This document shows, one piece after another, positions 1 through 64,000 of a stretch of 64,000 bases of DNA. Made by a program: the position numbers and the translations under genes. Under the pieces are notes generated by a model. It saw only the letters and a list, made by a program, of their open reading frames with translations. It ran no database searches and was not told where the DNA came from. Source of the DNA: Eubacteriales bacterium. GTDB taxonomy: Bacteria > Bacillota > Clostridia > Oscillospirales > CAG-272. How positions within the stretch are numbered: the stretch's first letter is position 1; each line of letters begins with the position of its first letter. The stretch lies in the NCBI GenBank assembly GCA_045594785.1, contig JAZNZE010000004.1, positions 39,254-103,253 on the forward strand, in the 5' to 3' direction.

Positions 1-1415
1 GTAATATAACCTCAATTTCGGTAAACGGTGTGGAACAATACAGATATGTGTATGATAACGTAGGTCAACTCTTGAGAGAGGACAATGTTCCTAAGAATAA
101 AACCTATGTACATACATATGATAATGCAGGCAATCTAAAATCAAGGAAAACGTATCCACTTACAGCAGCTGATGTGATACCGAGTGGTAATTACGTTTCG
201 GTTAGCCGTGCATATTCCACAAGCGCATGGGGTGATCTTCTCACTTCGTACGGCGGAGTTGCAATAACCTATGATGAAATAGGAAATCCTCTTAGCTACC
301 TAGGAAAAACGTTTACCTGGGAAGGCAGGCGTCTTGTTAGTGCTGTAAGCAGCAGCAAAACTATAACCTTCGAGTATAACGATGAAGGTATACGCACAAG
401 TAAAACCGTAAACGGAGTAACGACAAATTATTATCTTAACGGTTCTCAGATAATGGCTGAAGAAACTAACGGTAATATTACGGTTTATCTGTATAATAAT
501 ACAGGCATAATCGGTTTCCAATACCGCGCTTCAACCTATGCGGCTGACGTTTGGGATACTTATTTCTACGAAAAGAATCTGCAGGGTGACATAATAGCTG
601 TATACACATCCGATGGAGCAAAGAAGCTCTCTTATACCTATGATGCCTGGGGTAATTTCACTGTGACCTACCTCAACGGAGCAAACCTAGTCACGATGAA
701 AACTTTGTTTGCTTACAGAGGTTATTACTACGATAGTGACTTAGGTTTCTACTATCTTAATTCAAGGTATTATGACAGTAATACCGGTAGGTTCGTGAAT
801 GCAGATAACCAACTTTCAACAGGTAGTGATTTGACAGGAATAAATTTGTTTGCTTACTGTGGCAACAATCCTGTTAATCGTATAGATCCAGATGGACATG
901 CGTGGAAAGATATTAAAAATTGGTTCTCAAACACCTGGAATAATGTTAAGAAAACTGCTAAACAAATTGTAAAAACTGTTAAGAAAAAAGCTTATACAAC
1001 TTACTACAATGCAACTAAGTGGCATTTCGAGGATAGAGAAAAGAAAAATGGAACACCTCCGACTTATTCAGAAGTGAATGATAGGAATTCTGGCTGGAAT
1101 CTCTTGCCTGAAAGCCAATCGATATATCACGATAATGGAGTTGGTAAATCAGAACTTAAGTATATAACTGATGATGGACGAGAAGCTGTATTTGATGGCG
1201 ATACACTAGAACCAGTTACAGATCCGAGATATATTGCTACCTATAACTATTGCCCACTATACCAAATGCCATCTACTGGTGCTGGGGTTTTAGACTATGT
1301 CAAATTGGCTGGCTCGGGAGTCGGACATTTCTTTGCGGATATGGTGCCGTACTATCTAACCGGAAATAGTAATACGAGAGAGCAGTTTGAATCGAAAGTC
1401 TTTTTCTTTGATTAG
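1..1415 (+). CDS. RHS/YD-repeat polymorphic toxin, 3' portion (5' end lies off-window) with a variable C-terminal toxin tail
   Basis: The frame is open from the left edge (codons in phase with nt 3). YD/RHS repeats (YTYDAWGN, YRGYYYDSDLGFYYLNSRYYDSNTGRF) end in the core-end motif NLFAYCGNNPVNRIDPDGH (about nt 840-899). The last ~170 aa (900-1415) share nothing with the tails of the downstream cassettes. The ORF track lists only the ATG-started part 30..1415. Confidence 0.85.
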   Translation, partial: NITSISVNGVEQYRYVYDNVGQLLREDNVPKNKTYVHTYDNAGNLKSRKTYPLTAADVIPSGNYVSVSRAYSTSAWGDLLTSYGGVAITYDEIGNPLSYLGKTFTWEGRRLVSAVSSSKTITFEYNDEGIRTSKTVNGVTTNYYLNGSQIMAEETNGNITVYLYNNTGIIGFQYRASTYAADVWDTYFYEKNLQGDIIAVYTSDGAKKLSYTYDAWGNFTVTYLNGANLVTMKTLFAYRGYYYDSDLGFYYLNSRYYDSNTGRFVNADNQLSTGSDLTGINLFAYCGNNPVNRIDPDGHAWKDIKNWFSNTWNNVKKTAKQIVKTVKKKAYTTYYNATKWHFEDREKKNGTPPTYSEVNDRNSGWNLLPESQSIYHDNGVGKSELKYITDDGREAVFDGDTLEPVTDPRYIATYNYCPLYQMPSTGAGVLDYVKLAGSGVGHFFADMVPYYLTGNSNTREQFESKVFFFD

Positions 1416-1426
1416 GAGGGATCTGA

Positions 1427-1966
1427 ATGAAAAAAGAATTAAGGAGCGTAATGATTATTATGTTATCCATAGGTATGATTTTAGGTTTATGCTCATGTCG
1501 CATGAAGGAGAGCTACAAGGAGTTTAATATTAAAAACATAACCGGTAGTGTGAATGATAATTATTTTACTTCAGAAGATTTTTCTTTTGCAAGAATTCAG
1601 AATATTGTGATTATACCCGAAGTCAAGGCTATAAACCACGAAGAATATATTATATACATATCCGCATATTCAAAGAGCGGAAAAGAAATTGTTCAAATTA
1701 AAAATGTAATTTTCAAAGAAAAAGAGTGTGTTTTGTTAAACAACGAGTTGGGGAACAAGATTGAATTTAAACAGAATGCTAACTCTATATACGAGGGATG
1801 GATTGATGGAGGAACCTTTACAGAAGAAACTTTGAAGGTGGCAGATGGTAAAAAGTATGACATTATAATTGAAGTTGATGTTTTTGATAATGGTTTAAAC
1901 ATATCAAAAAACTTAACGTTTGAAATGGACATAAAAGGATATAAATCATTTGTTTGGCCAACGTAA
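1427..1966 (+). CDS. putative cognate immunity protein (predicted lipoprotein)
   Basis: It starts 11 nt after the toxin stop, with GGAGGG 6 nt upstream of the ATG. The N-terminus MKKELRSVMIIMLSIGMILGLCSC looks like a signal peptide with a lipobox-like LCSC. It is a small A+T-rich gene in the canonical immunity position. No family recognised. Confidence 0.55.
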   Translation: MKKELRSVMIIMLSIGMILGLCSCRMKESYKEFNIKNITGSVNDNYFTSEDFSFARIQNIVIIPEVKAINHEEYIIYISAYSKSGKEIVQIKNVIFKEKECVLLNNELGNKIEFKQNANSIYEGWIDGGTFTEETLKVADGKKYDIIIEVDVFDNGLNISKNLTFEMDIKGYKSFVWPT

Positions 1967-2065
1967 GAAAAAGGGGTCAAAAAAAGAAATGCATTTGTGG
2001 CAACATGATTTGAATATGTATTATAAGAGCAAATATGGCGTATTGCCGCCTCTGAACAAACGTGG

Positions 2066-2485
2066 ATGGTGATTATAATGAACCTTCATATTAATTCCCC
2101 ATCATATTACAGTCAAATTCACGGAATTGATGACGAGATATATAAAATGTGTCGATTATTAGAAAAAAATGTCGATATAAAAAAATATACATCTCTGTTA
2201 GATACCGTGGGAATAACACCGATTGTTGCTCCGAATTTTGAAATAGGCTGTGCTAACTATGCAGAAGTAAAATATATCAGTTTGCCTTATCGAATGGCAA
2301 GCATATCGCTGCATATTGACTACTTGGAGTATGTTTCTGTGAATATTGAAGAAAAAAAGGCGCTGATTATCAAAAATATTTTAAATTCGTTGTTAGTAAT
2401 AAAAAAACGGTTAAAAAATGGTTTTGACTATGTACGGATTGAAAATGATATTTTAACATTAGTGAAAGCCCCGAATGATAGATGA
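2066..2485 (+). CDS. hypothetical cytoplasmic protein, possible orphan or second immunity protein
   Basis: Intact 139-aa ORF with no signal peptide or TM segment, A+T-rich, lying between immunity candidate 1 and the next rhs cassette. An alternative start is ATG 2078. Function not recognisable from sequence. Confidence 0.4.
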   Translation: MVIIMNLHINSPSYYSQIHGIDDEIYKMCRLLEKNVDIKKYTSLLDTVGITPIVAPNFEIGCANYAEVKYISLPYRMASISLHIDYLEYVSVNIEEKKALIIKNILNSLLVIKKRLKNGFDYVRIENDILTLVKAPNDR

Positions 2486-2624
2486 ATGCAAAAAATGAAA
2501 CGAACTAAAAGCGGTTATGTATAGCATTTATAGAATATGAAAACGATGATTTTTACCACGATTTCTCATCTCAGATATTCTATAATGATAATTATACTAT
2601 ACTTATACATACTCTTATTCAACT

Positions 2625-3215
2625 TCCGGTTGGGGTGATCTGCTAACATCATATAACGGTCGTGAAATTACTTACGACGAGATAGGAAACCCTCTTAGCT
2701 ATTATAACGGTGCTTCGTATACATTCTCTTGGACGGGTAAAGAACTGACGGGGCTTGTAAAGAGTGGAAACACATACTCCTTTACTTACAATGATGCCGG
2801 AATACGTACTACAAAAACCAAGAACGGAGTAACAACAACCTACTATCTCAGCGGTTCTCAGATAATGGCAGAGGAAAGATGCGGTGAAATTACGGTTTAT
2901 CTGTATAATAATACAGGCATAATCGGTTTTCAATACCGCGATTCAACCTATGCAGCGGACGTTTGGGATACATACTTTTACGAAAAGAACTTGCAGGGTG
3001 ACGTTGTCGGTATATACGATGCAAACGGAACAAAGCTTGCTTATTATACCTATGATGCGTGGGGCAATTTCACTACTGCATACTACAGCGGAGCACCGTA
3101 TCCTGTATTTAGTAATCCCTTCACATACAGAGGCTATTATTATGATAGAGACCTAGGGCTTTATTATCTGAATTCCAGGTATTATGACAGCATGACCTGT
3201 AGATTCGTGAATGCG
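2625..3215 (+). repeat. more diverged direct repeat of the rhs core segment (aligns to about nt 220-805)
   Basis: The conserved blocks WGDLL...YDEIGNPLSY and IMAEE..ITVYLYNNTGIIGFQYR...YYLNSRYYDS are shared at nucleotide level. There is a 3-codon length difference upstream of the ATG at 2865. Confidence 0.8.
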
Positions 3216-3869
3216 GATACGTTTGATGTAATAACCGCAACACCCGGTGCTCTTACCGATAAGAATCTCTATGCCTACTGCGATAATAATCCCATTATGC
3301 GTACAGATGAAGACGGTGAATTTTGGTTAGGTCTTGCGATTGGTGCTGTGGTTGGTGCGGTAGGAGGTATTGTTGGTCAAGTTATAAGCGATATGGTTAC
3401 TAGCGCATTAAATTTTGAAGTAACAATTAGCAATTGGCAAACATATGTTGGTGCTGCCGTTGGCGGTGCTGCTGGTGGAGTAGTTATTGCTGCTACAGCT
3501 AATATAAGTGCCGCTAATGCGGTTGTAGGTGCCGTTACAACAGCTGTAGGGCAATCGTTAGAAAAATTAACAATTAGTGATTACGATAAATCCTGGATGG
3601 AGATAGGTTCAAATGCCGTTGTAGATGGTACAGTTAGTTATGGTCTAGGAAAAATACCCGGAATTAAGGGAGCGACTGCAGGAAGAAACAGCTGGTCTGC
3701 AGTGTACAAATCCGGACTAACCAAGTTAAGACACGGAACTGCTGCCAAAATGAGTGCCAAAGTGGTTACTAAGGGAGTTGGATCAAATGTTGTTGGTGGT
3801 TTTGCGCTCGATGGATATTATGGTCTAAAACAATATGCTTACGATAAATTAAAAAATCCATTAGCATAG
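2865..3869 (+). CDS. orphan RHS C-terminal cassette with a Gly-zipper, membrane-toxin-like tail (RHS-homologous frame is open from 2592 without a start codon)
   Basis: It has the same RHS core as feature 1 (TVYLYNNTGIIGFQYR, YYLNSRYYDS), ending NLYAYCDNNPIMRTDEDGEFW (~nt 3320). The frame is open and RHS-like from 2592 (YSTSGWGDLLTSYNGREITYDEIGNPLSY), but there is no ATG/GTG/TTG before 2865 and no RBS. The tail 3321-3869 is Gly/Ala-rich with repeated GxxxG (GLAIGAVVGAVGGIVG, GAAVGGAAGGVV). Confidence 0.7.
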   Translation: MAEERCGEITVYLYNNTGIIGFQYRDSTYAADVWDTYFYEKNLQGDVVGIYDANGTKLAYYTYDAWGNFTTAYYSGAPYPVFSNPFTYRGYYYDRDLGLYYLNSRYYDSMTCRFVNADTFDVITATPGALTDKNLYAYCDNNPIMRTDEDGEFWLGLAIGAVVGAVGGIVGQVISDMVTSALNFEVTISNWQTYVGAAVGGAAGGVVIAATANISAANAVVGAVTTAVGQSLEKLTISDYDKSWMEIGSNAVVDGTVSYGLGKIPGIKGATAGRNSWSAVYKSGLTKLRHGTAAKMSAKVVTKGVGSNVVGGFALDGYYGLKQYAYDKLKNPLA

Positions 3870-3879
3870 GAGTTAGGAA

Positions 3880-4419
3880 GTGAACAAAATTAAGAAGCTC
3901 TTTGAAGTCCAAACCAAGTTGACATCTTATACCTACCCAATAGTAAAGATAATAATATGTATAGCTATTATTATTTTCACTTATATTCGAAATCTAATCT
4001 TTCGTTTTTCAATCCCATGGGCTAATATAGTACTTACAGTGCTATGTGCTCAATTAATGATTTTCAGTATTCTTTGGTTGTATATTTCTATTGGCGAATT
4101 GTTCCATACATTTGAGAATCGTAGACGTATAAATAAAAATTATCAATTCGTAAATGTAAAACAATTGACAACAGAAGCTATAACTAAAATAGTGTCCGAA
4201 AATGATATTGTTGAGATTGAAGTGTATGACGGTAATAAAATTATCCAAATAGGAGCAAGTTCAGACTGTAAATATTCAAGTTGTATATTTACAGATAAAT
4301 TGTTTTATATATCAGATTCGGATTATGAAACAATAGAAATATTTACAGAAGCGTTAATTGCTTTGTTCCCTACAGGAAGTGTACCTGTTTATAAAATTGA
4401 TGGTTTACCTTTAACTTAA
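3880..4419 (+). CDS. putative immunity protein for cassette 2 (integral membrane)
   Basis: GTG start 10 nt after the cassette-2 stop, with AGGA-type purine run upstream. Hydrophobic helices (IVKIIICIAIIIFTYI, ANIVLTVLCAQLMIFSILWLYISI) are followed by a soluble C-terminal part. Very A+T-rich. Confidence 0.55.
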   Translation: MNKIKKLFEVQTKLTSYTYPIVKIIICIAIIIFTYIRNLIFRFSIPWANIVLTVLCAQLMIFSILWLYISIGELFHTFENRRRINKNYQFVNVKQLTTEAITKIVSENDIVEIEVYDGNKIIQIGASSDCKYSSCIFTDKLFYISDSDYETIEIFTEALIALFPTGSVPVYKIDGLPLT

Positions 4420-5451
4420 TATATATTATTTGTTCTCGATACCGACTATACCTTTACCGAAACAAGCACGCAAACCTCATCACAGGTAAAAACCTATAAG
4501 ACAACGGTAAACGGAACCGCGACAACCTACACGTACACCTACGATTCCAGAGGTAATATAACCTCAATTTCAGTAAACGGCGCGCAGCAGTATAGGTACG
4601 TATATGATAACCTCAGCCAGCTAATAAGAGAAGATAATATACCTAAAAATAAAACTTATGTTTACAAATATGACAATTCAGGTAATATATTATCAAAGAA
4701 AACCTATTCGTTAACTGCGGCAGGCGTAACGCCTACAGGCTCATATACCGAGAATAGCTACACCTATTCTACAGGCGCATGGGGAGACCTTCTTATCTCG
4801 TATAACGGCGCAAGTATTACCTACGATGCGATAGGAAATCCGCGTAACTACCGAGGCAAAACGTTCACTTGGGAAGGAAGACGTCTTGTAAGTGCAATAA
4901 ACGGAAGTAACACTCTGACCTTCAAGTATAACGATGAAGGTATACGCACAAGCAAAACTGTAAACGGTATAACCACGAACTATTACTTAAACGGTTCTCA
5001 GATAATGGCAGAGGAAAGATGCGGTGATATTACGGTTTATCTGTATAATAATACAGGCATAATCGGTTTTCAATACCGCGCTTCAACCTATGCAGCGGAC
5101 GTTTGGGATACTTACTTTTACGAAAAGAATCTGCAGGGTGACATAATAGCTGTATACACAGCCGATGGAGTAAAGAAGCTCTCTTATACCTATGATGCCT
5201 GGGGTAATTTCACTGTGACCTACCTCAACGGAGCAAACTTAGTCACGATGAAAACTTTGTTTGCTTACAGAGGTTATTACTACGATAGTGACTTAGGTTT
5301 GTACTATCTTAATTCAAGGTATTATGACAGTAATACCGGCAGATTCATTTCAGCGGATGACATTGGTATCATTTGTTCTATACCGAATGCATTAACCGAT
5401 AAAAATCTATACAAAGTTTTTATTATGTCATCACAAATCATAGCGAAATAA
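4420..5451 (+). pseudogene. truncated orphan RHS fragment (no start, no toxin tail, no immunity gene)
   Basis: The frame opens at 4420 directly after a TAA, and RHS homology begins at ~4438. Nt 4553-5352 are colinear with nt 1-800. There is no start codon until 5005. After ALTDKNLY the frame leaves the core-end motif (no YCxNNP/DPxG) and stops 12 codons later. Confidence 0.65.
4553..5352 (+). repeat. near-identical direct repeat of rhs core segment nt 1-800 (constant offset 4552, no indels seen)
   Basis: By-eye alignment: for example 453-800 versus 5005-5352 differ only at scattered positions. Identity drops abruptly after the codons for SNTGRF. Confidence 0.9.
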
Positions 5452-5504
5452 AAAAGCTCACTTTCGATAAATGAGCTAAAGCATTTGATATTATTACTGA
5501 GAAA

Positions 5505-5542
5505 GCAGCTCAAACCTTGCGTTTGAGCTGCCTTCGTTTTTT
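5505..5542. terminator. bidirectional stem-loop terminator between convergent units
   Basis: An 11-bp perfect stem gcagctcaaac / gtttgagctgc with loop cttgc. A T-run (tttttt) lies a few nt downstream on + and TTTCTC follows on -. It sits between the rhs relic (+) and the 5550..7151 gene (-). Confidence 0.65.
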
Positions 5543-5549
5543 ATTCGTT

Positions 5550-7151
5550 TTAATCTTTGTTTTTGCGATGCGTAGAAATTTTTATATAGTCGTTCGTAAG
5601 CAGCGTATCTATGCCCATATCGAAAAGCGCGTCTGCCTCTTCGGTAGTGTCAGCGTAGAAATAGTTGCATCTTATGCCGTGCGCATGCGCCTTGTCAATC
5701 ATTTCCTTAGTGTAGAACTGTAGGTAAAGCTGAACCTTTTCACAACCGTATTCTATAGCTCTGTCTACTATATCCCACGGTCTTTCGGAAAGATGTCCCA
5801 CGCAAATGGGGATATCGGGAGCGTATGCTTTCCATTGCTTTATCTGCATATCGCTTTCAAGCATAAAGTAGCAATGCCCCTCTGCGTTATAGCGCCTTAC
5901 CGTATCCACGATTTTTTTCATAATATGCTCGGGATAGTCCTCGGAATAGGAAAGCGGCTTGACGTGAATGTTCATAATGACGTGAGAGGAAAATTTTTCA
6001 AGAATTTCTTCAAATTTTACAACCGAAAGCCCTGCAAAGCTTTCGTCAAATTTGATTCCGAAGTCGAGCTTTTCAAGCTCCGCTAAGGTTTTGTCGGTTA
6101 TAAGTCCTTCACCCGTGCTCACTCTTTCGAGATTTCTGTCGTGAGAAGAGACTATTTCTCCGTCAAGAGTAGGCCAGAGGTCGAATTCTATTTCTTCAGC
6201 TCCGAGGGCAACCGCCGCACCGTATCCCGCCATAGAGTTTTCGGGCAGGGAATGCATTCCTCTGTGAGCGCAGAGCCTAGGATATCCGAGCTCCTTTTCA
6301 CCGGGAATCACCGAGCTTCCCGCAGGTCGATATTGCCAAGGCTTTCTTCCGTATTCTATATATTCGTAATGCGCCTTTTCGGGATTTCCGAAGCCTGCAG
6401 GCTTATAGTGCTTATCCTTCGGGTCAAACTCGGCAGTTTCCATACCGAATCTTCCGCGCATATTGACGAGGGTTTTTCCGTAAGGCGAAACCACCATGCT
6501 CGCGCCGCAAACGGTAGCTTTTTCGTCAAAGCTTACCGAAGAGCGAAGCACGTACGCATTCGTGTTATACGCAAGCATTTTGCACATCGTTTCGATAGCC
6601 TCGTGACTGTCGCTGCGCTGAAGCGAGCAGCCGATAATTATATCCACGTTCTGCTTTGCTATATTCGCAAAAGCCTCGTAGAAATAGAAATCGTAGCAGG
6701 TGAGAAATCCGTATCTCAGTCCGTCAAGCTCCAGAACGTACGGTTCGGAAAATTCCATAGTGTAGTCGGAGTCGAGGGCAAGCGTTTCTTTTTCAAGAGG
6801 CGGAAGATGCTTTTTGAAGTATTTTCCTACCGTTTCTCCGTTTTTATCGATTGCGTAGGTTGTGTTTCTGTAATTTCCGTTAACCTCGTAAAGAGCGTTG
6901 ACGAATACGGCAGCGCCGCATCTCTTTGCCGTCTCTGCACATTTTGAAAGCAGTGTTTTTATGTATTTTTTGTGGTAAAAGAGGGTTTCCTCTCTGTCCT
7001 TTGTGGCACAGGGAACGTCACTGTACTCCGGCAAAACTATTATATCAACCGAGCTGTCACATTTATCGAGCAGCTTAATTTTGTACTCAAAATATTCGTC
7101 ACAAAAAGCCGTATCCATTGAATATGGCGGCTGAATTATACAGGCTTTCAT
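5550..7151 (-). CDS. fusion protein: N-terminal carbon-nitrogen hydrolase (nitrilase superfamily) + C-terminal glycerophosphodiester phosphodiesterase (GDPD) domain
   Basis: The N-terminal half shows nitrilase-type Glu-Lys-Cys context (IIVLPEYSD, GKYFKKHLPP, YGFLTCYDFYF). The C-terminal half shows the GDPD signature (LCAHRGMHSLPENSMAGY..EEIEFDLWPTLDGEIVSSHDRNLERV). Confidence 0.75.
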   Translation of the reverse strand: MKACIIQPPYSMDTAFCDEYFEYKIKLLDKCDSSVDIIVLPEYSDVPCATKDREETLFYHKKYIKTLLSKCAETAKRCGAAVFVNALYEVNGNYRNTTYAIDKNGETVGKYFKKHLPPLEKETLALDSDYTMEFSEPYVLELDGLRYGFLTCYDFYFYEAFANIAKQNVDIIIGCSLQRSDSHEAIETMCKMLAYNTNAYVLRSSVSFDEKATVCGASMVVSPYGKTLVNMRGRFGMETAEFDPKDKHYKPAGFGNPEKAHYEYIEYGRKPWQYRPAGSSVIPGEKELGYPRLCAHRGMHSLPENSMAGYGAAVALGAEEIEFDLWPTLDGEIVSSHDRNLERVSTGEGLITDKTLAELEKLDFGIKFDESFAGLSVVKFEEILEKFSSHVIMNIHVKPLSYSEDYPEHIMKKIVDTVRRYNAEGHCYFMLESDMQIKQWKAYAPDIPICVGHLSERPWDIVDRAIEYGCEKVQLYLQFYTKEMIDKAHAHGIRCNYFYADTTEEADALFDMGIDTLLTNDYIKISTHRKNKD

Positions 7152-7309
7152 TCTTTATCACCTCAGAACCTGGTTTTATACAAAGTATAACACAAAACAA
7201 AACGGCTGTCAATCGACAACCGCCGTATAAAAAATATTTTACATTCCCTTAATTTTATATCTTCTTTTACCGTAACTTTAAAGTTATAGCGGTATATCAT
7301 ATTTTGTAA

Positions 7310-7338
7310 TTTACAAATTTGTTTTTGTATGCTATACT
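7310..7338 (+). promoter_or_regulatory. sigma-A type promoter for 7401..10673
   Basis: TTTACA (7310-7315), 17-nt spacer, TATACT (7333-7338), about 60 nt upstream of the ATG. Confidence 0.5.
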
Positions 7339-7400
7339 TAAGAAAAAGCCTTTATGCTTAACGGCTAAATAATCTATTATTCTTAAGGCAGGGAATACCT

Positions 7401-10400
7401 ATGAAATCAGCACGCTATACGCCAACCGAAAACGGTTTTCGGGTCAGAGGCAGCTCCGAGGTTTTTAACAGAACCCTCTACGGCTCGCATAAAAACGATG
7501 AAAATCCCGAGAGATTTTTAACCTTTGCAGGCGATGCGCCTCAGATTATGGGCGCGGTTTCCGACTGGCTGAAAAGCACGGTTTCCTATTACGCAAAGTG
7601 CGGTGTTCTGAATAGCGGACTTGCCATAACTCCCGGTAAGCGCTCGAGATTTTATTATTCCGAGCACATCGACCAGACTTCGAAGTGGTTTCACGATTCC
7701 GAGGATATAGAGGCAGAGTTCAAAAACGGCTGGATGGAATACGAGCTTTCTCAGATGTCCGCCTGGTTTCCTGACGTGCGTATTAAAATGGAGGTTTATC
7801 CTCTTCTTCCCGATGACGGATATATAGTTCATTACAGGGTGACCTCAGACCAGCACGTGCATTTCGTGGCAGGCTTTGGCGGAATTACTGACGTTCTCTG
7901 CCGTTTTGAATATAAGGGTGAGCCGAGGCGTCATTTTTCGGCTGAAAACTGTATAGGAAACACCGTCACTATAGGCAAAAACCGCGCCTCTGTAACTCAT
8001 ACGGACGGCAAGAATATGAGAATTGCCACGAGCTTTGACGCGGATTTTGCGCTCGGCTCGGCAAAGTCTATGTCAGAGCCATATCCAAGCACCTTCGTAA
8101 GAAGCAATCCCGAAGATGAAAACGATTGCGTTGTCAGAATTTCCGCGCCCATTGAGCCCGGCAAGGCATTTGACGGATTTATCGTTGCCGTTTATAATTC
8201 TGACGAGGAAACGCTCGACAAGTGGCTTAATATGAAAAACCCCATAGGCTGCGTAAAGGAGCAGATATACGCAAAGCTTGCCTGCATCGACCTTGCAACT
8301 CCCGAAAAGACGCTCGACCTCACTGTAGCTCCTACCGTAATTGCCCTGGATTCCTCGTGGCATAAGGATTCCTTCCATCACGGCGCTTTTGCTTATCACG
8401 CGCCCTTCCTCGGTTGGAGAAACTGGTATGCTCCTACTGCGCTCGGCTGGAGGGACAGAGTTTCAAAGACTATGAAAAAGTACTTTGCGCTTATATCGAA
8501 GGGTGACGTTAAGAACGAGCGCGTATGGTACGATGACACTCCTATTCCTGACGGGCAGAATAAATTTGACAGAAGATATCATTATCAGGAAAACCCTGTA
8601 GGAAGACTTCCTTCCTGCTTTGATTCAAATCAGAATCCCGAATACGGCCCTTACAATATGCAGGAATGTGCTCTCGATATGATGCTCTATTACATAGAGT
8701 GGTCGGGAGACCTTGAAATAGCAAGAGAGCATTACGATGATATGTGCTCCATGGTAGAGTGGGAGAGAAGAACCTTTGACCCCGATGATGACGGACTTTA
8801 TCAGAATCTTCTCAACACCTGGATTTCTGACGGTCATAACTATAACGGTGCAGGCTGCGCGCAGTCTAGCGCTTATAACTACAGAGCAAATCTCGTTCTC
8901 GCGAAAATTGCCGAGAGAATAGGCAGAGACGGAAAGGCGTTCAGAGAACGTGCAGAAAAAATCAAAAAAGCTCTAAATGACAACCTATGGTTAGCAAACG
9001 AGGGTGTTATTGCCGAATCTCTCGACACCGTGGGCAGTTGCCTTATTCACCCATCGGTAGAGCTTCCTACCGTATATCACGTTATGGATTCGGATATGAT
9101 TGACGGCTTTAAGGCGTACAGAACTCTTAAATACACCGAAAACCATATACAGAACGTAACCACTCCTTCGGGAAAGGGAAGGCTTTGCTATTCTTCTAAC
9201 TGGCTGCCTAAGCAGTATTCCAACTGCGGAATTTTCCCTGCCGAGAACGCGCACCTCGCGCTTATGTATTTCAAGCTCGGACTTAAGGAGGAGGGCAAGC
9301 GGATACTTGACGGAATCAGAGACTGCTATTACAGCGGCAGGAATCCCGGTATGGCGGCTCACGTTCAGTCGCCTATGTGTACCTGCGACCTCGGAGATAT
9401 GGATTTTACTGACGTGTCAAGCACCTATCTCCGCCTCGTCATAGAGGGACTTTTCGGAATCAGAATCGATTCGCTTTCCGACAGACTTTACGTATCGCCC
9501 GGATTCCCGAGCGACTGGGAAAATGCCAGCATTTCCCTTAGGGATATTTCTCTTACCTATACGAGAGCCGGCAATCGCGAGGTCTTCTCAATATGCTCGG
9601 AAAGAGCCGAGAAAAAGGTTATAAGAATTCCTATGCGATGCGCGGATATAGAGGCGGTTATGCTTGACGGTGAGCCCGTGGCTTATGATATCGAAGCCTC
9701 TCCCAACAATAGCTTTATAACCGTTCAGGTTGATAAGCGCGGCAGGTTTCAGCTTCGCGTAATGCACGGCAGAGAGCCGATTCCTCAGCTTCTGTTCCCG
9801 GAGAGTGTTATTGAAGGCGGCAGAATATCCTTTGAGCTTTCGGGCGGTGAAATTGCCGAGATTTTTGATATTTCAGAGGCGCTTTCGGATATCAGTACGG
9901 TAGGAAACAAGGTTTACGCAACCGCAAAAAATGCCAAGGGAGACCACACCCTCTTTATCCGCGCAAGGTCGGGAGAGTATGACGGCTGGCTTGCAGCCGA
10001 TTACAGTATTCTTTCTGAAGAAAAGGCGGAAGCTCCTCTTTCCGATAAGCCGTATCAGACTATAGATATATCGGACTTCTTTAACTGCAGTATGACCGAG
10101 CTTCACGAGCAGGCGTATATTCAGCCGAGACCCGAGGGATATTCTATGGGTATGTATCAGAACGGAAGGTATTCGCATAACTGGACGCAGATGGGACGCA
10201 ACGTTGTTATGGTTGACGATTCCTTATTCAGAAATTCCGGAGGCACGGTGTACAGTCCATCGGGAATTCCGTTCAGAACGCCTGCCGAGAAGGATAATCT
10301 TGCCTGCGTTTCGGTTTTTGAAAGATTTCCGACAGAAATGACCTTCTCGCTTGACGGAAAAGGAGAGGAGCTTGCAGTTCTCTTTATTACCAGCTCCTGC

Positions 10401-10673
10401 TGCCTGCATTCCTACGTTGACGGCGTGCGTATAACCGTCAGCTATTCTGACGGTACTGCCGAGAGCGAAGCGCTCGTCTATCCCGAAAGCCTTGACGACT
10501 GGCTTACCTCAGCCCTAACCACCAAGGCTGAAATCTTCTATTTCAGCGACTATAACCACGCTACCGTAAAGAAAATCAGGCTCAATCCCGAAAAGAGCTT
10601 AAGCTGTGTAAAAATAGAAGCGGTAGCTAACGAGCTTATTTTCGGCGTTGCGGGAATAAGTCTGCGTAGGTAG
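7401..10673 (+). CDS. large cytoplasmic protein, probable (alpha/alpha)6 six-hairpin glycoside-hydrolase-like enzyme
   Basis: 1090 aa with no signal peptide. The central region (ECALDMMLYYIEWSGDLEIAREHYDDM...YNYRANLVLAKIAERIGRDGKAFRERAEKIKKALNDNLW) resembles six-hairpin glycosidase helices. The exact family is not recognised. Confidence 0.45.
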   Translation: MKSARYTPTENGFRVRGSSEVFNRTLYGSHKNDENPERFLTFAGDAPQIMGAVSDWLKSTVSYYAKCGVLNSGLAITPGKRSRFYYSEHIDQTSKWFHDSEDIEAEFKNGWMEYELSQMSAWFPDVRIKMEVYPLLPDDGYIVHYRVTSDQHVHFVAGFGGITDVLCRFEYKGEPRRHFSAENCIGNTVTIGKNRASVTHTDGKNMRIATSFDADFALGSAKSMSEPYPSTFVRSNPEDENDCVVRISAPIEPGKAFDGFIVAVYNSDEETLDKWLNMKNPIGCVKEQIYAKLACIDLATPEKTLDLTVAPTVIALDSSWHKDSFHHGAFAYHAPFLGWRNWYAPTALGWRDRVSKTMKKYFALISKGDVKNERVWYDDTPIPDGQNKFDRRYHYQENPVGRLPSCFDSNQNPEYGPYNMQECALDMMLYYIEWSGDLEIAREHYDDMCSMVEWERRTFDPDDDGLYQNLLNTWISDGHNYNGAGCAQSSAYNYRANLVLAKIAERIGRDGKAFRERAEKIKKALNDNLWLANEGVIAESLDTVGSCLIHPSVELPTVYHVMDSDMIDGFKAYRTLKYTENHIQNVTTPSGKGRLCYSSNWLPKQYSNCGIFPAENAHLALMYFKLGLKEEGKRILDGIRDCYYSGRNPGMAAHVQSPMCTCDLGDMDFTDVSSTYLRLVIEGLFGIRIDSLSDRLYVSPGFPSDWENASISLRDISLTYTRAGNREVFSICSERAEKKVIRIPMRCADIEAVMLDGEPVAYDIEASPNNSFITVQVDKRGRFQLRVMHGREPIPQLLFPESVIEGGRISFELSGGEIAEIFDISEALSDISTVGNKVYATAKNAKGDHTLFIRARSGEYDGWLAADYSILSEEKAEAPLSDKPYQTIDISDFFNCSMTELHEQAYIQPRPEGYSMGMYQNGRYSHNWTQMGRNVVMVDDSLFRNSGGTVYSPSGIPFRTPAEKDNLACVSVFERFPTEMTFSLDGKGEELAVLFITSSCCLHSYVDGVRITVSYSDGTAESEALVYPESLDDWLTSALTTKAEIFYFSDYNHATVKKIRLNPEKSLSCVKIEAVANELIFGVAGISLRR

Positions 10674-10735
10674 TTGTAGTTAGACGTGGGGTTATTGCGC
10701 TTTTCGTGAAAAGCGCGCAAAAGCTTTATAGAAAA

Positions 10736-10767
10736 AACGCTGAAGGACATAGTTCTTCAGCGTTTTT
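10736..10767 (+). terminator. rho-independent terminator of 7401..10673
   Basis: Stem aacgctgaag / cttcagcgtt (10 bp), loop gacatagtt, followed by TTTTT. Confidence 0.8.
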
Positions 10768-11067
10768 AAATGTTTGAATGAGGTCGGGATTTTGTCTTTT
10801 TTGAAAAACAAAGAGCTATGAAATCTTGCAAAATCATAGCTCTTAATTGTTTAAAGTTTTTGGGCGCTTTTTTCAAAAAGTGCATTAACCTTCGTTTTTT
10901 TAAGCTTCCGGCTTCATTGTGGGTAGCAAGACAAAAATCTTCTAAATGACGATTTTTGTTGCAGCGAAACCGCCCAAAGCAAGAAGCGGACGGAGCCGAG
11001 TGTACCGAGGCGATGGGCTGCGCCTATGCGGCGGTGGAGGGGCTCGGCTTGTGGGTGCAAAAAAGCT

Positions 11068-12579
11068 TTAAGTTTCGGGTTTCATAGTGGGGAAAAGTAT
11101 AACCTCACGAATGGTATCGTTTCCGGTAAGCATCATTACTGTTCTGTCAACTCCGATACCCATACCGCCTGTGGGGGGCATACCGTATTCCATAGCGGTG
11201 AGGAAGTCCTCGTCAAGCATTTCTGCCTCGTCATCGCCTCTGTCGCGGAGCTCAAGCTGCTTCATAAAGCGCTCGCGCTGTACGATAGGGTCGTTAAGCT
11301 CGGAGTATGCATTTGCAAGCTCGCTGTGGCAGATGAAGAGCTCAAAGCGCTCGGTAAGTCTGGGGTCTTCGGGGCTTGCCTTAGTGAGAGGAGATACCTC
11401 TACGGGATACATAGTTATGAAGGTAGGCTGAATGAGCTTTTCTTCTACGCGCTGGTCAAAGCAAGCGTAAAGCGCGTTGCCCCAGGTCTTATCTGCGGTA
11501 TCTGCAAGCTCAACGCCAATCTTCTTTGCTGCGGCAACCGCCTCGGCGTCATCGGTTATAGCGCCGAAGTTAACGCCAGCATATTCCTTGACCGCATCAA
11601 CCATAGTGAGTCTGCGCCAGCCGGGAGTGAGGTCGATTTTCTCGCCCATCCACTCAAGCTCGTAAGTACCGAGAAGCTCTTTTGCCGCACCTGAAATGAT
11701 GCCCTCTGCGATGTCCATCATATCGTGGAAATCGGCATAAGCCTGATAAAGCTCGATTGTGGTAAACTCGGGGTTGTGCTTAGGGTCCATACCCTCGTTT
11801 CTGAATATTCTGCCTATCTCATATACTCTGTTCATACCGCCGACAATAAGACGCTTCAAGGGAAGCTCGGTTGCGATACGCATATACATATCGATATCGA
11901 GGGTATTGTGATGAGTTACGAAGGGGCGCGCGGAAGCACCGCCTGCGATAGTGTTAAGAACAGGGGTTTCTACTTCAACGTAATCTCTCTCATCGAGATA
12001 CTTACGCATAAACTTTATGAACTGCGAGCGAATGATGAAATTGCGCTTTACCTCCGGGTTAACGATAAGGTCAACGTATCTCTGTCTGTATCTCTGCTCA
12101 AGATTTGTGAGACCGTGGAACTTTTCGGGAAGGGGAAGGAGAGACTTTGCAAGCAGGGTAGCGCTCTTTGCGTGAACCGATACTTCACCGGTACGGGTGC
12201 GGAAGAGAACGCCTTCGACACCGATTATGTCACCTATATCCCATTTCTTGAAGCTCTGATAGTCCTCGTCACCGAGGTCGTCACGGGAAACGTAGAGCTG
12301 AATTTTGCCTTCACCGTCAAGAAGATGAGCGAAGGAAGCCTTACCCATAACTCTTCTTGCCACCATTCTTCCCGCAATTCTTACGGTGATTTCTTCACCC
12401 TCTGCGAGAGCAGGCTCTTTTTCGGTGAACTCTGCAATTGCCTTTACGCTCGAATAAGTAACCTCGTACTTCGTTATTTCAAAAGGATTTTTGCCTGCCT
12501 CAATGAGACCTGCAAGCTTTTCTCTGCGAACTACAAGCTCGCTTGTTGAGTTCTGCTGATTGTTCTGTTCATTTCCCAT
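11068..12579 (-). CDS. lysS: lysine--tRNA ligase (class II)
   Basis: 503 aa with a typical LysRS N-terminus (RREKLAGLIEAGKNPF), an OB-fold anticodon-binding region and class II catalytic motifs (FRNEGMDPKHNPEFT, GMGIGVDR). Downstream of greA, as in many Firmicutes. Confidence 0.95.
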   Translation of the reverse strand: MGNEQNNQQNSTSELVVRREKLAGLIEAGKNPFEITKYEVTYSSVKAIAEFTEKEPALAEGEEITVRIAGRMVARRVMGKASFAHLLDGEGKIQLYVSRDDLGDEDYQSFKKWDIGDIIGVEGVLFRTRTGEVSVHAKSATLLAKSLLPLPEKFHGLTNLEQRYRQRYVDLIVNPEVKRNFIIRSQFIKFMRKYLDERDYVEVETPVLNTIAGGASARPFVTHHNTLDIDMYMRIATELPLKRLIVGGMNRVYEIGRIFRNEGMDPKHNPEFTTIELYQAYADFHDMMDIAEGIISGAAKELLGTYELEWMGEKIDLTPGWRRLTMVDAVKEYAGVNFGAITDDAEAVAAAKKIGVELADTADKTWGNALYACFDQRVEEKLIQPTFITMYPVEVSPLTKASPEDPRLTERFELFICHSELANAYSELNDPIVQRERFMKQLELRDRGDDEAEMLDEDFLTAMEYGMPPTGGMGIGVDRTVMMLTGNDTIREVILFPTMKPET

Positions 12580-12604
12580 TTTTTAAGTGTCCTTTCAAAA
12601 AGAA

Positions 12605-13084
12605 TCAGTCCTTAGCTCTCGAAACCTTCTTTACGAGAAGGTGCTGTTCTCTTACTCCGTTTACTACGACCTCATCACCTGCTCTTGCTCCGAGAAGAGC
12701 TGCTCCTATAGGTGAGGAATCCGAAATTTTGCCTGAGAGGGGGTCGGTCTCGTAAGAGCCAACTATGTGATAGGTGAAATCCTTGTTTCTTTCCTTGTTA
12801 TGAAGCTCTACGATAGAGCCAACGCTGATAACCGATTCGTCTATCTGGGATTCGTCAATAACCTTTGCGTTTGCAATCATTTCCTTAAGCTCTGCTATGC
12901 GGGAATGAATTTTGCCCTGCTCAGCCTTTGCCTCATCGTATTCGCTGTTCTCGGAAAGGTCACCGAATGCTCTGGCTGTCGAAATGTCCTTTTTGTTTTC
13001 TTCTACCTTTACGTTAACGAGGAAGTCGAGCTCGTCCTGGAGGGCCTTAAAGCCCTGGGGGGTGTAAGTCTTGGTTTCTGACAT
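12605..13084 (-). CDS. greA: transcription elongation factor GreA
   Basis: 159 aa with the coiled-coil N-terminal region ARAFGDLSENSEYDEAKAEQ and a GreA C-terminal domain. Confidence 0.95.
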   Translation of the reverse strand: MSETKTYTPQGFKALQDELDFLVNVKVEENKKDISTARAFGDLSENSEYDEAKAEQGKIHSRIAELKEMIANAKVIDESQIDESVISVGSIVELHNKERNKDFTYHIVGSYETDPLSGKISDSSPIGAALLGARAGDEVVVNGVREQHLLVKKVSRAKD

Positions 13085-13113
13085 TTTGATTTATCTCCTG
13101 AAGTTGTATTTTA

Positions 13114-14469
13114 TTATTTATTTACGAGAAGCTTGTTTGCTTCCGTATAAGCGCGCTCAAGATAGTCTGATGCCGTGGGGTTTTCTATAGGCTCACCGTC
13201 AGCGTCCATATCAACGTCAAGAGGTACTCCGTCACCGTTATAATGGTTGCCGAGCGGAGTGTAGTAATACGCAACGGTCAGGGTGACAGCAGAGCCGTCA
13301 TAGAGGGTGTAGGTATTCTGCATAACGAATTTGCCGTAGGTTTTAGTTCCGCCCACGATAGTTACGGGAAAGTATTCCATTATAGCAAGGTCGCGAAGCC
13401 CTGCGGTGAAAAGCTCTGATGCCGATGCTGAATTGCGGTTGCACAGCACTACGGTAGGTATAGCGTAGGAATGCCCGTCACGTGATTTCTCGGGTGAATC
13501 GTATTCGTTTGAGAAGGAAGCGAGAATTAATCCGTCCTCAGCTATATAGTCAAGCATATTCACGACAGTCTCAAGATATCCGCCTCCGTTGTCGCGAACG
13601 TCATAAATTATAGCTTTTGCCTTATTCTCTTTCATATAGTCTATGGCTTCGATAAAAAGCTCGTCTGTGTTTTTCTTGAAGGAATTTATATCGATATATC
13701 CGATTCCGCTTTCGTCAAGCTCGTAGTCGACCGTAGGCTCGATAACGGGACCGCGGGTTACGGTGATGTCGAGAGTCGTTTCCCCGCGTCTCACGGTTAT
13801 AACCACGTTCGTACCCGATTCTCCCTTTACTCTGTCAATGGCAGCCTGGTATCCGATTTCGGTAACCGCCACACCGTCAATCGCGATTATCATATCTCCC
13901 GCAAGCACGCCGGCGTTGTAGGCGGGCGAATTGCGTATCGGCTTGATAACAAGAATTCCGTCCTCGACAAGAGACGCCTGAACGTTGACGCCTATTCCGT
14001 AGAAGGTAGGCTGAGTGCCGCTCATATTCGAGGTGTAATCCTCATACTGCTCGTTCGTGCGGTAGAATGAATACTTGTCGCCTATAGCTTTAACGAACGC
14101 TGTGAGCAGAGCGTCAGAAACCATACCTGAGCTTTCAAGGTCTGTTTTGTCGTAGCTGTTTTCAAGAAAGTCGTTTGCAACCGCCTTGGCAAGCTCGTAA
14201 GAGGAAGGAATCTCCTCGTAGTAATGGTCGCGGTAAAGCTTTTCTACCTTTTTCAGCTTGTTCTGGTCAAATACCGGAAATTTCCAGGCGTCAAGGTATT
14301 CCCAAACGTACTGGCGGCTTTCGTTCGTTTCGGCTGAGACGTTTGCGCTCAGCTCTTCCTTGGTGTATATTACCTCGCTTCCCGCGGCGCAGGAGGTGAG
14401 CGTCAGAGTAAGAGTGAAAAGCAGAGTGAGCAAAACGAGAAGAAGGGAAATTTTGTTTTTTGTTTTCAT
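13114..14469 (-). CDS. S41 family C-terminal processing peptidase (lipoprotein, PDZ domain)
   Basis: Signal peptide with lipobox LTSC, a PDZ-like GDMIIAIDG segment, and S41 motifs DVRDNGGGYL and SASASELF. Confidence 0.85.
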   Translation of the reverse strand: MKTKNKISLLLVLLTLLFTLTLTLTSCAAGSEVIYTKEELSANVSAETNESRQYVWEYLDAWKFPVFDQNKLKKVEKLYRDHYYEEIPSSYELAKAVANDFLENSYDKTDLESSGMVSDALLTAFVKAIGDKYSFYRTNEQYEDYTSNMSGTQPTFYGIGVNVQASLVEDGILVIKPIRNSPAYNAGVLAGDMIIAIDGVAVTEIGYQAAIDRVKGESGTNVVITVRRGETTLDITVTRGPVIEPTVDYELDESGIGYIDINSFKKNTDELFIEAIDYMKENKAKAIIYDVRDNGGGYLETVVNMLDYIAEDGLILASFSNEYDSPEKSRDGHSYAIPTVVLCNRNSASASELFTAGLRDLAIMEYFPVTIVGGTKTYGKFVMQNTYTLYDGSAVTLTVAYYYTPLGNHYNGDGVPLDVDMDADGEPIENPTASDYLERAYTEANKLLVNK

Positions 14470-14551
14470 ATTCGCCTTTCATTACTGCCTTAGCAGTCGC
14501 TTTTCAAATTTATCGGGGAGGCGTACGGATATCCTCCCCAAAAAATATCGG

Positions 14552-15637
14552 TTAAAACTTAGTAGGCTTGCTTGTGAGATATTTTTTAACCATAAGAGCA
14601 ACCTTGAAGGTTACTGCGTGGTCAAACTCGCGAAGGTCAAGTCCTGTAAGCTTTCTTATCTTTTCAAGTCTGTATACGAGAGTGTTTCTATGTACGAAAA
14701 GCTTTCTTGAGGTTTCGGAAACGTTAAGATTGTTTTCAAAGAAGCTCTGAACGGTCATAAGCGTTTCTCTGTCAAGCGAAGAAAGCGAGCCCTTCTTGAA
14801 TACTTCCTGAAGGAAGATTTCGCAAAGAGTGGTGGGGAGCTGGTAAACAAGTCTTCCTATACCGAGGTTTTCGTAAGACATTATAGGCTTCTCGATATCG
14901 AATACCTTGCCGACCTCAAGCGAGATTTTTGCTTCCTTGTATGCTCTTGCAAGGTCCTTAAGGCTTTCGGAAACCGAGGAAATACCGATAAGAATCTTTG
15001 CCGAATATTCGTTTGCCACGGTTTTGAGGATTTCTTCCGCGAACGCTTCAAGCTCCTCCGAGGAGGTGTTCTTGGCAACCTCTTTTACTATTACTATGTC
15101 CTGCTCGCTGATACTTATGACGTAATCCTTGGTTTTATCGGTAATTATTGATGAAATTACCTCGTAAGGAACGAAAGAGCCTGCACTGAGGAACTTGATT
15201 ACTATAACCGCGCGGTGCTCCTCGCTGCTGAAATGAAGCTCGTTTGACTTAATATAAATGTCGCTTGGAAGGATATTGTCAAGAAGAATGTTCTTTATGA
15301 ACGAGCCCTTGTCGTATTTCTCATCGTAAAGGCTTTTGATATTGCCGAGCGAAATCGATATAAGCTGGCACATCTTAGAGGCGTGCAAATCGTCACCCTC
15401 AACGAAAGCGATTGATTCGGTCTTCTCCTGAGCGCCAACGAAGCGGTAGGTGTAGCCGTCATATACTATCGAATCCTGAGAATAGGTAAGCTCTTCCTTG
15501 ATTCTCTGCTTGGATTCTCCTATCTTAGCGAGGTCGGAGCAGGCAATAACTATTCCGTTCTCGTCTATAACACCTATAGTTCTGCCAACGACATCGCGCA
15601 TCTGGTGTATAATGGTCTGGTACAAGCGGTTTGACAT
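14552..15637 (-). CDS. PucR/CdaR family transcriptional regulator
   Basis: C-terminal PucR-type HTH (ETSRKLFVHRNTLVYRLEKIRKLTGLD). The preferred start is ATG 15637 (MSNRLYQ), preceded by GGAGGG. The ORF-track start at 15673 lacks an RBS. Confidence 0.8.
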   Translation of the reverse strand: MSNRLYQTIIHQMRDVVGRTIGVIDENGIVIACSDLAKIGESKQRIKEELTYSQDSIVYDGYTYRFVGAQEKTESIAFVEGDDLHASKMCQLISISLGNIKSLYDEKYDKGSFIKNILLDNILPSDIYIKSNELHFSSEEHRAVIVIKFLSAGSFVPYEVISSIITDKTKDYVISISEQDIVIVKEVAKNTSSEELEAFAEEILKTVANEYSAKILIGISSVSESLKDLARAYKEAKISLEVGKVFDIEKPIMSYENLGIGRLVYQLPTTLCEIFLQEVFKKGSLSSLDRETLMTVQSFFENNLNVSETSRKLFVHRNTLVYRLEKIRKLTGLDLREFDHAVTFKVALMVKKYLTSKPTKF

Positions 15638-15866
15638 AAAACCCTCCAAGAAAAATAATCTGAAAACAGTCAAAAAACAACCGCACCTTTCGGGTGCGTG
15701 CCTGTTGAATTTTCCTGTATGAAAAACCGCCTTTTCAAGCGGTTTGTCAATACTGTACTATATTTTAACCTATTTTTTGATATTTTTCAATAGTTTTTTG
15801 AAAAATAATTACGAAATACACAAAAAAATTAACAATTGTTTGTATATTTTTAACCTTTTGTTCTTA

Positions 15867-16604
15867 TTACAGCTCAAATTGATAGGAAATTGCGGACAAA
15901 ACGTAGCTTGGCGCCGTTTCACATCTGAGAATTCTCGGGCCGAGATTTACGATATGCGCTCCCATATCCTTGGCAGCGGCTGCTTCAGCAAGCGAAAAGC
16001 CGCCCTCAGAGCCGACAATAACGGCAAGCGTCTTTACGTTACTGTCAAACGAAGAAAGAACCTCTTTGAGCGACCTTGCTCCGTCACCCTCGTAGCAGAA
16101 TAGAACGGCATCGGCTTTTTTTGCCTCGCGCAGCATTTCGGAGTAGGAGAGGGAGGGAAGAATTTTCACAAGCCTGCTTCTTCCGCATTGCTTTGCCGCT
16201 TCCTCTGCAATTCTCGTAAGCCTTGCGTTTTCGCGCTCAGCCTTCTCGGGCTTTGGCTTCTTTACGCATCTTGAGGATTCAAAGGGAGCAATTTCGCACA
16301 CTCCAAGCTCAACCGCCTTCTGAGTTACGACCTCAAGCTTATCTCCCTTTGGGTATGCCATATACAATGAAACGTAGAGTGGGGATTCGGTTTTTCCCTC
16401 GCTGACCGAAAGGACAGCGCATACGCACTCGCTGTCTCTTATTCTGGTAATGGCGCAGGAATACTCAGCTCCGTGCATATCGCAAACGGTTATAAGGTCT
16501 CCCACCGCCATTCTTAATGCTCTCGCTATATGAAAAGCGTCATCTCCCGTGATTTTGACTTCGCTTTCCGAAAAATTATCGCTCGGTACGAAAAATCTAG
16601 GCAT
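15867..16604 (-). CDS. rsmE: 16S rRNA (uracil1498-N3)-methyltransferase RsmE
   Basis: Begins MPRFFVP (typical RsmE) at ATG 16604, one nt after the prmA stop. C-terminal GSEGGFS SPOUT motif. Confidence 0.85.
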   Translation of the reverse strand: MPRFFVPSDNFSESEVKITGDDAFHIARALRMAVGDLITVCDMHGAEYSCAITRIRDSECVCAVLSVSEGKTESPLYVSLYMAYPKGDKLEVVTQKAVELGVCEIAPFESSRCVKKPKPEKAERENARLTRIAEEAAKQCGRSRLVKILPSLSYSEMLREAKKADAVLFCYEGDGARSLKEVLSSFDSNVKTLAVIVGSEGGFSLAEAAAAKDMGAHIVNLGPRILRCETAPSYVLSAISYQFEL

Positions 16605-16605
16605 A

Positions 16606-17526
16606 TCAGCCCTCTGCCGCAACGAGCATGGCAAGCCAGTCGTTTTCGGTTTCTTCCTTAATTATTTTGTATCCGTATTTCTTTACGGCTTCTCTTATCT
16701 CCTCGGCTCTGGGGCTTATAATTCCCGAGAGAATTATTTTTGCATCCGGCTTTACGTAGTCGGAGAGGTCGGGAAGCATACGCAGAATTATATCCGCAAC
16801 TATGTTGGCAAGGCAAACGTCATATCTGCCGCCCGAAAGGTCAACGCCTTTAAGAAGGTCGGACACCCCAACGGTGATATTGTCGCAGCCGCCGTCTCTT
16901 GCGTTTTCTCTTGCAACCTTAACGGCAACGGGGTCGATGTCGTAGGCATTGCAGCTTTTCGCTCCGAGCTTTGCCGCGCAAATCGAAAGTATGCCCGAGC
17001 CCGTTCCCATATCGAGTATTCTTTTATCCGCAAGGTCCTCGTCCTGCATAAGACGGATAACCAGCCTTGTCGTTTCGTGCGTTCCCGTGCCGAAAGCCAT
17101 ACCCGGATCCATTCTTATGATTACCTCGTCTTTATCGGGGGTATAATCCTCCCAGGCGGGAACTATGGTGATTTTGCCGAGCTTTACCGGCTTGTAATAC
17201 TGCTTCCAGCTCTCAGCCCAGTCCTCCTCGCACATTCCCTCCGCGGTTATCTCAGCGTCTATTCCGAGAGAAAGAAATCTCTCGGCAATAAAGGCTCTGC
17301 ATTCGGGAAGGCTTCTTTCCTCGGGAACGAAAACCGATACCTTCACCGTATCCTTATCTGCGTTGAGTATGCTGTCGTCTACAAGCTCGCCGTACATTCC
17401 GTTAAGCGAAAAATCGCTGTAATCCTCTATCATAAGTCCGTTGTCTATCATACTCATAACCGAGCTTATAGTGTCAAGGTCTGCGGTTTTTCCCGCGGCC
17501 GTAAGCTTAGTCCAATTTCCTGCCAT
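16606..17526 (-). CDS. prmA: ribosomal protein L11 methyltransferase PrmA
   Basis: 306 aa with the SAM-binding motif ILDMGTGSGILSI and the conserved IRMDPGMAFGTGTHETT block. prmA-rsmE pairing. Confidence 0.9.
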   Translation of the reverse strand: MAGNWTKLTAAGKTADLDTISSVMSMIDNGLMIEDYSDFSLNGMYGELVDDSILNADKDTVKVSVFVPEERSLPECRAFIAERFLSLGIDAEITAEGMCEEDWAESWKQYYKPVKLGKITIVPAWEDYTPDKDEVIIRMDPGMAFGTGTHETTRLVIRLMQDEDLADKRILDMGTGSGILSICAAKLGAKSCNAYDIDPVAVKVARENARDGGCDNITVGVSDLLKGVDLSGGRYDVCLANIVADIILRMLPDLSDYVKPDAKIILSGIISPRAEEIREAVKKYGYKIIKEETENDWLAMLVAAEG

Positions 17527-17531
17527 AATGA

Positions 17532-18446
17532 TTACTCCTCATTGCCTAAAGCTGTGTTTATGTCAATATTTATTTGCATTTTTAGCTGTTCTACGCTATC
17601 AAACTTCTTTTCGGGACGGATAAAATCGAGAAAACTTACGGAAATTTTCTCTCCGTAAAGGTCACCCTCGTATCCGATTATATAGGTCTCGATATGCTTT
17701 TCTCTGTCAGAAACGGTTGGGCAGCTTCCAACGTTCGTGATAGCCTTATAGCTTAGCCCCGCTGCCTCGGCTCTGCATTTATAAACTCCCGAGGGAAGAG
17801 AAACTGCGTTTTTTTCCATCTCGATATTTACCGTAGGAAAGCCAAAACCCCTGCCAAGTCCGAGTCCGCGTTTTACGGTGCTTTTTACGAAATAGGGCGC
17901 ACCGAGAAGCTCTGCCGCCCTCTTTACGCTTCCGCTTCTCAGCAGCTCCTTTACTCTCGTGGAGGATATCTTTTCTCCGTCTATTTCCACGTCCTCCGGG
18001 CAGATAAGCTCAGCCCCCAGAGCCCCAAGCGAGCAGGCAAGCATTTCGGTGTTTCCGAGCGCCCCTTTTCCAAATCTGAAATCCTTGCCCGAAAGCGCAA
18101 CCGAAGCGCCCAGCCCCTCTATAAGCGTTTTTCTGATAAAGTCCTCTGCCGAAAGAGACCTTACCGCGTTGAAATCCGAAATGATTACCTCGTCTATTCC
18201 GCATTCGGATATAAGCGAAAGCTTTTCCTTCGTTGAATATATTCTTTCCTCGCCCTTAATGCCATCGCTTTCGGAATAGAAGGTAAAGACGGCAGAGGGA
18301 AGAGAACGCTTTTTTGCTTCGCAAACCGCTCTTTTCAGTATCTCTCTGTGTCCAAGGTGAACACCGTCAAAAAAGCCGAGAGCAACAACTCTTTTTCCGG
18401 CAAAGCATTTGCCCGGCTCGTATTCGCGTATAAGAATTGCTCTCAC
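17532..18446 (-). CDS. ribF: bifunctional riboflavin kinase / FMN adenylyltransferase
   Basis: N-terminal VALGFFDGVHLGH nucleotidyltransferase motif and a C-terminal riboflavin kinase domain (GFPTVN, ...ETYIIGYEGDLYG). GTG start. Confidence 0.9.
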   Translation of the reverse strand: MRAILIREYEPGKCFAGKRVVALGFFDGVHLGHREILKRAVCEAKKRSLPSAVFTFYSESDGIKGEERIYSTKEKLSLISECGIDEVIISDFNAVRSLSAEDFIRKTLIEGLGASVALSGKDFRFGKGALGNTEMLACSLGALGAELICPEDVEIDGEKISSTRVKELLRSGSVKRAAELLGAPYFVKSTVKRGLGLGRGFGFPTVNIEMEKNAVSLPSGVYKCRAEAAGLSYKAITNVGSCPTVSDREKHIETYIIGYEGDLYGEKISVSFLDFIRPEKKFDSVEQLKMQINIDINTALGNEE

Positions 18447-18564
18447 CCCCTTTAAAACGATTAACTAATTATACTACTTTCTTGCTTGAATGTCAAGAAC
18501 GCTCGGTTGACAAATCGGGCGCGCTATGCTAAAATAAATAAAAATATATCACGGGAGAGCCCTT

Positions 18565-19404
18565 ATGAAACCTGTTTTTATAGTTCTTATAGCGATAGCG
18601 GCAGCGCTCTTGCTTTTATTTTCGGTTTACCTTTATCTGATTATGCCTAAGCTCAGGAGAAAAAAGGCGATAAGGAAATTTTCGGCGCAGAAATATGCGC
18701 ACAGAGGCCTTCACGGTGACGGTGCTGCGGAAAATTCGCTTACCGCATTCAGACGCGCGGTAGAGGCAGGCTACGGAATAGAGCTTGACGTCAGACTTTC
18801 GCGTGACGGTCAGCTGGTGGTTTTCCACGATGATACTCTTGACAGGGTTACCGGTGCTTCGGGCAGAGTTGACGCCTACGATTACTGCGAGCTTATGGGT
18901 ATGCGTCTTTCAGATACCGAGGATACCGTTCCGCTCTTTACCGAGGTGCTTTCCGCGGTTGACGGCAGAGTTCCGCTTCTCATAGAGCTGAAGGAGGACG
19001 CGGGCAAATATGCGGTGACCGAAAAGACGCTTGAAATACTCAAGGACTACAAGGGCGATTATATTATCGAATCCTTTAACCCTCTGGCTCTCGGCAGAGT
19101 AAAGAAGAAAAATCCCGAAATTCTGAGGGGAATACTTTCTATGAACTATATGGCTGAGGAAAAATACCGCAAGCCTATGTATTTCGCTCTTCAGATATTC
19201 CTTACGAACGTTATCTGCCGTCCCGATTTCGTTGCCTACGACCATAAGCAGTATAAGAATTTTGCGTTCAGGCTTTGCCGCGCGCTTTTCCGTGTAACGA
19301 CTTTTGCCTGGACTGTGCGCTCGGCGGAAGAAGAGAAGAATGCCTATAAGCATAAATTCAGTTCGGTAATTTTTGAAAACTATATTCCCGGAGATAATAG
19401 ATAA
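18565..19404 (+). CDS. membrane-anchored glycerophosphodiester phosphodiesterase family protein
   Basis: N-terminal TM helix followed by GDPD motifs (YAHRGLHG..ENSLTAF, GIELDVRLSRDGQLVVFHDDTLDRV). Confidence 0.8.
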   Translation: MKPVFIVLIAIAAALLLLFSVYLYLIMPKLRRKKAIRKFSAQKYAHRGLHGDGAAENSLTAFRRAVEAGYGIELDVRLSRDGQLVVFHDDTLDRVTGASGRVDAYDYCELMGMRLSDTEDTVPLFTEVLSAVDGRVPLLIELKEDAGKYAVTEKTLEILKDYKGDYIIESFNPLALGRVKKKNPEILRGILSMNYMAEEKYRKPMYFALQIFLTNVICRPDFVAYDHKQYKNFAFRLCRALFRVTTFAWTVRSAEEEKNAYKHKFSSVIFENYIPGDNR

Positions 19405-20522
19405 TGAAATTCGAGCTTGTTGCAACCTGCCTTTTCGGGCTTGAGCATCTTCTGGGCGAGGAGATAGAGGCTCTCGGCTATGAGAGGCTTGAAACCATTG
19501 ACGGAAGAGTGACCTTTTACGGTGACGCGGAGGCTGTTGCGCTTTCAAATATATTTTTAAGATATGCCGAGAGGGTGTTTATAAAGCTTGGCTCTTTTCC
19601 CGCGGCGACCTTTGACGAGCTGTTTGAGGGCACTCGCGCGCTCCGCTGGCCTGATTTTATAGGCAAAGAGGATATGTTCCCTGTAAAGGGGCATTCTATA
19701 AAAAGCGCGCTCACCTCTATTCCCGACTGCCAGAAGATAGTTAAAAAGGCGGTTGTGCGCTCTATGTCCGAGCGCTACGGAATATCCTACTTTGAGGAAA
19801 CGGGAGTAAAATATCAGATAGAGTTCTTCATTTTAAAGGACGTTGCAACTCTTATGATAGATACCTCGGGCATACCCCTTCATAAAAGAGGCTACCGCAG
19901 GGATTCAAACGATGCTCCGATAAGAGAAACTCTTGCTGCGGCAATAGCGAAAACCGCAAGGCCGAGAGAGGACGTGCTTCTCTGGGACCCTATGTGCGGC
20001 AGCGGCACTATTGCTATTGAGGCGGCTATGCTTATGAAGAATATAGCTCCCGGTGCAAAGCGCTCCTTTGCGGCTGAGAAATTTCCTTTTATCGACAAAA
20101 AAATATGGATTTCGGCAAGGGAAGAGGCAAAGGACGGCGAGACCGACACCGCCTTTGAATGCTTTGCCTCGGATATAGACCCGAATGCCGTTGAGCTTAC
20201 GAAGAAAAACGCCTCTATAGCAGGCGTTTCGGATATAATTACCGCATTTTCCTGCGACTGCACGACCATATCCTCTGAGGGCAGGCGCGGTACGATAGTT
20301 ACAAATCCCCCGTACGGAGAAAGGCTTATGACACCTGCAGAGGCAGAGGCGCTTTATCGCAGAATGGGCGAGCATTTCAGAAGTCTTTCGCCCTGGCAGG
20401 TTTATATTATAACCTCGCACAGAGAGTTTGAGCGCTTCTACGGCAAAAGGGCGGACAAGGTCAGAAAGCTGTATAACGGAATGATACCCTGCTATCTTTA
20501 TCAGTTCTTTAAAAATAAATAG
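19404..20522 (+). CDS. THUMP-domain class I SAM-dependent RNA methyltransferase (RlmL/YpsC-like)
   Basis: The start overlaps the upstream stop (ATAATG). Motif I is DPMCGSGTIAIEAA and motif IV is NPPYGER. Confidence 0.8.
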   Translation: MKFELVATCLFGLEHLLGEEIEALGYERLETIDGRVTFYGDAEAVALSNIFLRYAERVFIKLGSFPAATFDELFEGTRALRWPDFIGKEDMFPVKGHSIKSALTSIPDCQKIVKKAVVRSMSERYGISYFEETGVKYQIEFFILKDVATLMIDTSGIPLHKRGYRRDSNDAPIRETLAAAIAKTARPREDVLLWDPMCGSGTIAIEAAMLMKNIAPGAKRSFAAEKFPFIDKKIWISAREEAKDGETDTAFECFASDIDPNAVELTKKNASIAGVSDIITAFSCDCTTISSEGRRGTIVTNPPYGERLMTPAEAEALYRRMGEHFRSLSPWQVYIITSHREFERFYGKRADKVRKLYNGMIPCYLYQFFKNK

Positions 20523-20668
20523 TCTGAAAGTTTTTCCGCAGGCTTTATTTTATTAACACCTAATTAATAAAAAGGGTGTAAAATACATCTGTGCCTATAT
20601 TTCAGCGCCCGAATAAAAGGGCGCAAAACGGGTGAGAGTACATATTTTTATATCTAACGGAGAAATTT

Positions 20669-21895
20669 ATGAGAATAAAAACCAAAATCATTTCTGTTCT
20701 TTTGCTTTTCGTACTTGCTCTGTCGCTTTCCTCCTGCGTCTTTTACACCACCGTTTCGGATTTGACGGACAATGACGGCGGGCAGACGCCTGTCGGTGAC
20801 GTTACCATAAACGTTGACGAGGTTAAAAACCACGATATAAATATTAACAGCACCGAAAGCGGAAGCGAGATTGCGGCTGCAAAGGCGCTTATGTCCTCAG
20901 TCAGTATAAGAACCCCAAGCGCAAGCGGCTCGGGCGTAATTTTCAAATTGAGCGAGGATAAGAGCGAGGCATATATACTTACGAATTATCACGTCGTATA
21001 CGATTCCTCGACACGCCGCGTAAGCAGCAATATAAAGGTCTACCTTTACGGTATGGAAAGCTATCTTTACGGAACTGACGATTGCGCTATACCTGCGCAG
21101 TATATCGGCGGAACTGTAAAATACGACCTGGCGGTGCTTAAGGTTAGGGCAAGCAAGGTTCTGCTGGAAAGCAATGCGCGTGCCTGCGATTTTGCCGATT
21201 CAAACAAGGTTACTGTGCTTGAAACTGCCATTGCCGTAGGAAATGCGGCAGGCGCGGGAATCTCGGTTACTATGGGTAAGGTAAACGTGGAAAGCGAATA
21301 TATCGCGCTCCTCGCGGCTGACGAAAAAACCGAGCTTGAGCTGAGAGTTATGAGAACTGACGCTGCGGTAAACAGCGGAAATTCAGGCGGCGGACTTTTC
21401 AATTCAAAGGGCGAGCTTATAGGAATAGTAAACGCGAAGAGTGCAGCCTCCTCAACCGATAATATCGGATACGCAATTCCCTCGAACGTTGCAAAATATA
21501 TCGCAAACAACATAATGTACTACTGCAACGGAACGAACGATTACTACGCATACAGATGTATGCTCGGCATAAGCGTTACGGCAGATAAGCTTTATACCGA
21601 ATACGATGAAGAAACGGGTATTCTTTACCGTAAGGAAAGCGTGGTTGTTAGCTCGCAACCCCAAAAATCCGCGGCTGCGTTCGGCATTATTGCAGCGGGA
21701 GACGTTATTAACAGCATCACCATTGACGGTGAGGTTTACGAGGTAACGAGAATGTTCCACGTAGTTGACGCAATGTTTAACGCAAGAGTTACCAGCGAGG
21801 TCGTCGTGAATGTTACGCGTTCGGGTAATTCGCTTGACCTCACGATTCCTCTTGCAAATAAGGATATAGTGAACGCGGACAGCTCGGTAAATTAG
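20669..21895 (+). CDS. S1C (trypsin-like/HtrA-type) serine protease, lipoprotein
   Basis: Lipobox LSSC. The catalytic triad context is TNYHVV, YDLAVLKV, GNSGGGLF. Confidence 0.8.
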   Translation: MRIKTKIISVLLLFVLALSLSSCVFYTTVSDLTDNDGGQTPVGDVTINVDEVKNHDININSTESGSEIAAAKALMSSVSIRTPSASGSGVIFKLSEDKSEAYILTNYHVVYDSSTRRVSSNIKVYLYGMESYLYGTDDCAIPAQYIGGTVKYDLAVLKVRASKVLLESNARACDFADSNKVTVLETAIAVGNAAGAGISVTMGKVNVESEYIALLAADEKTELELRVMRTDAAVNSGNSGGGLFNSKGELIGIVNAKSAASSTDNIGYAIPSNVAKYIANNIMYYCNGTNDYYAYRCMLGISVTADKLYTEYDEETGILYRKESVVVSSQPQKSAAAFGIIAAGDVINSITIDGEVYEVTRMFHVVDAMFNARVTSEVVVNVTRSGNSLDLTIPLANKDIVNADSSVN

Positions 21896-21943
21896 GAATT
21901 AGGAAAGTTTAATTTTATAAAATTAAGAGAGAGTAAACGAAAT

Positions 21944-22160
21944 GGGCACGCGCGATAACGAAGGTTTTTCCGAAGTTGTCGATGCGTGCCCATAATGAAT
22001 TGCCCTTATGGGCATGAATTGGCTTACGCCGTGATTTGCACCGGTGGTGCATGAATTGCCTGCGGCATTAAAAACAGGGCAATTCAATTCATGAAAACGC
22101 AGTTTTCAAATCATGAAGACGAAAGGCTTCAATTCATGACGCAAGGCGTCAATTCATTAC
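21944..22160. repeat. modular hairpin / 8-mer array A (ATGAATTG x3 direct, then CAATTCAT x3 plus one degenerate copy, each separated by short hairpins)
   Basis: Leading hairpin gggcacgc...gcgtgccc (21944-21991). ATGAATTG at 21995, 22014 and 22051. CAATTCAT at 22085, 22130 and 22150, and CAAATCAT at 22107. Intervening mini-hairpins include tgccc/gggca, gcacc/ggtgc, gaaaac/gttttc and gacgc/gcgtc. Confidence 0.8.
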
Positions 22161-22317
22161 TATCGGGAATAATCTTTCCCAAAGCAACGCAAAAGCACTT
22201 ATGACAAACGATTTTTCGTTATCATAAGTGCTTTTTCTAAAACTTCGTTATGGGGCTTTCGCTAATGCTTACTCTCTCTTTTCTTTTATTGATTTTTCGT
22301 TGTGCCGAACGCTTGTA

Positions 22318-25140
22318 TTATTCTGTTCTGAGCGCTATTACGGGGTCTTTCTTTGCTGCGCTTCTTGCGGGAATAAGTCCCGAGATGCAGGTGAGAAGAA
22401 CGCTGAGCACTACGAGTATAATAGCCTGGCTTATGGGAAGCGCCGCTATGCGCGAGTATCCGATAAGAGGCGTGAGGATAAGGTTTACTATCACAGAGGC
22501 GAGATAGGTAAAGCCAACGCCGATAATTCCTGCCAGAAGTCCTATAATAAAGGTTTCCGCATTGAAGAGGTGGCTTACGTCCTTCTTTCTTCCTCCGAGC
22601 GAGCGTATAACGCCTATTTCCTTTATTCGCTCAACTACCGAAACGTAGGTTATAATTCCTATCATAACGGTTGAAACAACGAGTGAGATTGAGGTAAAGG
22701 CAACGAGCGCGTAGGTGATAACGTCTATCATAGTGTTTATCATATTAATGATAAGCTCAAGCGTGTCGGTGTAGGTAACCTTAATTCTGTCCTTTGCAAG
22801 CACCTCTTTGCCGTCAACCTCTATATATTCCGCATCGTGCCAGTCGTCAAGATACTTGGTGACAAGGCTCTTTTCGTCAAAGGATTTCGGATAGATAAGA
22901 ATATTGTTTGCAAGGTCGTTTCCGCCAAGGCTTCTGATAAGCGCATCACGGCTCTTAAGCTTCTCTGCCTCGGGGTCCTGAGCGCCGCCGCCCAGCATAG
23001 CGCCTATCATATTAGAGGCGGAGGAGGGGGGAGCGATGTATCCGATACCGTCTGCAAAATGCTGAGTTTCGTCACTGTCATTTGTGGGATCGTTGTAATC
23101 GTAGGTGTAGGTGTAGAGCATCCAGTATGCAGGAATTGTAAAGGATTCTCCGCCGAACTGCTTATCTCTTGAGCCCATTTCGGTCATAGAAGCTTCGCTT
23201 CTGAGATATTCGAGATAGCTTGAGGTCTTGTTGGTTTCAAGAATATGATTTGTAAGCGCCTCGGTGTAATAAATTCCGGAGGAAAGAGAGCCGTAGGAAA
23301 CGTTTTCCTTAGGAGTGAGGATTCCGACAACCTTAAGATTCACTCCGTTTTCCTTATTTTGAACGTTATCACCTGAGGAGGCGTATGCGTATCTGATTCC
23401 ATTAAGGAATCTGTCTCCGTTAAGCTTATCAGATTCGGTTGTGAACACCGAATCGGTGGGATACCACACGAATTCCTTGCCGAGAAGCTCTTCGTATTCA
23501 AAGTATTCGCGGTAAAGTGCCTTCATTGAAAAGTTTTCCTTGTCATCTGAGGTAGCCTTGTCGACTATTGCAAGGAATTCTTCCTGAGTATAATAGCCGA
23601 ATATCGCAAGCAGAAGGTCGGAAATCTCTTCATTTGGGTTAAGAACGAGCATTATTTCGTCTGCCTCGTCAGCAACCTCGCTGCCGCCGAGCAGGTCATA
23701 CTGCGAGAGTATGTAATCCGAGTTGTTCGGTGCCTGCTTCATAGAGGGAACGAGATAGGGAATAAACGAGGAATACTGCGCGTATTCGGTTTTTCCGAGT
23801 ATTGACGTGTAGTTGTCGATAAGACGCTTTACCGAAAGCTGCTGCTTTTCGGAGTTCTTGTCAAAAGAAAAATCGGTAAAGATATTAAGCGACATATCTA
23901 TTCCGTAGCTGAGAAGCATTGCCTCGTAGTTTTCCTTCGGCATAGACTTGACGTATTCAACGTATTCGGGGGTTATGGTATTTGCCGAGAAGAGACGGTT
24001 AAGGTTCTCGTTCATTTCGGCAAGTCTCTCGATCGTGCTGGTTATATAAACCTTGTCTGCAAGCTTTTCCTTGTCCTCTACGTCAGCGGCAGACATAAGC
24101 TCGGATACCGCAGAAGCGTCAAAGCCTGTTTCGGCAATCTCTATGGGGTTACCCGAAAGCATATCGTCCTGCATAGATGCAACGAATCCCTTGATACCCG
24201 CGGAGAAAGCAAGAACCATCGCTATACCGATAATACCTATAGAGCCAGCGATGCCGACCATTGTCGTGCGTCCCTTCTTGGATATAAGGTTTCTTGCGGA
24301 AAGCTTGAAGGCGGTAAGGAAGGACATTCTTGCCTTTTCCTTTTTACGCTTCTTTTTCTTGCTTACACCCTCGGCTGCCGCAGCCTCAAGCGCTGCTATC
24401 TCGGCTTCCTTTGCCTTGAGCTCCTCTTTGATTCTTTGGCACTCTGCTTCCTCCTCCTCGGCTGAGAAGGGGTTAGTGTCCTCAAGCACTTGTCCGTCAA
24501 GAAGCCTGATTATACGTGAGGAATACTGTTCGGCAATTTCGGGGTTGTGAGTGACCATAATAACAAGTCTCTCGCCCGAGATTTCTTTTATGAGGTCCAT
24601 TATCTGCTTGGAGGTAACGGTGTCAAGCGCTCCCGTGGGCTCGTCTGCAAGCAGGATTTCGGGGTCGTTTACAAGAGCTCTTGCAATAGCTACTCTCTGG
24701 CACTGACCACCCGAAAGCTGATTGGGGCGCTTGTAGTATTTGTCTGAAAGTCCCACCCTGTCAAGAGCGAGCTTTGCTTTTTTCGTTCTCTCCTCCTTGC
24801 TGATGCCTGCTATCGTGAGAGCAAGCTCAACGTTTCCAAGCACCGTCTGGTGAGGAATCAGGTTATAGCTCTGGAAGATAAAGCCTATTCTGTGGTTTCT
24901 GTAAACGTCCCAGTCTCTGTCCTTATAGAGCTTAGTGCTTCTTCCGGCAATAAGCAGGTCTCCCGATGTATAGTGGTCGAGACCGCCTATTATGTTAAGC
25001 ATTGTCGTTTTTCCGCAGCCTGACGGGCCGAGTATGGAAACGAATTCCTTTTGCCTGAAGGAAATATTAACGCCCTTCAGCGCTTGCACCGTTTCGGAAG
25101 CGGTAACGTAGTCCTTTGTTATGTTCTTTAATTGCAGCAT
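22318..25140 (-). CDS. fused ABC transporter ATP-binding protein / FtsX-MacB type permease
   Basis: N-terminal ATPase (GPSGCGKTT, LSGGQ, LLADEPT), then a Lys/Glu-rich coiled linker, then a permease with a very large extracytoplasmic segment and C-terminal FtsX-type helices. Confidence 0.85.
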   Translation of the reverse strand: MLQLKNITKDYVTASETVQALKGVNISFRQKEFVSILGPSGCGKTTMLNIIGGLDHYTSGDLLIAGRSTKLYKDRDWDVYRNHRIGFIFQSYNLIPHQTVLGNVELALTIAGISKEERTKKAKLALDRVGLSDKYYKRPNQLSGGQCQRVAIARALVNDPEILLADEPTGALDTVTSKQIMDLIKEISGERLVIMVTHNPEIAEQYSSRIIRLLDGQVLEDTNPFSAEEEEAECQRIKEELKAKEAEIAALEAAAAEGVSKKKKRKKEKARMSFLTAFKLSARNLISKKGRTTMVGIAGSIGIIGIAMVLAFSAGIKGFVASMQDDMLSGNPIEIAETGFDASAVSELMSAADVEDKEKLADKVYITSTIERLAEMNENLNRLFSANTITPEYVEYVKSMPKENYEAMLLSYGIDMSLNIFTDFSFDKNSEKQQLSVKRLIDNYTSILGKTEYAQYSSFIPYLVPSMKQAPNNSDYILSQYDLLGGSEVADEADEIMLVLNPNEEISDLLLAIFGYYTQEEFLAIVDKATSDDKENFSMKALYREYFEYEELLGKEFVWYPTDSVFTTESDKLNGDRFLNGIRYAYASSGDNVQNKENGVNLKVVGILTPKENVSYGSLSSGIYYTEALTNHILETNKTSSYLEYLRSEASMTEMGSRDKQFGGESFTIPAYWMLYTYTYDYNDPTNDSDETQHFADGIGYIAPPSSASNMIGAMLGGGAQDPEAEKLKSRDALIRSLGGNDLANNILIYPKSFDEKSLVTKYLDDWHDAEYIEVDGKEVLAKDRIKVTYTDTLELIINMINTMIDVITYALVAFTSISLVVSTVMIGIITYVSVVERIKEIGVIRSLGGRKKDVSHLFNAETFIIGLLAGIIGVGFTYLASVIVNLILTPLIGYSRIAALPISQAIILVVLSVLLTCISGLIPARSAAKKDPVIALRTE

Positions 25141-25334
25141 TTTTTTCTCCGTATAAAAAATAAGTGACTATATTATACACTTAAAATATGAACAAATCTT
25201 TATTAAAAATAAGTTATTTTACAAATGTTTATTTCTGGAGAAAAACTTCGGAGAAAAAATTCGTAAATCGGTTTACAAAATTCGTAAAATATGCTATACT
25301 GGTAAGGACGAAAACATATCCCGAAAGGAAAGCT

Positions 25335-25913
25335 ATGAAAAGAATAGATTTGAAACCCGGAACGCTTCTTGCCCCTCTGCCTGCCGTAATGGTCAGCGTG
25401 GGAGATATGGAAGAATCAAATATTATAACTGTTGCCTGGACGGGAATACTGTCAAGCGACCCTGCCAGAGCCTATATTTCGGTTCGCCCCTCGCGCCACT
25501 CTCATAAATTTCTTAAGGAAAACGGAGAGTTCGTTATAAACCTCACCACCGAGGCTCTTGCGAAGGCTACCGATTACGTGGGAATATATACCGGAGCTAA
25601 GGTCGATAAGTTTGAAAAGTGCAAGCTTACGAAATGCGAGAGCAAATGCGTGAAAGCTCCCACAATAGAGGAGTCTCCCATCTCTCTTGAATGCCGGGTG
25701 TTTGAGGTTATTGAAAGCGGCACTCACGATATATTCCTTGCCGATATAGTTAACGTTTCCTGCCGCGAGGAGCTTATGGACGATAAGGGCAAAATCTGCC
25801 TTGAAAAAGCAAAGCTTATAACCTACTCTCACGGTGAATATTATGCTCTCGGAAGAAGAATAGGAAAGTTCGGCTTTTCAGCCGCAAAGAAGAAAAAACA
25901 GCCTAAAAAGTAA
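25335..25913 (+). CDS. flavin reductase family protein
   Basis: The real start is ATG 25335 (MKRIDLKPGTLLAPLPAVMVS), preceded by AAGGAA. Flavin-reductase-like split-barrel block NIITVAWTGILSSDP. The ORF-track start at 25188 adds an implausible leader. Confidence 0.8.
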   Translation: MKRIDLKPGTLLAPLPAVMVSVGDMEESNIITVAWTGILSSDPARAYISVRPSRHSHKFLKENGEFVINLTTEALAKATDYVGIYTGAKVDKFEKCKLTKCESKCVKAPTIEESPISLECRVFEVIESGTHDIFLADIVNVSCREELMDDKGKICLEKAKLITYSHGEYYALGRRIGKFGFSAAKKKKQPKK

Positions 25914-25937
25914 ACTTTAGTAGGAAAAATAAGAAAA

Positions 25938-26360
25938 ATGAATCTGGAAAACAATGAAAAAATCCGTCAGAGAATACTTTCTCTTATAGAAACCGAGTTC
26001 GAAAGCGATGCCGCCTTTGAGCGCGCTATGGGGCTTCGTGATAAGACGGTGAATAACTGGAGGCGCGGCAGGTCTGCCTCTTATATGAAAATGCTTCCGA
26101 CACTTTCCGAGCGCTTTTCGGTAAACGTTGGCGAGCTGCTTGATATTCCGCTGAGAAAGGATACCTCCGAGCTTTCGGAGGACGAGCTGCACCTTTTGCA
26201 CCTCTACCGCCGTTCAAGAACGATGCCGCCTAAAATGAGAGCCGCTCTCAGAGAAACAATCGAAAGTCTCATATCACTTTATATAAAATCCGCCTCCGAG
26301 CAGAAGGGTAAAAAAACCGAGAAGAGCGAAAAGAAAAAGAAGGAGGGCGGCGAGGTATGA
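25938..26360 (+). CDS. XRE-family helix-turn-helix transcriptional regulator
   Basis: N-terminal HTH-like region (AAFERAMGLRDKTVNNWRRGRS) and a Lys/Glu-rich tail. Its stop overlaps the next start (ATGA). Confidence 0.6.
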   Translation: MNLENNEKIRQRILSLIETEFESDAAFERAMGLRDKTVNNWRRGRSASYMKMLPTLSERFSVNVGELLDIPLRKDTSELSEDELHLLHLYRRSRTMPPKMRAALRETIESLISLYIKSASEQKGKKTEKSEKKKKEGGEV

Positions 26361-27229
26361 GGCTCTCAATTCATACGGACAGGCTGGAGAGAAGATTCGG
26401 AGCTATCGCCGCTATCAAAATGATAGCCGAGGCAGGCTTTGAGGCAATAGACTACTCTATGTATTACACCGATTCCGCCGTCTTCGGAAGGGGCGGAAGA
26501 ATTCTTGCCTCAGAGATTAAGCGTATCGCAGAGGCGAGAGGACTTGCTGTTAATCAGGCGCACGCGCCCTTTTCGGATTTTCGCATCGGGGCTGAGAATG
26601 AATCTCATAACCGCAAGGTATATAGCTCTATATGCGAGGCTATCGCTATTGCGGCAAGGCTCGGCGCTCCAACCGTGGTGGTTCACCCTGCCGTTATCTG
26701 CCCCCGTCTTTCAAGAGATGCAAGATTTGAAATGAATGCAGAGCTTTTCTCGCATCTTGTGGCTTTTGCCGATAACTGTGGCGTAGGTATATCAATAGAA
26801 AACCTCTATCCGAGAGAGAGAGAAGACGGAGAAATGCCTCTCGGCAGAGTTTGCGCGGACGCAGAGGAGCTTATAAGATATGCTGATGCGCTTTCCGATA
26901 GAGGAGTGACCGTTTGCTTCGATGCCGGCCACGCAGGTCTTGCAGGCGAAAGCGCTGCCGGAATGGTAAAGGCTCTCGGAGAAAGAATAAAGCACGTGCA
27001 TCTTCACGATAACGATTTTAACGAGGATATGCACACGCTTCCGTATCTTTTAAATACTAACTATTCTTCCTTATGCAAGGCGCTCGGAAGGGTAGGCTAC
27101 TCCGGAGACGTAACTCTTGAAGCTGACGGCTTTATCAAAAATATGCCTGACGGACTTGTAGGCGCAGCGCTTTTGTTTTCAAGAAACGTTGCAGCGTATA
27201 TCCGTGACGAAATAATCAGATATTCCTAA
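26357..27229 (+). CDS. sugar phosphate isomerase/epimerase (xylose isomerase-like TIM barrel)
   Basis: 290 aa with the typical AP-endonuclease-2/TIM pattern (GFEAIDYS, VNQAHAPF, TVVVHP, ISIENL, HLHDN). Confidence 0.75.
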   Translation: MRLSIHTDRLERRFGAIAAIKMIAEAGFEAIDYSMYYTDSAVFGRGGRILASEIKRIAEARGLAVNQAHAPFSDFRIGAENESHNRKVYSSICEAIAIAARLGAPTVVVHPAVICPRLSRDARFEMNAELFSHLVAFADNCGVGISIENLYPREREDGEMPLGRVCADAEELIRYADALSDRGVTVCFDAGHAGLAGESAAGMVKALGERIKHVHLHDNDFNEDMHTLPYLLNTNYSSLCKALGRVGYSGDVTLEADGFIKNMPDGLVGAALLFSRNVAAYIRDEIIRYS

Positions 27230-27236
27230 AAAATTG

Positions 27237-27265
27237 TTGACAAATCCGCAGAAGCGGTATATAAT
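27237..27265 (+). promoter_or_regulatory. consensus sigma-A promoter driving the riboswitch leader
   Basis: TTGACA (27237-27242), 17-nt spacer, TATAAT (27260-27265). Confidence 0.7.
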
Positions 27266-27271
27266 AATTAC

Positions 27272-27579
27272 GTCAAAAGCGACCTGAACGCAAGCAGGGA
27301 AAGCGCGGTGTAATTCCGCCACAACAGCCATTACCGTCAAAGTCGGAATGCCTGTCGGTCGCGATTCGGATTAAATTCCTTGGGTAAAAAGAGGGGATTC
27401 CCGGAGCTGATGGTTTATGGGTGAGTCGTAGCCGAAGAGACCGAGCAAATAAGTCTTTCTTTGGCTATAGGATTTTTCGGCTTTCGCGAGGCTGGCAGGC
27501 AGTCTTGCTTTGCCGCGTTTCCGCCTTGCCGTACTTTGCCTTTTCAGCCTTTGAGTCTCCTCGGCTCAAAGGCTTTTTA
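27272..27579 (+). promoter_or_regulatory. cobalamin (B12) riboswitch with terminator expression platform
   Basis: The aptamer core at 27279-27362 is closed by gcgacc/ggtcgc. It contains AGGGAAAGCGCGGTGTAATTCCGCC (GGGAA..GGTG.AA.TCC core) and the B12-box-like AGTCGGAATGCCTGTC. An intrinsic terminator follows at 27546-27579 (agcctttgag/ctcaaaggct + TTTTT), just upstream of the RBS of the next gene. Confidence 0.7.
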
Positions 27580-27609
27580 TATTTCAAAAACAAAAAAGGA
27601 GAAAACAAA

Positions 27610-28056
27610 ATGAAAAAAATTCTATCCGCAATTCTTGTCCTCACTCTTGTTCTTACGGCAGCTTTTACCCTCTCGTCCTGCTCGAAAAACGACCCTGTGG
27701 GAAATGCAACTCTCGTTATCGCGACAGAGGAAAAGCAGGTATACGATATTCCGCTCTCAAAGCTTCGCGAGGGTAGCGGACTGCTGCCTGCGTTTGAATA
27801 TCTCAAAGCTGAAAAAGGACTTGAATACGATATAAACGGAACTATGATAAATAACCTCGGCGGGCTTGAAAACGACTACGAAACGGGAAGATATATTTAC
27901 ATTTACACCTCTGTAGAGGCTGATTTTGACGTAAGCGAATATAAAAAGGAAATAGAGTACGAAGGGAAAACTCTCGTTAGCTCGGGCTTTGGATTTGACA
28001 AAATGAGCCTTAAAGACGGCGCGATAATTTACGTAGGACTTATTTCCTGGGAATGA
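27610..28056 (+). CDS. DUF4430-like surface lipoprotein (transcobalamin beta-domain-like, putative B12-binding)
   Basis: ATG 27610 preceded by AAAGGAG. Signal peptide with lipobox LSSC. The C-terminal pattern (INGTMINNLGGLEND...LKDGAIIYVGLISWE) is typical of DUF4430. Lies under the cobalamin riboswitch. Confidence 0.65.
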   Translation: MKKILSAILVLTLVLTAAFTLSSCSKNDPVGNATLVIATEEKQVYDIPLSKLREGSGLLPAFEYLKAEKGLEYDINGTMINNLGGLENDYETGRYIYIYTSVEADFDVSEYKKEIEYEGKTLVSSGFGFDKMSLKDGAIIYVGLISWE

Positions 28057-28586
28057 GAAAAAGCAAAAATGCCGTAAAGTATACGGCTCTCGTTGGAATG
28101 ATGGCGGCGTCAATAGAGTGCGCAAAGCTTCTGCTTGCCGTCATTCCAAACGTAGAAGCCGTCAGCCTTCTTATAGCCCTTTATTCCTATGCGTTCGGCT
28201 GGGCGGGAGTGCTCAGCGCATTCGTCTTCGTATCTATCGAGCCTCTTGTGTGGGGAATGGGAACTTGGTTTATCTCATACCTCATTTACTGGCCTCTTCT
28301 GGCTTTTGTTTTCTTCATTTTAGGAAAAGTCAGGCTGAAAAACCGATTCGCAATAACGGGAACAGCAGTTTTTATGACCTTCTTTTTCGGCATACTTACC
28401 TCTCTTGTAGATATAGGTCTTTTTTCCGGAAGCTTTGATAATTTCTTCTATCGGTTCGGAATTTATTATGCCAGAGGTATAGTCTTTTATCTTTTGCACG
28501 TGGGCTCAAATCTGGTTATTTTTCTATTTGCCTTTCCGCCCCTAAGAAAGTTTTTGTTAAGACTAAAAATAAAATTTTTCGCATAA
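28053..28586 (+). CDS. small polytopic membrane protein, ECF-transporter S-component-like (candidate corrinoid-specific)
   Basis: 177 aa with 5-6 hydrophobic helices. The start overlaps the upstream stop (ATGA). Same riboswitch-controlled unit. Confidence 0.5.
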   Translation: MRKSKNAVKYTALVGMMAASIECAKLLLAVIPNVEAVSLLIALYSYAFGWAGVLSAFVFVSIEPLVWGMGTWFISYLIYWPLLAFVFFILGKVRLKNRFAITGTAVFMTFFFGILTSLVDIGLFSGSFDNFFYRFGIYYARGIVFYLLHVGSNLVIFLFAFPPLRKFLLRLKIKFFA

Positions 28587-28623
28587 GCAAGCGGTTTTTG
28601 TTAAGATTTCCGCTTGCTTTTTG
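28585..28623 (+). terminator. rho-independent terminator of the B12 uptake unit
   Basis: Stem aagcaagcgg / cgcttgctt followed by a T-run. Confidence 0.7.
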
Positions 28624-28719
28624 TATGCTTTGTTAAGGTTTTTATCGAATTTGTGTATTGTATTTTATCAGGGCGATTATTATAATAATCTTAGAAACAA
28701 AAACTTCCGGAGGTAAATT

Positions 28720-29952
28720 ATGATAGTTAAACAGTACATTAAAGATTTTGAAGCTCTTGAATTCGGTATGTTCGTTCATTTCGGTATTTACAGTGAAATC
28801 GGAAAGGGCGAATGGTCTCGCGATTTGCTTAAAATTCCCGCAGAAGAATACGAGGCTTACGCGGATAAATTCAACCCCGCGCCTGACTGGGCAAAGAAGC
28901 TTGCAATAACCGCAAGAGAGGCGGGCTGTAAGTATATAACTCTCACCACAAGACATCACGACGGATACTCCCTTTTCGATACTAAGGGACTTAACAGCTT
29001 TGACGCTCCGCATTGCGCAGCAGGAAGAGACCTTATACGTGAGTTTGTAAACGCTTGCCGCGAGGAAGGTCTCGTCCCCTTCTTCTATCATACTCTCCTC
29101 GATTGGCACGAGCCTACCTATAAGACCGACTTCAAGGCATACCTTAAGTACCTTCGCCGCAGCGTTGAAATTCTCTGCACCGAGTACGGAAAAATAGGCG
29201 GCCTCTGGTTTGACGGTTGGTGGGATAAGCCTGACGAGGACTGGGAATTTGACGAGCTTTACGCTCTTATAAGAAAAAATCAGCCCACCGCTATGATAAT
29301 AAACAACACGGGACTTGGCAGGCTTGGAGAGATAGGCCACCCCGAAATCGATTCGGTTACCTTTGAAAGAGGCAGACCTGTGAAGGTAAATACTCCCGAT
29401 GCTCCGAAATACGTAGCGAGTGAGATGTGCCAGATTTTCGGTGACCACTGGGGATATGCTGCTCTTGACTTCAACTTTAAGTCTATGGCGACCATAATCA
29501 AGGATTACTGCTCCTGCCGTAGCTGCGGCTCGAACTTCCTTCTTAACGTAGGCCCTATGGGCAACGGATATCTCCGTCCTCTTGACACGGCGATGCTCAC
29601 CACTCTCGGTCAGTGGATAGAAACCGTGAAAGAGGCGGTAGTAGGTACTCGTCCTTCCGAAATAGCGGTAGACGGAGAAGAGGGCGACTTCATAATGAAG
29701 GGACACGGGGCATACTATCTTTTCTGCAATAACCTTTCTCAGAGAGGAGACCCCAACGTAATTAAGCAGAAGCCGGGCGGACCAAAGTTCAGAGTTACTT
29801 TCAGCCTTGCAGAAAAGGTTAAGAATGTGAAGTGGTTATATGATGATACTTCCCTTGAGTTCACTCAGGACGGTGAAGAGGTTGTAGTAACCACGAAGCC
29901 GCAGCAATACGGAGAAAGTATGGTTGTCAAAGTAGCCAAAATCGAGGTTTAA
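28720..29952 (+). CDS. alpha-L-fucosidase (GH29)
   Basis: GH29 N-terminal pattern FGMFVHFGIYS...GEW...KYITLTTRHHDGYSLFDT...FFYHTLLDWH. No signal peptide. Confidence 0.85.
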   Translation: MIVKQYIKDFEALEFGMFVHFGIYSEIGKGEWSRDLLKIPAEEYEAYADKFNPAPDWAKKLAITAREAGCKYITLTTRHHDGYSLFDTKGLNSFDAPHCAAGRDLIREFVNACREEGLVPFFYHTLLDWHEPTYKTDFKAYLKYLRRSVEILCTEYGKIGGLWFDGWWDKPDEDWEFDELYALIRKNQPTAMIINNTGLGRLGEIGHPEIDSVTFERGRPVKVNTPDAPKYVASEMCQIFGDHWGYAALDFNFKSMATIIKDYCSCRSCGSNFLLNVGPMGNGYLRPLDTAMLTTLGQWIETVKEAVVGTRPSEIAVDGEEGDFIMKGHGAYYLFCNNLSQRGDPNVIKQKPGGPKFRVTFSLAEKVKNVKWLYDDTSLEFTQDGEEVVVTTKPQQYGESMVVKVAKIEV

Positions 29953-29957
29953 CGGGG

Positions 29958-30085
29958 ATATTTTGGTATAATTTCCCGTTTCCTCACTCGATGTAGGTAA
30001 CTACATCTTCGTTCGTCAGCCGAAAAATTCTCCTCAAAATCTCCCTCGTTAAACAGGTGGGTGAAGGGGGGTAAAACGGGAAAAA
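29958..30085. repeat. dispersed intergenic repeat family C, copy 1
   Basis: ATTTTGGTATAATTTCCCGTTTCCTCACTCGATGTAGgtaaCTACATCTTCGTTCGTCAGCCGAAAAATTCTCCTCAAAAT closely matches 51174-51248. The outer arms tttcccgttt (29971-29980) and aaacgggaaa (30073-30082) are complementary. Confidence 0.8.
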
Positions 30086-30145
30086 AATCAAAAACGAGGA
30101 AAATCGCAGTTTTTTCTTGGTTGTTTATAAAGTAACATTATGTAA

Positions 30146-30188
30146 AGCGGAGATGCCGATTTTTTAGCATCTCCGCTCCTTTTATTTG
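30146..30188 (+). terminator. rho-independent terminator
   Basis: 11-bp stem agcggagatgc / gcatctccgct followed by the T-rich CCTTTTATTT. Confidence 0.7.
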
Positions 30189-30230
30189 GTTGTGCAAAAT
30201 GTGAGAACACTTTATTTTATTTTTGCGCTA

Positions 30231-30259
30231 TTGACATAATATTTTTAATATGATAAAAT
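30231..30259 (+). promoter_or_regulatory. sigma-A promoter with extended -10 for the thyX-like/nadE unit
   Basis: TTGACA (30231-30236), 17-nt spacer ending in TGA, TAAAAT (30254-30259). Confidence 0.55.
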
Positions 30260-30298
30260 AAAAGTTACAAAAGCTTTTAAATAAAAAGGAGTCTTATT

Positions 30299-30919
30299 AT
30301 GCTCAAGGTTGAAAGAATTTCTGTAATGAATATGGAGAATGCTATAAGAGGAGCAAGAAATCCTCTTAACAGCTGGGACAGAATGGACAGCTATTACGAT
30401 GAGGACGGCAATTTCGTTCTCGGTGAAAATGACCTTTCTCTTGCTGTAAGACTTGCCAAGGCGGGCAGCGACCACAGAAAATATCTTCGTCAGATAATGG
30501 TTTCTATGGATATCACTGCGCCTCTTTACTGGTGGAAGGAATTTGACACCTACAAGGTAGGCACGGTTGCAAACTCTACCTCGACTATGCATAAAATTCA
30601 GGCAAAGAAGTTTGCGCGTGAGGATTTTTCTATGGAAAAGCTGACGGGAAAGAGCCTTGAGGTTATGGATTCGGTTATCTCTTGTCTTGAAGAAGAAAGA
30701 CTTAAATTTATAGAGACTAAGGACAAGGCAAGCTGGATAAATATGATTCAGCTTCTTCCCTCATCGTATAATCAGATGCGTACCGTTACTATGAATTACG
30801 AGGTGCTTATCAATATGTATTATGCGAGAAAGAGCCACAAGCTTTCCGAGTGGCATATTCTTTGCGATGCTATAGCAGCTCTTCCTTACGCTGATAAGCT
30901 TATACTTGTTAAAGAATAA
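30299..30919 (+). CDS. ThyX (Thy1)-fold protein lacking the canonical RHR / SxRY dUMP-binding motifs
   Basis: Collinear by eye with ThyX (AIRGARNPL ~ [34 protein letters not shown] ~ [51 protein letters not shown] ~ [26 protein letters not shown]). Where ThyX has RHRxxSxxxxSxRY this protein has [17 protein letters not shown]. Confidence 0.5.
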   Translation: [206 protein letters not shown]

Positions 30920-30931
30920 ATGGAGTTTTAA

Positions 30932-32809
30932 ATGAAAAACGGATTTTTGAAAATCGCTCTTATAAGCCCGCAAATTCGGGTTGCAGACCCGATATATAAC
31001 GCTGTGCTTTCTGTAAATTCGGCAAGAGAAGCCGCTGGGCAGGGGGCAAAGGTGCTTCTTTTTCCCGAGCTTACTCTTTCGGGCGCGACCTCCGGCGACC
31101 TCTTCTTTCAGTCTGCGCTTATAGAAAAGTGCTTTGCCGCACTTGAAAAATACGCTGAGGAAACCGCAGAGCTTGACCTGATAAGCTTTATCGGATTTCC
31201 TCTTAAATACGGTTCTAAGCTTTATGACGCGGTTGCCGCTGTTTCTCACGGAGAAATTCTCGGCATATCCACTCGCGAGCCTATGGGAAATGAAAGATAT
31301 TTTTCGGATTTCGGAGAGGCTGAATATATAAATCTTTTCGGTAAAGAGGTTCTTGTCGGCGAGAATATTATTTATTCGCTTTCGGGCACGGCTGCAAGGC
31401 TTTTCGTTGAGATTGGCGATAATGCTCACTTCGCAATTTCTCCTGCCGCTTATGCTGCAACCTCGGGCGCGAATATTATACTCGGTGCGATGGCTTCTCC
31501 CGAATATCTTACCCTTAAGGAGAGGGAAGAGCGCCGAATTCTCTCTGTGAGTGAGAGGCTTTCTTGCGCGTATGCGGTATGCTCTGCGTCCTCTTACGAG
31601 AGCGGAACTGACGGTGTTTATGCCGCAAGGCGCATTATATGCGAGGTTGGAGAGACCGTTTCTTCTGCGCCGCTGTTCTCTTCCGATATAGTATACGGAG
31701 TAATAGATACCGAAAAGGCTGACGCGCTGAGAAGCAGAAGAGCCGATTTTGATTCGCTTTGCCGCGAATATGCGGTTGTTGATTTTTCACTTTCGGAAGA
31801 CGTTATAAATCCTGCTCCGCCCAAGAGATTTCCGTTTATCCCCGATACCCAGGCGGAAAGGGAGGCGGCTTCCGCTCTTGCGCTTGCTATTCAGGCGCGC
31901 GCTCTTGCGGGCAGAATTGAGAGGGCAGGAGCAAAATGCTGTGTTCTTGGCGTTTCGGGCGGACTTGATTCAACGCTTGCCGTTCTTGTGTGCGAGAGAG
32001 CGATGGAGCTTCTCGGACGCGAAAAGACCGATGTTATAGCGATAACTATGCCCTGCTTTGGAACAAGCGAGCGCACTAAAGGGAATGCTTTGCTTCTTGC
32101 CGAGGAGCTTGGGCTTTCGGTACGCACTATTGATATAAAGAATGCTGTAAATCAGCATTTTGCGGATATAGGACAGGACGAAAACACCTATGACGTTGTT
32201 TATGAGAATGCGCAGGCGCGTGAGCGCACGCAGATTCTTATGGACGTTGCAAACAAGGAGGGCGGAATAGTTGTCGGAACAGGTGACCTTTCCGAGCTTG
32301 CTCTCGGCTTTGCTACCTATAACGGCGACCAGATGTCGATGTATTCGGTAAACGGCTCCGTGCCGAAAACGCTTATGCGCGAGATTATCAGATGCACGGC
32401 TAAATCTGCTTACAAAAAGGGCAGAGAAAATCTTGCAAAGGTGCTTCTTGACGTTATAGAAACGCCCGTAAGCCCCGAGCTTCTTCCCACCGAGGACGGC
32501 AAGGAAAACGCTCAGTATACGGAGACGATAGTCGGCCCTTATGAGCTTCACGACTTTTTCCTTTATTACACTGTTAAGTACGGATTCGGTGCTGAAAAGG
32601 TGAAGAGGCTTGCGCTTCTCGCATTCGGTGATAAGTACGCAGAGGACGAGGTCTCTGCTTACCTTAAAAAATTTCTTACCAGACTTGTAACTCAGCAGTT
32701 CAAACGCTCCTGTATGCCTGACGGCCCGCTTGTGACTGAAATTTCATTCTCTCCGAGAGGAAGTTTCGTAATGCCTTCAGACGCTAGCGTTGAGGCATTA
32801 CGAAGTTAA
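30932..32809 (+). CDS. nadE: glutamine-dependent NAD+ synthase
   Basis: 625 aa with an N-terminal CN-hydrolase (glutaminase) domain and a C-terminal NAD synthetase domain carrying the PP-loop VLGVSGGLDSTLA. Confidence 0.9.
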   Translation: MKNGFLKIALISPQIRVADPIYNAVLSVNSAREAAGQGAKVLLFPELTLSGATSGDLFFQSALIEKCFAALEKYAEETAELDLISFIGFPLKYGSKLYDAVAAVSHGEILGISTREPMGNERYFSDFGEAEYINLFGKEVLVGENIIYSLSGTAARLFVEIGDNAHFAISPAAYAATSGANIILGAMASPEYLTLKEREERRILSVSERLSCAYAVCSASSYESGTDGVYAARRIICEVGETVSSAPLFSSDIVYGVIDTEKADALRSRRADFDSLCREYAVVDFSLSEDVINPAPPKRFPFIPDTQAEREAASALALAIQARALAGRIERAGAKCCVLGVSGGLDSTLAVLVCERAMELLGREKTDVIAITMPCFGTSERTKGNALLLAEELGLSVRTIDIKNAVNQHFADIGQDENTYDVVYENAQARERTQILMDVANKEGGIVVGTGDLSELALGFATYNGDQMSMYSVNGSVPKTLMREIIRCTAKSAYKKGRENLAKVLLDVIETPVSPELLPTEDGKENAQYTETIVGPYELHDFFLYYTVKYGFGAEKVKRLALLAFGDKYAEDEVSAYLKKFLTRLVTQQFKRSCMPDGPLVTEISFSPRGSFVMPSDASVEALRS

Positions 32810-33170
32810 ATCCACACTAACGCGTGGAATAAATCTGCTACGCAGATGAAGTCCTCGCAAGGCTCGGATGAAGTCGCTGCGGCGATGTGTGGATTTAACA
32901 AAACCGAAACGGAGTTTCGACTTCATCTGCCAAAGGCAGACTTCATCACGAAGTGACTTCATCGTGCGTCAAAGCACGATTTCATTAAAGCTGCTTTATA
33001 GAATGAAAAAATCCACACTAACGCGTGGAATAAATCTGCTGCGCAGATGAAGTCCTCGCAAGGCTCGGATGAAGTCGCTGCGGCGATGTGTGGATTTAAC
33101 AAAACCGAAACGGAGTTTCGACTTCATCTGCCAAAGGCAGACTTCATCGTGCGTCAAAGCACGACTTCAC
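32808..33170. repeat. modular hairpin / 8-mer array B, tandemly duplicated with a 200-bp period (ATGAAGTC direct copies, then GACTTCAT inverted copies, separated by short hairpins)
   Basis: Copy 1 spans 32808-33007 and copy 2 spans 33008-33170. In copy 1, ATGAAGTC is at 32846 and 32868. GACTTCAT is at 32919, 32939 and 32955, with a degenerate copy at 32978. The flanking arms AAATCCACAC (32808) and GTGTGGATTT (32887) are complementary. Copy 2 is identical except for one loop SNP and the precise loss of one 16-nt hairpin+8-mer module. Confidence 0.9.
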
Positions 33171-33183
33171 TAAAGGAGTTTTT

Positions 33184-33525
33184 ATGAAAGAAAACAAGCT
33201 TGCGGATTTGACAATGGATTTTGCAGTAAACGCACTGCGCCTTGCAGACGAAATTGAGGGGCACTATGCTTTGAAAAATCAGTTTGAGCGTTCTGCTACA
33301 AGCATTGGGGCAAATCTTCGTGAAGCTAACTATGCTCAAAGCAATGCGGATTTTTTGTCAAAGCTGCAAATTGCTTTAAAAGAATGCTATGAAACGGAAT
33401 ATTGGCTTGAGCTTTTTGTTAGGTCTAATCTTTTGCCTGAGGATAAAGTCAAGGTTCTGATGCACGACTGCGGAGAAATCCGCCGCATTCTTGTCTCTTC
33501 TGTTAGAACACTAAAATCAAAATAA
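33184..33525 (+). CDS. four-helix-bundle protein (23S rRNA intervening-sequence protein / Avd-like family)
   Basis: 113 aa with the family pattern MDFAVNALRLADEI...LKNQFERSATSIGANLREANYAQSNADFLSKLQIALKECYETEYWLEL. AAAGGAG RBS. Confidence 0.8.
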   Translation: MKENKLADLTMDFAVNALRLADEIEGHYALKNQFERSATSIGANLREANYAQSNADFLSKLQIALKECYETEYWLELFVRSNLLPEDKVKVLMHDCGEIRRILVSSVRTLKSK

Positions 33526-33620
33526 AGTTAATAAAATACTAACGTTTTTATGTCTTTTTTGGATTTGTGTGCAATAGTAGATTTGCTAATACTTTAATAA
33601 GTGCATGTAGAGGGAAAATA

Positions 33621-34244
33621 ATGGCAAATATTTTTGACCTTTTTAAGAAAATAGAGAAAAGCAGTGAGACTGCGCCGATAACCCATATTATCGTTGGGCT
33701 TGGCAACGTTGGCTCTGAGTACGTAAAGACGAGGCATAATATCGGCTTTATGGCAATAGACTATATTGCTGAGAAGGCGGGCGTGCGAATAGACCGTCTG
33801 AAATTCAACGCTTACGTTGGAGAGGGAACTCTCGGCGGAAAAAGAGCTCTTTTTATGAAGCCTACAACGCTTATGAACCGTTCGGGACTTGCGATAGGCG
33901 AGGCGGCGGCATTTTATAAGATACCGCCTGAGAACATTTTGGTTCTTTGCGATGAGATAAGCTTTGAGCCGGGCCTCTTCCGCATAAGGAGAAAGGGCTC
34001 TGCGGGAGGTCATAACGGACTTAAGAGCATTATTGCCTCTCTCGGCTCGGAGAATTTTCCGAGAATAAAAATCGGGGTAGGGCAGAAGCCCACTCCCGAA
34101 TACGACCTTGCGGCGTGGGTGCTGGGAAAATTTTCCGAAAGCGCTCTTTCCGAGGTCAGCGCAAGATATAACGATATATATTCCTCGGCTGAGCTTATTT
34201 TTATGGATAAGTGCGAGGAAGCTATGAACAAATTTTCAAAATAA
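33621..34244 (+). CDS. pth: peptidyl-tRNA hydrolase
   Basis: Start ATG 33621 (MANIFDLF), preceded by AGAGGGA. Motifs VGLGNVGSEYVKTRHNIGF and GSAGGHNGLKS. Confidence 0.9.
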   Translation: MANIFDLFKKIEKSSETAPITHIIVGLGNVGSEYVKTRHNIGFMAIDYIAEKAGVRIDRLKFNAYVGEGTLGGKRALFMKPTTLMNRSGLAIGEAAAFYKIPPENILVLCDEISFEPGLFRIRRKGSAGGHNGLKSIIASLGSENFPRIKIGVGQKPTPEYDLAAWVLGKFSESALSEVSARYNDIYSSAELIFMDKCEEAMNKFSK

Positions 34245-34253
34245 GGTGAACTT

Positions 34254-37200
34254 ATGACGGATATTTTTTCGCTTATCCGTTGGGACAAGGAATTTATCCA
34301 CTCGGTTGAGGCTATCCGCGAGCAGCTTAATGCAAATTCTCCCCTGCCCATAGCGATAAACGGCTTGCAGGGCGGCGCGACAACTGCCTTTCTCTGCGAA
34401 GCTCTTCGAGAAGCCGTGAGGCTCTCGGGTGTGCCTGCTCTGGTTCTCGTGCGAGACGAGGGGACGAGGGCAAAAATTGCTTCGGATATCTGTGCGTGCG
34501 GATTGCGCGCGCTTGAGTACAAGTCCCGCGAACCCGTGTTTCATAACATTTCAGCCTCTGCCGATGTGGATCGGGAGAGGCTTTCGGTGCTTCTTTCGGT
34601 AATGCGCGGCGAATGCGATGCGGTGGTTTCCACTCTTTCGGCTGCGCTTTCGTATACGATGCCTGCCGCAATACTCAGCGAAGGCTCAGTTTCTCTTTCG
34701 GTGGGGGACGAGATGCCCTTTGGCGAGCTGGAAAAGAGGCTTTCCTCTCTCGGCTTTATGAGAGTTGAGACGGTTGAATCGGCGGGTCAGTTTGCCGTGC
34801 GCGGCGGTATACTTGATATTCTTACCGGAAGTGATAATCCCCCTACGCGCGTTGAGTTTTTCGGTGACGAGGTGGATAGAATTTCGGTTTTTGATATCGA
34901 GAGCCAGCGCACCGTTGGAACGGGCGAGCGCCTTTCGGTTTTTCCTGCCGTTGAGGTGATTATCGATAAGCCTGCATCGCATAGGATTATCAAGGAAATT
35001 GATAAGCTTCTTCGCGATGTACCCGATGAGATAGGGCGCGAAAAGCTTATGCGCGAGCGCTCTTATCTTGAAGCAGGACTTTCTCTTCCGTCAAGAGACA
35101 AATATTTTTCGCTTGTATACAAAGAAAAGGAAAACCTTCTCTCATACTTTAAAAACCTTTCTTCGCGCGCGGCTGTGTTCACTCTCGGAACGAATGAAAT
35201 ACGCGAGGAGGCTTCAAAGCGCGCAGAGCTCGTTTCTTCTTCGGTATCCGAGCTTGAGGCTTCGGGACTTCTGTTTAAATCTACGGCTCAGACCTCAGCG
35301 CCCGTCTCCTCTGCCGACACTCTTCTTTCAGAGCTGGTAAGGGTTGACGTAAACCCGTTCGCGGGCGGACTTGGCTCTATGCGCCTTGGCGGACTTTTTG
35401 GATTCCGCTGCCGCAGGACTGTGGAATACGGAGGCTCTCCCTCGCTTCTTTTTGATGACGTGAGGGGGCTGAGAAAGTCGCTTTACAGAACGCTTATTCT
35501 CTCCGAAACAAAGCAGGGGGCAGAGTCGCTCGTTGCTTCTCTCGGAGCTGAGGACATATACGCAGAGCCGATTTACGAGCTTGACAGCTTTGATTTGGCG
35601 AAAGCCGAGGGCGGCAGAGTTTTCGTTGGCGTTGGAGAGGCTGAGGGCTTTGACCTTATTTCTCCGAAAATTGCCGTGCTATCTATGCGCACGCCCGAAG
35701 GCCACGTTATAATGAAGCGCCGCCGCGAAAAGAGGCTTATCAAAAAGCTTGGCGGAGCAGGGCAGAGGCTTATGAGCCACGCCGACCTTTCGGTAGGCGA
35801 TTACGTCGTACACGCAAACTACGGTATAGGACTTTTCGAGGGAATTCAGGCTGTAACCGTTGACGGAGTTACAAGAGATTACATTACGATAAGATATGCG
35901 GGAACGGATAAGCTTTTCGTTCCTTGCGACAGAATTGAGCTTATCGGAAAATATATAGGTAAAAAGGACGATACAGGTGAGGTAAAGCTATCCAAAATGG
36001 GTGGCGGAGACTGGCTTCGCACGAAGACCAAGGCAAAGAGCGCGGCAAGGGATATCGCGAAAAATCTTCTTGCGCTTTATGCCGAGAGGCAGAGAAGCGA
36101 GGGCTTTGCTTTCCCTGCCGACAGCGACCTCGAGGACGAATTTGCGGCTTCCTTTGATTACGAGGAAACTCTTTCTCAGCTTATAGCCATTGAGGAAATA
36201 AAGCAGGATATGATGCGTCCCATTCCTATGAACAGGCTGCTTTGCGGTGACGTTGGATTCGGTAAAACCGAGGTTGCGCTCAGAGCTGCATTCAAGGCTA
36301 TTATGGGCGGCAAGCAGGTTGCTTTTCTCGTTCCTACGACCATTCTGGCGCTTCAGCATTATCAGACCGCGCTTTCCAGAATGAGAGGCTATCCGATTAC
36401 GGTGGAAATGATATCCAGATTCAGAAAACCGAAGGAGCAGGAGCAAATTCTCCGAAGGGCGAGAAGAGGCGAAATCGATATTCTTATAGGTACTCATAAG
36501 CTGCTTTCAAGCAAGGTGGAATTCCACGACCTCGGACTTCTGATAATAGACGAGGAGCAGCGCTTTGGCGTTTCCCAGAAGGAAAAGCTGAAGGAAATGA
36601 GAAAGAACGTTGACGTTCTTACCCTCACCGCAACTCCTATTCCCAGAACGCTTAATATGGCTATGAACGGAATATCCGATATGTCAATTCTTGACGAAGC
36701 ACCGGGAGAGAGACACCCGGTTCAGACCTACGTTCTCGAATATGACGAGGGAATAATATACGATGCCATAAGAAAAGAAATTCAGAGAGCCGGTCAGGTG
36801 CTCTATCTTTATAACAGAGTCAGCGATATAATATACGTTGCGGATAAGATAATGAAGGCTATTCCCGAGGCAAGAGTTGCCGTAGCTCACGGAGCTATGG
36901 AAAAGGATGAGCTTGAGGATATCTGGCAGTCTCTCGTCAGGGGCGAGATAGACGTTCTCGTCTGCACAACGATTATAGAGACGGGAGTTGACCTTCCGAA
37001 CGCAAATACTCTGATAATTGAAAATGCCGACAGAATGGGTCTCTCTCAGCTTCACCAGATACGAGGAAGAGTGGGAAGAAGCGAGCGCGTTGCTTACGCT
37101 TATTTCACCTTCAGACCCGGCAAGGCGCTCTCCGAGGTAGCAACCAAGAGGCTTAACGCAATAAGAGAGTTTGCCACCTTCGGAGCAGGCTTTAAGATTG

Positions 37201-37802
37201 CTCTTCGCGACCTTGAAATAAGAGGCGCGGGAAATCTGCTGGGAGCAGAGCAGCACGGATATATAGAGAGTGTCGGATACGACCTTTACGTAAAGCTTCT
37301 TTCCGAGGCGGTGCTTGAGGAAAGCGGCAGAGCTGAGGCGGTGCAGCCCGATGCAACCGTGGATATCAAGGTTTCGGCAAATATTCCCGAAAGATATATC
37401 CGCGTAAGCTCTCAGAGAATGGAAATGTATAAAAAAATATCCCTAATCAAAGACAAAGAGGATATGCAGGATATTCTTGACGAGTTCATAGACCGATTCG
37501 GAGAGCCGCCCAGAGAAACTCTGGCGCTTCTTAAGATTTCGCTTATCAGAGCGCTGGCAACAAAATGCTCAATAACGAAGGTTGAGGCAAGAGAAAATTC
37601 GCTCATATTCACAGCGGATAAAGCCGGTCTTGAGGTGTGGTCCGAGGTGTTTGGCAAAATCAACGGCATAACTCTGCGTCCCTTCGGTCAGGGTATGGCT
37701 GTCGTATACAGGCTTCAGAGCGGTGAGAGCGCAGTTGACGGCGCACTCAGAATTCTTAAGCTCTATACAGATGCGGCAAATAAAAGCAAAGAGGAAAAAT
37801 AA
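34254..37802 (+). CDS. mfd: transcription-repair coupling factor
   Basis: 1182 aa with a UvrB-homology N-terminus, an RNAP-interaction domain (DYVVHANYGIG), superfamily-2 helicase motifs (GDVGFGKTEVA, DEEQRFG) and a TRG motif region. pth-mfd synteny. Confidence 0.95.
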   Translation: MTDIFSLIRWDKEFIHSVEAIREQLNANSPLPIAINGLQGGATTAFLCEALREAVRLSGVPALVLVRDEGTRAKIASDICACGLRALEYKSREPVFHNISASADVDRERLSVLLSVMRGECDAVVSTLSAALSYTMPAAILSEGSVSLSVGDEMPFGELEKRLSSLGFMRVETVESAGQFAVRGGILDILTGSDNPPTRVEFFGDEVDRISVFDIESQRTVGTGERLSVFPAVEVIIDKPASHRIIKEIDKLLRDVPDEIGREKLMRERSYLEAGLSLPSRDKYFSLVYKEKENLLSYFKNLSSRAAVFTLGTNEIREEASKRAELVSSSVSELEASGLLFKSTAQTSAPVSSADTLLSELVRVDVNPFAGGLGSMRLGGLFGFRCRRTVEYGGSPSLLFDDVRGLRKSLYRTLILSETKQGAESLVASLGAEDIYAEPIYELDSFDLAKAEGGRVFVGVGEAEGFDLISPKIAVLSMRTPEGHVIMKRRREKRLIKKLGGAGQRLMSHADLSVGDYVVHANYGIGLFEGIQAVTVDGVTRDYITIRYAGTDKLFVPCDRIELIGKYIGKKDDTGEVKLSKMGGGDWLRTKTKAKSAARDIAKNLLALYAERQRSEGFAFPADSDLEDEFAASFDYEETLSQLIAIEEIKQDMMRPIPMNRLLCGDVGFGKTEVALRAAFKAIMGGKQVAFLVPTTILALQHYQTALSRMRGYPITVEMISRFRKPKEQEQILRRARRGEIDILIGTHKLLSSKVEFHDLGLLIIDEEQRFGVSQKEKLKEMRKNVDVLTLTATPIPRTLNMAMNGISDMSILDEAPGERHPVQTYVLEYDEGIIYDAIRKEIQRAGQVLYLYNRVSDIIYVADKIMKAIPEARVAVAHGAMEKDELEDIWQSLVRGEIDVLVCTTIIETGVDLPNANTLIIENADRMGLSQLHQIRGRVGRSERVAYAYFTFRPGKALSEVATKRLNAIREFATFGAGFKIALRDLEIRGAGNLLGAEQHGYIESVGYDLYVKLLSEAVLEESGRAEAVQPDATVDIKVSANIPERYIRVSSQRMEMYKKISLIKDKEDMQDILDEFIDRFGEPPRETLALLKISLIRALATKCSITKVEARENSLIFTADKAGLEVWSEVFGKINGITLRPFGQGMAVVYRLQSGESAVDGALRILKLYTDAANKSKEEK

Positions 37803-37803
37803 G

Positions 37804-39048
37804 GTGACTATTAAAGCTCAAAAAACTAAAGAAAAGATGAGCAGAGGCAGGATAGTGCTAACATTAGTTTGCATTTTTATGGCTTTAGTTCTGATTTTCG
37901 GCATAGTTTTCGGAATAGTTCTGATTGTCAGAAATGCAAAAGCCGTCCTTTCTTACGGCAACGTGCGCATAGGCGAGGACGAGGCGTACTTTCTTTCTGC
38001 CTTCTATAAGTATAGCTTTTTGATTGACTATGCTTCGGACGGAGCGGAGGATACTCCTGAGTTCTGGAATTCTGCATACGATGATGACAAAACCTACGGC
38101 GAGCTTCTCAGAGAGGGGAGCGAAAAATACGTAAGGGAAACCGTAGTTAAGGCTTATCTTTTTGATAAATTCTGCGACTTTGATACTCTTGACGAAATAA
38201 AAGTCAAAAGGGCGGTAAAACAGATTATTGATTTCAGAGCCTCAGGAAGCGAAGAAAAATTTAGTGAAATTTACGAAAAGTACGGCTTTGATTTTGAAGC
38301 CTTTCAAAATATGGCAGCCGTTCTCTATAAGGCTGCGGTTGTCAAGGACAGAATTTACGGAGAAAACGGAGAGAGTGCCAGCAGATTAACCTCTGAATGC
38401 AATAAATATTTTGAGAACTACTCGCACGTAAAGCTTCTGTTTATAAGAACCGAGGATACCTACGTTCTTGACGGTGAGGGAAACCTGACCTTTGACGAGA
38501 AAACGGGTGAGCCGATTACTATCAGTCTTACGGATAGCGAAAAGGCTCAGAGGCAGGCTCTTCTTGCGGAAATACGAGCCTCAGTAAAGGCTTTCGAGGA
38601 TAAGAGTGACGACTATAGAATGACACCCGAATATTTTGACACTCTGCTTTCGAGGCATAACGAGGAGCTTAGAGACAGAAATCAATCGGGTCATTATTTC
38701 CTCGCGGAGTCCTCATACACGGCGGCATTTATAAGAAACAAAGACGGCACGGCAGACCTGCAGCGCGCCGAGATAGTCAAGCGCGCGCTCTCTATGAAAA
38801 AGGATAGCTATGCCGAGCTTGCCTATGAGGGCGGAGTTTGCTTTATTTATAAGTACGAAAACACTCCGATGGCATATACCGATACCTCGGCAGACGGATT
38901 TTTCCCTGATTTCTATTCGCTCGTAGCTGCGAAAACCTTCAGCGATGCCGTAAGCGACCTTTCCTCTGAGGTAAAGGTAAAGAATAAATTCTCGGATATT
39001 GATATTATAGCGATGCCGAGTGAAAAAATGTTTATTCCGAGGTTCTGA
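37804..39048 (+). CDS. membrane-anchored hypothetical protein (possibly PrsA/SurA-like chaperone-type, no rotamase motif recognised)
   Basis: GTG 37804 has AGAGGA 8 nt upstream; the alternative start is ATG 37837. One N-terminal TM helix (IVLTLVCIFMALVLIFGIVFGIVLIV), then an acidic extracytoplasmic domain. It sits downstream of mfd, where foldase-like genes often lie in Clostridia. Confidence 0.5.
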   Translation: MTIKAQKTKEKMSRGRIVLTLVCIFMALVLIFGIVFGIVLIVRNAKAVLSYGNVRIGEDEAYFLSAFYKYSFLIDYASDGAEDTPEFWNSAYDDDKTYGELLREGSEKYVRETVVKAYLFDKFCDFDTLDEIKVKRAVKQIIDFRASGSEEKFSEIYEKYGFDFEAFQNMAAVLYKAAVVKDRIYGENGESASRLTSECNKYFENYSHVKLLFIRTEDTYVLDGEGNLTFDEKTGEPITISLTDSEKAQRQALLAEIRASVKAFEDKSDDYRMTPEYFDTLLSRHNEELRDRNQSGHYFLAESSYTAAFIRNKDGTADLQRAEIVKRALSMKKDSYAELAYEGGVCFIYKYENTPMAYTDTSADGFFPDFYSLVAAKTFSDAVSDLSSEVKVKNKFSDIDIIAMPSEKMFIPRF

Positions 39049-39049
39049 T

Positions 39050-39988
39050 ATGGGAATTTTTTTAGCGGCTCTTATTGCGGTGGCAATTCTGCTTCTGACC
39101 GCAGCTCCCGGATATATTCTCATTAAAGCCAAGGCTATTTCGCGTGAGAGTATTCCTGCGTTTTCAAAGGTTTTGCTTTTCGTTTGCCAGTCCTCGCTGG
39201 TTATATATACCTTTTCCGTGACACCCTATTCGGCTGATATGCTGAAAAATCTCGGGCTATTTATGCTCGGAACTGTCGCAATTCACGCGGTGATGCTTAT
39301 CGGAGCTTGCCTTATACTTTATAAGAAATTCGACAACGTTACCGCCAGAATATCAACGATAGCGACCACCTTTGCAAACAGTGCCTTTTTCGGAATTCCG
39401 ATAATTGAGGCGGTTATGGGAGACGGAGCGTCAGAGCTTATAATTTATACTACGGTTTACGCTATGGTAATGAATCTTCTCGGCTGGACGGCAGGCTCTG
39501 CGATAATATCAAAAAGCCGAAAGTATATTTCGTTAAAGAAGCTTTTCGTTAACCCTTATATGATAAGCGTAATAATTTCCCTGCCGTTATTTCTTTTCTC
39601 GCTGAGCCTTCCCGCACAGCTTGAAAATATGATAACGATACTCGGAAAAATGACCACGCCTCTTTCTATGCTTATTATAGGAATGCGTCTTGCAACCTCT
39701 GAATTAAAGAGCGTTTTCGGAGACCTTAAAATATATGCCGCCGCGCTCGTAAAGCTTGTGGTAATGCCGCTTCTGGCATTTTGCATTATATATTTCTTTC
39801 CGCTTCCGCCTGAGGCAAAAAAGACCTTTTATATAATTTGTGCCTGCCCTACGGCATCAATAGTTCTCAACTTTTCCGAGATTATCGGAGAGGGGCAAAA
39901 GGAAGCGGTTGCATCGGTTCTTCTTTCTACCGTGCTTAGTATAGGAACACTTCCGCTTATGATGCTTCTTTTGCCTCTTCTTGCGTAA
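39050..39988 (+). CDS. AEC (auxin efflux carrier) family transporter
   Basis: Start ATG 39050 (MGIFLAALIAV). About 10 TM helices and an AEC-type two-repeat layout. Confidence 0.75.
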   Translation: MGIFLAALIAVAILLLTAAPGYILIKAKAISRESIPAFSKVLLFVCQSSLVIYTFSVTPYSADMLKNLGLFMLGTVAIHAVMLIGACLILYKKFDNVTARISTIATTFANSAFFGIPIIEAVMGDGASELIIYTTVYAMVMNLLGWTAGSAIISKSRKYISLKKLFVNPYMISVIISLPLFLFSLSLPAQLENMITILGKMTTPLSMLIIGMRLATSELKSVFGDLKIYAAALVKLVVMPLLAFCIIYFFPLPPEAKKTFYIICACPTASIVLNFSEIIGEGQKEAVASVLLSTVLSIGTLPLMMLLLPLLA

Positions 39989-39994
39989 CGAAAA

Positions 39995-40027
39995 AACAGG
40001 ATTTTCACCTTGAAAATCCTGTTTTTT
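39995..40027. terminator. bidirectional rho-independent terminator
   Basis: Stem aacaggatttt / aaaatcctgtt, flanked by an A-run upstream and a T-run downstream. Lies between convergent genes. Confidence 0.8.
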
Positions 40028-40110
40028 GTATTGAATTTTGCGAACGCTTGTCCCTACGGTATTGATTTACGGACAGTCGGGGTCGCTTGTTTCTACGGTA
40101 TTTGTATTGA

Positions 40111-41217
40111 TTATAACAGAGCTTCGTAAATGAGCTTTGCGATTGCGAGATGCTCTCCTTTGAATATCTTCGGCCAGTTTAAGATATTCATACCCATAGT
40201 TATTGATATTCGGTTATCGGTGTCAACGAGAACGTAAGAGCCTGCCGCGCCGTCCCAGCCGAATTCGCCCTTCGGAATTCCGCATTCAAGCGGAAGAGTA
40301 CGCACGCGCACACCGAGTCCGTAGCCGTAGTCTGTACCCTGAACGCAGGTGAAGGTGTTTTTTACGTTCACCGAGTCAAACTGTATTTCTTTCATTTTTT
40401 CTATCGTTTCGGAATTTATAAGCCGATATCCGTCAGCTGATATGCCGCCTGAGGCAAGCGCGTCTGCAAAAATCGCATAGTCGTCTACTGTTGATATCAG
40501 ACTTGAGCCTCCGTTGCGGTATTTTCTTACAGGGCTGCGGCGTGCAAAAGCGCTTTTGCTTTCGGGCTTGAATCCGTCCTCGGTTATTTCAAATACCGTA
40601 GGAGGATTTTCCGCATGCTTTTCATGAAACATTGTAGAGTTTTTCATTCCCAGAGGATTAAAAATATGCTTTTGCATATATTTCGCAAGGTCAACTCCCT
40701 CTACAGTCTCAATAAGCGCTCCGAGCGCATCGTGAGAAAGGCTGTAGAGAAATCTTTCTCCCGGTTTAAAGTTAAGAGGTTTCTTAAGGTACTCGCAAAC
40801 TACGTCCGTTGTTGTTGCGGTATCGTATTTTTCTTTGGCAAGCTTTTCTACCTCGGGAGTATATCTTTTATAATCAAAGCCTGTTGACATGGAAAAAAGG
40901 TGGCGGACTTTTATAATTTCGGAATGCTTTTCTCCGTTTTCGTCTAAGGTGTAAGCCTTTTCAAATTCAGGGATATATTTTGACACGGGGTCGTCAAGGG
41001 AAATCTTTCCCTCCTCAATAAGCCTCATTCCCGAAACCGCGGTCAGAACCTTGGTGCAGGAGAACATAGACAGAAGCTCCCTGTCATCGAAACTAGCTTC
41101 GTACGAGCCGCAGTGCTTGTAAACCGGCTCGTGATTTTTATATACGCGAACGTCAAGAAGCGGCAGCTTCTTTTCTTTAATGAGCTTATCTATATAAGCA
41201 GTAGTCTTTCTGAACAT
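40111..41217 (-). CDS. serine hydrolase, beta-lactamase/transpeptidase-like (class C-type fold), paralog 2
   Basis: 368 aa with the SxxK motif in MFSCTKVLTAV. No signal peptide. Confidence 0.8.
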   Translation of the reverse strand: MFRKTTAYIDKLIKEKKLPLLDVRVYKNHEPVYKHCGSYEASFDDRELLSMFSCTKVLTAVSGMRLIEEGKISLDDPVSKYIPEFEKAYTLDENGEKHSEIIKVRHLFSMSTGFDYKRYTPEVEKLAKEKYDTATTTDVVCEYLKKPLNFKPGERFLYSLSHDALGALIETVEGVDLAKYMQKHIFNPLGMKNSTMFHEKHAENPPTVFEITEDGFKPESKSAFARRSPVRKYRNGGSSLISTVDDYAIFADALASGGISADGYRLINSETIEKMKEIQFDSVNVKNTFTCVQGTDYGYGLGVRVRTLPLECGIPKGEFGWDGAAGSYVLVDTDNRISITMGMNILNWPKIFKGEHLAIAKLIYEALL

Positions 41218-41220
41218 AAC

Positions 41221-42327
41221 TTAAATCAATTCCTCATAAAAAAGCTTTGCAATTTCGGTATGCTCGCCGCGGAAAACCTCGGGCCAGTTCATAATATTCA
41301 TACCCATAGTTATGGAGATGCCGTTATCTGTATCAACGAGAACGTAAGAGCCTGCCGCACCGTCCCAGCCGAATTCTCCCTTGGGAATTCCGCATTCGAG
41401 AGGGGAGGTTCGTACGCGAACACCCAGACCGTATCCGTAGTCCTTACCTTGAACACAGGTATAGTTATTGTCAACGTCAACGGCAAGGAAGTGTACTTCC
41501 TTCATCATTTCTACCGTTTCGGGCTTCAGAAGACGGTAGCCGTTCTTTGCAGTTCCGCTTGCCGCGAGAGTATCCGCAAATATCGCAAGGTCCTCGGTGG
41601 TAGAGATAAGTCCCGCACCGCCGCTTACGTAATTTTTCGTTGGGTGGAAGTGCTTATAGGAATTGCCCTTTTCGTGCTCGTAGCCGCCCGGCACTATATC
41701 GTGATTTATAGGCGGATTGTCTATATATTTTTCGCTCTTCATTGTGGAATTTTTCATTCCGAGAGGCTCGAAAATATACTTCTGCATATAATCCGCAAGA
41801 GTTATTCCCTCAACCGCTTCGATAAGCGCTCCGAGCGCATCGTGAGAGAGGCTGTAGAGAAAGTTCGCTCCGGGGGTGAAGTTCAGCGGCTTTTTTAAAA
41901 GGCTGCATATGACCTCAACCGTACCTGCGGTATCGTATTTTTCTTTAGATATCGCTAATATTTCCGGGCCTGTTAATTTGTAGTCAAATCCGCTAGACAT
42001 TGTAAAAAGGTGGCGCACTCTGATAATTTCGGGGTGCTTTTCTCCGTTTTTGTCTAAGGTGTAAGCCTTTTCAAATTCGGGGATATATTTTGACACGGGG
42101 TCGTCAAGGGAAATCTTTCCTTCCTCAATAAGCCTCATTCCCGAAACCGCGGTCAGAATCTTGGTGCAGGAGAACATACAGAGAAGCTCGCTGTCGTCAA
42201 ATTTTCCCGAATACGAGCCCCAGTGCTTGTAAAGGCAATCGTTATTTTTATAAACGCGAACGTCAAGAAGCGGTAATTTCTTTTCTTCTATAAGCTTATC
42301 GATATAAGCGGTGGCTTTGGTAAACAT
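41221..42327 (-). CDS. serine hydrolase, beta-lactamase/transpeptidase-like, paralog 1
   Basis: 368 aa and collinear with 40111..41217 (MFSCTKILTAV), with only 3 nt between the two genes. Confidence 0.8.
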   Translation of the reverse strand: MFTKATAYIDKLIEEKKLPLLDVRVYKNNDCLYKHWGSYSGKFDDSELLCMFSCTKILTAVSGMRLIEEGKISLDDPVSKYIPEFEKAYTLDKNGEKHPEIIRVRHLFTMSSGFDYKLTGPEILAISKEKYDTAGTVEVICSLLKKPLNFTPGANFLYSLSHDALGALIEAVEGITLADYMQKYIFEPLGMKNSTMKSEKYIDNPPINHDIVPGGYEHEKGNSYKHFHPTKNYVSGGAGLISTTEDLAIFADTLAASGTAKNGYRLLKPETVEMMKEVHFLAVDVDNNYTCVQGKDYGYGLGVRVRTSPLECGIPKGEFGWDGAAGSYVLVDTDNGISITMGMNIMNWPEVFRGEHTEIAKLFYEELI

Positions 42328-42344
42328 AATTTACACCTCAAAAA

Positions 42345-43718
42345 TTAAATATCTTTTGCAAGGCCCTTGCGGCGATTCCATTTTGCAAAAAGGAAGTATA
42401 GCGTTGCGGGTACTGCAAATCCGTACGGAGCAAGCGCATATCCGAGAACGAAGCCGAAAAATCCAAGGTCGAACACTATTCCGAAAAGCCAGGAAAGACC
42501 TATTCTCAGAACAACACCGTCAAGCATTGCAAGTACCATTGATAGCTTTGCGTTTCCTATTCCCGAAATAAACGCTCCGCTTCCTCTCATAAGTGCAAAG
42601 GCAGGGAACATCCAGAGAATAGCCTTGATAAAGGTTTCCGACATATCGTGAACGAGCGGGTCCTCTGAGAAGAGCATAAACAGCTCTGTGCCGAGGAATA
42701 CGTAAAGAAGCATAAACACAGCTGTCAGTATAAAGGAATATATCCACGCGTGGTAGACGACCTCTTTCATTCTTTTTTGATTTCCCGCGCCGTCATTCTG
42801 GCTTATCATAGGCATAGCGGCATACTGAATACCCTGGGAAATTTTGTTTATTATATCGTCAATACGAACGCCGACACCGAAGGTTGCCGAGGCAACTACA
42901 CCCGCATCGTTTATCATAGCGTTGACGAAAAGCATAGACAGATTTATAAAGCCGGACTGAACTGCCATAGGCGTTCCAAGCTTAAGAATCATAGAGGAAT
43001 ATCTTTTGCTGAGCGTGAAGCTTTCGCGCTTAAAATCAAAGCCGAATGCCGCCCTCTTGCGATAAAGGTATATTATCGAAAAGACGAAGGAGGCAGCCTG
43101 ACCGGTAATGGTAGCCCACGCCGCGCCTGCAACACCCCAGCCGAAAATACCTGTGAAAAGAATGTCTAAAACGAGGTTGACGGCAGAGGCTATACCGATA
43201 AACAGAAAAGGTCTTTTCGCATCTCCCATACCGCGAAGAACCGCAGAAACCATATTATAGCCTGCCGTGAAAACCAGACCGCCCGCGCATATAACGAGAT
43301 AGTCCCAAGCCATATCGTAGGATTCGGTAGGAATCTTTATTGCTTTAAGAATCGGAACGGAAAGTGCAATCATTGCTACGGAAAAGGCAAGAGCAATAAT
43401 CATAATGAGGCAGAAGAGCGTACCCATTATATCGTTCATTTCCTTCCGCTTTTTAGCACCGAGCGCCTGAGCTATAAGCACCTGACCCGCATTTGAAAAG
43501 CCGAGGCATACCATAGTTGCGAAGTTGACTATCTGGCTTGACTGCGAGACTGCCGAAAGTCCCGCCGTGCCAACGTATTCGCCAACGATAATCATATCTA
43601 TGGTGCTGTAAAAGACCTGTAATGCGTTTGACGCCATAAAGGGAAGCGCAAAAAGAAGAAGCTGACGCGCTATGCTGCCCTGTGTAAAATCCTTAGATAG
43701 TTTTTTTGCGTTCGTCAA
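42345..43718 (-). CDS. MATE family efflux transporter
   Basis: 457 aa with 12 TM helices and a typical MATE N-terminus (LSKDFTQGSIARQLLLFALPFMASNALQVFYSTIDMIIVG). Its own promoter on the - strand is TTGACA (43774-43779), spacer, TGnTAAAAT (43750-43755). Confidence 0.85.
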   Translation of the reverse strand: MTNAKKLSKDFTQGSIARQLLLFALPFMASNALQVFYSTIDMIIVGEYVGTAGLSAVSQSSQIVNFATMVCLGFSNAGQVLIAQALGAKKRKEMNDIMGTLFCLIMIIALAFSVAMIALSVPILKAIKIPTESYDMAWDYLVICAGGLVFTAGYNMVSAVLRGMGDAKRPFLFIGIASAVNLVLDILFTGIFGWGVAGAAWATITGQAASFVFSIIYLYRKRAAFGFDFKRESFTLSKRYSSMILKLGTPMAVQSGFINLSMLFVNAMINDAGVVASATFGVGVRIDDIINKISQGIQYAAMPMISQNDGAGNQKRMKEVVYHAWIYSFILTAVFMLLYVFLGTELFMLFSEDPLVHDMSETFIKAILWMFPAFALMRGSGAFISGIGNAKLSMVLAMLDGVVLRIGLSWLFGIVFDLGFFGFVLGYALAPYGFAVPATLYFLFAKWNRRKGLAKDI

Positions 43719-43838
43719 TTTAGTATCTCCAAAATATTTGTCCTTTAGTATTTTAGCACAGGATATATGTAATTGTCAATTAATTACAAAGAAAAAGACG
43801 GCCCGTTTTTCAGTCCGAGCCGACCTTATTTTTGAAAA

Positions 43839-44114
43839 CTATTCCTTTTTCTTTTTGCCCGAGGTAAGCGCATATTCACCGCCAAGATACATAGCGACAA
43901 GCCCGAACAGAACGGTTATAGACGTTGCGTAAATAAGAACCTTGAAAATCTTTTTGTAAATTACCGTGCATATAGCGGCTGCGCCCTCACCGCCTATAAT
44001 GATTGCGATAACGTATCCGAGAACGGTAAGTCCGCCTATAAAGAGGTTTATCATTATGCTGTATCCGAAAATAAGCTTGCACACCTCTGATATTTTTTTC
44101 AGCTTTTCTTTCAT
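43839..44114 (-). CDS. small membrane protein (2-3 TM) translationally linked to the DctM-like permease
   Basis: AGGAGG RBS in the 15-nt gap after the permease stop. Hydrophobic 91-aa product with a Lys-rich tail. A terminator-like hairpin follows downstream on the - strand. Confidence 0.55.
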   Translation of the reverse strand: MKEKLKKISEVCKLIFGYSIMINLFIGGLTVLGYVIAIIIGGEGAAAICTVIYKKIFKVLIYATSITVLFGLVAMYLGGEYALTSGKKKKE

Positions 44115-44129
44115 TAATCTATCCTCCTA

Positions 44130-45491
44130 TCAAAGAAGTCCGATTATCGGAAGCCAGCCCATAAGAACGACAACTTCCATAATGAACTGTCCCGCAACCC
44201 AGAAGAGATTGTTTTTGAACGTCTTCGAAAAATCCGATTCGGCAAGCGACATTCCTGCGTACATACCAAGTCCGAGAGGCGGTGTTATTCCGCACATAAC
44301 TCCGCATATGCAGGGAAGCATTGCGGCTGCGAGAATGGGATTTACTCCTGTCGATGCAAGCACGGTTATAAACACGGGTCCGAATATAACGACCAGTGAA
44401 GAGCCCGGTATAACCATTCCGAGAAAGCAGGTTATAATGCATATGAAAACAACCATTCCGAATTTTGAAAAGTCGAGGTCCATTATAAATGACTGCATTT
44501 CTTCTGCAACGTTCATAGCAGAGAAAAGAGCGCCAACCATATATCCGATAATGCACACGCCTATAGCGGGAGCAATCGACTTCGTGCTTTTGGCAAATGC
44601 CTTTGCAATAGCGTGAGGGGTAACGACCTTTTTGTCCTTAGCCATAAAGCAGGTTATTATGGCAACCATACCGGGTATGAATAGGAGAAGTGAGCTTGAC
44701 ATAAATTTCGCGCCCTCTTTTCCGAGACGGGAGGTGAAGAAAGTATCCTTAAATATGTAATCGAGAAGAAAGGGAAGGAGAATTATAACGGGGAGAAGAA
44801 GTCCCTGCCAGCTTTCCTTGAAGGTTTCCTTAAAGGAAGGAAGGTCTTCCTTTGTCATAGGCTTTACCTTGTAATATTTGCAAAAGGCAAAAAGCGTAAG
44901 TATTCTCTGAAGAATAAACCATACTGCGATTCCCCAAAGCACTATCCAGAACTGTCCCGTGGTCATATTACTGAGAGGATAAAGCGCGGTAAAAGCTCCT
45001 AATGCAGCAACTATGTTTGAGGAAGGAGGAATCATATTTCCCATATAGCTTGCGTTGCTCTCAACGTTTGCGGCAAGCTCTGCGGGAAAGCCTGACTTTT
45101 TCATAGCGGGAATGGTTATAGCTCCCGTTGCCATAACGTTACCGGGGCCGCTTCCCGAAAGAGCGCCCATAAACGAAGAGGCGATTATTGACACGTAACC
45201 CGCTCCGCCCGGTATCCTTCCGAGAAGGGAGAGAATTATCGCAACGCAGCCGTCTATTATTTTGGTTTTGGTAAGAATAATCGACATAGCTACGAAGGCT
45301 GTCATAGAATAGATAAGCGAAGATGAAAGTCCTGCATTTATAAAGGAAGGGATTTCGCTCCAGGTGTTAGTAATGGCAAGCAGGATTATAAAGCTTATGA
45401 GAATCGCTTCGTATACGGGACGCTTCAGCACCATAAACCAAACGATAACCACAGCTAGCATAACACCGAGATAAATAAAGGCTGACGGCAT
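44130..45491 (-). CDS. TRAP-transporter DctM-like large permease
   Basis: 453 aa with the DctM-type block IIASSFMGALSGSGPGNVMATGAITIPAMKKSGF. AAAGGAG RBS overlapping the upstream LysR stop. Confidence 0.65.
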   Translation of the reverse strand: MPSAFIYLGVMLAVVIVWFMVLKRPVYEAILISFIILLAITNTWSEIPSFINAGLSSSLIYSMTAFVAMSIILTKTKIIDGCVAIILSLLGRIPGGAGYVSIIASSFMGALSGSGPGNVMATGAITIPAMKKSGFPAELAANVESNASYMGNMIPPSSNIVAALGAFTALYPLSNMTTGQFWIVLWGIAVWFILQRILTLFAFCKYYKVKPMTKEDLPSFKETFKESWQGLLLPVIILLPFLLDYIFKDTFFTSRLGKEGAKFMSSSLLLFIPGMVAIITCFMAKDKKVVTPHAIAKAFAKSTKSIAPAIGVCIIGYMVGALFSAMNVAEEMQSFIMDLDFSKFGMVVFICIITCFLGMVIPGSSLVVIFGPVFITVLASTGVNPILAAAMLPCICGVMCGITPPLGLGMYAGMSLAESDFSKTFKNNLFWVAGQFIMEVVVLMGWLPIIGLL

Positions 45492-45496
45492 TTTGA

Positions 45497-46393
45497 TTAC
45501 TCCTTTGTAACGGTTTTAGCACAGCAGATAAAATCCTGCTCCGCTTTTGTTAAAAATTGTTCTTTTCTATAAAAAATGTAAACTTTTCTTTCTGTTTCTT
45601 GCATATTTTTTCTGGGAACGGGGAGAAACCTCACGTTTTTATTCTGCTCGGCTGTTCCGAATTTCTCTATATAAGAGGGGGCAAGCATAACTCCGATTCC
45701 GCGCTTTATAAGCGAGAGGCCCGATTCAATGGACTGGCATTCTATTTCAGGGCGGGGCGTTCCGAGTTCTTCTGAAATTTCATAGAGGGTCTGCCGCATA
45801 GACTGCCCTTTTCCTACGCTTATTATCGGAAGAGAGAGCATAAGCTCGGCTGCCGTGCTAGCATTAGAGCATAGCTTTTTAGGCGCGGCAAGAAGCACGT
45901 TTTCGGTGAAAAGCTCTTCGCCTTCAAAATCCTTTGTCGTCTCGTCAAAAATGCTTATTATAAGGTCAAGCTCGCCTCTGTAAAGCCTCTCGGAAAGCTC
46001 CGCTGTTGTTCTTTCCTCTATAATAACTCTGCCGTCTGGATTTTTCTCTCTGTACGCTTCAATAATTGACGGCATCATATACGGTGAGCGTGAAGGGCTT
46101 ATACCAACTCTTACAACAGAGCTTTTGCCAAGCTTGATTTCTTCAAGCTGCTTATCAAGCTGTCTTTCAACGTCCATAAGGCGCTTTGCAGCTTCAACGT
46201 AGCATTCTCCCGCTTTGGTAAGCCTTATCGGCAGCGCGCTTCTGTCAAAAAGCTCGATTCCGAGCTCTCCCTCAAGCTTTTTGAGATATTTGCTGAGTGT
46301 CGGCTGGGATATATCAAGTATTTCCGCTGCTTGAGAAATTCCTCCCGCCTCGGATATTACTCTGACGTATTCAAATTTCTTAAATTGTGACAT
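45497..46393 (-). CDS. LysR family transcriptional regulator
   Basis: N-terminal wHTH (FEYVRVISEAGGISQAAEILDISQPTLSKYLKKLE) and a LysR substrate-binding domain. Confidence 0.9.
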   Translation of the reverse strand: MSQFKKFEYVRVISEAGGISQAAEILDISQPTLSKYLKKLEGELGIELFDRSALPIRLTKAGECYVEAAKRLMDVERQLDKQLEEIKLGKSSVVRVGISPSRSPYMMPSIIEAYREKNPDGRVIIEERTTAELSERLYRGELDLIISIFDETTKDFEGEELFTENVLLAAPKKLCSNASTAAELMLSLPIISVGKGQSMRQTLYEISEELGTPRPEIECQSIESGLSLIKRGIGVMLAPSYIEKFGTAEQNKNVRFLPVPRKNMQETERKVYIFYRKEQFLTKAEQDFICCAKTVTKE

Positions 46394-46500
46394 ATTTACT
46401 CCTTTATAGCCTTGTTGCTATATGGTATGGCAATTTTGACATAACAGATTATACACCTTAATTTCGGATTTGTCAATAGAAAAATGAATAAAAACTAAAC

Positions 46501-46530
46501 AAAAAATTCCCGCAGTAAAAAACTGCGGGA
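46501..46530 (-). terminator. rho-independent terminator (minus strand)
   Basis: Stem tcccgcag / ctgcggga. On the minus strand it is followed by AATTTTTT. Confidence 0.65.
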
Positions 46531-46548
46531 GCGATATAAATGAAATAT

Positions 46549-46689
46549 TTATATTTTGTTTATTAAATCTTCCATACTTACACCGAGAATTTTTGAGATA
46601 ACGAAAAGCTCCTTGTCCGTTGCGCTTCTAAGCTGTCCTTCAAGCTTTGAGTAGCTTGTCGGATTTATATCACAGCCCATAGTTTGCAT
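46549..46689 (-). pseudogene. N-terminally truncated XRE-type HTH remnant (46-aa ORF, below the ORF-track cutoff)
   Basis: Translates to MQTMGCDINPTSYSKLEGQLRSATDKELFVISKILGVSMEDLINKI. This matches only the C-terminal two thirds of an XRE HTH domain (..YSKLE.G.R..T..EL..I...LGVS...L). A stop codon lies 6 codons upstream of the ATG. Confidence 0.4.
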
Positions 46690-46793
46690 TTGCGCTATAA
46701 AATCCTTTTATTTTACTTGTTTCGGTAGGAAACGCTTGCCGTTTTCGATGCAGCGTGAATAAAATCTATGAAGTTTTTTTATAATAAATTAAT

Positions 46794-47453
46794 TCAAAGC
46801 AGGGCAAAATGGTTTTTTCTGGCGCTTATTATTCCTGCTCGCTGAAGCTTGCTTATTTCTGCCGAAAGTCCGCTTCTGTCTACCTCGAGATAGTCGGCAA
46901 GCTCCTGGCGGTCAAACGGAATGTCAAATTCGCTCTTTCCCGTCTTTTTTGAGTAAAAATCAAGATATGCCAAAAGCTTTTCGGCTGTGGTGCGCTTAGA
47001 CGTTATTTCGATTCTCTGGTGAAAGGCTATGGTTTTTTCCGCAAGATCCTTCATTAAATTATATATGAGCTTATGGTGAAAGGAGCAGCCGTTCTGACAG
47101 GTGTGGAGAATACGCTCCGCCTCTATCAGCATAACCTCGCAGGGCTCGTCTGCAATCACGCTTACAGGCAGCGATTTCGTTCCTGCGCAGGCAAATGCCT
47201 CGCCGAATACCTCGCCCTCGGCAATCTCGGATAGAATGCTTCTGTTGCCGTAATAATCTATCTGAACCACGTGCGCCGTGCCCGAGAGAAGTATTCCGAT
47301 ATGCTTTGCAGGTCTTGCCTCGGCAAAAACCGTGTATTTCTTGTCGAAAAAATCGACCTTAGCTCCAAGGCAAGCGAGCATTTTTATAAGCTCCTCGCTC
47401 TTTATATCCGCAAAAAGAGGACATTTTTCTAAAACTTTCAGAAATTTTTTCAA
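46794..47453 (-). CDS. Crp/Fnr family transcriptional regulator
   Basis: cNMP-binding-like beta-roll (GEVFGEAFA) and a C-terminal HTH (RQELADYLEVDRSGLSAEISKLQRAGII). No N-terminal Cys cluster of FNR type. Confidence 0.85.
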   Translation of the reverse strand: MKKFLKVLEKCPLFADIKSEELIKMLACLGAKVDFFDKKYTVFAEARPAKHIGILLSGTAHVVQIDYYGNRSILSEIAEGEVFGEAFACAGTKSLPVSVIADEPCEVMLIEAERILHTCQNGCSFHHKLIYNLMKDLAEKTIAFHQRIEITSKRTTAEKLLAYLDFYSKKTGKSEFDIPFDRQELADYLEVDRSGLSAEISKLQRAGIISARKNHFALL

Positions 47454-47468
47454 TTTTTCCTCACTTTT

Positions 47469-47482
47469 GTTGAAAATTCAAC
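47469..47482. promoter_or_regulatory. perfect 6-N2-6 palindrome GTTGAA-AA-TTCAAC, candidate Crp/Fnr-family operator
   Basis: It lies in the 96-bp divergent intergenic region. Its centre (47475.5) is 41.5 bp upstream of the TSS predicted from the TATAAT at 47505-47510. Confidence 0.5.
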
Positions 47483-47526
47483 ATAATTTATAAAAAAATT
47501 ATACTATAATATACTCAGAAAATCAA
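47482..47526. promoter_or_regulatory. overlapping divergent promoters (ldhA operon rightward; crp/fnr gene leftward)
   Basis: Rightward: TATAAT at 47505-47510 with a poor -35 (CATAAT, 47482-47487). Leftward: TTGATT (complement of 47521-47526), 17 nt, TATAAT (complement of 47498-47503). Confidence 0.45.
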
Positions 47527-47549
47527 GAGGCTCAGAAAGGAATTTTATC

Positions 47550-48590
47550 TTGAAAATTGCATTTTTTGATACGAAGCCGTACGATAAATCGGCATTCGAT
47601 AAATTCAACGGGCAAAACGAAATCACATTCAAATATTTTGAAACCAAGCTTAACGAGGATACGGTTGAGCTTTGCGAGGGTGCAGACGCCGTTTGCGTTT
47701 TCGTTAACGACACGGTAAACCGCGCTGTAATAGACAGGCTCTGCGAGCTTGGAGTAAAGCTCGTTTTGCTCAGATGCGCTGGCTACAATAACGTTGACGT
47801 AAAGTATGCGTTCGGGAAAATACACGTGCTGAGAGTTCCCGCATATTCTCCCTACGCAGTAGCCGAGCACGCGATAGCAATGCTTCTTACCTCGGTTCGC
47901 CGTATTCACAAGGCTTATATAAGAACCAGGGATTTTAATTTCAGCCTTGCGGGAATGACCGGCTTTGACCTTCACGGCAAAACTGTCGGAGTTATCGGAA
48001 CGGGGCGTATCGGCAGAGCATTTATAGATATTTGCGTGGGATTTGGAATGAACGTTCTTGCTTACGATAAATTTCCGTCTCCTCAGCTAATCGGCAGAGA
48101 GCGGGTAAAATACGTCTCTCTTGACGAGCTGTTTTTGGGAAGTGACGTTATATCCCTGCACTGTCCTTTGAGTGAGGATACCTATCATATTATAGACGCT
48201 GCGGCAATAGAGAGGTGCAAAAAGGGAGTTATCATAATAAACACCTCGCGCGGCGCGCTCGTTGATGCCGAGGCTCTTCTGGCGGCTATAAAATCCCGCA
48301 AGGTTGGCGGCGCTTGCCTTGATGTGTACGAGGAAGAATCCGACTTCTTTTTCGAGGACTACTCTGGGCATATACTTGACGATGACGTGCTTGCAAGGCT
48401 TATTTCAATGCCTAACGTAATAGTTACCTCGCATCAGGCGTTTTTGACAGACGAGGCTCTTACGAATATTGCCGAGACTACCGTAAATAATGCACTTGCG
48501 TTTTTTAGCGAAAGTGAAAATCCTAATCAGAACGAGGTTTGCTACCGCTGCGGAAAAATTGAAAACTGCAAGCCCGGAAAATGCTTTTAA
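47550..48590 (+). CDS. ldhA: D-lactate / D-2-hydroxyacid dehydrogenase
   Basis: TTG start with AAAGGA upstream. MKIAFFDTKPYD.. N-terminus, the NAD motif GVIGTGRIGRAF, and catalytic R/E/H context (NTSRGALVD, VTSHQAF). It carries a short Cys-rich C-terminal extension (CYRCGKIENCKPGKC). Confidence 0.8.
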   Translation: MKIAFFDTKPYDKSAFDKFNGQNEITFKYFETKLNEDTVELCEGADAVCVFVNDTVNRAVIDRLCELGVKLVLLRCAGYNNVDVKYAFGKIHVLRVPAYSPYAVAEHAIAMLLTSVRRIHKAYIRTRDFNFSLAGMTGFDLHGKTVGVIGTGRIGRAFIDICVGFGMNVLAYDKFPSPQLIGRERVKYVSLDELFLGSDVISLHCPLSEDTYHIIDAAAIERCKKGVIIINTSRGALVDAEALLAAIKSRKVGGACLDVYEEESDFFFEDYSGHILDDDVLARLISMPNVIVTSHQAFLTDEALTNIAETTVNNALAFFSESENPNQNEVCYRCGKIENCKPGKCF

Positions 48591-48608
48591 GAAAGGAAAA
48601 CTACTGAA

Positions 48609-49304
48609 ATGCTAAGAAAAGTTATCAAAATAGACAAAAACAAGTGTGACGGGTGCGGTCTGTGCGCTGCTGCGTGTCACGAGGGTGCTATAGGAATAGT
48701 TGACGGAAAGGCAGAGCTTTTGCGCGAGGATTTCTGTGACGGACTTGGCGATTGCCTTCCCGCTTGTCCCACGGGTGCTATAAGCTTTGAAGAAAGAGAA
48801 GCTCCCGCGTATAACGAGGCTGCGGTCAGGGCGGCAAAGGCAGAGCCGTCTGATAAAAAGCTTTTCCACGGCTGCCCCGGCAGGCTTTCAAAGACTATTG
48901 AAAGAGAAAAATTTCCGAGAGCGGAGCGCGGCGCTGTACATAGTCAACTCTCGCAGTGGCCCTGCCAGATTAAGCTTGCGCCCGTAAACGCGCCTTACTT
49001 TGACGGAGCAAATCTGCTTATAGCTGCAGACTGCAGCGCCTATGCCTACGGAAGCTTTCATAACGACTTTATAAGAAATCACATAACCCTTATCGGCTGT
49101 CCTAAGCTTGATGCGGGAGACTATGCCGAGAAGCTTACCGAGATTATCAGAAATAACGATATAAAGAGCGTCAAAGTGGTAAGAATGGAAGTGCCCTGCT
49201 GCTCGGAAATCGAGAATGCCGTCAAGAGAGCTCTTATGGCGAGCGGTAAATTCATTCCCTGGCAGGTAGTGGTGATTTCTACTGACGGAAGAATTATAGA
49301 CTGA
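48609..49304 (+). CDS. 4Fe-4S dicluster domain protein with a Cys-containing C-terminal domain
   Basis: Two ferredoxin motifs (CDGCGLCAAAC, CDGLGDCLPAC), then a ~130-aa domain with conserved Cys (AADCSAY, GCPKLD, VPCCSE). Confidence 0.75.
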   Translation: MLRKVIKIDKNKCDGCGLCAAACHEGAIGIVDGKAELLREDFCDGLGDCLPACPTGAISFEEREAPAYNEAAVRAAKAEPSDKKLFHGCPGRLSKTIEREKFPRAERGAVHSQLSQWPCQIKLAPVNAPYFDGANLLIAADCSAYAYGSFHNDFIRNHITLIGCPKLDAGDYAEKLTEIIRNNDIKSVKVVRMEVPCCSEIENAVKRALMASGKFIPWQVVVISTDGRIID

Positions 49305-49379
49305 AAATTAAATAGGGGACTTGAAAAAAATCTTCTTTGTGGCTATAATGAAAATAACGATAAAAAACGAGGTGACCTT

Positions 49380-51173
49380 ATGAAAATCACAAAAGACGTA
49401 AAATATATTGGTGTGAATGACCGAAAAATAGATTTATTTGAGGGTCAGTACGCAGTTCCGAACGGAATGGCGTATAATTCCTATGCAATTATTGACGAAA
49501 AAATTGCCATAATGGATTCGGTTGACGCAGCTTTTACGCACGAGTGGCTTGATAATATTGCGGCTGCAACCGAGGGCAGAGCTCCCGATTATCTCGTGGT
49601 GCAGCATATGGAGCCCGACCATTCCGCGAATATACTTAATTTTACCAAGGCGTATCCAAATGCGAAAATCGTTTCCTCGGTAAAGGCGTTTGGTATGATG
49701 AAGAGCTTTTTCGGAACTGATTTTGAGGACAAGCGAATAATTGTGGGCGAGGGGGATACACTTTCTCTCGGTAAGCACACTCTCAGCTTTGTCACCGCGC
49801 CTATGGTGCATTGGCCCGAGGTTATAGTTACCTATGACAGCACGGATAAAATTCTTTTCTCGGCTGACGGATTCGGAAAGTTCGGCGCGCTTGACGCTGA
49901 CGAGGACTGGGCGTGCGAGGCAAGAAGATACTATATAGGCATAGTAGGTAAATACGGCTCGCAGGTGCAGGCTCTCTTAAAGAAGGCGGCAGGACTTGAT
50001 ATCGAAATTATCTGTCCTCTCCACGGCCCTGTGCTTAAGGAAAACCTCGGATACTATATCGGCCTTTATAACACCTGGTCATCTTATCAGCCTGAGGAAG
50101 ACGGTATAGTGATTGCCTACACCTCGGTTTACGGAAACACTAAAAAGGCTGTTGATATTCTTGCCGATAAGCTCAGAGCCTCGGGCTGCCCCAAGGTTGT
50201 GGTAAACGACCTCGCAAGATGCGATATGGCAGAGGCTGTGGAGGACGCCTTCAGATATTCTAAGCTCGTTCTTGCCACGACAACCTATAATTCCGAGATA
50301 TTCCCGTTTATGCGTGAGTTCATAACCCACCTTACCGAGAGAAACTACCAGAACCGCACCGTTGCCTTTATAGAAAACGGAAGCTGGGCGCCTATGGCTG
50401 CTAAGGTTATGCGCCAGATGTTTGAGAAGTCTAAGAACATAACGTTTGCCGATAATACCGTAAAAATTATGTCTGCCTTAAATGCAGATAGCTCGGAGCA
50501 GCTTGACGCTCTTGCAGCAGAGCTTTCGCGCGAGTACGTGGCAAGGCATAGCGACACCGCAAACAAAAACGACCTTACCGCTCTCTTTAAGATTGGCTAC
50601 GGTCTGTACGTTGTTACCTCAAACGATGGAAAAAAGGATAACGGAGCAATAGTGAATACCGTAACGCAGGTTACGAATACTCCGAACAGAATTGCGGTTA
50701 CGATAAATAAGGAAAATTACTCTCACCACGTAATAAAGCAGACGGGCAAAATGAACGTCAACTGTCTGACGGTAGAAGCTCCGTTCAAGGTGTTCGAGTC
50801 GTTTGGCTTCGTTAGCGGAAGAACCGTTGATAAGTTTAAGGACTGCGAGCCGCTTCGCTCGGATAACGGACTTGTTTTCCTCCCGAGATATATAAACAGC
50901 TTTATGTCGCTTGCGGTTGAGCAGTACGTAGATCTTGGCACTCACGGAATGTTTATCTGCTCGGTCACCGAGGCAAGAGTTATTTCGGATAAGGAAACTA
51001 TGACCTATTCCTACTATCATCAGAACGTGAAGCCGAAGCCTCAGACAGAGGGCAAAAAGGGCTACGTTTGTACGATTTGCGGATATATCCACGATGAAGA
51101 AATTCTTCCCGAAGACTTTATATGCCCGTTGTGTAAGCACCCCGCTTCCGACTTCGAACCCATAAAACCGTAA
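49380..51173 (+). CDS. multidomain flavodiiron protein: metallo-beta-lactamase-like diiron + flavodoxin + flavin-reductase-like + rubredoxin domains
   Basis: Diiron motif HMEPDH, flavodoxin motif IAYTSVYGNTKK, flavin-reductase-like block GLYVVTSNDGKKDNGAIVNTVTQV, and a C-terminal rubredoxin CTICGY...CPLCKH. Confidence 0.85.
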   Translation: MKITKDVKYIGVNDRKIDLFEGQYAVPNGMAYNSYAIIDEKIAIMDSVDAAFTHEWLDNIAAATEGRAPDYLVVQHMEPDHSANILNFTKAYPNAKIVSSVKAFGMMKSFFGTDFEDKRIIVGEGDTLSLGKHTLSFVTAPMVHWPEVIVTYDSTDKILFSADGFGKFGALDADEDWACEARRYYIGIVGKYGSQVQALLKKAAGLDIEIICPLHGPVLKENLGYYIGLYNTWSSYQPEEDGIVIAYTSVYGNTKKAVDILADKLRASGCPKVVVNDLARCDMAEAVEDAFRYSKLVLATTTYNSEIFPFMREFITHLTERNYQNRTVAFIENGSWAPMAAKVMRQMFEKSKNITFADNTVKIMSALNADSSEQLDALAAELSREYVARHSDTANKNDLTALFKIGYGLYVVTSNDGKKDNGAIVNTVTQVTNTPNRIAVTINKENYSHHVIKQTGKMNVNCLTVEAPFKVFESFGFVSGRTVDKFKDCEPLRSDNGLVFLPRYINSFMSLAVEQYVDLGTHGMFICSVTEARVISDKETMTYSYYHQNVKPKPQTEGKKGYVCTICGYIHDEEILPEDFICPLCKHPASDFEPIKP

Positions 51174-51285
51174 ATTTTGGCATAATTTACCGTTTCCTCA
51201 CTCGACGTAGATTTCTACGCCTTCGTTCGTCAGCCGAAAAATTCTGCTCAAAATTTAAGGGTTTTAAGTGTAGGAGAAACGGTGA
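51174..51285. repeat. dispersed intergenic repeat family C, copy 2
   Basis: It starts at the first nt after the FDP stop. ATTTTGGCATAATTTACCGTTTCCTCACTCGACGTAGatttCTACGCCTTCGTTCGTCAGCCGAAAAATTCTGCTCAAAAT matches copy 1. The arms accgtttcctc and gaggagaaacggt are roughly complementary. Confidence 0.8.
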
Positions 51286-51310
51286 TTTAAATTTTGTTTT
51301 CGGTTTGAGT

Positions 51311-51369
51311 AAGATTTCTATGCTTTCGTTCGTCAGCTGAAAAATTCTGCTCAAAATTTAAGGGTTTTA
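51311..51369. repeat. family C, partial third copy (3' half only)
   Basis: TTTCGTTCGTCAGCTGAAAAATTCTGCTCAAAATTTAAGGGTTTTA repeats 51222-51266 almost exactly. Confidence 0.8.
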
Positions 51370-51473
51370 TAATGTTGAGTCGATTAAAATTTTTAAGTAT
51401 AGTTTTAAAATGTGACCGATAAAAAGCAACGGTTAAAAAATAAATTTTAAATATTGATAAGGAGAAAATTAAA

Positions 51474-51635
51474 ATGAAAAAGTACGTATGTGATGTTTGC
51501 GGTTGGGAATACGATGAGGAGCTTGGCGATGCTGAGCTTGGAATAGCTCCCGGCACTAAGTTTGAGGATTTGCCCGAGGACTTTGAATGCCCTCTTTGCG
51601 CAGTAGGCAAGGATATGTTTTCCGAGGCAGACTAA
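51474..51635 (+). CDS. rubredoxin (53 aa; absent from the ORF track because it is under 60 aa)
   Basis: AAGGAGAAAATTAAA ATG. It translates to [53 protein letters not shown], with the two CxxCG/CPxC knuckles of rubredoxin. Confidence 0.9.
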
Positions 51636-51723
51636 AAACGAAATTTTTGTTCTGAATTCTATTTCATTATCTAGGCTGGCGTGTTTGGTATAAAAAGATT
51701 TTATCTGACGTAAAGGAGCAATT

Positions 51724-52476
51724 ATGATTCCTGTTTTGTTGACGGCTCTTGGAGTTGGAGGCGCTACCGTTTTCGGCGCGGCAATAGGCTTTATATTTAA
51801 AAAGGTATCGCACACCTTTTCGGATATCGTGCTTTCCTTTGCTGCCGGAGTTATGCTTTCGGCTGCGGTTATAGGGCTTATTATTCCGTCTCTTGAATAT
51901 GGCGGAGACCTCGCTATTCTCATAACGATACTCGGCATTTTTGCAGGCGCAGCCTGCCTTAACCTTATGGATAAGCTCGTTCCGCACTTGCATCATATGG
52001 CGGGCGGTGAAGAGGAAAGCCATAACAATAAAAATCTCGGCAAGGTGCTGCTTTTCGTCAGCGCCATTGCCATACATAATCTACCCGAGGGAATTGCGGC
52101 AGGCGTAGGATTCGGTTCGGGTGACACAACCGGGGCGCTCATAATCGCAGGCGGTATTGCGCTGCAGAATATCCCCGAGGGTATGGTAATTATAGGCCCT
52201 ATGCTCGCTGCCGGAATAAAGCCGAAAAAGACCTTCCTCATAGCTCTTCTTACAGGACTTGTTGAGGTTGCCGGAACGTTTATCGGTTATTTTGCGGTAA
52301 GCATCGCTTCGGCAATACTGCCGTTCGCGCTTGCTTTTGCCGGCGGAACGATGCTTTACGTAATAAGCGATGAAATGATTCCCGAAACCCACGCTCACGG
52401 GCATCAGAGAGGGGCGACCTATGCGCTTCTCGTTGGCTTTTGCGTAATGCTTCTCACCGATTTTCTTTTAGGGTAA
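51724..52476 (+). CDS. ZIP family metal transporter (ZupT-like)
   Basis: 250 aa with 8 TM helices, the HNLPEGIA and QNIPEGM motifs, and a His-rich loop (HLHHMAGGEEESHNN). Confidence 0.85.
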   Translation: MIPVLLTALGVGGATVFGAAIGFIFKKVSHTFSDIVLSFAAGVMLSAAVIGLIIPSLEYGGDLAILITILGIFAGAACLNLMDKLVPHLHHMAGGEEESHNNKNLGKVLLFVSAIAIHNLPEGIAAGVGFGSGDTTGALIIAGGIALQNIPEGMVIIGPMLAAGIKPKKTFLIALLTGLVEVAGTFIGYFAVSIASAILPFALAFAGGTMLYVISDEMIPETHAHGHQRGATYALLVGFCVMLLTDFLLG

Positions 52477-52484
52477 ATATTTTT

Positions 52485-52521
52485 GCGGAAAAGAAACTGT
52501 AAACGCTCTTTTCCGCTTTTT
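52485..52521 (+). terminator. rho-independent terminator of the ZIP gene
   Basis: Stem gcggaaaag / cttttccgc followed by TTTTT. Confidence 0.75.
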
Positions 52522-52695
52522 CGTTAAAAATGTTGTTTTTTATAATTTTGCAGTGAAAACGGCTGTATAATCTAGATGTAAATAGTTTAAAGCGTAATTG
52601 TACCAAATAAAGGCAAGATTGTACATAGACAACGGATTAGTTTTTTGCTAAAATGAAATAAAATTGAATTTATTTAAAAGTTAAAGGAGAGGATT

Positions 52696-53718
52696 ATGAA
52701 AAAATATCTTTTACCGAGACAGGGCAAATTCTATAAGGCGAATATGCATTGCCATACAAATATCTCAGATGGACAAATGACACCCGAAGAGGTTAAGGCG
52801 GCATTTAAGGAAAAGGGATACTCTATAGTAGCCTACACCGACCACGAAATAATGATGCCGCATTACGACCTTGCCGATGAAAATTTTCTTCCAATAACGG
52901 CTTACGAGGTGCAGCTCAGGGATTGGAACAGGCAGGTTAACTGCATTAAGCTCTACCATATGAATCTTTACTCACCCGACCCCGAGAGATACCTATCAAA
53001 GACATACTGCAAAAAGGACGCCTGGTGGGGAAATATAGTAAATCATTTTACCGATGAAATGGCAGCAGCCGGGCTTGCGGAGCGCGAATATTCTAAGGAG
53101 TTTGCTCAGTGGATAATTGACACGGCAAAAGAGGAGGGTATGCTCGTTTCCTATAACCACCCCGTATGGTCGCTTCAGAATCACGATGATTATTCGGGAC
53201 TTAAGGGGCTTTGGGGTGTTGAGTGGCACAATACCGGCTGTGTAAGAGCCGGCTACGTTGATAGCGAGCAGCCGATAATTGACCTTCTTAGCGAGGGAGA
53301 AAACGTTTTTCCTCTTGCTACTGACGATAATCACCGCACTGCTGATTTGTTCGGCGGTTGGATTTGGGTTAAGGCAAAGAAGCTCGATTACGCTACGGTA
53401 TTTAAGGCGCTTAAAAACGGAGATTTCTATTCCACAACCGGCCCTGAAATAAAGAGCCTTTACCTTGAGGACGGAGTGGTTAAAATCAAGACCTCTCCTG
53501 CAAAGAGAATAAGCCTTATCACAGACAGAAGACATACCGTTAGCAAAAATGCGGACGGAAAGCTTCTTTCGGGAGCAGAGCTTAGTCTTTCCGCATTTCT
53601 TGGAATTAACGATAAAACAAAGGAATACAGACGCGCATATTTCAGGCTTGAGGTAGTGGATAAGTACGGAAACAGAGCCCTCACGAGAGCATACTATCTT
53701 GACGAGCTTGGATTTTAA
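52696..53718 (+). CDS. PHP-domain metal-dependent phosphoesterase family protein
   Basis: N-terminal ANMHCHTNISDG and AYTDHE motifs of the PHP fold. 340 aa, cytoplasmic. Confidence 0.65.
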   Translation: MKKYLLPRQGKFYKANMHCHTNISDGQMTPEEVKAAFKEKGYSIVAYTDHEIMMPHYDLADENFLPITAYEVQLRDWNRQVNCIKLYHMNLYSPDPERYLSKTYCKKDAWWGNIVNHFTDEMAAAGLAEREYSKEFAQWIIDTAKEEGMLVSYNHPVWSLQNHDDYSGLKGLWGVEWHNTGCVRAGYVDSEQPIIDLLSEGENVFPLATDDNHRTADLFGGWIWVKAKKLDYATVFKALKNGDFYSTTGPEIKSLYLEDGVVKIKTSPAKRISLITDRRHTVSKNADGKLLSGAELSLSAFLGINDKTKEYRRAYFRLEVVDKYGNRALTRAYYLDELGF

Positions 53719-53747
53719 TACATATCTAACACGGGAGAATGTAAACA

Positions 53748-54914
53748 ATGGATTACAAAAAGTATTTAACTGACGAAATTTTGGCGCATTATCTCAGTCT
53801 GCAGACGGATAAGGAATGCGGAGGAATTCTTAACTTCTTTAATCCCGACTGTACTCTTAGAAGAGACGAGAAGGACGTATGGTTTCAGGGCAGAGCGATG
53901 TGGACATACTCACTTACCTACAGGCTTGTTGAGAAGAGGCAGGAATACCTCGATATGTGCGCTCACATATTCGACTTTATAAAAAAACTTGACCTTTATG
54001 ACGGCAAGATGCCTTACTGGGTAAGCCGTGACGGCAAGACTATGACGAGAAGCCAGGGGGATAACTTTTATTCCGAGTGCTTTTGCGCTATGGGCTGCGC
54101 TCAGTATTACAGAGTGAGCGGCAGAGAAGACGTTAAGGAGCTTTGCGAAAAGCTTTTCGACATAATGTATGACGGATATTTCAAGGCTGCAAAAGAGGGC
54201 AGAGTTGGCGGACACGGCGTACGCACCTTTGTTTTCGGTCTTCATATGGCTATGCTTGCGGGAGCTCAGTTCGTTCGTAATGCGGGTATCCGCGTTGAAA
54301 AGGCAAATATTCTTGCAGACGCCTGCCTTGACGGAATGATGAACGAGCCGCATATTGATGACGCAAGAAAAATGGTTATTGAGGAGCTTGCAGCTCCGGG
54401 AGAGGTTCTTCCTATAGAAAAAAACCACACCTGCCCCGGTCACGTATACGAGGCGGCATGGTTTGTTATGTGCGAGGGTGAATACAGAAACGACAAGAAA
54501 ATCAAGGACTTCGGAAGAAAGCTTCTTGACTACGCTATGCCCGAGGGCTTCGAAGAGAAGGAGCAGCTTATTCCTACCTTCCTTCGCCCCGATGACCCTT
54601 GGAACTTTGACTGCACCGATAATACTATTTCCTGGCCTGCTCAGGAGGCTATAATTGCTTACAGAGTGGCATATCATATGTTCGGTGAGGAAAAATATAA
54701 GCGTCTTTCCGAGATAGTAGAGAAGGCAGCCTTCGATTACTTTGCCGACAGAGAGCAGGGAAGATGGTACATAAACATCAAGAGAGGTCTTCCTCCCGTT
54801 TCCGAGCGTAAGGATAAATCCGGACATATTGAAGGTCCCTTCCACCTTGAAAGAATGCTTCTCGGCCTTGCAGTTCTTGCCGAAGACGCCAGCATAAAGA
54901 GATATATTTCTTAA
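53748..54914 (+). CDS. AGE-family (N-acylglucosamine 2-epimerase-like) epimerase/isomerase, paralog 1
   Basis: 388 aa with an (alpha/alpha)6 pattern (GGILNFFNPD..., VWFQGRAMWTYS, HVYEAAWFVM, WPAQEAIIAY, GPFHLERML). Confidence 0.65.
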   Translation: MDYKKYLTDEILAHYLSLQTDKECGGILNFFNPDCTLRRDEKDVWFQGRAMWTYSLTYRLVEKRQEYLDMCAHIFDFIKKLDLYDGKMPYWVSRDGKTMTRSQGDNFYSECFCAMGCAQYYRVSGREDVKELCEKLFDIMYDGYFKAAKEGRVGGHGVRTFVFGLHMAMLAGAQFVRNAGIRVEKANILADACLDGMMNEPHIDDARKMVIEELAAPGEVLPIEKNHTCPGHVYEAAWFVMCEGEYRNDKKIKDFGRKLLDYAMPEGFEEKEQLIPTFLRPDDPWNFDCTDNTISWPAQEAIIAYRVAYHMFGEEKYKRLSEIVEKAAFDYFADREQGRWYINIKRGLPPVSERKDKSGHIEGPFHLERMLLGLAVLAEDASIKRYIS

Positions 54915-54923
54915 ATACAAAAT

Positions 54924-54958
54924 GCTCTGTGCAAGTCAAATCGCACAGAGCGTTTTTT
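54924..54958 (+). terminator. rho-independent terminator between the AGE paralogs
   Basis: Stem gctctgtgc / gcacagagc followed by GTTTTTT. Confidence 0.8.
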
Positions 54959-55045
54959 GTAATGTTTCAAAATCTTTTTGTAATTTCATTTTCGGTTTGT
55001 TGGTGGTAAAATAAAGGTAAATATGGCTCTCGGGAGAACGGATAT

Positions 55046-56206
55046 ATGGATTACGGAAAATATCTTACAGAAAAATCGCTCGCTCACTACCTTAAAATAT
55101 TGAAGGACGAGAAGTGCGGCGGAATATTCACCCGCTTCACCCCTGAGGCTGAAGTATCGGTAAACGAAAAGCACGTCTGGTTTTTTGGCAGAGCGATGTG
55201 GAGCTTTTCTATGGCGTATCTTCACGTTGATAAGAGGCAGGAATATCTCGACATCTGCGATTGCATATTCGACTTCCTTAAGAAAATAGAATTCGTAAAC
55301 AACCGACTTCCGCTTTGGGTAACGCGTGAGGGCAAGCCTTTCAAGGCGGCGGTGACAGGTCCATATAACGAGGGCTTTGTTGCTGTCGGCTGCGCTCAGT
55401 ATTACAGAATAACGGGCAGAGAGGACGTTAAGGAATATGCAGAGAGATGCTTTGACATCCTCTACGACATTTACTTCAACCTTCTTGATAAAAGGCAGAA
55501 TAATCCTGACGAGCCTGTTCCTACTCAGGTTCTGGGACTTGATATGGCTATGCTCAATAATGCTCAGTTTGTCAGAAACGCAGGCATCCGTGTAGATAAA
55601 GCCAACAAGCTCAGCGCAAAATGCATTGAGAGACTCGCTCTGCACATAGACGAGGAGAAGAAGCTCGTGCCAGAGCATTGCCCGCTTTCCGGCTATGAGG
55701 TGACTCGTGAAATGGACCACTTCTGCCCCGGTCACATATACGAGGCTGCCTGGTTTGTGCTCTCGGAGGCAGAGTACAGGGGTGACGAAAAAGTGGCTCT
55801 TATCGGAAAGAAACTCCTTGATTACGCTATGCCCGAGGGCTTTGAGAAAATGGCAAGACTTATTCCCACTGTCGTTCCCACATACGAGCCATATAATTTC
55901 GGAAAGAGCCAAACACTCATTTCTTGGCCTCAGCAGGAGGCGATAGTTGCGTATAATCTTGCATACCTTATGTTCGGTGAGGAAAAATATAAGGCTCTTG
56001 CGGATATGATTGAGGAAACTGCGGAGAAGTATTTTGCAGATGATGCAGCGGACAGATGGTATAAAGAAATACATATATCCTCTCCTGTCGTAAAGAAAAG
56101 AAGCAAAAAGGGCACTCATGCGGAGGGACCCTTCCATCACGAAAGAATGCTTATTGCTATGGATATTCTTACTTGTGACGGCAGCATAAAGAGGTATATC
56201 TCCTAA
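55046..56206 (+). CDS. AGE-family epimerase/isomerase, paralog 2
   Basis: 386 aa and collinear with 53748..54914 (MDYxKYLT..., HVWFFGRAMWSFS, HIYEAAWFVL, WPQQEAIVAY, GPFHHERML). Confidence 0.65.
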   Translation: MDYGKYLTEKSLAHYLKILKDEKCGGIFTRFTPEAEVSVNEKHVWFFGRAMWSFSMAYLHVDKRQEYLDICDCIFDFLKKIEFVNNRLPLWVTREGKPFKAAVTGPYNEGFVAVGCAQYYRITGREDVKEYAERCFDILYDIYFNLLDKRQNNPDEPVPTQVLGLDMAMLNNAQFVRNAGIRVDKANKLSAKCIERLALHIDEEKKLVPEHCPLSGYEVTREMDHFCPGHIYEAAWFVLSEAEYRGDEKVALIGKKLLDYAMPEGFEKMARLIPTVVPTYEPYNFGKSQTLISWPQQEAIVAYNLAYLMFGEEKYKALADMIEETAEKYFADDAADRWYKEIHISSPVVKKRSKKGTHAEGPFHHERMLIAMDILTCDGSIKRYIS

Positions 56207-57135
56207 AATTTAATACTCTTTTTAAGTTCGGGATTTTTGTCGTAAAATTCTTTCAGCTTTGTGCGGAAGTATTTCGGCAGAAGTCCCGTTTGCTTTTTGT
56301 GGCAAAGAACGAGGTGAGAGGGAGAATTAAAGCCGCAGAAATCCGAAACGGCAGATATATCGTAGGCGGTATGAGCGAGATAGAAAACCGCGTTCGAAAC
56401 TCTCACTCTCTGTATATAGTAGGAGCAGCGCATTCCCATAAATTTTTTGAATAGCGAAAAAAAGCTCGTCTGGCAGAGGTAAGAGACGCGCAAGAGCTCA
56501 TCGGTGGTTATCTTTTCGGGAAAATGCTCGTTTATATACCTTACGGCGCGTGCGATAGGCAGCGCCTTTTTCGTAAGAGCTATGCGGGCCTCGGCTTTTT
56601 CCTTTTCCGTGAATATAAGCTCGGGAAGGGTAAAGAGCTTGTTTATCTCGGGGATAAGCTCGGCAAGGGAGGAGCTTGACATAAACAGATAGGAAAACTG
56701 CGCCTTGAATTTTTCGCAGGACCTCTCCGAGAGGGAGAATTTTTTTACTCCGCCCATAAACGAGGGAAGCAGAGAATGAAAGAAAAATTCTTCTGCCAAG
56801 GAGAAATCAACCTCAAGATAAACCTCGGTGGATACGCTGAGCGAGAAAAGCTCGGTATTTGCCTTCACGGAGAAGCTGTGAGGCTTTCCCGGAGGAACGG
56901 TAAGGATATCTCCCGGCAGCATAAGAAAGCTGCTTTCCTCTACAGTATGAAGACATTCGCCGGATATGCAGAACCATATCTGAACGAAATCGTGTATATG
57001 AAATTCCTGCCGCCATTCCTTTTCGTAGCTGTCCTTTCTGAACGAAAGCGGAATTCTTTTTCCGTAAAATCTATCGTGCGCAAGGTCGGGAGAACGAAGC
57101 GGGGCAATATATTCGTTTTCATTAGAGTTTTTCAT
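56203..57135 (-). CDS. AraC family transcriptional regulator (cupin sensor + HTH)
   Basis: N-terminal cupin-like HIHDFVQIWFCISGECLHTV and a C-terminal AraC double HTH (ITTDELLRVSYLCQTSFFSLFKKFMGM... FNSPSHLVLCHKKQTG). Its stop overlaps the convergent AGE-2 stop by 4 nt. Confidence 0.85.
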   Translation of the reverse strand: MKNSNENEYIAPLRSPDLAHDRFYGKRIPLSFRKDSYEKEWRQEFHIHDFVQIWFCISGECLHTVEESSFLMLPGDILTVPPGKPHSFSVKANTELFSLSVSTEVYLEVDFSLAEEFFFHSLLPSFMGGVKKFSLSERSCEKFKAQFSYLFMSSSSLAELIPEINKLFTLPELIFTEKEKAEARIALTKKALPIARAVRYINEHFPEKITTDELLRVSYLCQTSFFSLFKKFMGMRCSYYIQRVRVSNAVFYLAHTAYDISAVSDFCGFNSPSHLVLCHKKQTGLLPKYFRTKLKEFYDKNPELKKSIKF

Positions 57136-57280
57136 AGCTTTACCTTTTTATCGGTTTTTCTTTATTTTACAACTGCGTAAAAGAAAAATCAAGACCGAAA
57201 CAATAAATAGAAAAGCTATTGAAAATAAAATATTTATGTGTTAAAATTAAGACAATATAAAATCTTTTGAGGAGAAAAAT

Positions 57281-58543
57281 ATGGATATCAATGAAATTCT
57301 TTCCGGTGTGGAATGCTCTTGCGGTAAGCACCACACCTGCTCTATAGAAAAGGTATATATAGAGAAGGGGGCTGCAGCAAGGCTTACCGAGCTTTGCGCC
57401 GATTATAAAAGGGTGATAATCGTGGCTGACGAAAATACCTATGCGGCAGGCGGCGAGAGGGTTATGGCCGCTCTTTCGGACAAGGAAGCTGTGAAGGTTA
57501 TTTTTGACGGTAAGACGGTTCTTATACCTGACGAGAGAGCGATTGACAGAGTAAACGCTTCTCTTGGAAATTCGGAAATAATAATCGCGCTTGGCTCGGG
57601 CGTTATTCAGGACCTCTGTAAATACGTCTCTCATTTTTCGGGTATTCCTTATATAGACGTTGCTACGGCTCCGTCAATGGACGGCTACGCCTCTGACGGC
57701 GCGGCTATGATACTTAAGGGAATGAAGGAAACCGTAAAGGCAGGACTTCCGAGAGCTATAGTATGTGACGTTGATATACTTAAAGATGCGCCCCTTGAAA
57801 TGATTAAGGCGGGATACGGAGATATAATCGGTAAGTACAGCGCGCTCTGCGACTGGAGACTTGCAAATATCGTAAACGGAGAATATCTCTGCGAGTATAT
57901 TTATAATACCACTATGGATATGGTTGAAAAGACCCGCGCGCTTGCCAAGGGACTTATGGATAGAGACGAGCAGAGCATTGCCGCTCTTATGGAGGCTCTC
58001 GTGGTTGTCGGAATTATGATGAGCTTTGCAGGCTCGTCTCGCCCCGCATCGGGAAGCGAGCATCACCTCTCTCACTTTTTTGAGATTGTGGGAATCGTAA
58101 GAGGGGAGGATTATTTTCCGCACGGAATTGACGTTGCCTATTCTGCTATAGTCACCGCTTCCATACGTGAGGAGCTTATGGAAACGCCGTTCCCGAGGAG
58201 AAAATTCCTTCTTCCCCGCGAGGAATACGAGAAGAAAATGGAGAGAATATACGGTCCGGTTGCCAAGGGCTGTATTGCCTTGCAGGATAAGGTAGGAAAT
58301 TACGTGACTGACAGAACCGAAGCCTATCTCAGACACGAAAATGAGCTGAAACGCCTTTTTAAGAGCACTCCTACCTCTTGGGAAATAGAGGGAATGCTCA
58401 GGCTTGTAGGACTTGAGCTGTCCGAATTTCACGCAAAATACGGTACGGAAAAGATTAACGATGCTATTTCTTATGCTAAAGACCTCAAGGACAGATATTC
58501 GGTTCTTTGGCTTTACTACGACCTTTTTGGAGAGCAGATATGA
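57281..58543 (+). CDS. iron-dependent alcohol dehydrogenase superfamily protein, sn-glycerol-1-phosphate dehydrogenase (AraM/EgsA)-like
   Basis: 420 aa with GSGVIQDLCKY, the DVATAPSMDGYAS block typical of G1PDH/AraM-type enzymes, and a His cluster SGSEHHLSH. Confidence 0.6.
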   Translation: MDINEILSGVECSCGKHHTCSIEKVYIEKGAAARLTELCADYKRVIIVADENTYAAGGERVMAALSDKEAVKVIFDGKTVLIPDERAIDRVNASLGNSEIIIALGSGVIQDLCKYVSHFSGIPYIDVATAPSMDGYASDGAAMILKGMKETVKAGLPRAIVCDVDILKDAPLEMIKAGYGDIIGKYSALCDWRLANIVNGEYLCEYIYNTTMDMVEKTRALAKGLMDRDEQSIAALMEALVVVGIMMSFAGSSRPASGSEHHLSHFFEIVGIVRGEDYFPHGIDVAYSAIVTASIREELMETPFPRRKFLLPREEYEKKMERIYGPVAKGCIALQDKVGNYVTDRTEAYLRHENELKRLFKSTPTSWEIEGMLRLVGLELSEFHAKYGTEKINDAISYAKDLKDRYSVLWLYYDLFGEQI

Positions 58544-59562
58544 ATTTACCCAAGACCATTAAATTCGACGGAATGAAAACCGGGCATATTCAGGGAATTG
58601 CCACCGATAAAGAAAGAAAATATATGTACTATTCCTTTACGACCTCTTTCGTAAAGACGGATATGCAGGGTAATATTATAGGCAGCGTTGAAGGGCTTTG
58701 CGGTCACCTCGGCTGTATCGCATATAATTACGATGATGGAAGAGTATACGGCTCGCTTGAGTTTAAGCACGACTCGATAGGTAAGGAAATTTTAAAAAGA
58801 GTAAGCTCTCAAAACAGCGAGGAGATAGACGTTGAGGACGGCTTCTATATCGTTTATTTTGACGTAGAAAAGATAGACAGAATAGGAATGAATGCCGAGA
58901 CTGACGGAATTATGAAGGCGGTTTATCTTGCCGAGGTTACTGCCGACTACAATGCCGAGGGACACAGACACGGCTGCAGCGGAATTGACGGTCTGACCTT
59001 TGCGCCTATTCCTTCCGAAAAGGGAGAAAGATATCTTTACGTTGCTTACGGAATATATTCCGACCTCGAAAGAGACGACAACGACTGCCAGGTGCTTCTC
59101 AGATACGATTGGCGTGAGTTTGAAAGGCTTGCAGCTCCGCTCAATCAGCAGAATATGCACAGAAGCGGCCCGAAAAAGCCTGAGGACAAGTATTTTGTTT
59201 ATACCGGAAACACGACCTGGGGCGTGCAGAACCTTGAATACGTTCCCGAAAACGATATTATGCTGCTTGCGGTATATAAGGGGGTTAAGCCTCAGTTCCC
59301 TAATTATCCGATGTTCTTTCTCGATATGAGCCTGCCCGCAAAGGAGGAGAACGGTAAAAGGCTTCTGACGCTTGCAAGGCTTGGAAAATGTCACGAGTCC
59401 ACCGGCATTTGCGGAAGCGATTTTCCTTACGGCTCAACCGGAGTTATAGCTCTCGGAGATGGAAAATTCTATTTCTCCAAGCCTTCGGATACCCACGGTG
59501 TCTGGAGCACTGAAATAGCTCTTTATTCTTTTGACGGCAAAGGCGGTTTTGCCGAAATATAA
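58540..59562 (+). CDS. hypothetical protein
   Basis: ATG 58540 overlaps the upstream TGA (ATGA coupling). 340 aa, no signal peptide, no recognised motif. Confidence 0.6.
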   Translation: MNLPKTIKFDGMKTGHIQGIATDKERKYMYYSFTTSFVKTDMQGNIIGSVEGLCGHLGCIAYNYDDGRVYGSLEFKHDSIGKEILKRVSSQNSEEIDVEDGFYIVYFDVEKIDRIGMNAETDGIMKAVYLAEVTADYNAEGHRHGCSGIDGLTFAPIPSEKGERYLYVAYGIYSDLERDDNDCQVLLRYDWREFERLAAPLNQQNMHRSGPKKPEDKYFVYTGNTTWGVQNLEYVPENDIMLLAVYKGVKPQFPNYPMFFLDMSLPAKEENGKRLLTLARLGKCHESTGICGSDFPYGSTGVIALGDGKFYFSKPSDTHGVWSTEIALYSFDGKGGFAEI

Positions 59563-59583
59563 GAAAAACGAAAGAGAGAAAAA

Positions 59584-62109
59584 ATGAGATTACTGAGAAC
59601 GCTGTTGCTTCTTGCCGTGTCATTACTATGCCTTGCTTCTTTGTTTTTCTATGATGACGGAATATGCACCGAGCATCTTGACGGTGACGAAAATTTCATA
59701 TGCGACAGGTGCGAGGCAGAGCTGGAAAAGCCGAAAGACCCGATATGCGCTGAATGCACAGACGCTGACGGAGATATAAAATGCGATGCGTGCGGTAAAG
59801 CCGTGGCGTATCCCATAAGCCTCATATCAGATGGAAAGTGCGGTTATACCTTCGTAATAGGCTCAGGTCTTGACGGAAACGCTATGATGGCGATAAACGG
59901 GCTTTCTTCCGAGCTTAAGTCGCTTGGCGCAGAGGTCAATACCGTTTTTGAGAGCGCAGAAGAGACCGGTGAATGCGAAATTCTTTTCGGAACTATGACC
60001 CAAAGAGCAGACGTATATAGGGTTGACCCGCATCTTTTCGGAGTTAAGGGCTATACCGTAAGAATAATAGGCAAAAAAATCATTGTTCTCGGTGGCTCGG
60101 CAGCAGCGCTTTCCGAAGCAGTCAGCGCGCTGAGAGGCGAGTTTTTCGGAATAACCGACAAGACGAAGGCTCTTTCTGACAGACTTATTAATCCGGAGGA
60201 CAGCATAAGCGTTATTCAGAGCGACTATAAGGTAAATAAGATTACCCTTTTCGGAGAGGATATCAGAAATTACACTATAGCTATAGATAAACAAAGCATT
60301 GATTCTATTTCTGCGGCAGGTAAAATTCAAGCCCTGCTTTATGAAAAATGCGGATATTGGCTGCCTGTGGTTGATATTGCCGAGGCAGGAAAATCAATAC
60401 TCATAAGCCTCACTCAAAAGACTGACGGAGAAGGGCTTTACGCAAGCTTTTCCAAAGGAAAAATCGAATTCAAGGTTGAGTATACGACCTCTCTCAAAAA
60501 GGAAATATATAATTATTTTGCAGAAAAAATCGAAAATAACGAAGGTACTCTGAAATTCGGTTCGGGTGATAGCTTCTCAAAGAACGTGCGTGACGTATTC
60601 TACAAGGATTTCGGCGCGGTGGGCGATGGAGTAACAAACGATGCCGAGGCGATACTTGCAGCGCACAGATACGCTTACGATGGCGGTCATAAAAAAATAG
60701 TTGCCGAGAGCGGAAAAACCTATTACTTAGGTAAGCTGAACGCTGCCGCACCGATAATTTGTGACGTTGACTGGACGGGTGCGAAATTTATAATTGACGA
60801 TACGGTTATAAGTGCGTCTGAAATGAAGGATATATTTGAGGTTATGGATACCTCGGGCGCAGCTGTAGGCTTCAATCCGCAAAAAAGCGACACCCTGAAA
60901 GAGATAAACGCCGGCGGCGGTATAGATGCTTCCGCCATAACAAAAATCGACCTCGGACTTGGTTATCCTGCCATGCTCAAGGTCAATAACGGCGAGCATA
61001 AGAACTATATCCGCTACGGAGCTAATGCCAGCTCGGGAACTATGCAGACCGAATTTATTCTGGTAGATGCCGAGGGAAATATAGACCCTACTACTCCGTT
61101 TATGTTCGACTATGAGAAGATTACCTCAATTTACGCATATAAAATAAACGCTGAGCCTATTACGCTTCTGGGCGGAGAATTTACTACGGTAGCAGCTGAC
61201 AAAAGCTTTTCATATTGCAGCAGAGGTATTCGTATTCAGCGTTCAAACGTGACGGTTAAAAACCTTAAGCACTACGTAATCGGCGAAGGAGAGAAGGGCG
61301 CTCCGTACTCTCATTTCATAGGAATATCCTGTTCAAATAACGTTCTTGTGGACGGCTGCGTTTTTTCGGGACACAAAACCTACTATAATTCAAGCGGAGT
61401 GGGAATTGGCAGCTACGATATAAACGTCAGCGAGAGCATTAACGTTACCTTTAAAAACTGCACTCAGTCGAACTTCTTTAAGGAAGACGGCTCGCTCGTC
61501 ACGGACAAGTGGGGAGTTATGGGCTCAAGCAAGTGCAAGAATATTACCTATGACGCTTGCGTTTTAACACGCTTTGATGCTCACGAGGGCGTATGGAATG
61601 CAACGATAAAAAATACGGCTATAAGGGATATTCGTATCGTTGGCGGCGGCAGGTTCATATTAGATAACTGCCATATCTACAAGAATACCGTAATAAGCTT
61701 CAGAGAAGATTACGGAGCATTCTGGTTTGGTGAGGTGATATTAAAGGACGTAACCGTTCATTCAAATCAGGCGGTGGATATTATGGACGGTTACTGGTAT
61801 AATCACGACTTTGGCTATAAGACTGCCGCACCGAGAAGTATTACCGTTGACGGTCTTGAAATCGTGGGAGAGGCAAAAACGGTGAGTCTCTTCAGCGAAA
61901 TCTTTATAAAGAGGCTGAACCGTTCTACGCTTGATGAGTTTGCTTCAACAAACAGCGAAACGGGCGAGACTGTAACCAAGCCTAATATAAATAAAGTTGA
62001 GCCTATCGAGAAAATAACGGTGAAAAATATCGGAGAGGGAATCGACCTTGTGCTTCCTCCAAAAACCGAGTTTTTTGAAAATACCGTTATTAGTGAAATC
62101 TCACCTTGA
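59584..62109 (+). CDS. secreted/anchored right-handed beta-helix (pectate-lyase-superfamily) protein with an N-terminal Cys/Asp-rich module
   Basis: N-terminal hydrophobic signal/anchor. The Pectate_lyase_3-type start motif is VFYKDFGAVGDGVTNDAEAILAAHRYA...GKTYYLG. Repeated beta-helix coil signatures follow (NVLVDGCVFSGH, NVTFKNCTQSN, NITYDACVLTRFDAHEG, ILDNCHIY). Confidence 0.7.
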   Translation: MRLLRTLLLLAVSLLCLASLFFYDDGICTEHLDGDENFICDRCEAELEKPKDPICAECTDADGDIKCDACGKAVAYPISLISDGKCGYTFVIGSGLDGNAMMAINGLSSELKSLGAEVNTVFESAEETGECEILFGTMTQRADVYRVDPHLFGVKGYTVRIIGKKIIVLGGSAAALSEAVSALRGEFFGITDKTKALSDRLINPEDSISVIQSDYKVNKITLFGEDIRNYTIAIDKQSIDSISAAGKIQALLYEKCGYWLPVVDIAEAGKSILISLTQKTDGEGLYASFSKGKIEFKVEYTTSLKKEIYNYFAEKIENNEGTLKFGSGDSFSKNVRDVFYKDFGAVGDGVTNDAEAILAAHRYAYDGGHKKIVAESGKTYYLGKLNAAAPIICDVDWTGAKFIIDDTVISASEMKDIFEVMDTSGAAVGFNPQKSDTLKEINAGGGIDASAITKIDLGLGYPAMLKVNNGEHKNYIRYGANASSGTMQTEFILVDAEGNIDPTTPFMFDYEKITSIYAYKINAEPITLLGGEFTTVAADKSFSYCSRGIRIQRSNVTVKNLKHYVIGEGEKGAPYSHFIGISCSNNVLVDGCVFSGHKTYYNSSGVGIGSYDINVSESINVTFKNCTQSNFFKEDGSLVTDKWGVMGSSKCKNITYDACVLTRFDAHEGVWNATIKNTAIRDIRIVGGGRFILDNCHIYKNTVISFREDYGAFWFGEVILKDVTVHSNQAVDIMDGYWYNHDFGYKTAAPRSITVDGLEIVGEAKTVSLFSEIFIKRLNRSTLDEFASTNSETGETVTKPNINKVEPIEKITVKNIGEGIDLVLPPKTEFFENTVISEISP

Positions 62110-62137
62110 AAATAAATACCGCAATCGCTTAACGCAT

Positions 62138-62174
62138 AAGAGGATAGCTCGTTTTAAATTTGAGCTATCCTCTT
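62138..62174. terminator. 13-bp stem-loop between convergent genes (no clear T-tract)
   Basis: aagaggatagctc / gagctatcctctt with an 11-nt loop. It lies between the beta-helix gene (+) and trmH-like (-). Confidence 0.5.
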
Positions 62175-62177
62175 AAA

Positions 62178-63005
62178 TTATTTCTTATATCTGAGCTGCC
62201 AAAAGGCTACCGCTGCCGCAGCTCCCACATTAAGCGAATCGACACCGTTTGACATAGGTATTTTTACGGTGTAATCGGATTTTTCGATTGTTTCTTTCAT
62301 AAGTCCCGTGCCTTCCGTGCCGAGAATAAGAGCCAGCTTTTCCTCAGCCATAAGCTCTCTGTCATCTATGCTTACCGAATTGTCCGACAGCGCCATAGCC
62401 GCGCACTTAAAGCCGTGTGACTTCAATAGGTCAATATCCTTTGGCCAGTCTTGTGGTGTATTGCCGATTTTTGCCCACGGAACGAGAAAAACAGTTCCCA
62501 TGCTTACACGCACCGCGCGTCTGCAAAGTGGGTCGCAGGAGGTTGGCGTTACAAGCACGGCATCTATTCCGAGCGCTGCTGCGGAGCGGAAAATCGCGCC
62601 CATATTCGTTGAATCGCAAACCGCCTCAAGCACCGCAATTCTTTTTGCGTTTTTCAGCACCTCGCAGGGTGTTTTCGGTTCGGGACGGCGCATAGCGCAC
62701 AGCGCGCCTCTTGTAAGCTCAAAGCCCGTAAGAGCGGTAAGCGTTTCTCTGCTTGCGGTGTATACCGGGATATCCGGGTGATTTTTTATAAGTCTTTCCA
62801 CCTCTCCCGTCTTTATCAGTCTTTCGTCCGTCAGGATAGATATAGGCTCGCAGCCGCCCTGCATCGCAACCTCGATTACGGTAGGGCTTTCCGCTATGAA
62901 AATGCCTTGTCCGTTCTCCTTTTTAGCCCTTAGCTCTGCACCCGTAAGCCGTACGTACACGTCAAGCAGAGGCGAGCAAAGACTGTCTATTTTCGTTACG
63001 TTCAT
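62178..63005 (-). CDS. TrmH/SpoU family RNA 2'-O-methyltransferase
   Basis: SPOUT motifs (AVLEAVCDSTNMGAIFRSAAALG, LILGTEGTGL, IPMSNGVDSLNVGAAAAVAFW). Confidence 0.85.
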   Translation of the reverse strand: MNVTKIDSLCSPLLDVYVRLTGAELRAKKENGQGIFIAESPTVIEVAMQGGCEPISILTDERLIKTGEVERLIKNHPDIPVYTASRETLTALTGFELTRGALCAMRRPEPKTPCEVLKNAKRIAVLEAVCDSTNMGAIFRSAAALGIDAVLVTPTSCDPLCRRAVRVSMGTVFLVPWAKIGNTPQDWPKDIDLLKSHGFKCAAMALSDNSVSIDDRELMAEEKLALILGTEGTGLMKETIEKSDYTVKIPMSNGVDSLNVGAAAAVAFWQLRYKK

Positions 63006-63006
63006 A

Positions 63007-63945
63007 TCAGCTGAGTCTCTTGTCCTTACCCTTGAAGAGCAGAATTCGGGAATCCGAACCGACTATTCTTGAATAAATGCGGTCCTCATATTTTTCCGAA
63101 AGCTCGGCAGGGGAGAGGTTGGTGGAAATAATAGTTGCGAGTCCCTTGTTCATTCTGGTGTTGAGGAGATTGTAGAGACAGGAAACCGTGAACTGACTTA
63201 TAAATTCTGTTCCCAGGTCATCAAGGATAAGAAGCTCGCATTCAAGATATTTCGTTCCCTCGGGCTCGTACGCACCGTAGCCGCTCTTGAATTTATCCTT
63301 TTCAAAGGCGGAAACGATATTCTGCGCGCTGTCGTAGAGCACCTCGACACCCTTTTCGATAAGCACCTTTGCAATAGAGGTGGATATATGGGTTTTTCCC
63401 GTACCCGTAGGACCTATGAGAAGAAGATTTTTTTCTTCCTTGCCGAAGCTTTCGGCAAATTCCTTGGCTGCGGCAAGATTTTTTTCCATAAGCTCCTTTG
63501 TTGCGGCGTCATAGCCGGCAAGCGAGAAGTTATCAAACGACTGCTTTTCGATAAGCCTTCCTATGCCCGAGGACTTTATATTTTCCTTTATGAGCATTTC
63601 ACGGAAGCAGGAGCACATAGCTGTGCCTACGAATCCCGTGTCCGAGCATTTTTTGCAGGTGTACTGCGGCTCGGTGTAATCTTCGGGGTAGCCGAGCGTT
63701 TTGAGCAGCTCGCGTCTGTTAGCGTTCAGAGAGAGATTTCTTTCTCTTATGGGAGCTATGTCAGCTCCGTCACAGGCTGTTTTAAAAAGCAGAAGACCGG
63801 TTTTCACAAGCTCCGCATCAATGATACGGATATCCTCAGAGGAGGCTCTTAGCTCGAGATTGCGGCGGTCAGCCTCGGCAATCGCGCCGAGTCTTCTTTT
63901 TTCTATCTCCGCTTTTACCTTTTGATAATTATCGTAGCCGTACAT
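63007..63945 (-). CDS. DnaC/DnaI-like helicase-loader AAA+ ATPase
   Basis: Zn-ribbon-like CKKCSDTGFVGTAMCSC, Walker A LLLIGPTGTGKTH and Walker B LLILDDLG. AAGGAG RBS. Confidence 0.8.
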   Translation of the reverse strand: MYGYDNYQKVKAEIEKRRLGAIAEADRRNLELRASSEDIRIIDAELVKTGLLLFKTACDGADIAPIRERNLSLNANRRELLKTLGYPEDYTEPQYTCKKCSDTGFVGTAMCSCFREMLIKENIKSSGIGRLIEKQSFDNFSLAGYDAATKELMEKNLAAAKEFAESFGKEEKNLLLIGPTGTGKTHISTSIAKVLIEKGVEVLYDSAQNIVSAFEKDKFKSGYGAYEPEGTKYLECELLILDDLGTEFISQFTVSCLYNLLNTRMNKGLATIISTNLSPAELSEKYEDRIYSRIVGSDSRILLFKGKDKRLS

Positions 63946-63956
63946 TTCTTTCTCCT

Positions 63957-64000
63957 TTATTCTTCGTCCTCGGAAGCTCCGTAGCTCCGCTCAAGTGCCT
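63957..64000 (-). CDS. 3' end of an upstream gene running off the right edge (unknown; acidic C-terminus ...ALERSYGASEDEE)
   Basis: Open frame on the minus strand ending at TAA (complement of 63957-63959), 11 nt before the DnaC-like start. Too short to assign. Confidence 0.3.
   Translation of the reverse strand, partial: ALERSYGASEDEE

Follow-up and report, generated by a model that had tools for sequence, protein, structure and literature searches.

A WapA-type RHS toxin locus in an uncultured gut Clostridia genome with an array of probably displaced tails and immunity genes

We analyzed a 64,000-nucleotide stretch of DNA (the window) from an uncultured gut Clostridia genome, the beginning of which carries an RHS locus (Table 1). 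Window positions 1-1415 are the 3' end of a gene for a 2160-aa RHS protein. The gene starts 5067 nt upstream of the window and spans window -5067..1415 (G000:C4:34186-40668), which bears out an initial annotation of this DNA that had taken 1-1415 for the end of a large RHS protein. Profile scans placed a DNRLRE domain at residues 321-466 and the Rhs-associated core (Rhs_assc_core) at residues 1903-1989, the latter matching TIGR03696 over positions 1-76 of 76 with 64.7 bits (cut-off 32.5). YD/RHS shell repeats were matched by TIGR01643 and PF05593, and residues 1682-1993 matched RHS structures in the PDB, with phmmer matches to the solved Rhs cores 7q97, 8qjd, and 8qjb.

Table 1. Features of the RHS locus, in window coordinates
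Feature	Position	Strand	Basis
Full-length RHS/WapA-type gene, 3' end	1..1415	+	ORF at L007 8187-14669
Core-end repeat copy A	1..807, reaching -119 off the window	+	repeat search, blastn, alignment
Cassette 1: linker, toxin tail 1, and immunity gene	785..1974	+	identity to L026
imm1, 179-aa lipoprotein-like candidate immunity to tail 1	1427..1966	+	gene linkage, RBS, lipobox
AAGG junction, 4-nt overlap of cassette 1 3' flank and interior of older toxin gene	1971..1974	+	register comparison
Tail 0 remnant: last 34 codons and stop of older toxin	1971..2072	+	similarity to L113 RHS-CT
Imm44-family immunity gene of lost tail 0, intact, 135 aa	2078..2485	+	homologues, synteny
Orphan 2: start-less core-end fragment with complete toxin tail 2	2592..3869; core homology 2631-3219; tail ~3312-3869	+	Rhs_assc_core
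imm2, 179 aa, two membrane-spanning segments, candidate immunity to tail 2	3880..4419	+	GTG start, GGAG upstream
Orphan 3: start-less core-end fragment, broken off	4420..5451; core homology 4433-5346; linker to 5412	+	Rhs_assc_core
Terminator-like hairpin for convergent gene 5550-7151	5455..5477	-	terminator scan
Intrinsic-terminator-like hairpin with T run, array end	5505..5541	+	terminator scan

The leftward extension was also read for an N-terminal trafficking domain, as had been proposed. By inspection, the N-terminus reads MENYTKNQFRGKLTTK, followed by a 19-residue hydrophobic core and then VYA/ET, with a KD hydrophobic segment at residues 11-40. The protein is thus predicted to be exported via a Sec-type signal peptide. 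In Pfam and NCBIfam scans, the N-terminal 1000 aa matched only DNRLRE and, weakly, a disaggregatase repeat; the same scans found neither T7SS (LXG/WXG100) or T6SS (PAAR/VgrG) trafficking domains nor CWB2 or LysM cell-wall-binding repeats in the main protein. LXG and WXG100 had zero matches in the genome, which is 95.5% complete. Upstream of the main gene lie a gene for a small secreted protein (136 aa) and a divergent pair encoding an ECF sigma factor and a DUF4367 protein; SecF-like and SrtB genes are absent there.

Two start-less core-end copies in direct orientation follow the main gene and are the only further copies in the genome. A genome-wide blastn search with 1-1415 returned copies on the same contig (C4), at window positions 4553-5346 (E 3e-239) and 2787-3219 (E 1.6e-87), a repeat search found core-end families spaced 2412 and 2140 nt apart, and TIGR03696 had exactly three matches in the 2.34-Mb genome, all in the RHS locus. 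The three approaches agree on the three collinear direct copies described initially. Rhs_assc_core is complete in the main gene and in orphan 2 (positions 1-75 of 76) and covers 1-53 of 76 in orphan 3, which was correctly called truncated: it has neither toxin nor immunity gene, and the homology of its orphan-2-type linker ends at 5411 for orphan 2 and at 5412 for L111. The reading frames are open from 2592 and 4420, and, as first noted, neither orphan has a start codon or ribosome-binding site where its homology begins. The first in-frame ATG/GTG/TTG codons lie at 2865 and 5005, and no in-frame start of either orphan (n = 11 in orphan 2) carries a Shine-Dalgarno-like motif.

Sequence similarity among the copies is uneven. 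Positions 4553-5352 and 1-800, initially described as nearly identical, are indeed free of indels (MAFFT) but only 83% identical; over 914 nt (window -119..794 versus 4433-5346), orphan 3 and the main gene share 84.4%. The high similarity ascribed to both orphans holds only for the last 320 nt of the orphan 3 homology, and not for orphan 2, which is 71-77% identical to the main gene over ~590 nt and shares no exact run longer than 41 nt with it. Exact runs between the main gene and orphan 3 reach 67, 61, and 43 nt. The latter pair is mosaic, with 77.4% identity to the left and 96.6% to the right of main coordinate 475 (none of 1000 permutations reached the observed value), and orphans 2 and 3 have a common 97-98% patch at main coordinates 451-570. 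Uneven purifying selection could have contributed to the mosaic pattern; however, differing codons comprise only 8 synonymous and 3 non-synonymous among 106 in the 96.6% segment, compared with 52 and 41 among 158 upstream. Alignment of the copies shows that they part at ~790-807, upstream of the ~900 given before.

Cassette 1 also occurs on other RHS genes. It is 96.7% identical at the nucleotide level to L026 15529-16718, in a host gene whose RHS core has no detectable nucleotide similarity to the main core and 38% amino acid identity. Tail 1 itself is 95% identical between the proteins with these 38%-identical cores and forms the C-terminus of six large RHS proteins besides the main one, and the cassette was also found at 91.6% (L009) and 82% (L027) identity. 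Similarity between the main gene and L026 switches exactly at GRF(V/I)NADN, placing the left breakpoint in a ~30-nt block that encodes ...YYDxxxGRF and lies some 30 codons ahead of the autocleavage motif. This PxxxxDPxG autoproteolysis motif (PVNRIDPDGH, 870-899) therefore lies within the swapped part; its counterpart in orphan 2 is PIMRTDEDGE. On sequence grounds, cassette 1 is a single acquired unit. Tail 1 matched no described toxin family in curated family libraries, and imm1 matched no Pfam family. The imm1 product has a signal segment (hydrophobic 4-27) and a GLCSC lipobox, its gene an AGGAGG ribosome-binding site, and homologues follow tail 1 in L026 (98% aa), L009 (94%), and L027 (70%). 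Such a lipoprotein-like partner suggests that tail 1 may act on a target outside the cytoplasm.

The right end of cassette 1 preserves a scar. In a register comparison, homology to L026 and L009 stops at 1974, and homology to L111 begins at 1971, leaving AAGG as the overlap. The remnant at 1971-2072 is 77% identical to the C-terminus of a 444-aa orphan RHS-CT in L113 (35 aligned positions, that is 34 residues and the stop; E 7e-16), which precedes an Imm44 homologue, and 1971-2494 is 94.5% identical to L111/L112 at the nucleotide level. The 135-aa Imm44-family protein has 62 homologues, all with precomputed PF15571, although a direct Imm44 profile scan returned E 0.003, which falls short of the curated cut-off. 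In L113 and L114, the Imm44-family homologue lies directly 3' of an RHS-CT toxin, with a 5-nt gap as in the 1971-2485 unit. The earlier count of one tail plus two orphan cassettes was right about both orphans and missed this fourth unit. The proposed tail-replacement layout was supported: a cassette that sits on an unrelated core elsewhere (96.7%) here adjoins the stump of an older toxin (34 C-terminal codons), which still has its immunity gene. Orphan arrays are recognized by a distinct toxin and immunity gene for each fragment; orphan 2 has both, orphan 3 has neither, and the 1971-2485 unit has an immunity gene with a 34-codon toxin stump and no core fragment.

Tail 2, carried by orphan 2, is all-helical and rich in glycine zippers, with 15.7% glycine, nine GxxxG motifs, and two hydrophobic segments (AF2 model, pLDDT 84.8). 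It occurs on many different RHS proteins; its family comprises 402 cluster representatives, including full-length RHS proteins in which the tail directly follows the core, and in L030 a 46%-identical imm2 homologue follows a 73%-identical tail 2. Curated family libraries gave no match to a described toxin family, phmmer none in the PDB, and the best Foldseek hit had E 0.25 and TM < 0.3. A helical glycine-zipper toxin paired with a membrane immunity protein is the pattern described for membrane-depolarizing toxins (PMC9484751). Tail 2 resembles such toxins, namely the Rhs effector Tse5 of P. aeruginosa and the T7SS toxin TspA of S. aureus with its membrane immunity protein TsaI, by composition alone, as neither sequence nor fold similarity to them was detected. 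By this analogy, the orphan 2 toxin would probably be membrane-depolarizing.

The A+T-richness first noted for the region was evident, with 31-39% GC in the cassettes compared with 43.5% in the genome and 45% in the convergent gene. The terminator reported at the array end was also found, as a plus-strand, terminator-like hairpin and T run at 5505-5531. Downstream of the main gene, this is the first convincing terminator on the plus strand, and no terminator-like site with a good T tail was found on that strand before 5505. All three immunity genes have a ribosome-binding site, which the orphans lack, and no terminator intervenes before 5505; imm1, the Imm44-family gene, and imm2 are probably co-transcribed.

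Taken together, the main gene of this uncultured gut Clostridia bacterium very probably codes for an antibacterial RHS (YD-repeat) toxin of the WapA type that leaves the cell through Sec and has had its tail replaced serially by imported cassettes. We propose that horizontally acquired linker-toxin-immunity cassettes replaced the C-terminal tail several times, and that each time the old end was either shunted downstream or partly deleted. Shunted ends would have become orphans 2 and 3, each with a start-less piece of core, and a partly deleted end would have left the tail-0 remnant, still followed by its Imm44 gene. We deduce the order of events from one genome, as searches found no second strain of the species; the latest was presumably the arrival of cassette 1 on the main gene. 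Its left crossover would have fallen within the final conserved block of the core, which encodes ...YYDSNTGRF, and its right junction was likely illegitimate, using the 4-nt overlap inside the old toxin. Later patches of gene conversion would then have homogenized parts of the three core-end copies. At present, the main gene would make the tail-1 toxin, and the immunity genes would protect against tail-1, tail-0, and tail-2 toxins of neighbors. Orphan 2 may serve as a silent, complete spare toxin whose tail rare homologous recombination could place on the main gene, and orphan 3 is likely a dead stump.

The array might instead be an active switch, in which the main gene regularly recombines with an orphan through RecA and so gains a new tail and immunity gene. 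The direct repeats are correctly oriented for this, orphan 2 is a complete toxin/immunity pair, past exchange among the core-end copies is indicated, and Salmonella offers a precedent with 522 bp at 95% identity (PMC3967940). Here, however, the sole loaded orphan is the poorly matched one, with its 71-77% identity and 41-nt exact run, and the best-matched orphan 3 is toxin-less, so that the favored crossover would disarm the gene through loss of cassettes 1 and 2. A simple crossover would also remove imm1, and such a loss is lethal in the company of siblings if the locus has not been duplicated beforehand (PMC3967940). We regard regular switching as conceivable but on balance doubtful; because orphan 2 is poorly homologous and orphan 3 toxin-less, we see in the array a store of immunity genes and the traces of earlier replacements more than a switch that stands ready. 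A broader proposal draws on the two breakpoints of cassette 1 and on its presence on cores without detectable nucleotide similarity: cassettes may be exchanged without extended core homology, and short-homology or illegitimate recombination would then shuffle tails across RHS clades and genera. We consider it unlikely. Were it general in gut Clostridia, it would differ from what has been proposed for Enterobacteria, where displacement is clade-limited and relies on high identity, and the immunity-gene stores would amount to a community-wide log of toxin traffic.

We also considered independent expression of orphan 2, with an internal promoter driving its transcription and translation beginning at an internal and perhaps non-canonical start codon; together with imm2, it would then act as an intracellular toxin-antitoxin-like module. 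A Salmonella rhs-CT orphan with internal promoters and a CTG start is a precedent (PMC7043789). The in-frame ATG (MAEE...) is kept in all three copies, but it simply belongs to the conserved core, and 0 of the 11 in-frame start codons has a Shine-Dalgarno-like motif, whereas the adjoining immunity genes do. Promoter-like hexamers outnumber those in shuffled sequence (37 versus 22; plus-strand sites at 2563-2592, 2765-2792, and 2884-2912), yet such matches are expected in A+T-rich DNA and do not prove function. An intracellular glycine-zipper membrane toxin would, moreover, require imm2 constantly, and we judge this scenario quite improbable. An assembly artefact, in which strain variants of a single RHS 3' end were joined head to tail during metagenome assembly, is extremely unlikely: the genome is a 71-contig MAG and strain variation of RHS ends is known, but the copies are 16-29% divergent, each tail and immunity gene is different, the sequence at the junctions is unique within a 118-kb contig, the architecture recurs in independent assemblies (L026, L027, L030, L113, L115, L028), and both sequences joined at AAGG exist separately elsewhere.

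Our reading of the locus as a tail-replacement record follows the orphan-array model of Jackson 2009 (PMC2935791), Poole 2011 (PMC3150448), and Koskiniemi 2014 (PMC3967940). This type of locus is well known and the finding leaves its concepts unchanged; what stands out is the unusually clear scar of one tail replacement, an event resolved here to the base pair. The locus also yields two candidate toxin families without a curated description, each with a conserved partner (tail 1 with a lipoprotein-like protein, tail 2 with a membrane protein). Similar arrays occur in a same-genus genome (L028, eight core-end fragments) and in L026, L027, L030, L113, and L115, and orphan arrays appear to be common in gut Clostridia, given the same-genus genome and several unrelated metagenome contigs.

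In its shared features with WapA of Bacillus subtilis (Koskiniemi 2013, as summarized in PMC3967940) and Streptococcus suis, the main protein exceeds 2000 aa and combines a Sec signal, YD/RHS shell, Rhs-associated core, and polymorphic C-terminal toxin, with an immunity gene immediately downstream; its DNRLRE domain has a counterpart in S. suis WapA-CT1 (PMC12704120). It differs from WapA in that cell-wall-binding/LysM repeats were not detected, and the SecF-like and SrtB genes upstream of S. suis WapA give way to the ECF sigma/DUF4367 pair and the small secreted protein. In the rhs/WapA literature compared, orphans are described for enterobacterial rhs loci and not for wapA. CdiA-CT/CdiI orphan modules (Poole 2011, PMC3150448) are likewise silent modules downstream of an expressed gene with short upstream homology, but they belong to two-partner secretion and carry a VENN motif, and the locus has no CdiA/CdiB. 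Enterobacterial rhs arrays share the layout of a full-length rhs gene followed by direct, start-less core-end fragments with different tails and immunity genes, as well as tails that are decoupled from cores and laterally imported in cassettes more A+T-rich than the core. Unlike those T6SS-linked loci, the present one has a Gram-positive-type Clostridia host, a Sec signal, and no PAAR/VgrG context. Orphan cores are ~95-100% identical to the main gene in enterobacterial arrays and 71-84% here, the swapped unit starts at PxxxxDPxG there and ~30 codons before the motif here, and, in place of shunting, one replacement here deleted most of the old toxin, leaving a 34-codon stump at a 4-nt microhomology. 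The orphan-array and tail-displacement picture would thereby widen from T6SS-linked enterobacterial rhs to include WapA-type toxins that uncultured gut Clostridia export through Sec.

The window maps to G000:C4:39254-103253; we extended the analysed sequence leftward from it and found that positions 1-1415 are the 3' end of a 6483-nt RHS gene (hereafter the main gene) encoding a 2160-aa protein, as the initial annotation had supposed. The export route, which lay beyond the sequence seen at that stage, could now be read. The N-terminus reads MENYTKNQFRGKLTTK; a hydrophobic core of 19 residues and then VYA/ET come next, and the whole forms a Sec-type signal peptide. Domain scans of the protein detected YD/RHS repeats and the domains listed in the table, and no LXG, WXG100, PAAR or cell-wall-binding domains; the 95.5%-complete genome likewise gave zero LXG/WXG100 matches. 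The signal peptide together with the lack of LXG, WXG100 and PAAR domains therefore indicates export by Sec, as described for WapA (PMC3967940; PMC12704120). Solved Rhs cores aligned to residues 1682-1993.

The upstream neighbours (-7084 to -5139; 6170-8115 of the fetched locus L007) comprise a 136-aa secreted protein without known family, directly 5' of the RHS gene, and a divergently transcribed pair, an ECF sigma factor and an anti-sigma-like DUF4367 protein. A sigma/DUF4367/small-ORF trio also lies 5' of the RHS gene of L026, an ENA metagenome scaffold, and could be a dedicated regulator/accessory set for these WapA-type toxins. Elsewhere in the genome, a tiny RHS relic (G000:C17:8438-8522; ~1479-1563 of locus L021, - strand; ...YTELENISEIWYTVNGTGFYDRHF) fuses two separated main-gene pieces (residues ~1495-1516 and ~1590) at 98-100% nucleotide identity. 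It adjoins a tyrosine-recombinase-like ORF close to the contig end.

Rhs_assc_core matches in the genome numbered exactly three, all collinear and all at the RHS locus, in agreement with the three core-end copies first described: the main gene and two start-less fragments, orphans 2 and 3. MAFFT alignment of orphan 3 with the main gene contained zero indels, as had been stated, but the near-identity stated alongside did not hold over the whole alignment (see table), which was mosaic. Split at main-gene coordinate 475, identity was 77.4% on the left and 96.6% on the right, and the max-chi-square value for this split was reached in 0/1000 permutations. The two orphans shared a 97-98% identical patch at main-gene coordinates 451-570 and were ~60-70% identical elsewhere. 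Of the 106 codons in the 96.6% segment, 8 differ synonymously and 3 non-synonymously, versus 52 and 41 of 158 in the segment upstream of it. The scarcity of differences of both kinds favours gene conversion over constraint at the protein level alone. The copies do not part at ~900, where the tail switch had been placed, but at a common point, ~790-807, 3' of the YYDSNTGRF codons and ~30 codons 5' of the PxxxxDPxG motif (870-899).

Features of the RHS locus (window positions unless stated; negative positions lie upstream)
Feature	Position	Detail
Main gene	-5067 to 1415	
DNRLRE domain	main-gene residues 321-466	domain scan
Rhs-associated core TIGR03696, complete	main-gene residues 1903-1989	64.7 bits
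Cassette 1	785-1974	linker, tail 1, imm1
SD-like signal AGGAGG	5' of imm1 (1427)	
SD-like signal GGTGA	5' of Imm44 gene (2078)	
Orphan 2	2592-3869	core end and tail 2
Orphan 2 vs main gene	2631-3219 vs 228-807	71-77% identity; longest exact run 41 nt
SD-like signal GGAG	5' of imm2 (GTG 3880)	
Orphan 3	4420-5451	
Orphan 3 vs main gene	4433-5346 vs -119 to 794 (914 nt)	84.4% identity; exact runs 67, 61, 43, 42, 38 nt
Hairpin, - strand	5477-5455	serves convergent gene
+ strand terminator	5505-5531	hairpin plus T run
Convergent gene	5550-7151 (-)	carbon-nitrogen hydrolase + GDPD fusion

Cassette 1 was 96.7% identical at the nucleotide level to L026 15529-16718, with zero nucleotide alignment 5' of 785; in 30-nt steps, identity at 785 rose from 13/30 to 25/30 to 29/30. 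The cores of the two RHS proteins were 38% identical, and near-identity ran from GRF(V/I)NADN through the C-terminus. The same module occurs in locus L027 (82%) and, 5'-truncated, in L009 (91.6%). Judged by its sequence, cassette 1 is an imported module. Tail 1 forms the C-terminal end of six other large RHS proteins, and imm1 lies 3' of it in L026 (98%), L009 (94%) and L027 (70%), and is therefore its conserved partner. A signal segment and GLCSC lipobox in imm1 suggest that tail 1 acts on a target outside the cytoplasm. The AF2 model of tail 1, built from 7 sequences, was poor (pLDDT 59). In L026, the shared cassette is followed first by an RHS orphan of 339 aa (17034-18053), with a tail that matches a GIY-YIG nuclease domain (E 9e-5); loci with the same expressed tail (the main gene and L026) differ strongly in their downstream stores.

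The homology of cassette 1 to L026 and L009 stops at 1974, and 94.5% nucleotide homology to loci L111 and L112 begins at 1971; the overlap, 1971-1974, is AAGG. Translation of 1968-2072 gives ...KGSKKEMHLWQHDLNMYYKSKYGVLPPLNKRGW*, which matches the C-terminus of a 444-aa orphan RHS-CT toxin in loci L113/L114 at 77% identity (E 7e-16); this toxin matched no Pfam family. Five nt separate the remnant from the ORF at 2078-2485, as in L113/L114, where a 70%-identical Imm44 homologue starts 5 nt past the toxin. All 62 homologues found for this ORF (62/62) carry precomputed Imm44 (PF15571), and a direct scan of the ORF was sub-threshold (E 0.003). A possible link of Imm44 to a URI-fold nuclease was set aside. 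The stump and the homology switch within AAGG indicate that the incoming cassette 1 replaced the former tail. Its right end was joined illegitimately at the 4-nt microhomology, and a 34-codon toxin stump and an intact immunity gene survive. We rejected an integron-like, defined right end for the cassettes: L026 and L009 share further sequence past the cassette end that is missing here, so the right end at 1974 is specific to this locus. Positions 1971-2485 are a fourth unit of the array, overlooked by the initial annotation.

The core fragment of orphan 2 is complete up to the motif PIMRTDEDGE. Its tail 2 belongs to a widespread family (402 cluster representatives at E <= 1e-3), found directly behind the core in full-length RHS proteins (e.g. 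P0011, P0043, P0060, P0079, P0086) and on many orphan-sized proteins. Neither tail 1 nor tail 2 gave a match in Pfam, NCBIfam or PDB sequence searches, and a profile search for tail identity against PDB gave matches through the core end only. The AF2 model of tail 2 was confident (pLDDT 84.8) and all-helical; Foldseek found no significant match to it in PDB (best E 0.25), the weak matches being membrane proteins only. Glycine makes up 15.7% of tail 2, which has two hydrophobic segments and 9 GxxxG motifs. The adjoining imm2 has two membrane-spanning segments, and a 46%-identical homologue of it lies 3' of a 73%-identical tail 2 in locus L030. The activity of tail 2 is, purely by analogy, most likely membrane-depolarising. 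Tails 1 and 2 would represent two undescribed toxin families, with putative toxicity, immunity and targets.

Orphan 3 continues past GRF into an orphan-2-type linker (...ALTDKNLY) and breaks at 5411/5412, where its homologies to orphan 2 and L111 both stop; it carries neither toxin nor immunity gene. The following 40 nt (5412-5451) had zero matches in the genome or the fetched loci. The first 195 codons of orphan 3 (4420-5004) contain no in-frame ATG, GTG or TTG, whereas the homologous main-gene stretch has four. At main-gene codon usage this has a probability of ~0.007; selection against internal starts may be the cause, or it may be coincidence. A terminator had been proposed at the array end, and the + strand hairpin there proved to be the first convincing one 3' of the main gene; this terminator-like hairpin lies back to back with the - strand one, in the gap separating the array from the convergent gene. 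Cassette GC was 31-39%, compared with 43.5% for the genome, and scanning the 20-kb locus for Rfam families and tRNAs gave zero matches.

The convergent gene's fusion, noted in the initial annotation, is not a one-off, with relatives in at least 586 stretches of the genome collection. The 80 loci kept were near full-length matches (60-76% identity), almost all from Clostridia gut MAGs, and an RHS gene lay within 10 kb in 0/80 of these orthologue loci. For a gene flanking the array, the nearest named relatives were uncultured Clostridia/Oscillospiraceae gut MAGs. For the RHS locus itself, we found no same-species strains; three distant loci turned up in the genome collection, 40 relatives had short core-end matches only, JGI metagenomes gave a single match (35% identical), and the main-gene protein cluster had a single member. 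Comparable arrays occur elsewhere. In L026 a main gene is accompanied by three additional core-end fragments, in L027 and in L115 by a single one, and L030 and L113 hold several fragments each. In a same-genus genome (G007:C5, 1-20000, - strand), eight core-end fragments form an array of orphans only, each with small ORF(s) behind it; no RHS gene of full length lies within 20 kb.

The array had been read as a means of swapping new tails onto the main gene. The imported cassette, the mosaicism and the scar give good support to the historical part of this reading, past tail replacement. The case for a ready switch is weak, because the only loaded orphan, orphan 2, is poorly homologous to the main gene and the well-matched orphan 3 carries no toxin; on these grounds, we consider an active switch possible but rather unlikely. 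Internal, TA-like expression of the orphans, as in PMC7043789, appears improbable. Their first in-frame ATG/GTG/TTG codons lie at 2865 (orphan 2) and 5005 (orphan 3), and none of the in-frame starts in either orphan has an SD-like motif, which bears out the earlier description of orphans without start or RBS. An assembly artefact is very improbable. Given the strong history and the weak switch, we therefore favour the view that the array is a record of serial replacements, its lasting benefit being a store of probably co-transcribed immunity genes; orphan 2 would be a spare that is rarely accessible.

The locus is of an ordinary kind, distinguished by its neat replacement scar, apparent cross-clade cassette exchange, for which it provides sequence-level evidence, and two candidate toxin families. 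In Salmonella, homologous recombination has been shown to deploy an orphan (PMC3967940). The anatomy described here fits the enterobacterial model of rhs loci, namely C-terminal displacement with orphan modules (PMC2935791; PMC3150448).

Follow-up and report, generated by a model that had tools for sequence, protein, structure and literature searches.

Among the described polymorphic toxin systems, WapA/WapI of Bacillus subtilis and Rhs-CT/RhsI of Enterobacteria combine a Sec-signal or T6SS-linked RHS shell and a core that ends in a DPxG motif with a variable toxin at the C-terminus; the next gene encodes the immunity protein, and start-less orphan cassettes form an array. The tails known from these systems are mostly cytoplasmic tRNases, DNases and ARTs, paired with cytoplasmic immunity proteins. 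TelC/TipC of Streptococcus intermedius and the lipocone toxins (PMC12419801) are Gram-positive toxins that act outside the cytoplasmic membrane and are countered by membrane-anchored, outward-facing immunity proteins, and the periplasmic T6SS effector pairs Tae/Tai, Tge/Tgi and Tle/Tli likewise have immunity proteins with a signal peptide or a lipobox. A lipobox lipoprotein as immunity protein was found for only one pair, Tox-JAB-1/Imm65, in the survey of Zhang et al. 2012.

Here we analysed an RHS locus of a gut Clostridia bacterium, located at the start of a 64,000-nucleotide stretch of DNA (the window). The locus shares the carrier, the core end and the cassette array with WapA and Rhs-CT, but its tail matched none of the toxin types known from them, and its candidate immunity protein is a predicted exported lipoprotein. 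With TelC/TipC and the lipocone toxins the pair would share the site of action and the outward-facing, membrane-anchored immunity; however, sequence comparison and a Foldseek search of the PDB gave no similarity to TelC/TipC, and the carrier is an RHS protein, not an LXG protein of a T7SS. [quoted passage not shown] A lipobox lipoprotein is also what the pair has in common with Tox-JAB-1/Imm65, whereas the tail has neither a Pfam match to those families nor a JAB-fold match. As a whole, the explanation towards which we lean, with confidence a little above even, is an envelope-acting toxin neutralised by its lipoprotein partner, the toxin being a likely metal-dependent hydrolase with a wall polymer as the favoured substrate.

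Organisation of the RHS locus

Features of the locus, with positions in the window and the evidence for each
Feature	Position	Strand	Evidence
RHS/YD-repeat gene, 3' part	3..899	+	PF05593 and TIGR03696 matches
C-terminal toxin domain, 171 aa	900..1415	+	homologue family, conservation, AF2 model
Shine-Dalgarno AGGAGG plus 7-nt spacer	1414..1426	+	read from sequence
Cognate immunity candidate, 179-aa lipoprotein	1427..1966	+	homologues, synteny, co-divergence
RHS toxin tail remnant, last 33 codons plus stop	1971..2072	+	tblastn; ORF 1950..2072
Imm44-family gene, 135 aa from ATG 2078	2078..2485	+	weak Pfam match, homologues; longer ORF from 2066
Orphan cassette 2	2592..4419	+	direct repeats D1, D3, D5; ORFs; TIGR03696 E=1.3e-16
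Orphan cassette 3	4553..5531	+	direct repeats D1-D5; ORF list; terminator scan

The complete RHS gene encodes 2160 aa with an N-terminal signal/TM segment (ORF 10187..16669 of locus L002) and starts upstream of the window, at about position 34186 of its contig (C4 of genome G000). Its part within the window, the open frame 3..1415 on the forward strand, matches RHS_repeat (PF05593, E=2.5e-7) and, over aa 213-299, the Rhs_assc_core (TIGR03696, E=1.1e-18). The core closes with NRIDPDGH, a DPxG-type motif present in the sequence, after which the tail begins with AWKDIKNW and ends with FFFD (codons 900-1412, stop 1413-1415). YD/RHS repeats and a core with a DPxG end are thus both present, as in RHS polymorphic toxins. 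On re-reading the sequence, the positions that an earlier note on this DNA had given for the tail and for the lipoprotein gene all proved correct. Between the tail stop and the ATG of the lipoprotein gene lie 11 nt, and the ribosome-binding sequence AGGAGG (1414-1419) indicates translational coupling of toxin and lipoprotein, because it overlaps the toxin stop and is located 7 nt before the start of the downstream gene.

Further downstream the array consists of orphan cassettes, with three direct copies of the core end in all and a toxin remnant followed by an Imm44-family gene, an organisation typical of RHS loci. Cassette 2 contains the second core-end copy, whose tail is hydrophobic and rich in glycine (ORF 2865..3869), and after it a gene for a membrane protein of 179 aa (3880..4419), while cassette 3 carries the third, truncated copy (ORF 5005..5451) and, at its 3' end, a terminator-like hairpin at 5505-5531, the only strong one that the terminator scan identified in the array.

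The Imm44-family product matches PF15571 below the cutoff (hmmscan E=0.003, 18.2 bits against a cutoff of 25), and a precomputed match to this family exists for all but one of its 96 homologues. Those homologues are located 5 nt after a toxin of their own, which has a Y…KFGE motif and gave no Pfam match, and whose C-terminus (loci L065-L067) aligns by tblastn with 1971-2069 (79% identity over 33 aa, E=1e-15). The remnant therefore probably derives from a different RHS toxin, of the URI-nuclease type, whose body was deleted. Imm44 has been linked to Tox-URI1, Tox-URI2 and Tox-ParBL1 (Zhang et al. 2012), and a Y…KFGE toxin beside Imm44 fits the Tox-URI link described there. We rejected 2066-2485 as an immunity gene for the 900-1415 tail, as it belongs to the deleted cassette and no Imm44 homologue occurs in any of the 53 loci of the tail family.

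The toxin domain and its family

The tail gave no match in Pfam (E<=1), NCBIfam or PHROGs, and none among PDB sequences, whether searched as a single sequence or with a profile; its few weak profile matches reflect only a tape-measure-like composition in a Lys-rich helix. In 82 full-length relatives, no weak Pfam family recurred consistently across the toxin region at E<=1. The AlphaFold (AF2) model is confident (pLDDT 92.8), and a Foldseek search with it returned no match in the PDB (best E 2.6) or BFVD. Thus, the earlier claim of a tail that bears no recognisable signature was borne out in Pfam, NCBIfam, PHROGs and PDB sequences, including its point that no known nuclease family should emerge from profile searches; Pfam and the PDB fold search likewise gave no nuclease, ART or deaminase. 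Several specific identities were considered and dropped. A secreted PLA2-like enzyme had been suggested on the basis of a His-Asp dyad in IYHDNG. Here H77 is fully conserved across the 134 sequences used for residue conservation, but position 78 has Asp 99 times and Gln 33 times, no PLA2 Pfam family was matched by the tail or the 82 relatives at E<=1, and no PLA2 fold appeared in the PDB search, so that the dyad did not survive the comparison. The four-helix core of the lipocone/TelC toxins found no counterpart, with no TelC, SAA or Wnt entry in the PDB Foldseek search, and colicin M had neither a Colicin_M Pfam match in the tail or the 82 relatives nor a fold match. The libraries searched and the public names of the homologues checked offered no name or solved relative for the family, and a literature search for a described effector of this kind found nothing specific. 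The toxin domain is a widespread family that is undescribed in any library searched.

Homologues of the tail amount to 322 representatives of 50% identity clusters at E<=1e-3 and 155 at E<=1e-10, distributed over many phyla. Their carriers include RHS, PAAR, Tox-PAAR-like, DUF4280, MafB, eCIS_core and VgrG-like proteins, on which the domain is mostly C-terminal (median of 1 residue after it); a variable C-terminal toxin is thus common to unrelated carriers, as is characteristic of polymorphic toxins. A search of 24 genomes sampled from the genus of this bacterium gave no copy of the domain, and tblastn against a plasmid collection gave no match. There are also stand-alone forms with a Sec signal, among them one that has two LysM domains; a metagenome scan for the LysM-fused form yielded a single locus, which ends at a contig edge 3' of the toxin. 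In addition, three family members match the PG_binding_1 Pfam profile, and in four members local phmmer placed a PG_binding_1-like segment on the N-terminal side of the toxin. These LysM and PG_binding_1 fusions point to the cell wall; they are a small minority of the family and would also suit an enzyme acting on lipid-linked precursors.

The family-wide core spans aa 35-158 of the tail and contains 16 invariant or near-invariant residues: H42, E44, R46, N50, H77, E85, K87, G93, R94, E95, T114, N116, Y117, H143, D147 and P150. Outside this core, an amphipathic helix rich in Lys makes up the first 34 residues of the tail. Such a helix could be taken as a sign of a non-enzymatic tail, a membrane-disrupting or target-binding protein neutralised at the membrane, and pore-forming effectors typically have membrane-located immunity. 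We give this reading the lowest probability of all, very small, in view of the helix lying outside the conserved core and of the core itself, whose roughly 16 conserved residues are mostly charged or polar (His, Asp, Glu, Arg, Lys, Asn) and which has no hydrophobic or glycine-zipper segment; moreover, the immunity protein of a pore former is usually a polytopic membrane protein, as in orphan cassette 2.

The lipoprotein partner and the site of action

The product of 1427-1966 begins MKKELRSVMIIMLSIGMILGLCSC. Its signal peptide (aa 1-23) consists of the basic segment MKKELR, the hydrophobic stretch VMIIMLSIGMILG and the lipobox L-C-S-C24, and these three elements, n-region, h-region and lipobox Cys, predict that the protein is lipidated. 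The Cys at position -2 of the lipobox is unusual. Beyond 77 close homologues, a comparison of 49 homologues from many phyla showed C24 to be the only column conserved in at least 90% of them. The model (pLDDT 88.5) folds the mature part into an eight-strand beta-sandwich. The earlier note had proposed Foldseek checks of both AlphaFold models; in these, where the toxin found no match, the lipoprotein found only weak, generic Ig-like, NEAT and factor XIII sandwiches (E about 1e-3). The UniRef label 'DUF3261' of one Microbulbifer homologue was discarded, since Pfam hmmscan at E<=1 did not reproduce it.

The linkage of the two genes was followed in 39 downstream ORFs taken from 53 toxin-family loci, which cover Bacillota, Gammaproteobacteria, Treponema, Myxococcota, Desulfobacterota, Planctomycetota and others. 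In nearly all cases no more than about 40 nt separate the start of the ORF from the toxin stop, and in 33 of the 39 the next gene encodes a homologue of the lipoprotein (165-205 aa, about 175), the other six falling outside the family; the family HMM matches the gene 3' of the toxin in other phyla, and the synteny holds in monoderm and diderm phyla alike. A rule-based lipobox was recognised in 29 of the 39, and most exceptions keep an N-terminal membrane segment. Toxin and lipoprotein co-diverge (Mantel r=0.77, reached by 0 of 2000 permutations), a correlation that can stem from shared descent alone, and the lipoprotein diverges much faster than the toxin. In locus L003 an intact lipoprotein gene stands beside a broken toxin copy, which would be a case of orphan immunity retention, as seen for orphan immunity genes. 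Synteny and co-divergence thus strongly support the 1427-1966 lipoprotein as the candidate cognate immunity protein, encoded directly downstream of the toxin as in other RHS systems and predicted to protect against it. The proposal of a lipoprotein immunity, made from this single locus, is in this way extended to the family by the homologous downstream genes, the near-invariant lipobox Cys and the co-divergence.

A lipoprotein in the role of cognate immunity protein would imply a toxin that works outside the cytoplasm, and this site, also advanced in the earlier note, is well supported by the comparative evidence. The carriers speak in part for another compartment: eCIS_core proteins and the PAAR and VgrG proteins of T6SS can deliver into the cytoplasm, which counts against an envelope site. 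Among the RHS and WapA tails characterised to date, nucleases and ARTs that act in the cytoplasm predominate, and the H…H…D pattern of the tail occurs in phosphohydrolases too. The toxin could on these grounds be a cytoplasmic one, a nuclease or a nucleotide-acting enzyme, with the lipoprotein as an accessory for export, maturation or as a receptor, or as an interceptor in transit. We regard this as improbable, if less so than a non-enzymatic tail. No conserved cytoplasmic immunity candidate accompanies the toxin, and the sole such gene of the window (2066-2485) belongs to another cassette; the lipoprotein gene persists next to a broken toxin copy, in the manner of orphan immunity genes; the family includes stand-alone Sec-signal proteins with LysM; and the tail resembles no nuclease, ART or deaminase in profile or fold.

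Proposed mechanism and significance

In the preferred reading, the envelope-acting pair, the 2160-aa RHS protein would be exported via Sec and deliver its 171-aa C-terminal toxin, which by analogy with other RHS proteins may be released after the DPDGH core end and would then act in the target's periplasm or wall, outside the cytoplasmic membrane, and not in the cytoplasm. There the beta-sandwich, tethered to the membrane via lipidated Cys24, would neutralise the incoming toxin, presumably by binding. The invariant polar residues on a confident model suggest a metal-dependent hydrolase, the most likely chemistry, on a fold that found no match: candidate metal or catalytic residues are H42, H77, H143, D147, E44, E85 and E95, of which H143 and D147 are separated by a single helical turn, and an anionic substrate would be bound by R46, K87 and R94. 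As this substrate we favour peptidoglycan or another polymer of the wall, in view of the LysM or PG_binding_1 domains present in some members of the family.

The same pair in the same compartment might instead act on lipid II, undecaprenyl-pyrophosphate or a phospholipid head group. We judge this distinctly less probable than the wall-polymer reading, though well ahead of a cytoplasmic target. Membrane-tethered immunity is also the rule for the lipid II-directed TelC/TipC and lipocone toxins (PMC12419801), three invariant His with R46, K87 and R94 would suit a phosphate or pyrophosphate substrate, and the target must exist in monoderms as well as diderms. On the other hand, the PDB search matched the tail to none of the TelC, SAA, Wnt and colicin M folds, 82 members gave no Colicin_M or PLA2 match, D78 of the dyad is not conserved, and the fusion partners are peptidoglycan-binding modules. 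In E. coli, Asp at position +2 of a lipoprotein marks retention in the inner membrane; none of the gammaproteobacterial immunity lipoproteins has it, which is weak evidence against a membrane-lipid target.

In its most far-reaching form, which we put forward as a tentative and rather unlikely proposal, the family would represent a new enzyme fold and a new catalytic class among antibacterial toxins directed at the envelope, with a His/His/His/Asp metal site that no known wall hydrolase resembles and with lipid-anchored beta-sandwich inhibitors dedicated to it, cutting a bond in peptidoglycan or lipid-linked precursors that monoderms and diderms have in common.

Many new enzymes and new modes of bacterial killing have come to light through polymorphic toxins, and the domain described here is a common one, found in hundreds of sequence clusters, on at least six delivery systems and in many phyla. 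At the locus itself the decay of an RHS array is plainly visible in the 33-codon toxin stump that precedes an intact Imm44 gene. The pair is short (171 and 179 aa) and well modelled and offers clear targets for point mutation, so its function is directly testable. Because the lipoprotein accompanies the toxin across the family, the probable site of action is narrowed to the envelope, the compartment that attracts most interest in the search for antibacterial targets.

The toxin cassette and its neighbours

The RHS gene whose 3′ part lies in the window, with the frame entering at base 3, encodes 2160 aa (full ORF at 10187..16669 of L002, the source contig region holding the whole gene), and its N-terminal sequence, MENYTKNQFRGKLTTKLITLFLTLLIIFLAIPSIVYA|ETAEA, resembles a Sec signal. 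Profile matches place RHS repeats (PF05593) in the protein, together with an RHS-associated core (TIGR03696, E=1.1e-18), which ends in …NRIDPDGH and is followed by the toxin tail; on re-reading the sequence, all coordinates and motifs quoted for 900-1966 in the earlier note were correct. In its architecture this is a standard WapA-type locus for an RHS polymorphic toxin. Upstream of the window, L002 8170-10115 (G000:C4 about 32170-34115) encodes on the minus strand a sigma factor of the ECF type together with a membrane protein, possibly an anti-sigma factor, and the same region holds a 136-aa signal-peptide protein directly before the RHS gene; all three may regulate the toxin or serve it as accessory factors.

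Further RHS core-end copies occur at about 2600-3219 and 4553-5359, and 1971-2485 constitutes a fourth, decayed cassette beside the three core-end copies. The tail of cassette 2 has glycine-zipper-like hydrophobic stretches (…GLAIGAVVGAVGGIVGQ…AAVGGAAGGVVIAATA…) and resembles a Tse5-like pore-forming tail, and the membrane protein after it would be its immunity protein. Cassette 3 is followed by the array's only strong terminator-like hairpin (5505-5531).

Features of the toxin array in window coordinates
Feature	Position	Description
Tail	900-1412, stop 1413-1415	171 residues following …NRIDPDGH; same tail as quoted in the earlier note
AGGAGG	1414-1419	Overlaps the tail stop; ATG 1427 lies seven bases further on
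Lipoprotein ORF	1427-1966	179 aa from ATG 1427, N-terminus MKKELRSVMIIMLSIGMILGLCSC
Putative Imm44 gene start	ATG 2078	5 nt past the stop of the 1971-2069 remnant
Orphan cassette 2	2592-4419	Glycine-rich hydrophobic tail, then a 179-aa protein with transmembrane segments
Orphan cassette 3	4553-5531	Truncated third core-end copy, ORF 5005-5451, ending shortly after the core motif region

Extent and predicted structure of the toxin domain

The tail had no match in Pfam (E<=1), NCBIfam, PHROGs or PDB sequences (the latter by single sequence or profile), bearing out the earlier observation that it lacks a recognisable signature. When 1.84 billion cluster representatives were searched exhaustively with phmmer, 322 homologues emerged at E<=1e-3, 155 of them at E<=1e-10, with a common core corresponding to tail residues about 35-158. 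Public records of homologues read only 'hypothetical protein', and among 82 full-length relatives the toxin part matched no Pfam family at a threshold as loose as E<=1. The domain is nearly always extreme C-terminal (median one residue beyond it) and is joined to RHS/YD shells, PAAR, Tox-PAAR-like, DUF4280, Neisseria MafB, eCIS_core or a VgrG-like Phage_GPD segment, while some members carry plain Sec signals. These sequence comparisons demonstrate a modular and widespread toxin domain. A search of 24 sampled genomes of the same genus did not find the tail, a patchy distribution of the kind expected for a mobile toxin cassette. In five loci of Neobacillus, Bacillus and Sutcliffiella (L011-L014, L019), 360-430 aa proteins carry the domain behind a ~230-aa helical N-terminal region without Pfam match, LXG-like by eye; a homologous lipoprotein lies downstream, followed in L012 by a 264-aa gene of no assigned function.

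Across an alignment of 134 sequences covering the core, H42 (96%), E44, R46, N50 (100%), H77 (100%), E85, K87, G93, R94, E95, T114, N116 (100%), Y117, H143 (100%), D147 (99%) and P150 (100%) are invariant or nearly so, and the aromatics W41, W66, Y76, Y88, Y111, Y115 and Y151 are conserved. The Asp of IYHDNG (D78), which the earlier note had guessed to form a PLA2-like His-Asp dyad, is Asp in 99 and Gln in 33 of these sequences; with this dyad not conserved and neither a PLA2 profile nor a PLA2 fold found, PLA2 identity was rejected.

The AlphaFold2 model of the tail (37 sequences; pLDDT 92.8, pTM 0.77) contains a long helix (2-39), the first ~34 residues of which are rich in Lys and not part of the conserved core, as well as short helices, a beta-hairpin (86-98) bearing the DGRE motif and K87, an extended irregular segment with TYNY, and a helix (130-153) placing H143 and D147 one turn apart. 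The Foldseek comparison proposed in the earlier note returned no match for this model in PDB (best E=2.6, TM<0.2) or BFVD (best E=0.65), so by the tests available the predicted fold is unmatched. Lipocone/TelC and colicin M identities were likewise rejected, neither giving a fold or profile match.

The lipoprotein and the competing immunity candidate

A scan of one genome per species yielded 53 loci encoding the toxin domain, distributed over Bacillota (Eubacteriales, Neobacillus, Bacillus, Sutcliffiella, Halanaerobacter), Gammaproteobacteria (Vreelandella/Halomonas, Shewanella, Microbulbifer, Gayadomonas, Saccharospirillum, Aliidiomarina) and other hosts (Treponema, Myxococcota, Desulfopila, Planctomycetota, Terasakiella, Acidimicrobiales, Kiritimatiellota, Opitutales, Gemmatimonas). 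[quoted passage not shown] An HMM built solely from close homologues of the window lipoprotein matched proteins of Shewanella, Saccharospirillum, Neobacillus and Halanaerobacter (E 4e-10 to 4e-8), and after two HMM iterations a single lipoprotein family comprised 33 out of 39 downstream ORFs. The lipobox Cys, C24, is the only column conserved at >=90% in a 49-sequence alignment; a rule-based lipobox was found in 29 out of 39 ORFs, and most of those without one keep an N-terminal membrane segment. In Terasakiella (L032, L036) and at two further loci (L039, L040), a small multi-TM or N-terminally anchored Cys-less protein replaces the lipoprotein, which may represent an alternative, likewise membrane-located immunity type.

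Identity matrices of toxin and lipoprotein correlate (Pearson 0.77; 0 of 2000 Mantel permutations as high), with the lipoprotein diverging far faster, at about 15% identity where toxins are about 50% identical. Immunity proteins usually diverge faster than their toxins. Synteny and alignment together show a homologous lipoprotein travelling and co-diverging with the toxin in monoderms and diderms. At L003 3989-5019, in a Eubacteriales MAG, stops interrupt the toxin copy (parts of it 84% identical), while the adjoining lipoprotein gene, whose product differs from that of the window in only a handful of positions by eye, has stayed intact, the pattern that an orphan immunity gene kept in the genome would show; this pair sits in a long array of unrelated small immunity-like genes.

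The AF2 model of the lipoprotein (pLDDT 88.5) shows a signal helix and an eight-strand beta-sandwich, and its fold comparison, also proposed earlier, gave only generic Ig-like, NEAT or factor XIII matches (E about 1e-3). It belongs to no Pfam family, and the UniRef name 'DUF3261 domain-containing protein' of P0360, the Microbulbifer aestuariivivens immunity homologue, was not reproduced by Pfam hmmscan (E<=1), nor in nine relatives. Zhang et al. 2012 describe a single lipoprotein immunity, Imm65 with Tox-JAB-1, and a membership test of the pair for Tox-JAB-1/Imm65 was negative.

The product of 2066-2485, which according to the earlier note might neutralise the tail instead, was assigned to Imm44 as a probable member (hmmscan 18 bits vs cutoff 25; precomputed PF15571 match on all but one of 96 homologues), and none of the 53 toxin-family loci carries a homologue of it. 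On three metagenomic contigs its homologues are preceded, at a distance of 5 nt, by an RHS tail ending in …GSKREMHAWQHDMNMYYRNKYGKFPPLNKRGW at its stop, the last 33 residues of which correspond to 1971-2069 (79% identity, E=1e-15). Imm44 is listed with Tox-URI1, Tox-URI2 and Tox-ParBL1 (Zhang et al. 2012); Pfam gave no match to the toxin preceding Imm44 homologues, and from the Y…KFGE motif of its intact relatives we infer a fit to a URI-type nuclease. Given these findings, we read 1971-2485 as a separate decayed cassette, a toxin stump and an intact, probably Imm44-type gene with the toxin body deleted, which rules out 2066-2485 as partner of the tail. No conserved cytoplasmic partner gene accompanies the toxin across the 53 loci.

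Proposed site of action and putative substrate

Immunity proteins of T6SS, T7SS and RHS systems are found in the compartment of toxin action: those against nucleases are cytoplasmic, e.g., WapI, and those against envelope-directed effectors are exported or lipid-anchored (Tai, Tgi, Tli, TipC). Since immunity is located at the toxin's site and the conserved partner here is a lipoprotein, the tail would act outside the cytoplasm, either at the external surface of the cytoplasmic membrane or within the wall or periplasm. The main proposal of the earlier note, lipoprotein immunity and hence an extracytoplasmic target, is supported at the sequence level by synteny (33/39), co-divergence and the lack of a conserved cytoplasmic partner. 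TelC/TipC and periplasm-acting T6SS pairs follow the same toxin-immunity logic.

Three (near-)invariant His and an Asp, with the pair H143-x3-D147 sharing one helix, together with several Glu and R46/K87/R94, suggest that the tail is a metal-dependent hydrolase whose substrate is anionic, perhaps a (pyro)phosphate or a stem-peptide carboxylate. Three toxin-domain members match Pfam PG_binding_1, four have a PG_binding_1-like segment just N-terminal to the toxin domain (local phmmer), and one Sec-signal member has two LysM domains after it; these fusions point to the cell wall. We therefore tentatively favour peptidoglycan or another wall polymer as substrate, and rank lipid-linked precursors or phospholipids next, as a rather unlikely choice. 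In E. coli, lipoproteins without Asp at +2 go to the outer membrane, facing the periplasm; Asp at +2 occurs in none of the gammaproteobacterial immunity lipoproteins, which weakly favours a periplasmic over an inner-membrane substrate.

Toxin and immunity protein are both families not described by the libraries searched; the finding adds to the polymorphic toxin systems, RHS and others, an undescribed toxin domain and a family of lipoprotein immunity proteins.

Follow-up and report, generated by a model that had tools for sequence, protein, structure and literature searches.

The element on the 3' side of an S1C protease gene in the 64,000-nt stretch of DNA analysed here (the window), designated array A, is a 'solo' copy, lacking a gene, from a family of polar word-and-hairpin arrays that come close to dyad symmetry and are dispersed in gut Clostridia. 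Array A is real and non-random, and belongs to a widespread repeat family that is defined by its architecture. Its assignment as a solo copy of arrays linked to genes for PF05635 proteins is well supported and is made here with high confidence. The word-and-hairpin dyad array family partnered with PF05635 is defined in this work and is not a published family. Features added by this analysis are the near-pure Watson-Crick stems, the mirror-symmetric loops, the polarity conferred by one long-range helix (P1), two promoter layouts in the cassettes, and, for array A, its status as an orphan and the context of its insertion.

Layout, dispersal and surroundings of array A

The layout put forward in the original prediction for positions 21944-22160 (C4:61197-61413 in the whole genome), namely an opening hairpin, words and spacer hairpins, was borne out by re-reading of the sequence. 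The opening long hairpin, hp0 (21944-21991, + strand), has arms ATGGGCACGC and GCGTGCCCAT that pair at 10/10 positions, and it adjoins the first word. In the forward half (21995-22058, + strand), which was delimited by word positions, mini-hairpins and covariation, exact words ATGAATTG begin at 21995, 22014 and 22051, and hairpins occupy 22001-22014, 22021-22030, 22037-22051 and 22057-22067, the last of these extending past the last forward word. The reverse half (22080-22157, + strand), delimited by words, hairpins and covariation, carries the exact reverse word CAATTCAT at 22085, 22130-22137 and 22150-22157, and hairpins at 22092-22108, 22114-22131 (with one A/G mismatch) and 22137-22151. 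The four spacers named earlier, tgccc-ttat-gggca, (t)gcacc-ggt-ggtgc(a), (t)gaaaac-gca-gttttc(a) and (t)gacgc-aag-gcgtc(a), were all confirmed.

The proposed count of three direct and four inverted copies had to be revised, as the consensus obtained by aligning the homologues of array A (A-type arrays) includes four forward and five reverse words. By homology, the third forward word of array A is the degenerate GTGATTTG (22031-22038, + strand), a double reverse word CAATTCAATTCAT lies at 22080-22092 (+ strand), and a reverse word has decayed to AAATCAT (22108-22114, + strand). The predicted 217-bp element is likewise real, but only the 165-bp unit at 21994-22158 (+ strand), running from AATGAATTG to CAATTCATT and defined by homology, is conserved, and the sequence of the opening hairpin is not. 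Of the seven exact matches to ATGAATTG or CAATTCAT in the 64-kb window, six fall inside 163 bp, and whole-window shuffles gave 2.5 matches on average compared with the seven found. No ORF follows array A, and there is no PF05635 gene next door. Since the words contain ATG, array A was also considered as coding sequence, and this was rejected, the spacings not being multiples of three and other word types having no ATG.

When the region 21500-22700 was used as a DNA query against 60 genomes of the genus, the 165-bp core (query positions 495-659, corresponding to 21994-22158) was found on other contigs in copies 70-90% identical, often several per genome. The flanking ABC-transporter gene reached only 65-78% identity in the same search, below the best values for the core (87-90%). 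A-type copies occur in about eight unrelated flank contexts in about 25 genomes of the genus. In an alignment that included the flanks, the similarity starts at AATGAATTG and stops at CAATTCAT(T), giving sharp ends, and no target duplication was visible at the A-type sites. In the majority of cases the first word is directly preceded by a hairpin, whose sequence is unrelated from site to site, the exceptions being L027a-c and L029, in which the nearest hairpin is located further upstream.

Array A is situated at the 3' side of the protease gene, between convergent genes and inside nested inverted repeats. The outer repeat consists of arms AAGAGAGAGTAA (21925-21936) and TTACTCTCTCTT (22269-22280), complementary at 12/12 positions and 332 nt apart, the second arm being followed by the T-rich run TTTCTTTTATTGATTTTT. 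A second nested layer is formed by the 5' half of hp0 (21950-21967) and its distal partner AAAACTTCGTTATGGGGC (22239-22256), which pair at 15/18 positions. Between array A and the convergent ABC-transporter gene lies a terminator-like hairpin (22191-22235) with arms complementary at 16/17 positions and T-runs on both strands; this hairpin is itself a dispersed repeat, as query positions 682-740 match at least 10 other genomes at 82-93% identity. In the one syntenic relative, L001, the intergenic region between the protease and ABC-transporter genes is ~100 bp long, compared with 422 bp here, and contains a simple terminator only. Taken together, the nested repeats, the T-run and the terminator-only relative suggest a split terminator, with 21925-21936 and 22269-22280 as the arms of a terminator stem whose loop array A may now fill. 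Array A may thus be an insertion at this locus, a reading that draws on the single relative L001 at 69% protein identity. A search for an empty site in a close strain found none, no identical entry for the protease protein being on record and a metagenome scan returning only relatives of 39-46% identity, and synteny was seen only in L001.

The array family in this genome and its relation to Gut-1

The genome of origin (2.34 Mb, 71 contigs, 43.5% GC) was scanned by k-mers, and about 24 arrays of the same grammar were identified, built on at least 10 different words (ATATCATC, GCGATAT, GTGAAGT, TGAAATC, TGAATTG, TGAAGTC, ATGAAAT, GTGAAAT, GTTATGA and ATGAAGC). A complete array has the form [hairpin]-word-[hairpin]-word...centre...reverse-word-[hairpin]-reverse-word. 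The word is 7-9 nt long, constant inside an array and different between subfamilies, and the hairpins are near-perfect palindromes of free sequence. Array A has the same composition, with forward words, their exact reverse complements, and near-perfect palindromes between the words. The sibling of the same grammar predicted at 32808-33170 (array B) exists, and the suggestion of a family defined by architecture rather than by sequence is upheld by the recurrences on different words in this genome and by the presence of arrays in the majority of the genus genomes as well as in several of its sister families. The pattern of words and hairpins followed by its reverse complement is therefore not limited to two loci. 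An origin by chance or by a local duplication artefact confined to the window, for which only the small size of the word speaks, is refuted by this genome-wide and genus-wide recurrence, with covariation (see below). The arrays break short-read assemblies of gut Clostridia, and many of those in this genome are found at contig ends.

The Rfam model of Gut-1 (RF01706) gave 37 matches in the genome at E <= 1, of which four, in the siblings C60, C48, C25 and C19 (76.8, 59.6, 54.4 and 51.1 bits, respectively), were above the gathering score of 50 bits; array B scored 44.9 and 32.9 bits. The statement that the element belongs to no Rfam class is not supported, halves of sibling arrays being Gut-1. 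Array A itself had no Gut-1 match in 21800-22350 at E <= 10 and none in the whole-genome search. No other Rfam family matched array A at gathering score, the weak matches being microRNA and snoRNA noise. Elsewhere in the window, an AdoCbl-II riboswitch was the only Rfam match to pass the gathering score. The Gut-1 motif is one half of arrays of the (G/A)UGAA(A/G)U subfamilies. The word of array A, AUGAAUUG, is a variant form of (G/A)UGAAAU, the linker of Gut-1, and array A also has the Gut-1 layout of at least three short hairpins joined by a UGAAAU-type linker word. By these sequence comparisons, array A is a word-variant relative of Gut-1 and not a detectable member of it. Gut-1 matches were present in 21 of 31 related genomes, at 0-41 per genome and with a patchy distribution within the genus. 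Relatives are recorded as uncultured gut Clostridia/Eubacteriales.

Among the 17-19 arrays in this genome that have two flanking ORFs, 7-8 lie between convergent genes. Convergent pairs of Gut-1 matches follow from the grammar, because the order of forward and then reverse words remains the same after reverse complementation. The arrays share with REP/REPIN-type selfish repeats spread by a RAYT-like (Y1, HUH) transposase an extragenic location, multiple copies, palindromes arranged as inverted doublets and the enrichment between convergent genes, and the genome contains one Y1_Tnp gene. However, the array-rich genomes G003, G018, G021, G030 and G010 have no Y1_Tnp match, G028 has five Y1_Tnp genes and only one array match, and what is conserved in REP is the palindrome, whereas in the arrays conservation is confined to the linker word and the palindromes are variable. 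The protein family that co-occurs with the arrays is PF05635 (see below), in contrast to RAYT-like Y1 transposases (PF01797), which do not track the arrays; together with stems that vary and covary and the lack of a conserved palindrome, this agrees with the earlier view that the element is not REP/BIME. Spread as a REP-type selfish repeat is disfavoured and considered very unlikely.

Folding, polarity and probable transcription of the arrays

RNA of the + strand of the array A element has a predicted folding energy of -91.4 kcal/mol (z = -6.46 relative to shuffles), with z = -5.83 for RNA of the - strand and z = -6.72 for DNA. As proposed, a row of local hairpins and a long zipper with branches are both energetically available, and the minimum-energy fold is the zipper with branching hairpins. 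The energies for the 165-nt core are -43.9 kcal/mol with local hairpins only, -50.6 kcal/mol with one half closed by the long-range helix, and -57.2 kcal/mol for the full zipper. Pairing of forward with reverse words, also proposed, is supported in that the words within any one array are always exact complements. Minimum energies of whole arrays differed little, and inconsistently, between the two strands.

Covariation was assessed in an alignment of 14 A-type arrays using the structure of array A. In this alignment 89% of the cells are paired, compared with 24-43% when the partners are slid, and double changes occur in 51 cells, as against 19 +/- 3 in shuffles (0/500 as high). The covariation score is 0.225, compared with 0.081 for shuffled and at most 0.049 for slid alignments. 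In the solo copies C30 (from the same genome as array A), L036 and L038, which occupy one orthologous site, the words are kept and the stems vary by paired changes. Judged from the aligned copies, the structure of the A-type arrays is under constraint.

The long-range helix P1 is formed by TGAATTGCCCT (21996-22006, + strand), comprising the first word and the 5' arm of mini-hairpin 1, and AGGGCAATTCA (22076-22086, + strand), comprising the centre and the first reverse word, which are complementary at 11/11 positions. Because P1 shares bases with the first mini-hairpin, the two are mutually exclusive. In length P1 spans 10-14 bp, and one half of the array lies inside it. Within the A-type it covaries (CG/AU/GC, and CCC/GGG versus CAACC/GGTTG), with 99.3% of positions paired, and an equivalent helix of entirely different sequence is found in other word types. 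The survey of P1 relied on a search for the longest inverted repeat, since extension of exact words failed outside the A-type. P1 was the longest long-range repeat, with the gene-distal half enclosed, in 13/25 gene-linked arrays of other words and in 13/18 A-type arrays, and in one array it was in the opposite position, enclosing the other half. Thus, the arrays are polar, and their polarity is given by P1.

The strong fold (z = -6.5) and the covariation speak for a structured RNA, which is the original reading of Gut-1. Array A would then act in cis in the protease 3' UTR as an exonuclease barrier, a processing site or a bidirectional transcription insulator, and the arrays of complete cassettes would be leader or intercistronic RNA of the PF05635 gene. 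Consistent with this, array A comes after the stop codon of the protease gene and before the first terminator-like hairpin on the same strand (22191-22235), and it is therefore probably transcribed as the 3' UTR of the protease gene. A simple consensus scan found no promoter in 21800-22400. The enrichment between convergent genes described above is also as seen with REP-like 3' stabilisers. In 23 of 56 cassettes, including all of the A-type and all of the TGAATTG-type, the last word is located at most 45 nt from the ATG with no promoter, and only a ribosome-binding site lies between the array and the ORF; in these the PF05635 gene must be read through the array.

However, the array-gene gap is longer in the other 33 cassettes, and in 25 of these a TGnTATAAT promoter is present between array and gene, in most cases about 30 nt before the ATG and often behind a tRNA gene and its terminator. 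The array is then outside the mRNA of the gene. A further difficulty for a structured RNA comes from the stems. Across 80 arrays, each oriented by its gene, the 280 distinct spacer hairpins, counted for spacers only and with word ends excluded, contained 1,355 Watson-Crick pairs (about 98%) versus 24 internal mismatches (nine G.T, three A.C and 12 other). G.U pairs are common in functional RNAs, but wobble accounts for only 0.65% of the stem positions here. The excess of G.T over A.C on the gene-sense strand, 9 to 3, is in the direction expected for RNA, though the strand bias is not significant (p = 0.15). An apparent strand-specific wobble, T.G in the forward and C.A in the reverse halves, arose when word ends were counted as stem and was rejected as an artefact.

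Both strands, moreover, show the same grammar and the same composition of loops. Loops of the first half are 63% pyrimidine (TTC, TGC, TTT) and those of the second half 37% (GAA, AAA, GCA), and the loop types of the two halves are exact complements at similar frequencies (p = 1e-9, for copies that are not independent). Tetraloops were also considered as marks of one strand, and were discarded (UNCG 5 vs 0, GNRA 4 vs 7), most loops being triloops of perfect palindromes. The near-pure Watson-Crick stems, the downstream promoters and the mirror loops hint that the array need not be an mRNA leader of the PF05635 gene. With the evidence on both sides, a role as structured RNA, the main rival explanation, is possible but on the doubtful side.

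The PF05635 partner gene and comparison with known systems

The ORF that follows array B encodes a PF05635 protein (1e-24). Among the same 31 genomes, 19 had both Gut-1 and PF05635, two had Gut-1 only, two had PF05635 only and eight had neither; in 12 sister families, represented by one genome each, five had both features and six had neither. An exact-word array was found just upstream of 63 of the 83 sampled PF05635 genes with enough upstream DNA, and some of the remaining genes have decayed upstream arrays that are visible by eye. When the word labels were placed on the PF05635 protein tree, 16 changes were required for 16 labels, compared with 24.2 for shuffled labels (0/200 as low), and related words were found in neighbouring clades. 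This pattern shows, at the level of gene and array sequences, that the cassettes of array and PF05635 gene appear to evolve as units. As linkage and common descent can produce it, the pattern is evidence for evolution as a unit and does not imply binding.

In L035, L053 and L118-L121, an A-type array is followed, after a gap of 20-42 nt, by an A-type PF05635 gene. The clade of such genes (at least 74% identity) is represented in 7 of 60 genomes of the genus. No A-type PF05635 gene was found in the genome that carries array A, where the best match is 51% identical, and array A is therefore an orphan. Solo A-type arrays occur in about 18 genomes without an A-type gene, this one included, the absences being scored in incomplete assemblies in which arrays often end contigs. 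Hence, the cognate protein is apparently not needed to keep the arrays.

The PF05635 protein is a small, probably ring-forming, Avd-like four-helix-bundle protein of the type named '23S rRNA intervening-sequence protein'. PF05635 proteins are not known to bind in a sequence-specific manner, and Avd is reported to bind nucleic acids non-specifically. A literature search found no paper linking PF05635 to HEPN nucleases. The protein matches PDB entry 2RLD, which has five chains, at 7.8e-29. PF05635 proteins are held to resemble Avd of diversity-generating retroelements (DGR) (PMC10053308) and have been noted inside cas loci (PMC3936711).

The explanation preferred here combines two parts, that array A belongs, as a copy without a gene, to the dispersed arrays linked to PF05635, and that the arrays display their words to a PF05635 oligomer on a folded single strand. 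For the two parts together we see about an even chance, and the display mechanism taken by itself is offered tentatively, as a proposal that may well be wrong. The array would work when folded from a single strand of RNA or of extruded DNA. The hairpins would be structural spacers, and the repeated words, or stacked zipper helices of word and reverse word, would be offered to an oligomeric PF05635 protein in a manner comparable to the repeated sites of a ring-shaped binder. The contact between protein and array would help to regulate the cassette, to spread it, or to do both. Array A and other solo copies would be binding modules that were left behind or have spread by themselves, and locally array A would at most add a very stable structure to the 3' UTR. 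That the words are specific recognition sites for oligomeric PF05635 on folded ssDNA or RNA, which would make the cassettes a previously unrecognised partnership of protein and repeat and a small self-propagating or self-regulating system, with solo copies as its dispersed binding modules, is conceivable, though on present evidence it seems rather unlikely. The proposed link between protein and array is drawn from linkage and co-occurrence, both of which common descent of a linked cassette would also explain.

Many genomes have cassettes placed precisely at the rlmD 3' end and downstream of tRNA genes. At the rlmD end, arrays of three word types begin at the same point in different genomes, and in the hairpin before them the first arm consists of the last conserved rlmD codons and the second arm matches the genome's own synonymous codons (GAAAGTG/CACTTTC, GAATCTG/CAGATTC). 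In a decayed cassette of L095 the arm fits the rlmD codons of another genome, rlmD genes without arrays have no second arm, and L107 contains a spare copy of the gene end. These arms show that the opening hairpin is apparently a functional part of the array, and they fit either site-specific capture at conserved gene ends or a continuing correction of the palindrome.

The arms and the spare gene end, the shared rlmD position, the location behind tRNA genes, the sharp array ends without target duplication, and the occurrence at rlmD of A-type arrays that have the PF05635 gene (L035, L053) as well as of ones that lack it (L041/L092) would also suit an integron- or IMEX-like recombination or attachment site. 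The words would then be core sites for a trans-acting recombinase on folded DNA, the arrays would mark capture of small cassettes at conserved gene 3' ends (tRNA, rlmD), and at array A such a junction would be empty or a relic. However, none of the cassettes inspected had a recombinase gene beside it, pairs of excised or empty sites did not turn up, many recombinase specificities would be needed for the words that differ within one genome, and neither a tRNA gene nor rlmD ends at array A. An attachment site is considered improbable.

Gut-1 has been in Rfam since 2010 as a 'certain RNA' without organism, partner or function, and PF05635 proteins are common, scattered and unexplained. If recognition of the words by PF05635 is true, it would give a function to these two long-standing orphans at once. 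Array A extends the Gut-1 grammar to words that are invisible to the Rfam model, and the real unit is a polar array of two halves with complementary words. The arrays persist and spread without their gene, and the Watson-Crick stems, mirror loops and downstream promoters call into question Gut-1 as a simple sRNA. Array A and the gene-linked copies provide a testable pair, a protein of 115 aa and an array of 165 nt.

Among known repeats, the BOX elements of Streptococcus pneumoniae (boxA-boxB(n)-boxC) have a variable number of internal modules and complementary ends and can form a long stem-loop, and their modules are 45-59 nt of conserved sequence. The arrays described here are likewise modular and foldable, but their modules consist of an 8-nt word and a free palindrome. 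CRISPR arrays, rightly set aside in the original prediction, have direct repeats of 23-50 nt in the same orientation and unique spacers of similar length, whereas array A has words of only 8 nt, one half of which are in inverted orientation, and its spacers are palindromes of 10-30 nt. The attC sites of integrons have R''-L''...L'-R' boxes with extrahelical bases, whereas the array hairpins are perfect, with no conserved bulges. The REP/BIME/REPIN elements of E. coli and Pseudomonas are comparable in being extragenic palindromes and inverted doublets of high copy number with a preference for 3' ends and convergent pairs and with a single associated protein family. In contrast to REP, only the linker word is conserved in the arrays and no GTAG-type foot is present, and the associated gene encodes, in place of a RAYT, a four-helix-bundle protein without known nuclease activity.

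The 23S rRNA intervening sequences (IVS) and Avd (PF05635, cd16375; PMC10053308) are related through the partner gene, which belongs to the same PF05635 family, and through the placement of a small gene in structured contexts such as hairpin loops and gene ends. Unlike an IVS, array A is outside an rRNA gene and has no ORF. No reverse transcriptase or template repeat was found beside the cassettes inspected, and no word-hairpin arrays at IVS or DGR loci are described in the searchable literature.

Among the closest known systems is Gut-1, which was published as a probable ncRNA from human-gut metagenomes (Weinberg et al. 2010, PMC2864571). It resembles the arrays in having three or four short hairpins of free sequence, a conserved linker of the (G/A)UGAAAU type and a gut habitat. 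The published Gut-1 is a single half of 77 nt, described from metagenomes only and called a stand-alone sRNA (PMC2864571). The arrays differ from it in having two halves with complementary words, a long-range helix and a polarity; they also come in many word variants, reach tens of copies in a genome and have a gene family as partner.

Insertion sites of the arrays and cassettes

Array B, the sibling of array A in the same window, consists of two arrays in tandem (32808-33180 and 33184-33525), with a 113-aa PF05635 gene directly downstream of the pair, and the arrays and gene together are inserted between nadE and pth. A hot spot for arrays was found at the 3' end of rlmD, which encodes an rRNA methyltransferase, both in relatives (loci L090-L108) and in the window's own genome, G000 (contig C42, 56700-57187). 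At this site, arrays of three word types, each built on a different short word, share one start point, and they are preceded by a hairpin, the second arm of which mirrors the synonymous codons of the same genome. A spare copy of the rlmD gene end is present at L107, and L095 holds a decayed cassette, in which half an array is fused to the 3' portion of a PF05635 gene.

All four ATATCATC-type arrays in G000 (C13:46273, C15:4846, C18:212 and C34:20367) directly adjoin a tRNA gene with its terminator, a position shared by many of the cassettes in relatives.

Repeats bordering the arrays

The terminator-like hairpin AAAAGCACTTATGACAA...TTATCATAAGTGCTTTT that adjoins array A (22181-22239) is a dispersed repeat, as a DNA search of the genomes of the genus identified copies with 82-93% identity on unrelated contigs in at least 10 genomes. 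A second recurrent element abuts several arrays in G000 (C25:19671-19750, C29:4580-4660, C33:11860-11960 and C54:37710-37800); it comprises a hairpin, AGAAAGAGAGAAC...GTTCTCTCTTTCT, whose loop varies, and a conserved flank, CTGCTTGTAATATGGGTTTGGGCTTAGC. The outer inverted repeat surrounding array A, AAGAGAGAGTAA/TTACTCTCTCTT, is similar to this element.

Copy number and clustering

Arrays occupy the very ends of many G000 contigs (C12, C17, C35, C39, C42, C55 and C60), and hence break the short-read assembly. The true array copy number is therefore under-counted, as possibly are some partner genes. In a relative, three A-type arrays, built on the word of array A, lie inside 3.5 kb (L027, G050:C45:32500-38060), separated by ordinary genes for alpha/beta hydrolase-like, leucine-rich-repeat lipoprotein-like and HTH proteins. 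Solo copies thus appear to be clustered locally.

Rfam match in the window

The sole above-threshold Rfam match within the window is an AdoCbl-II (cobalamin) riboswitch aptamer on the plus strand (27281-27360; 50.7 bits versus a gathering score of 36.5).
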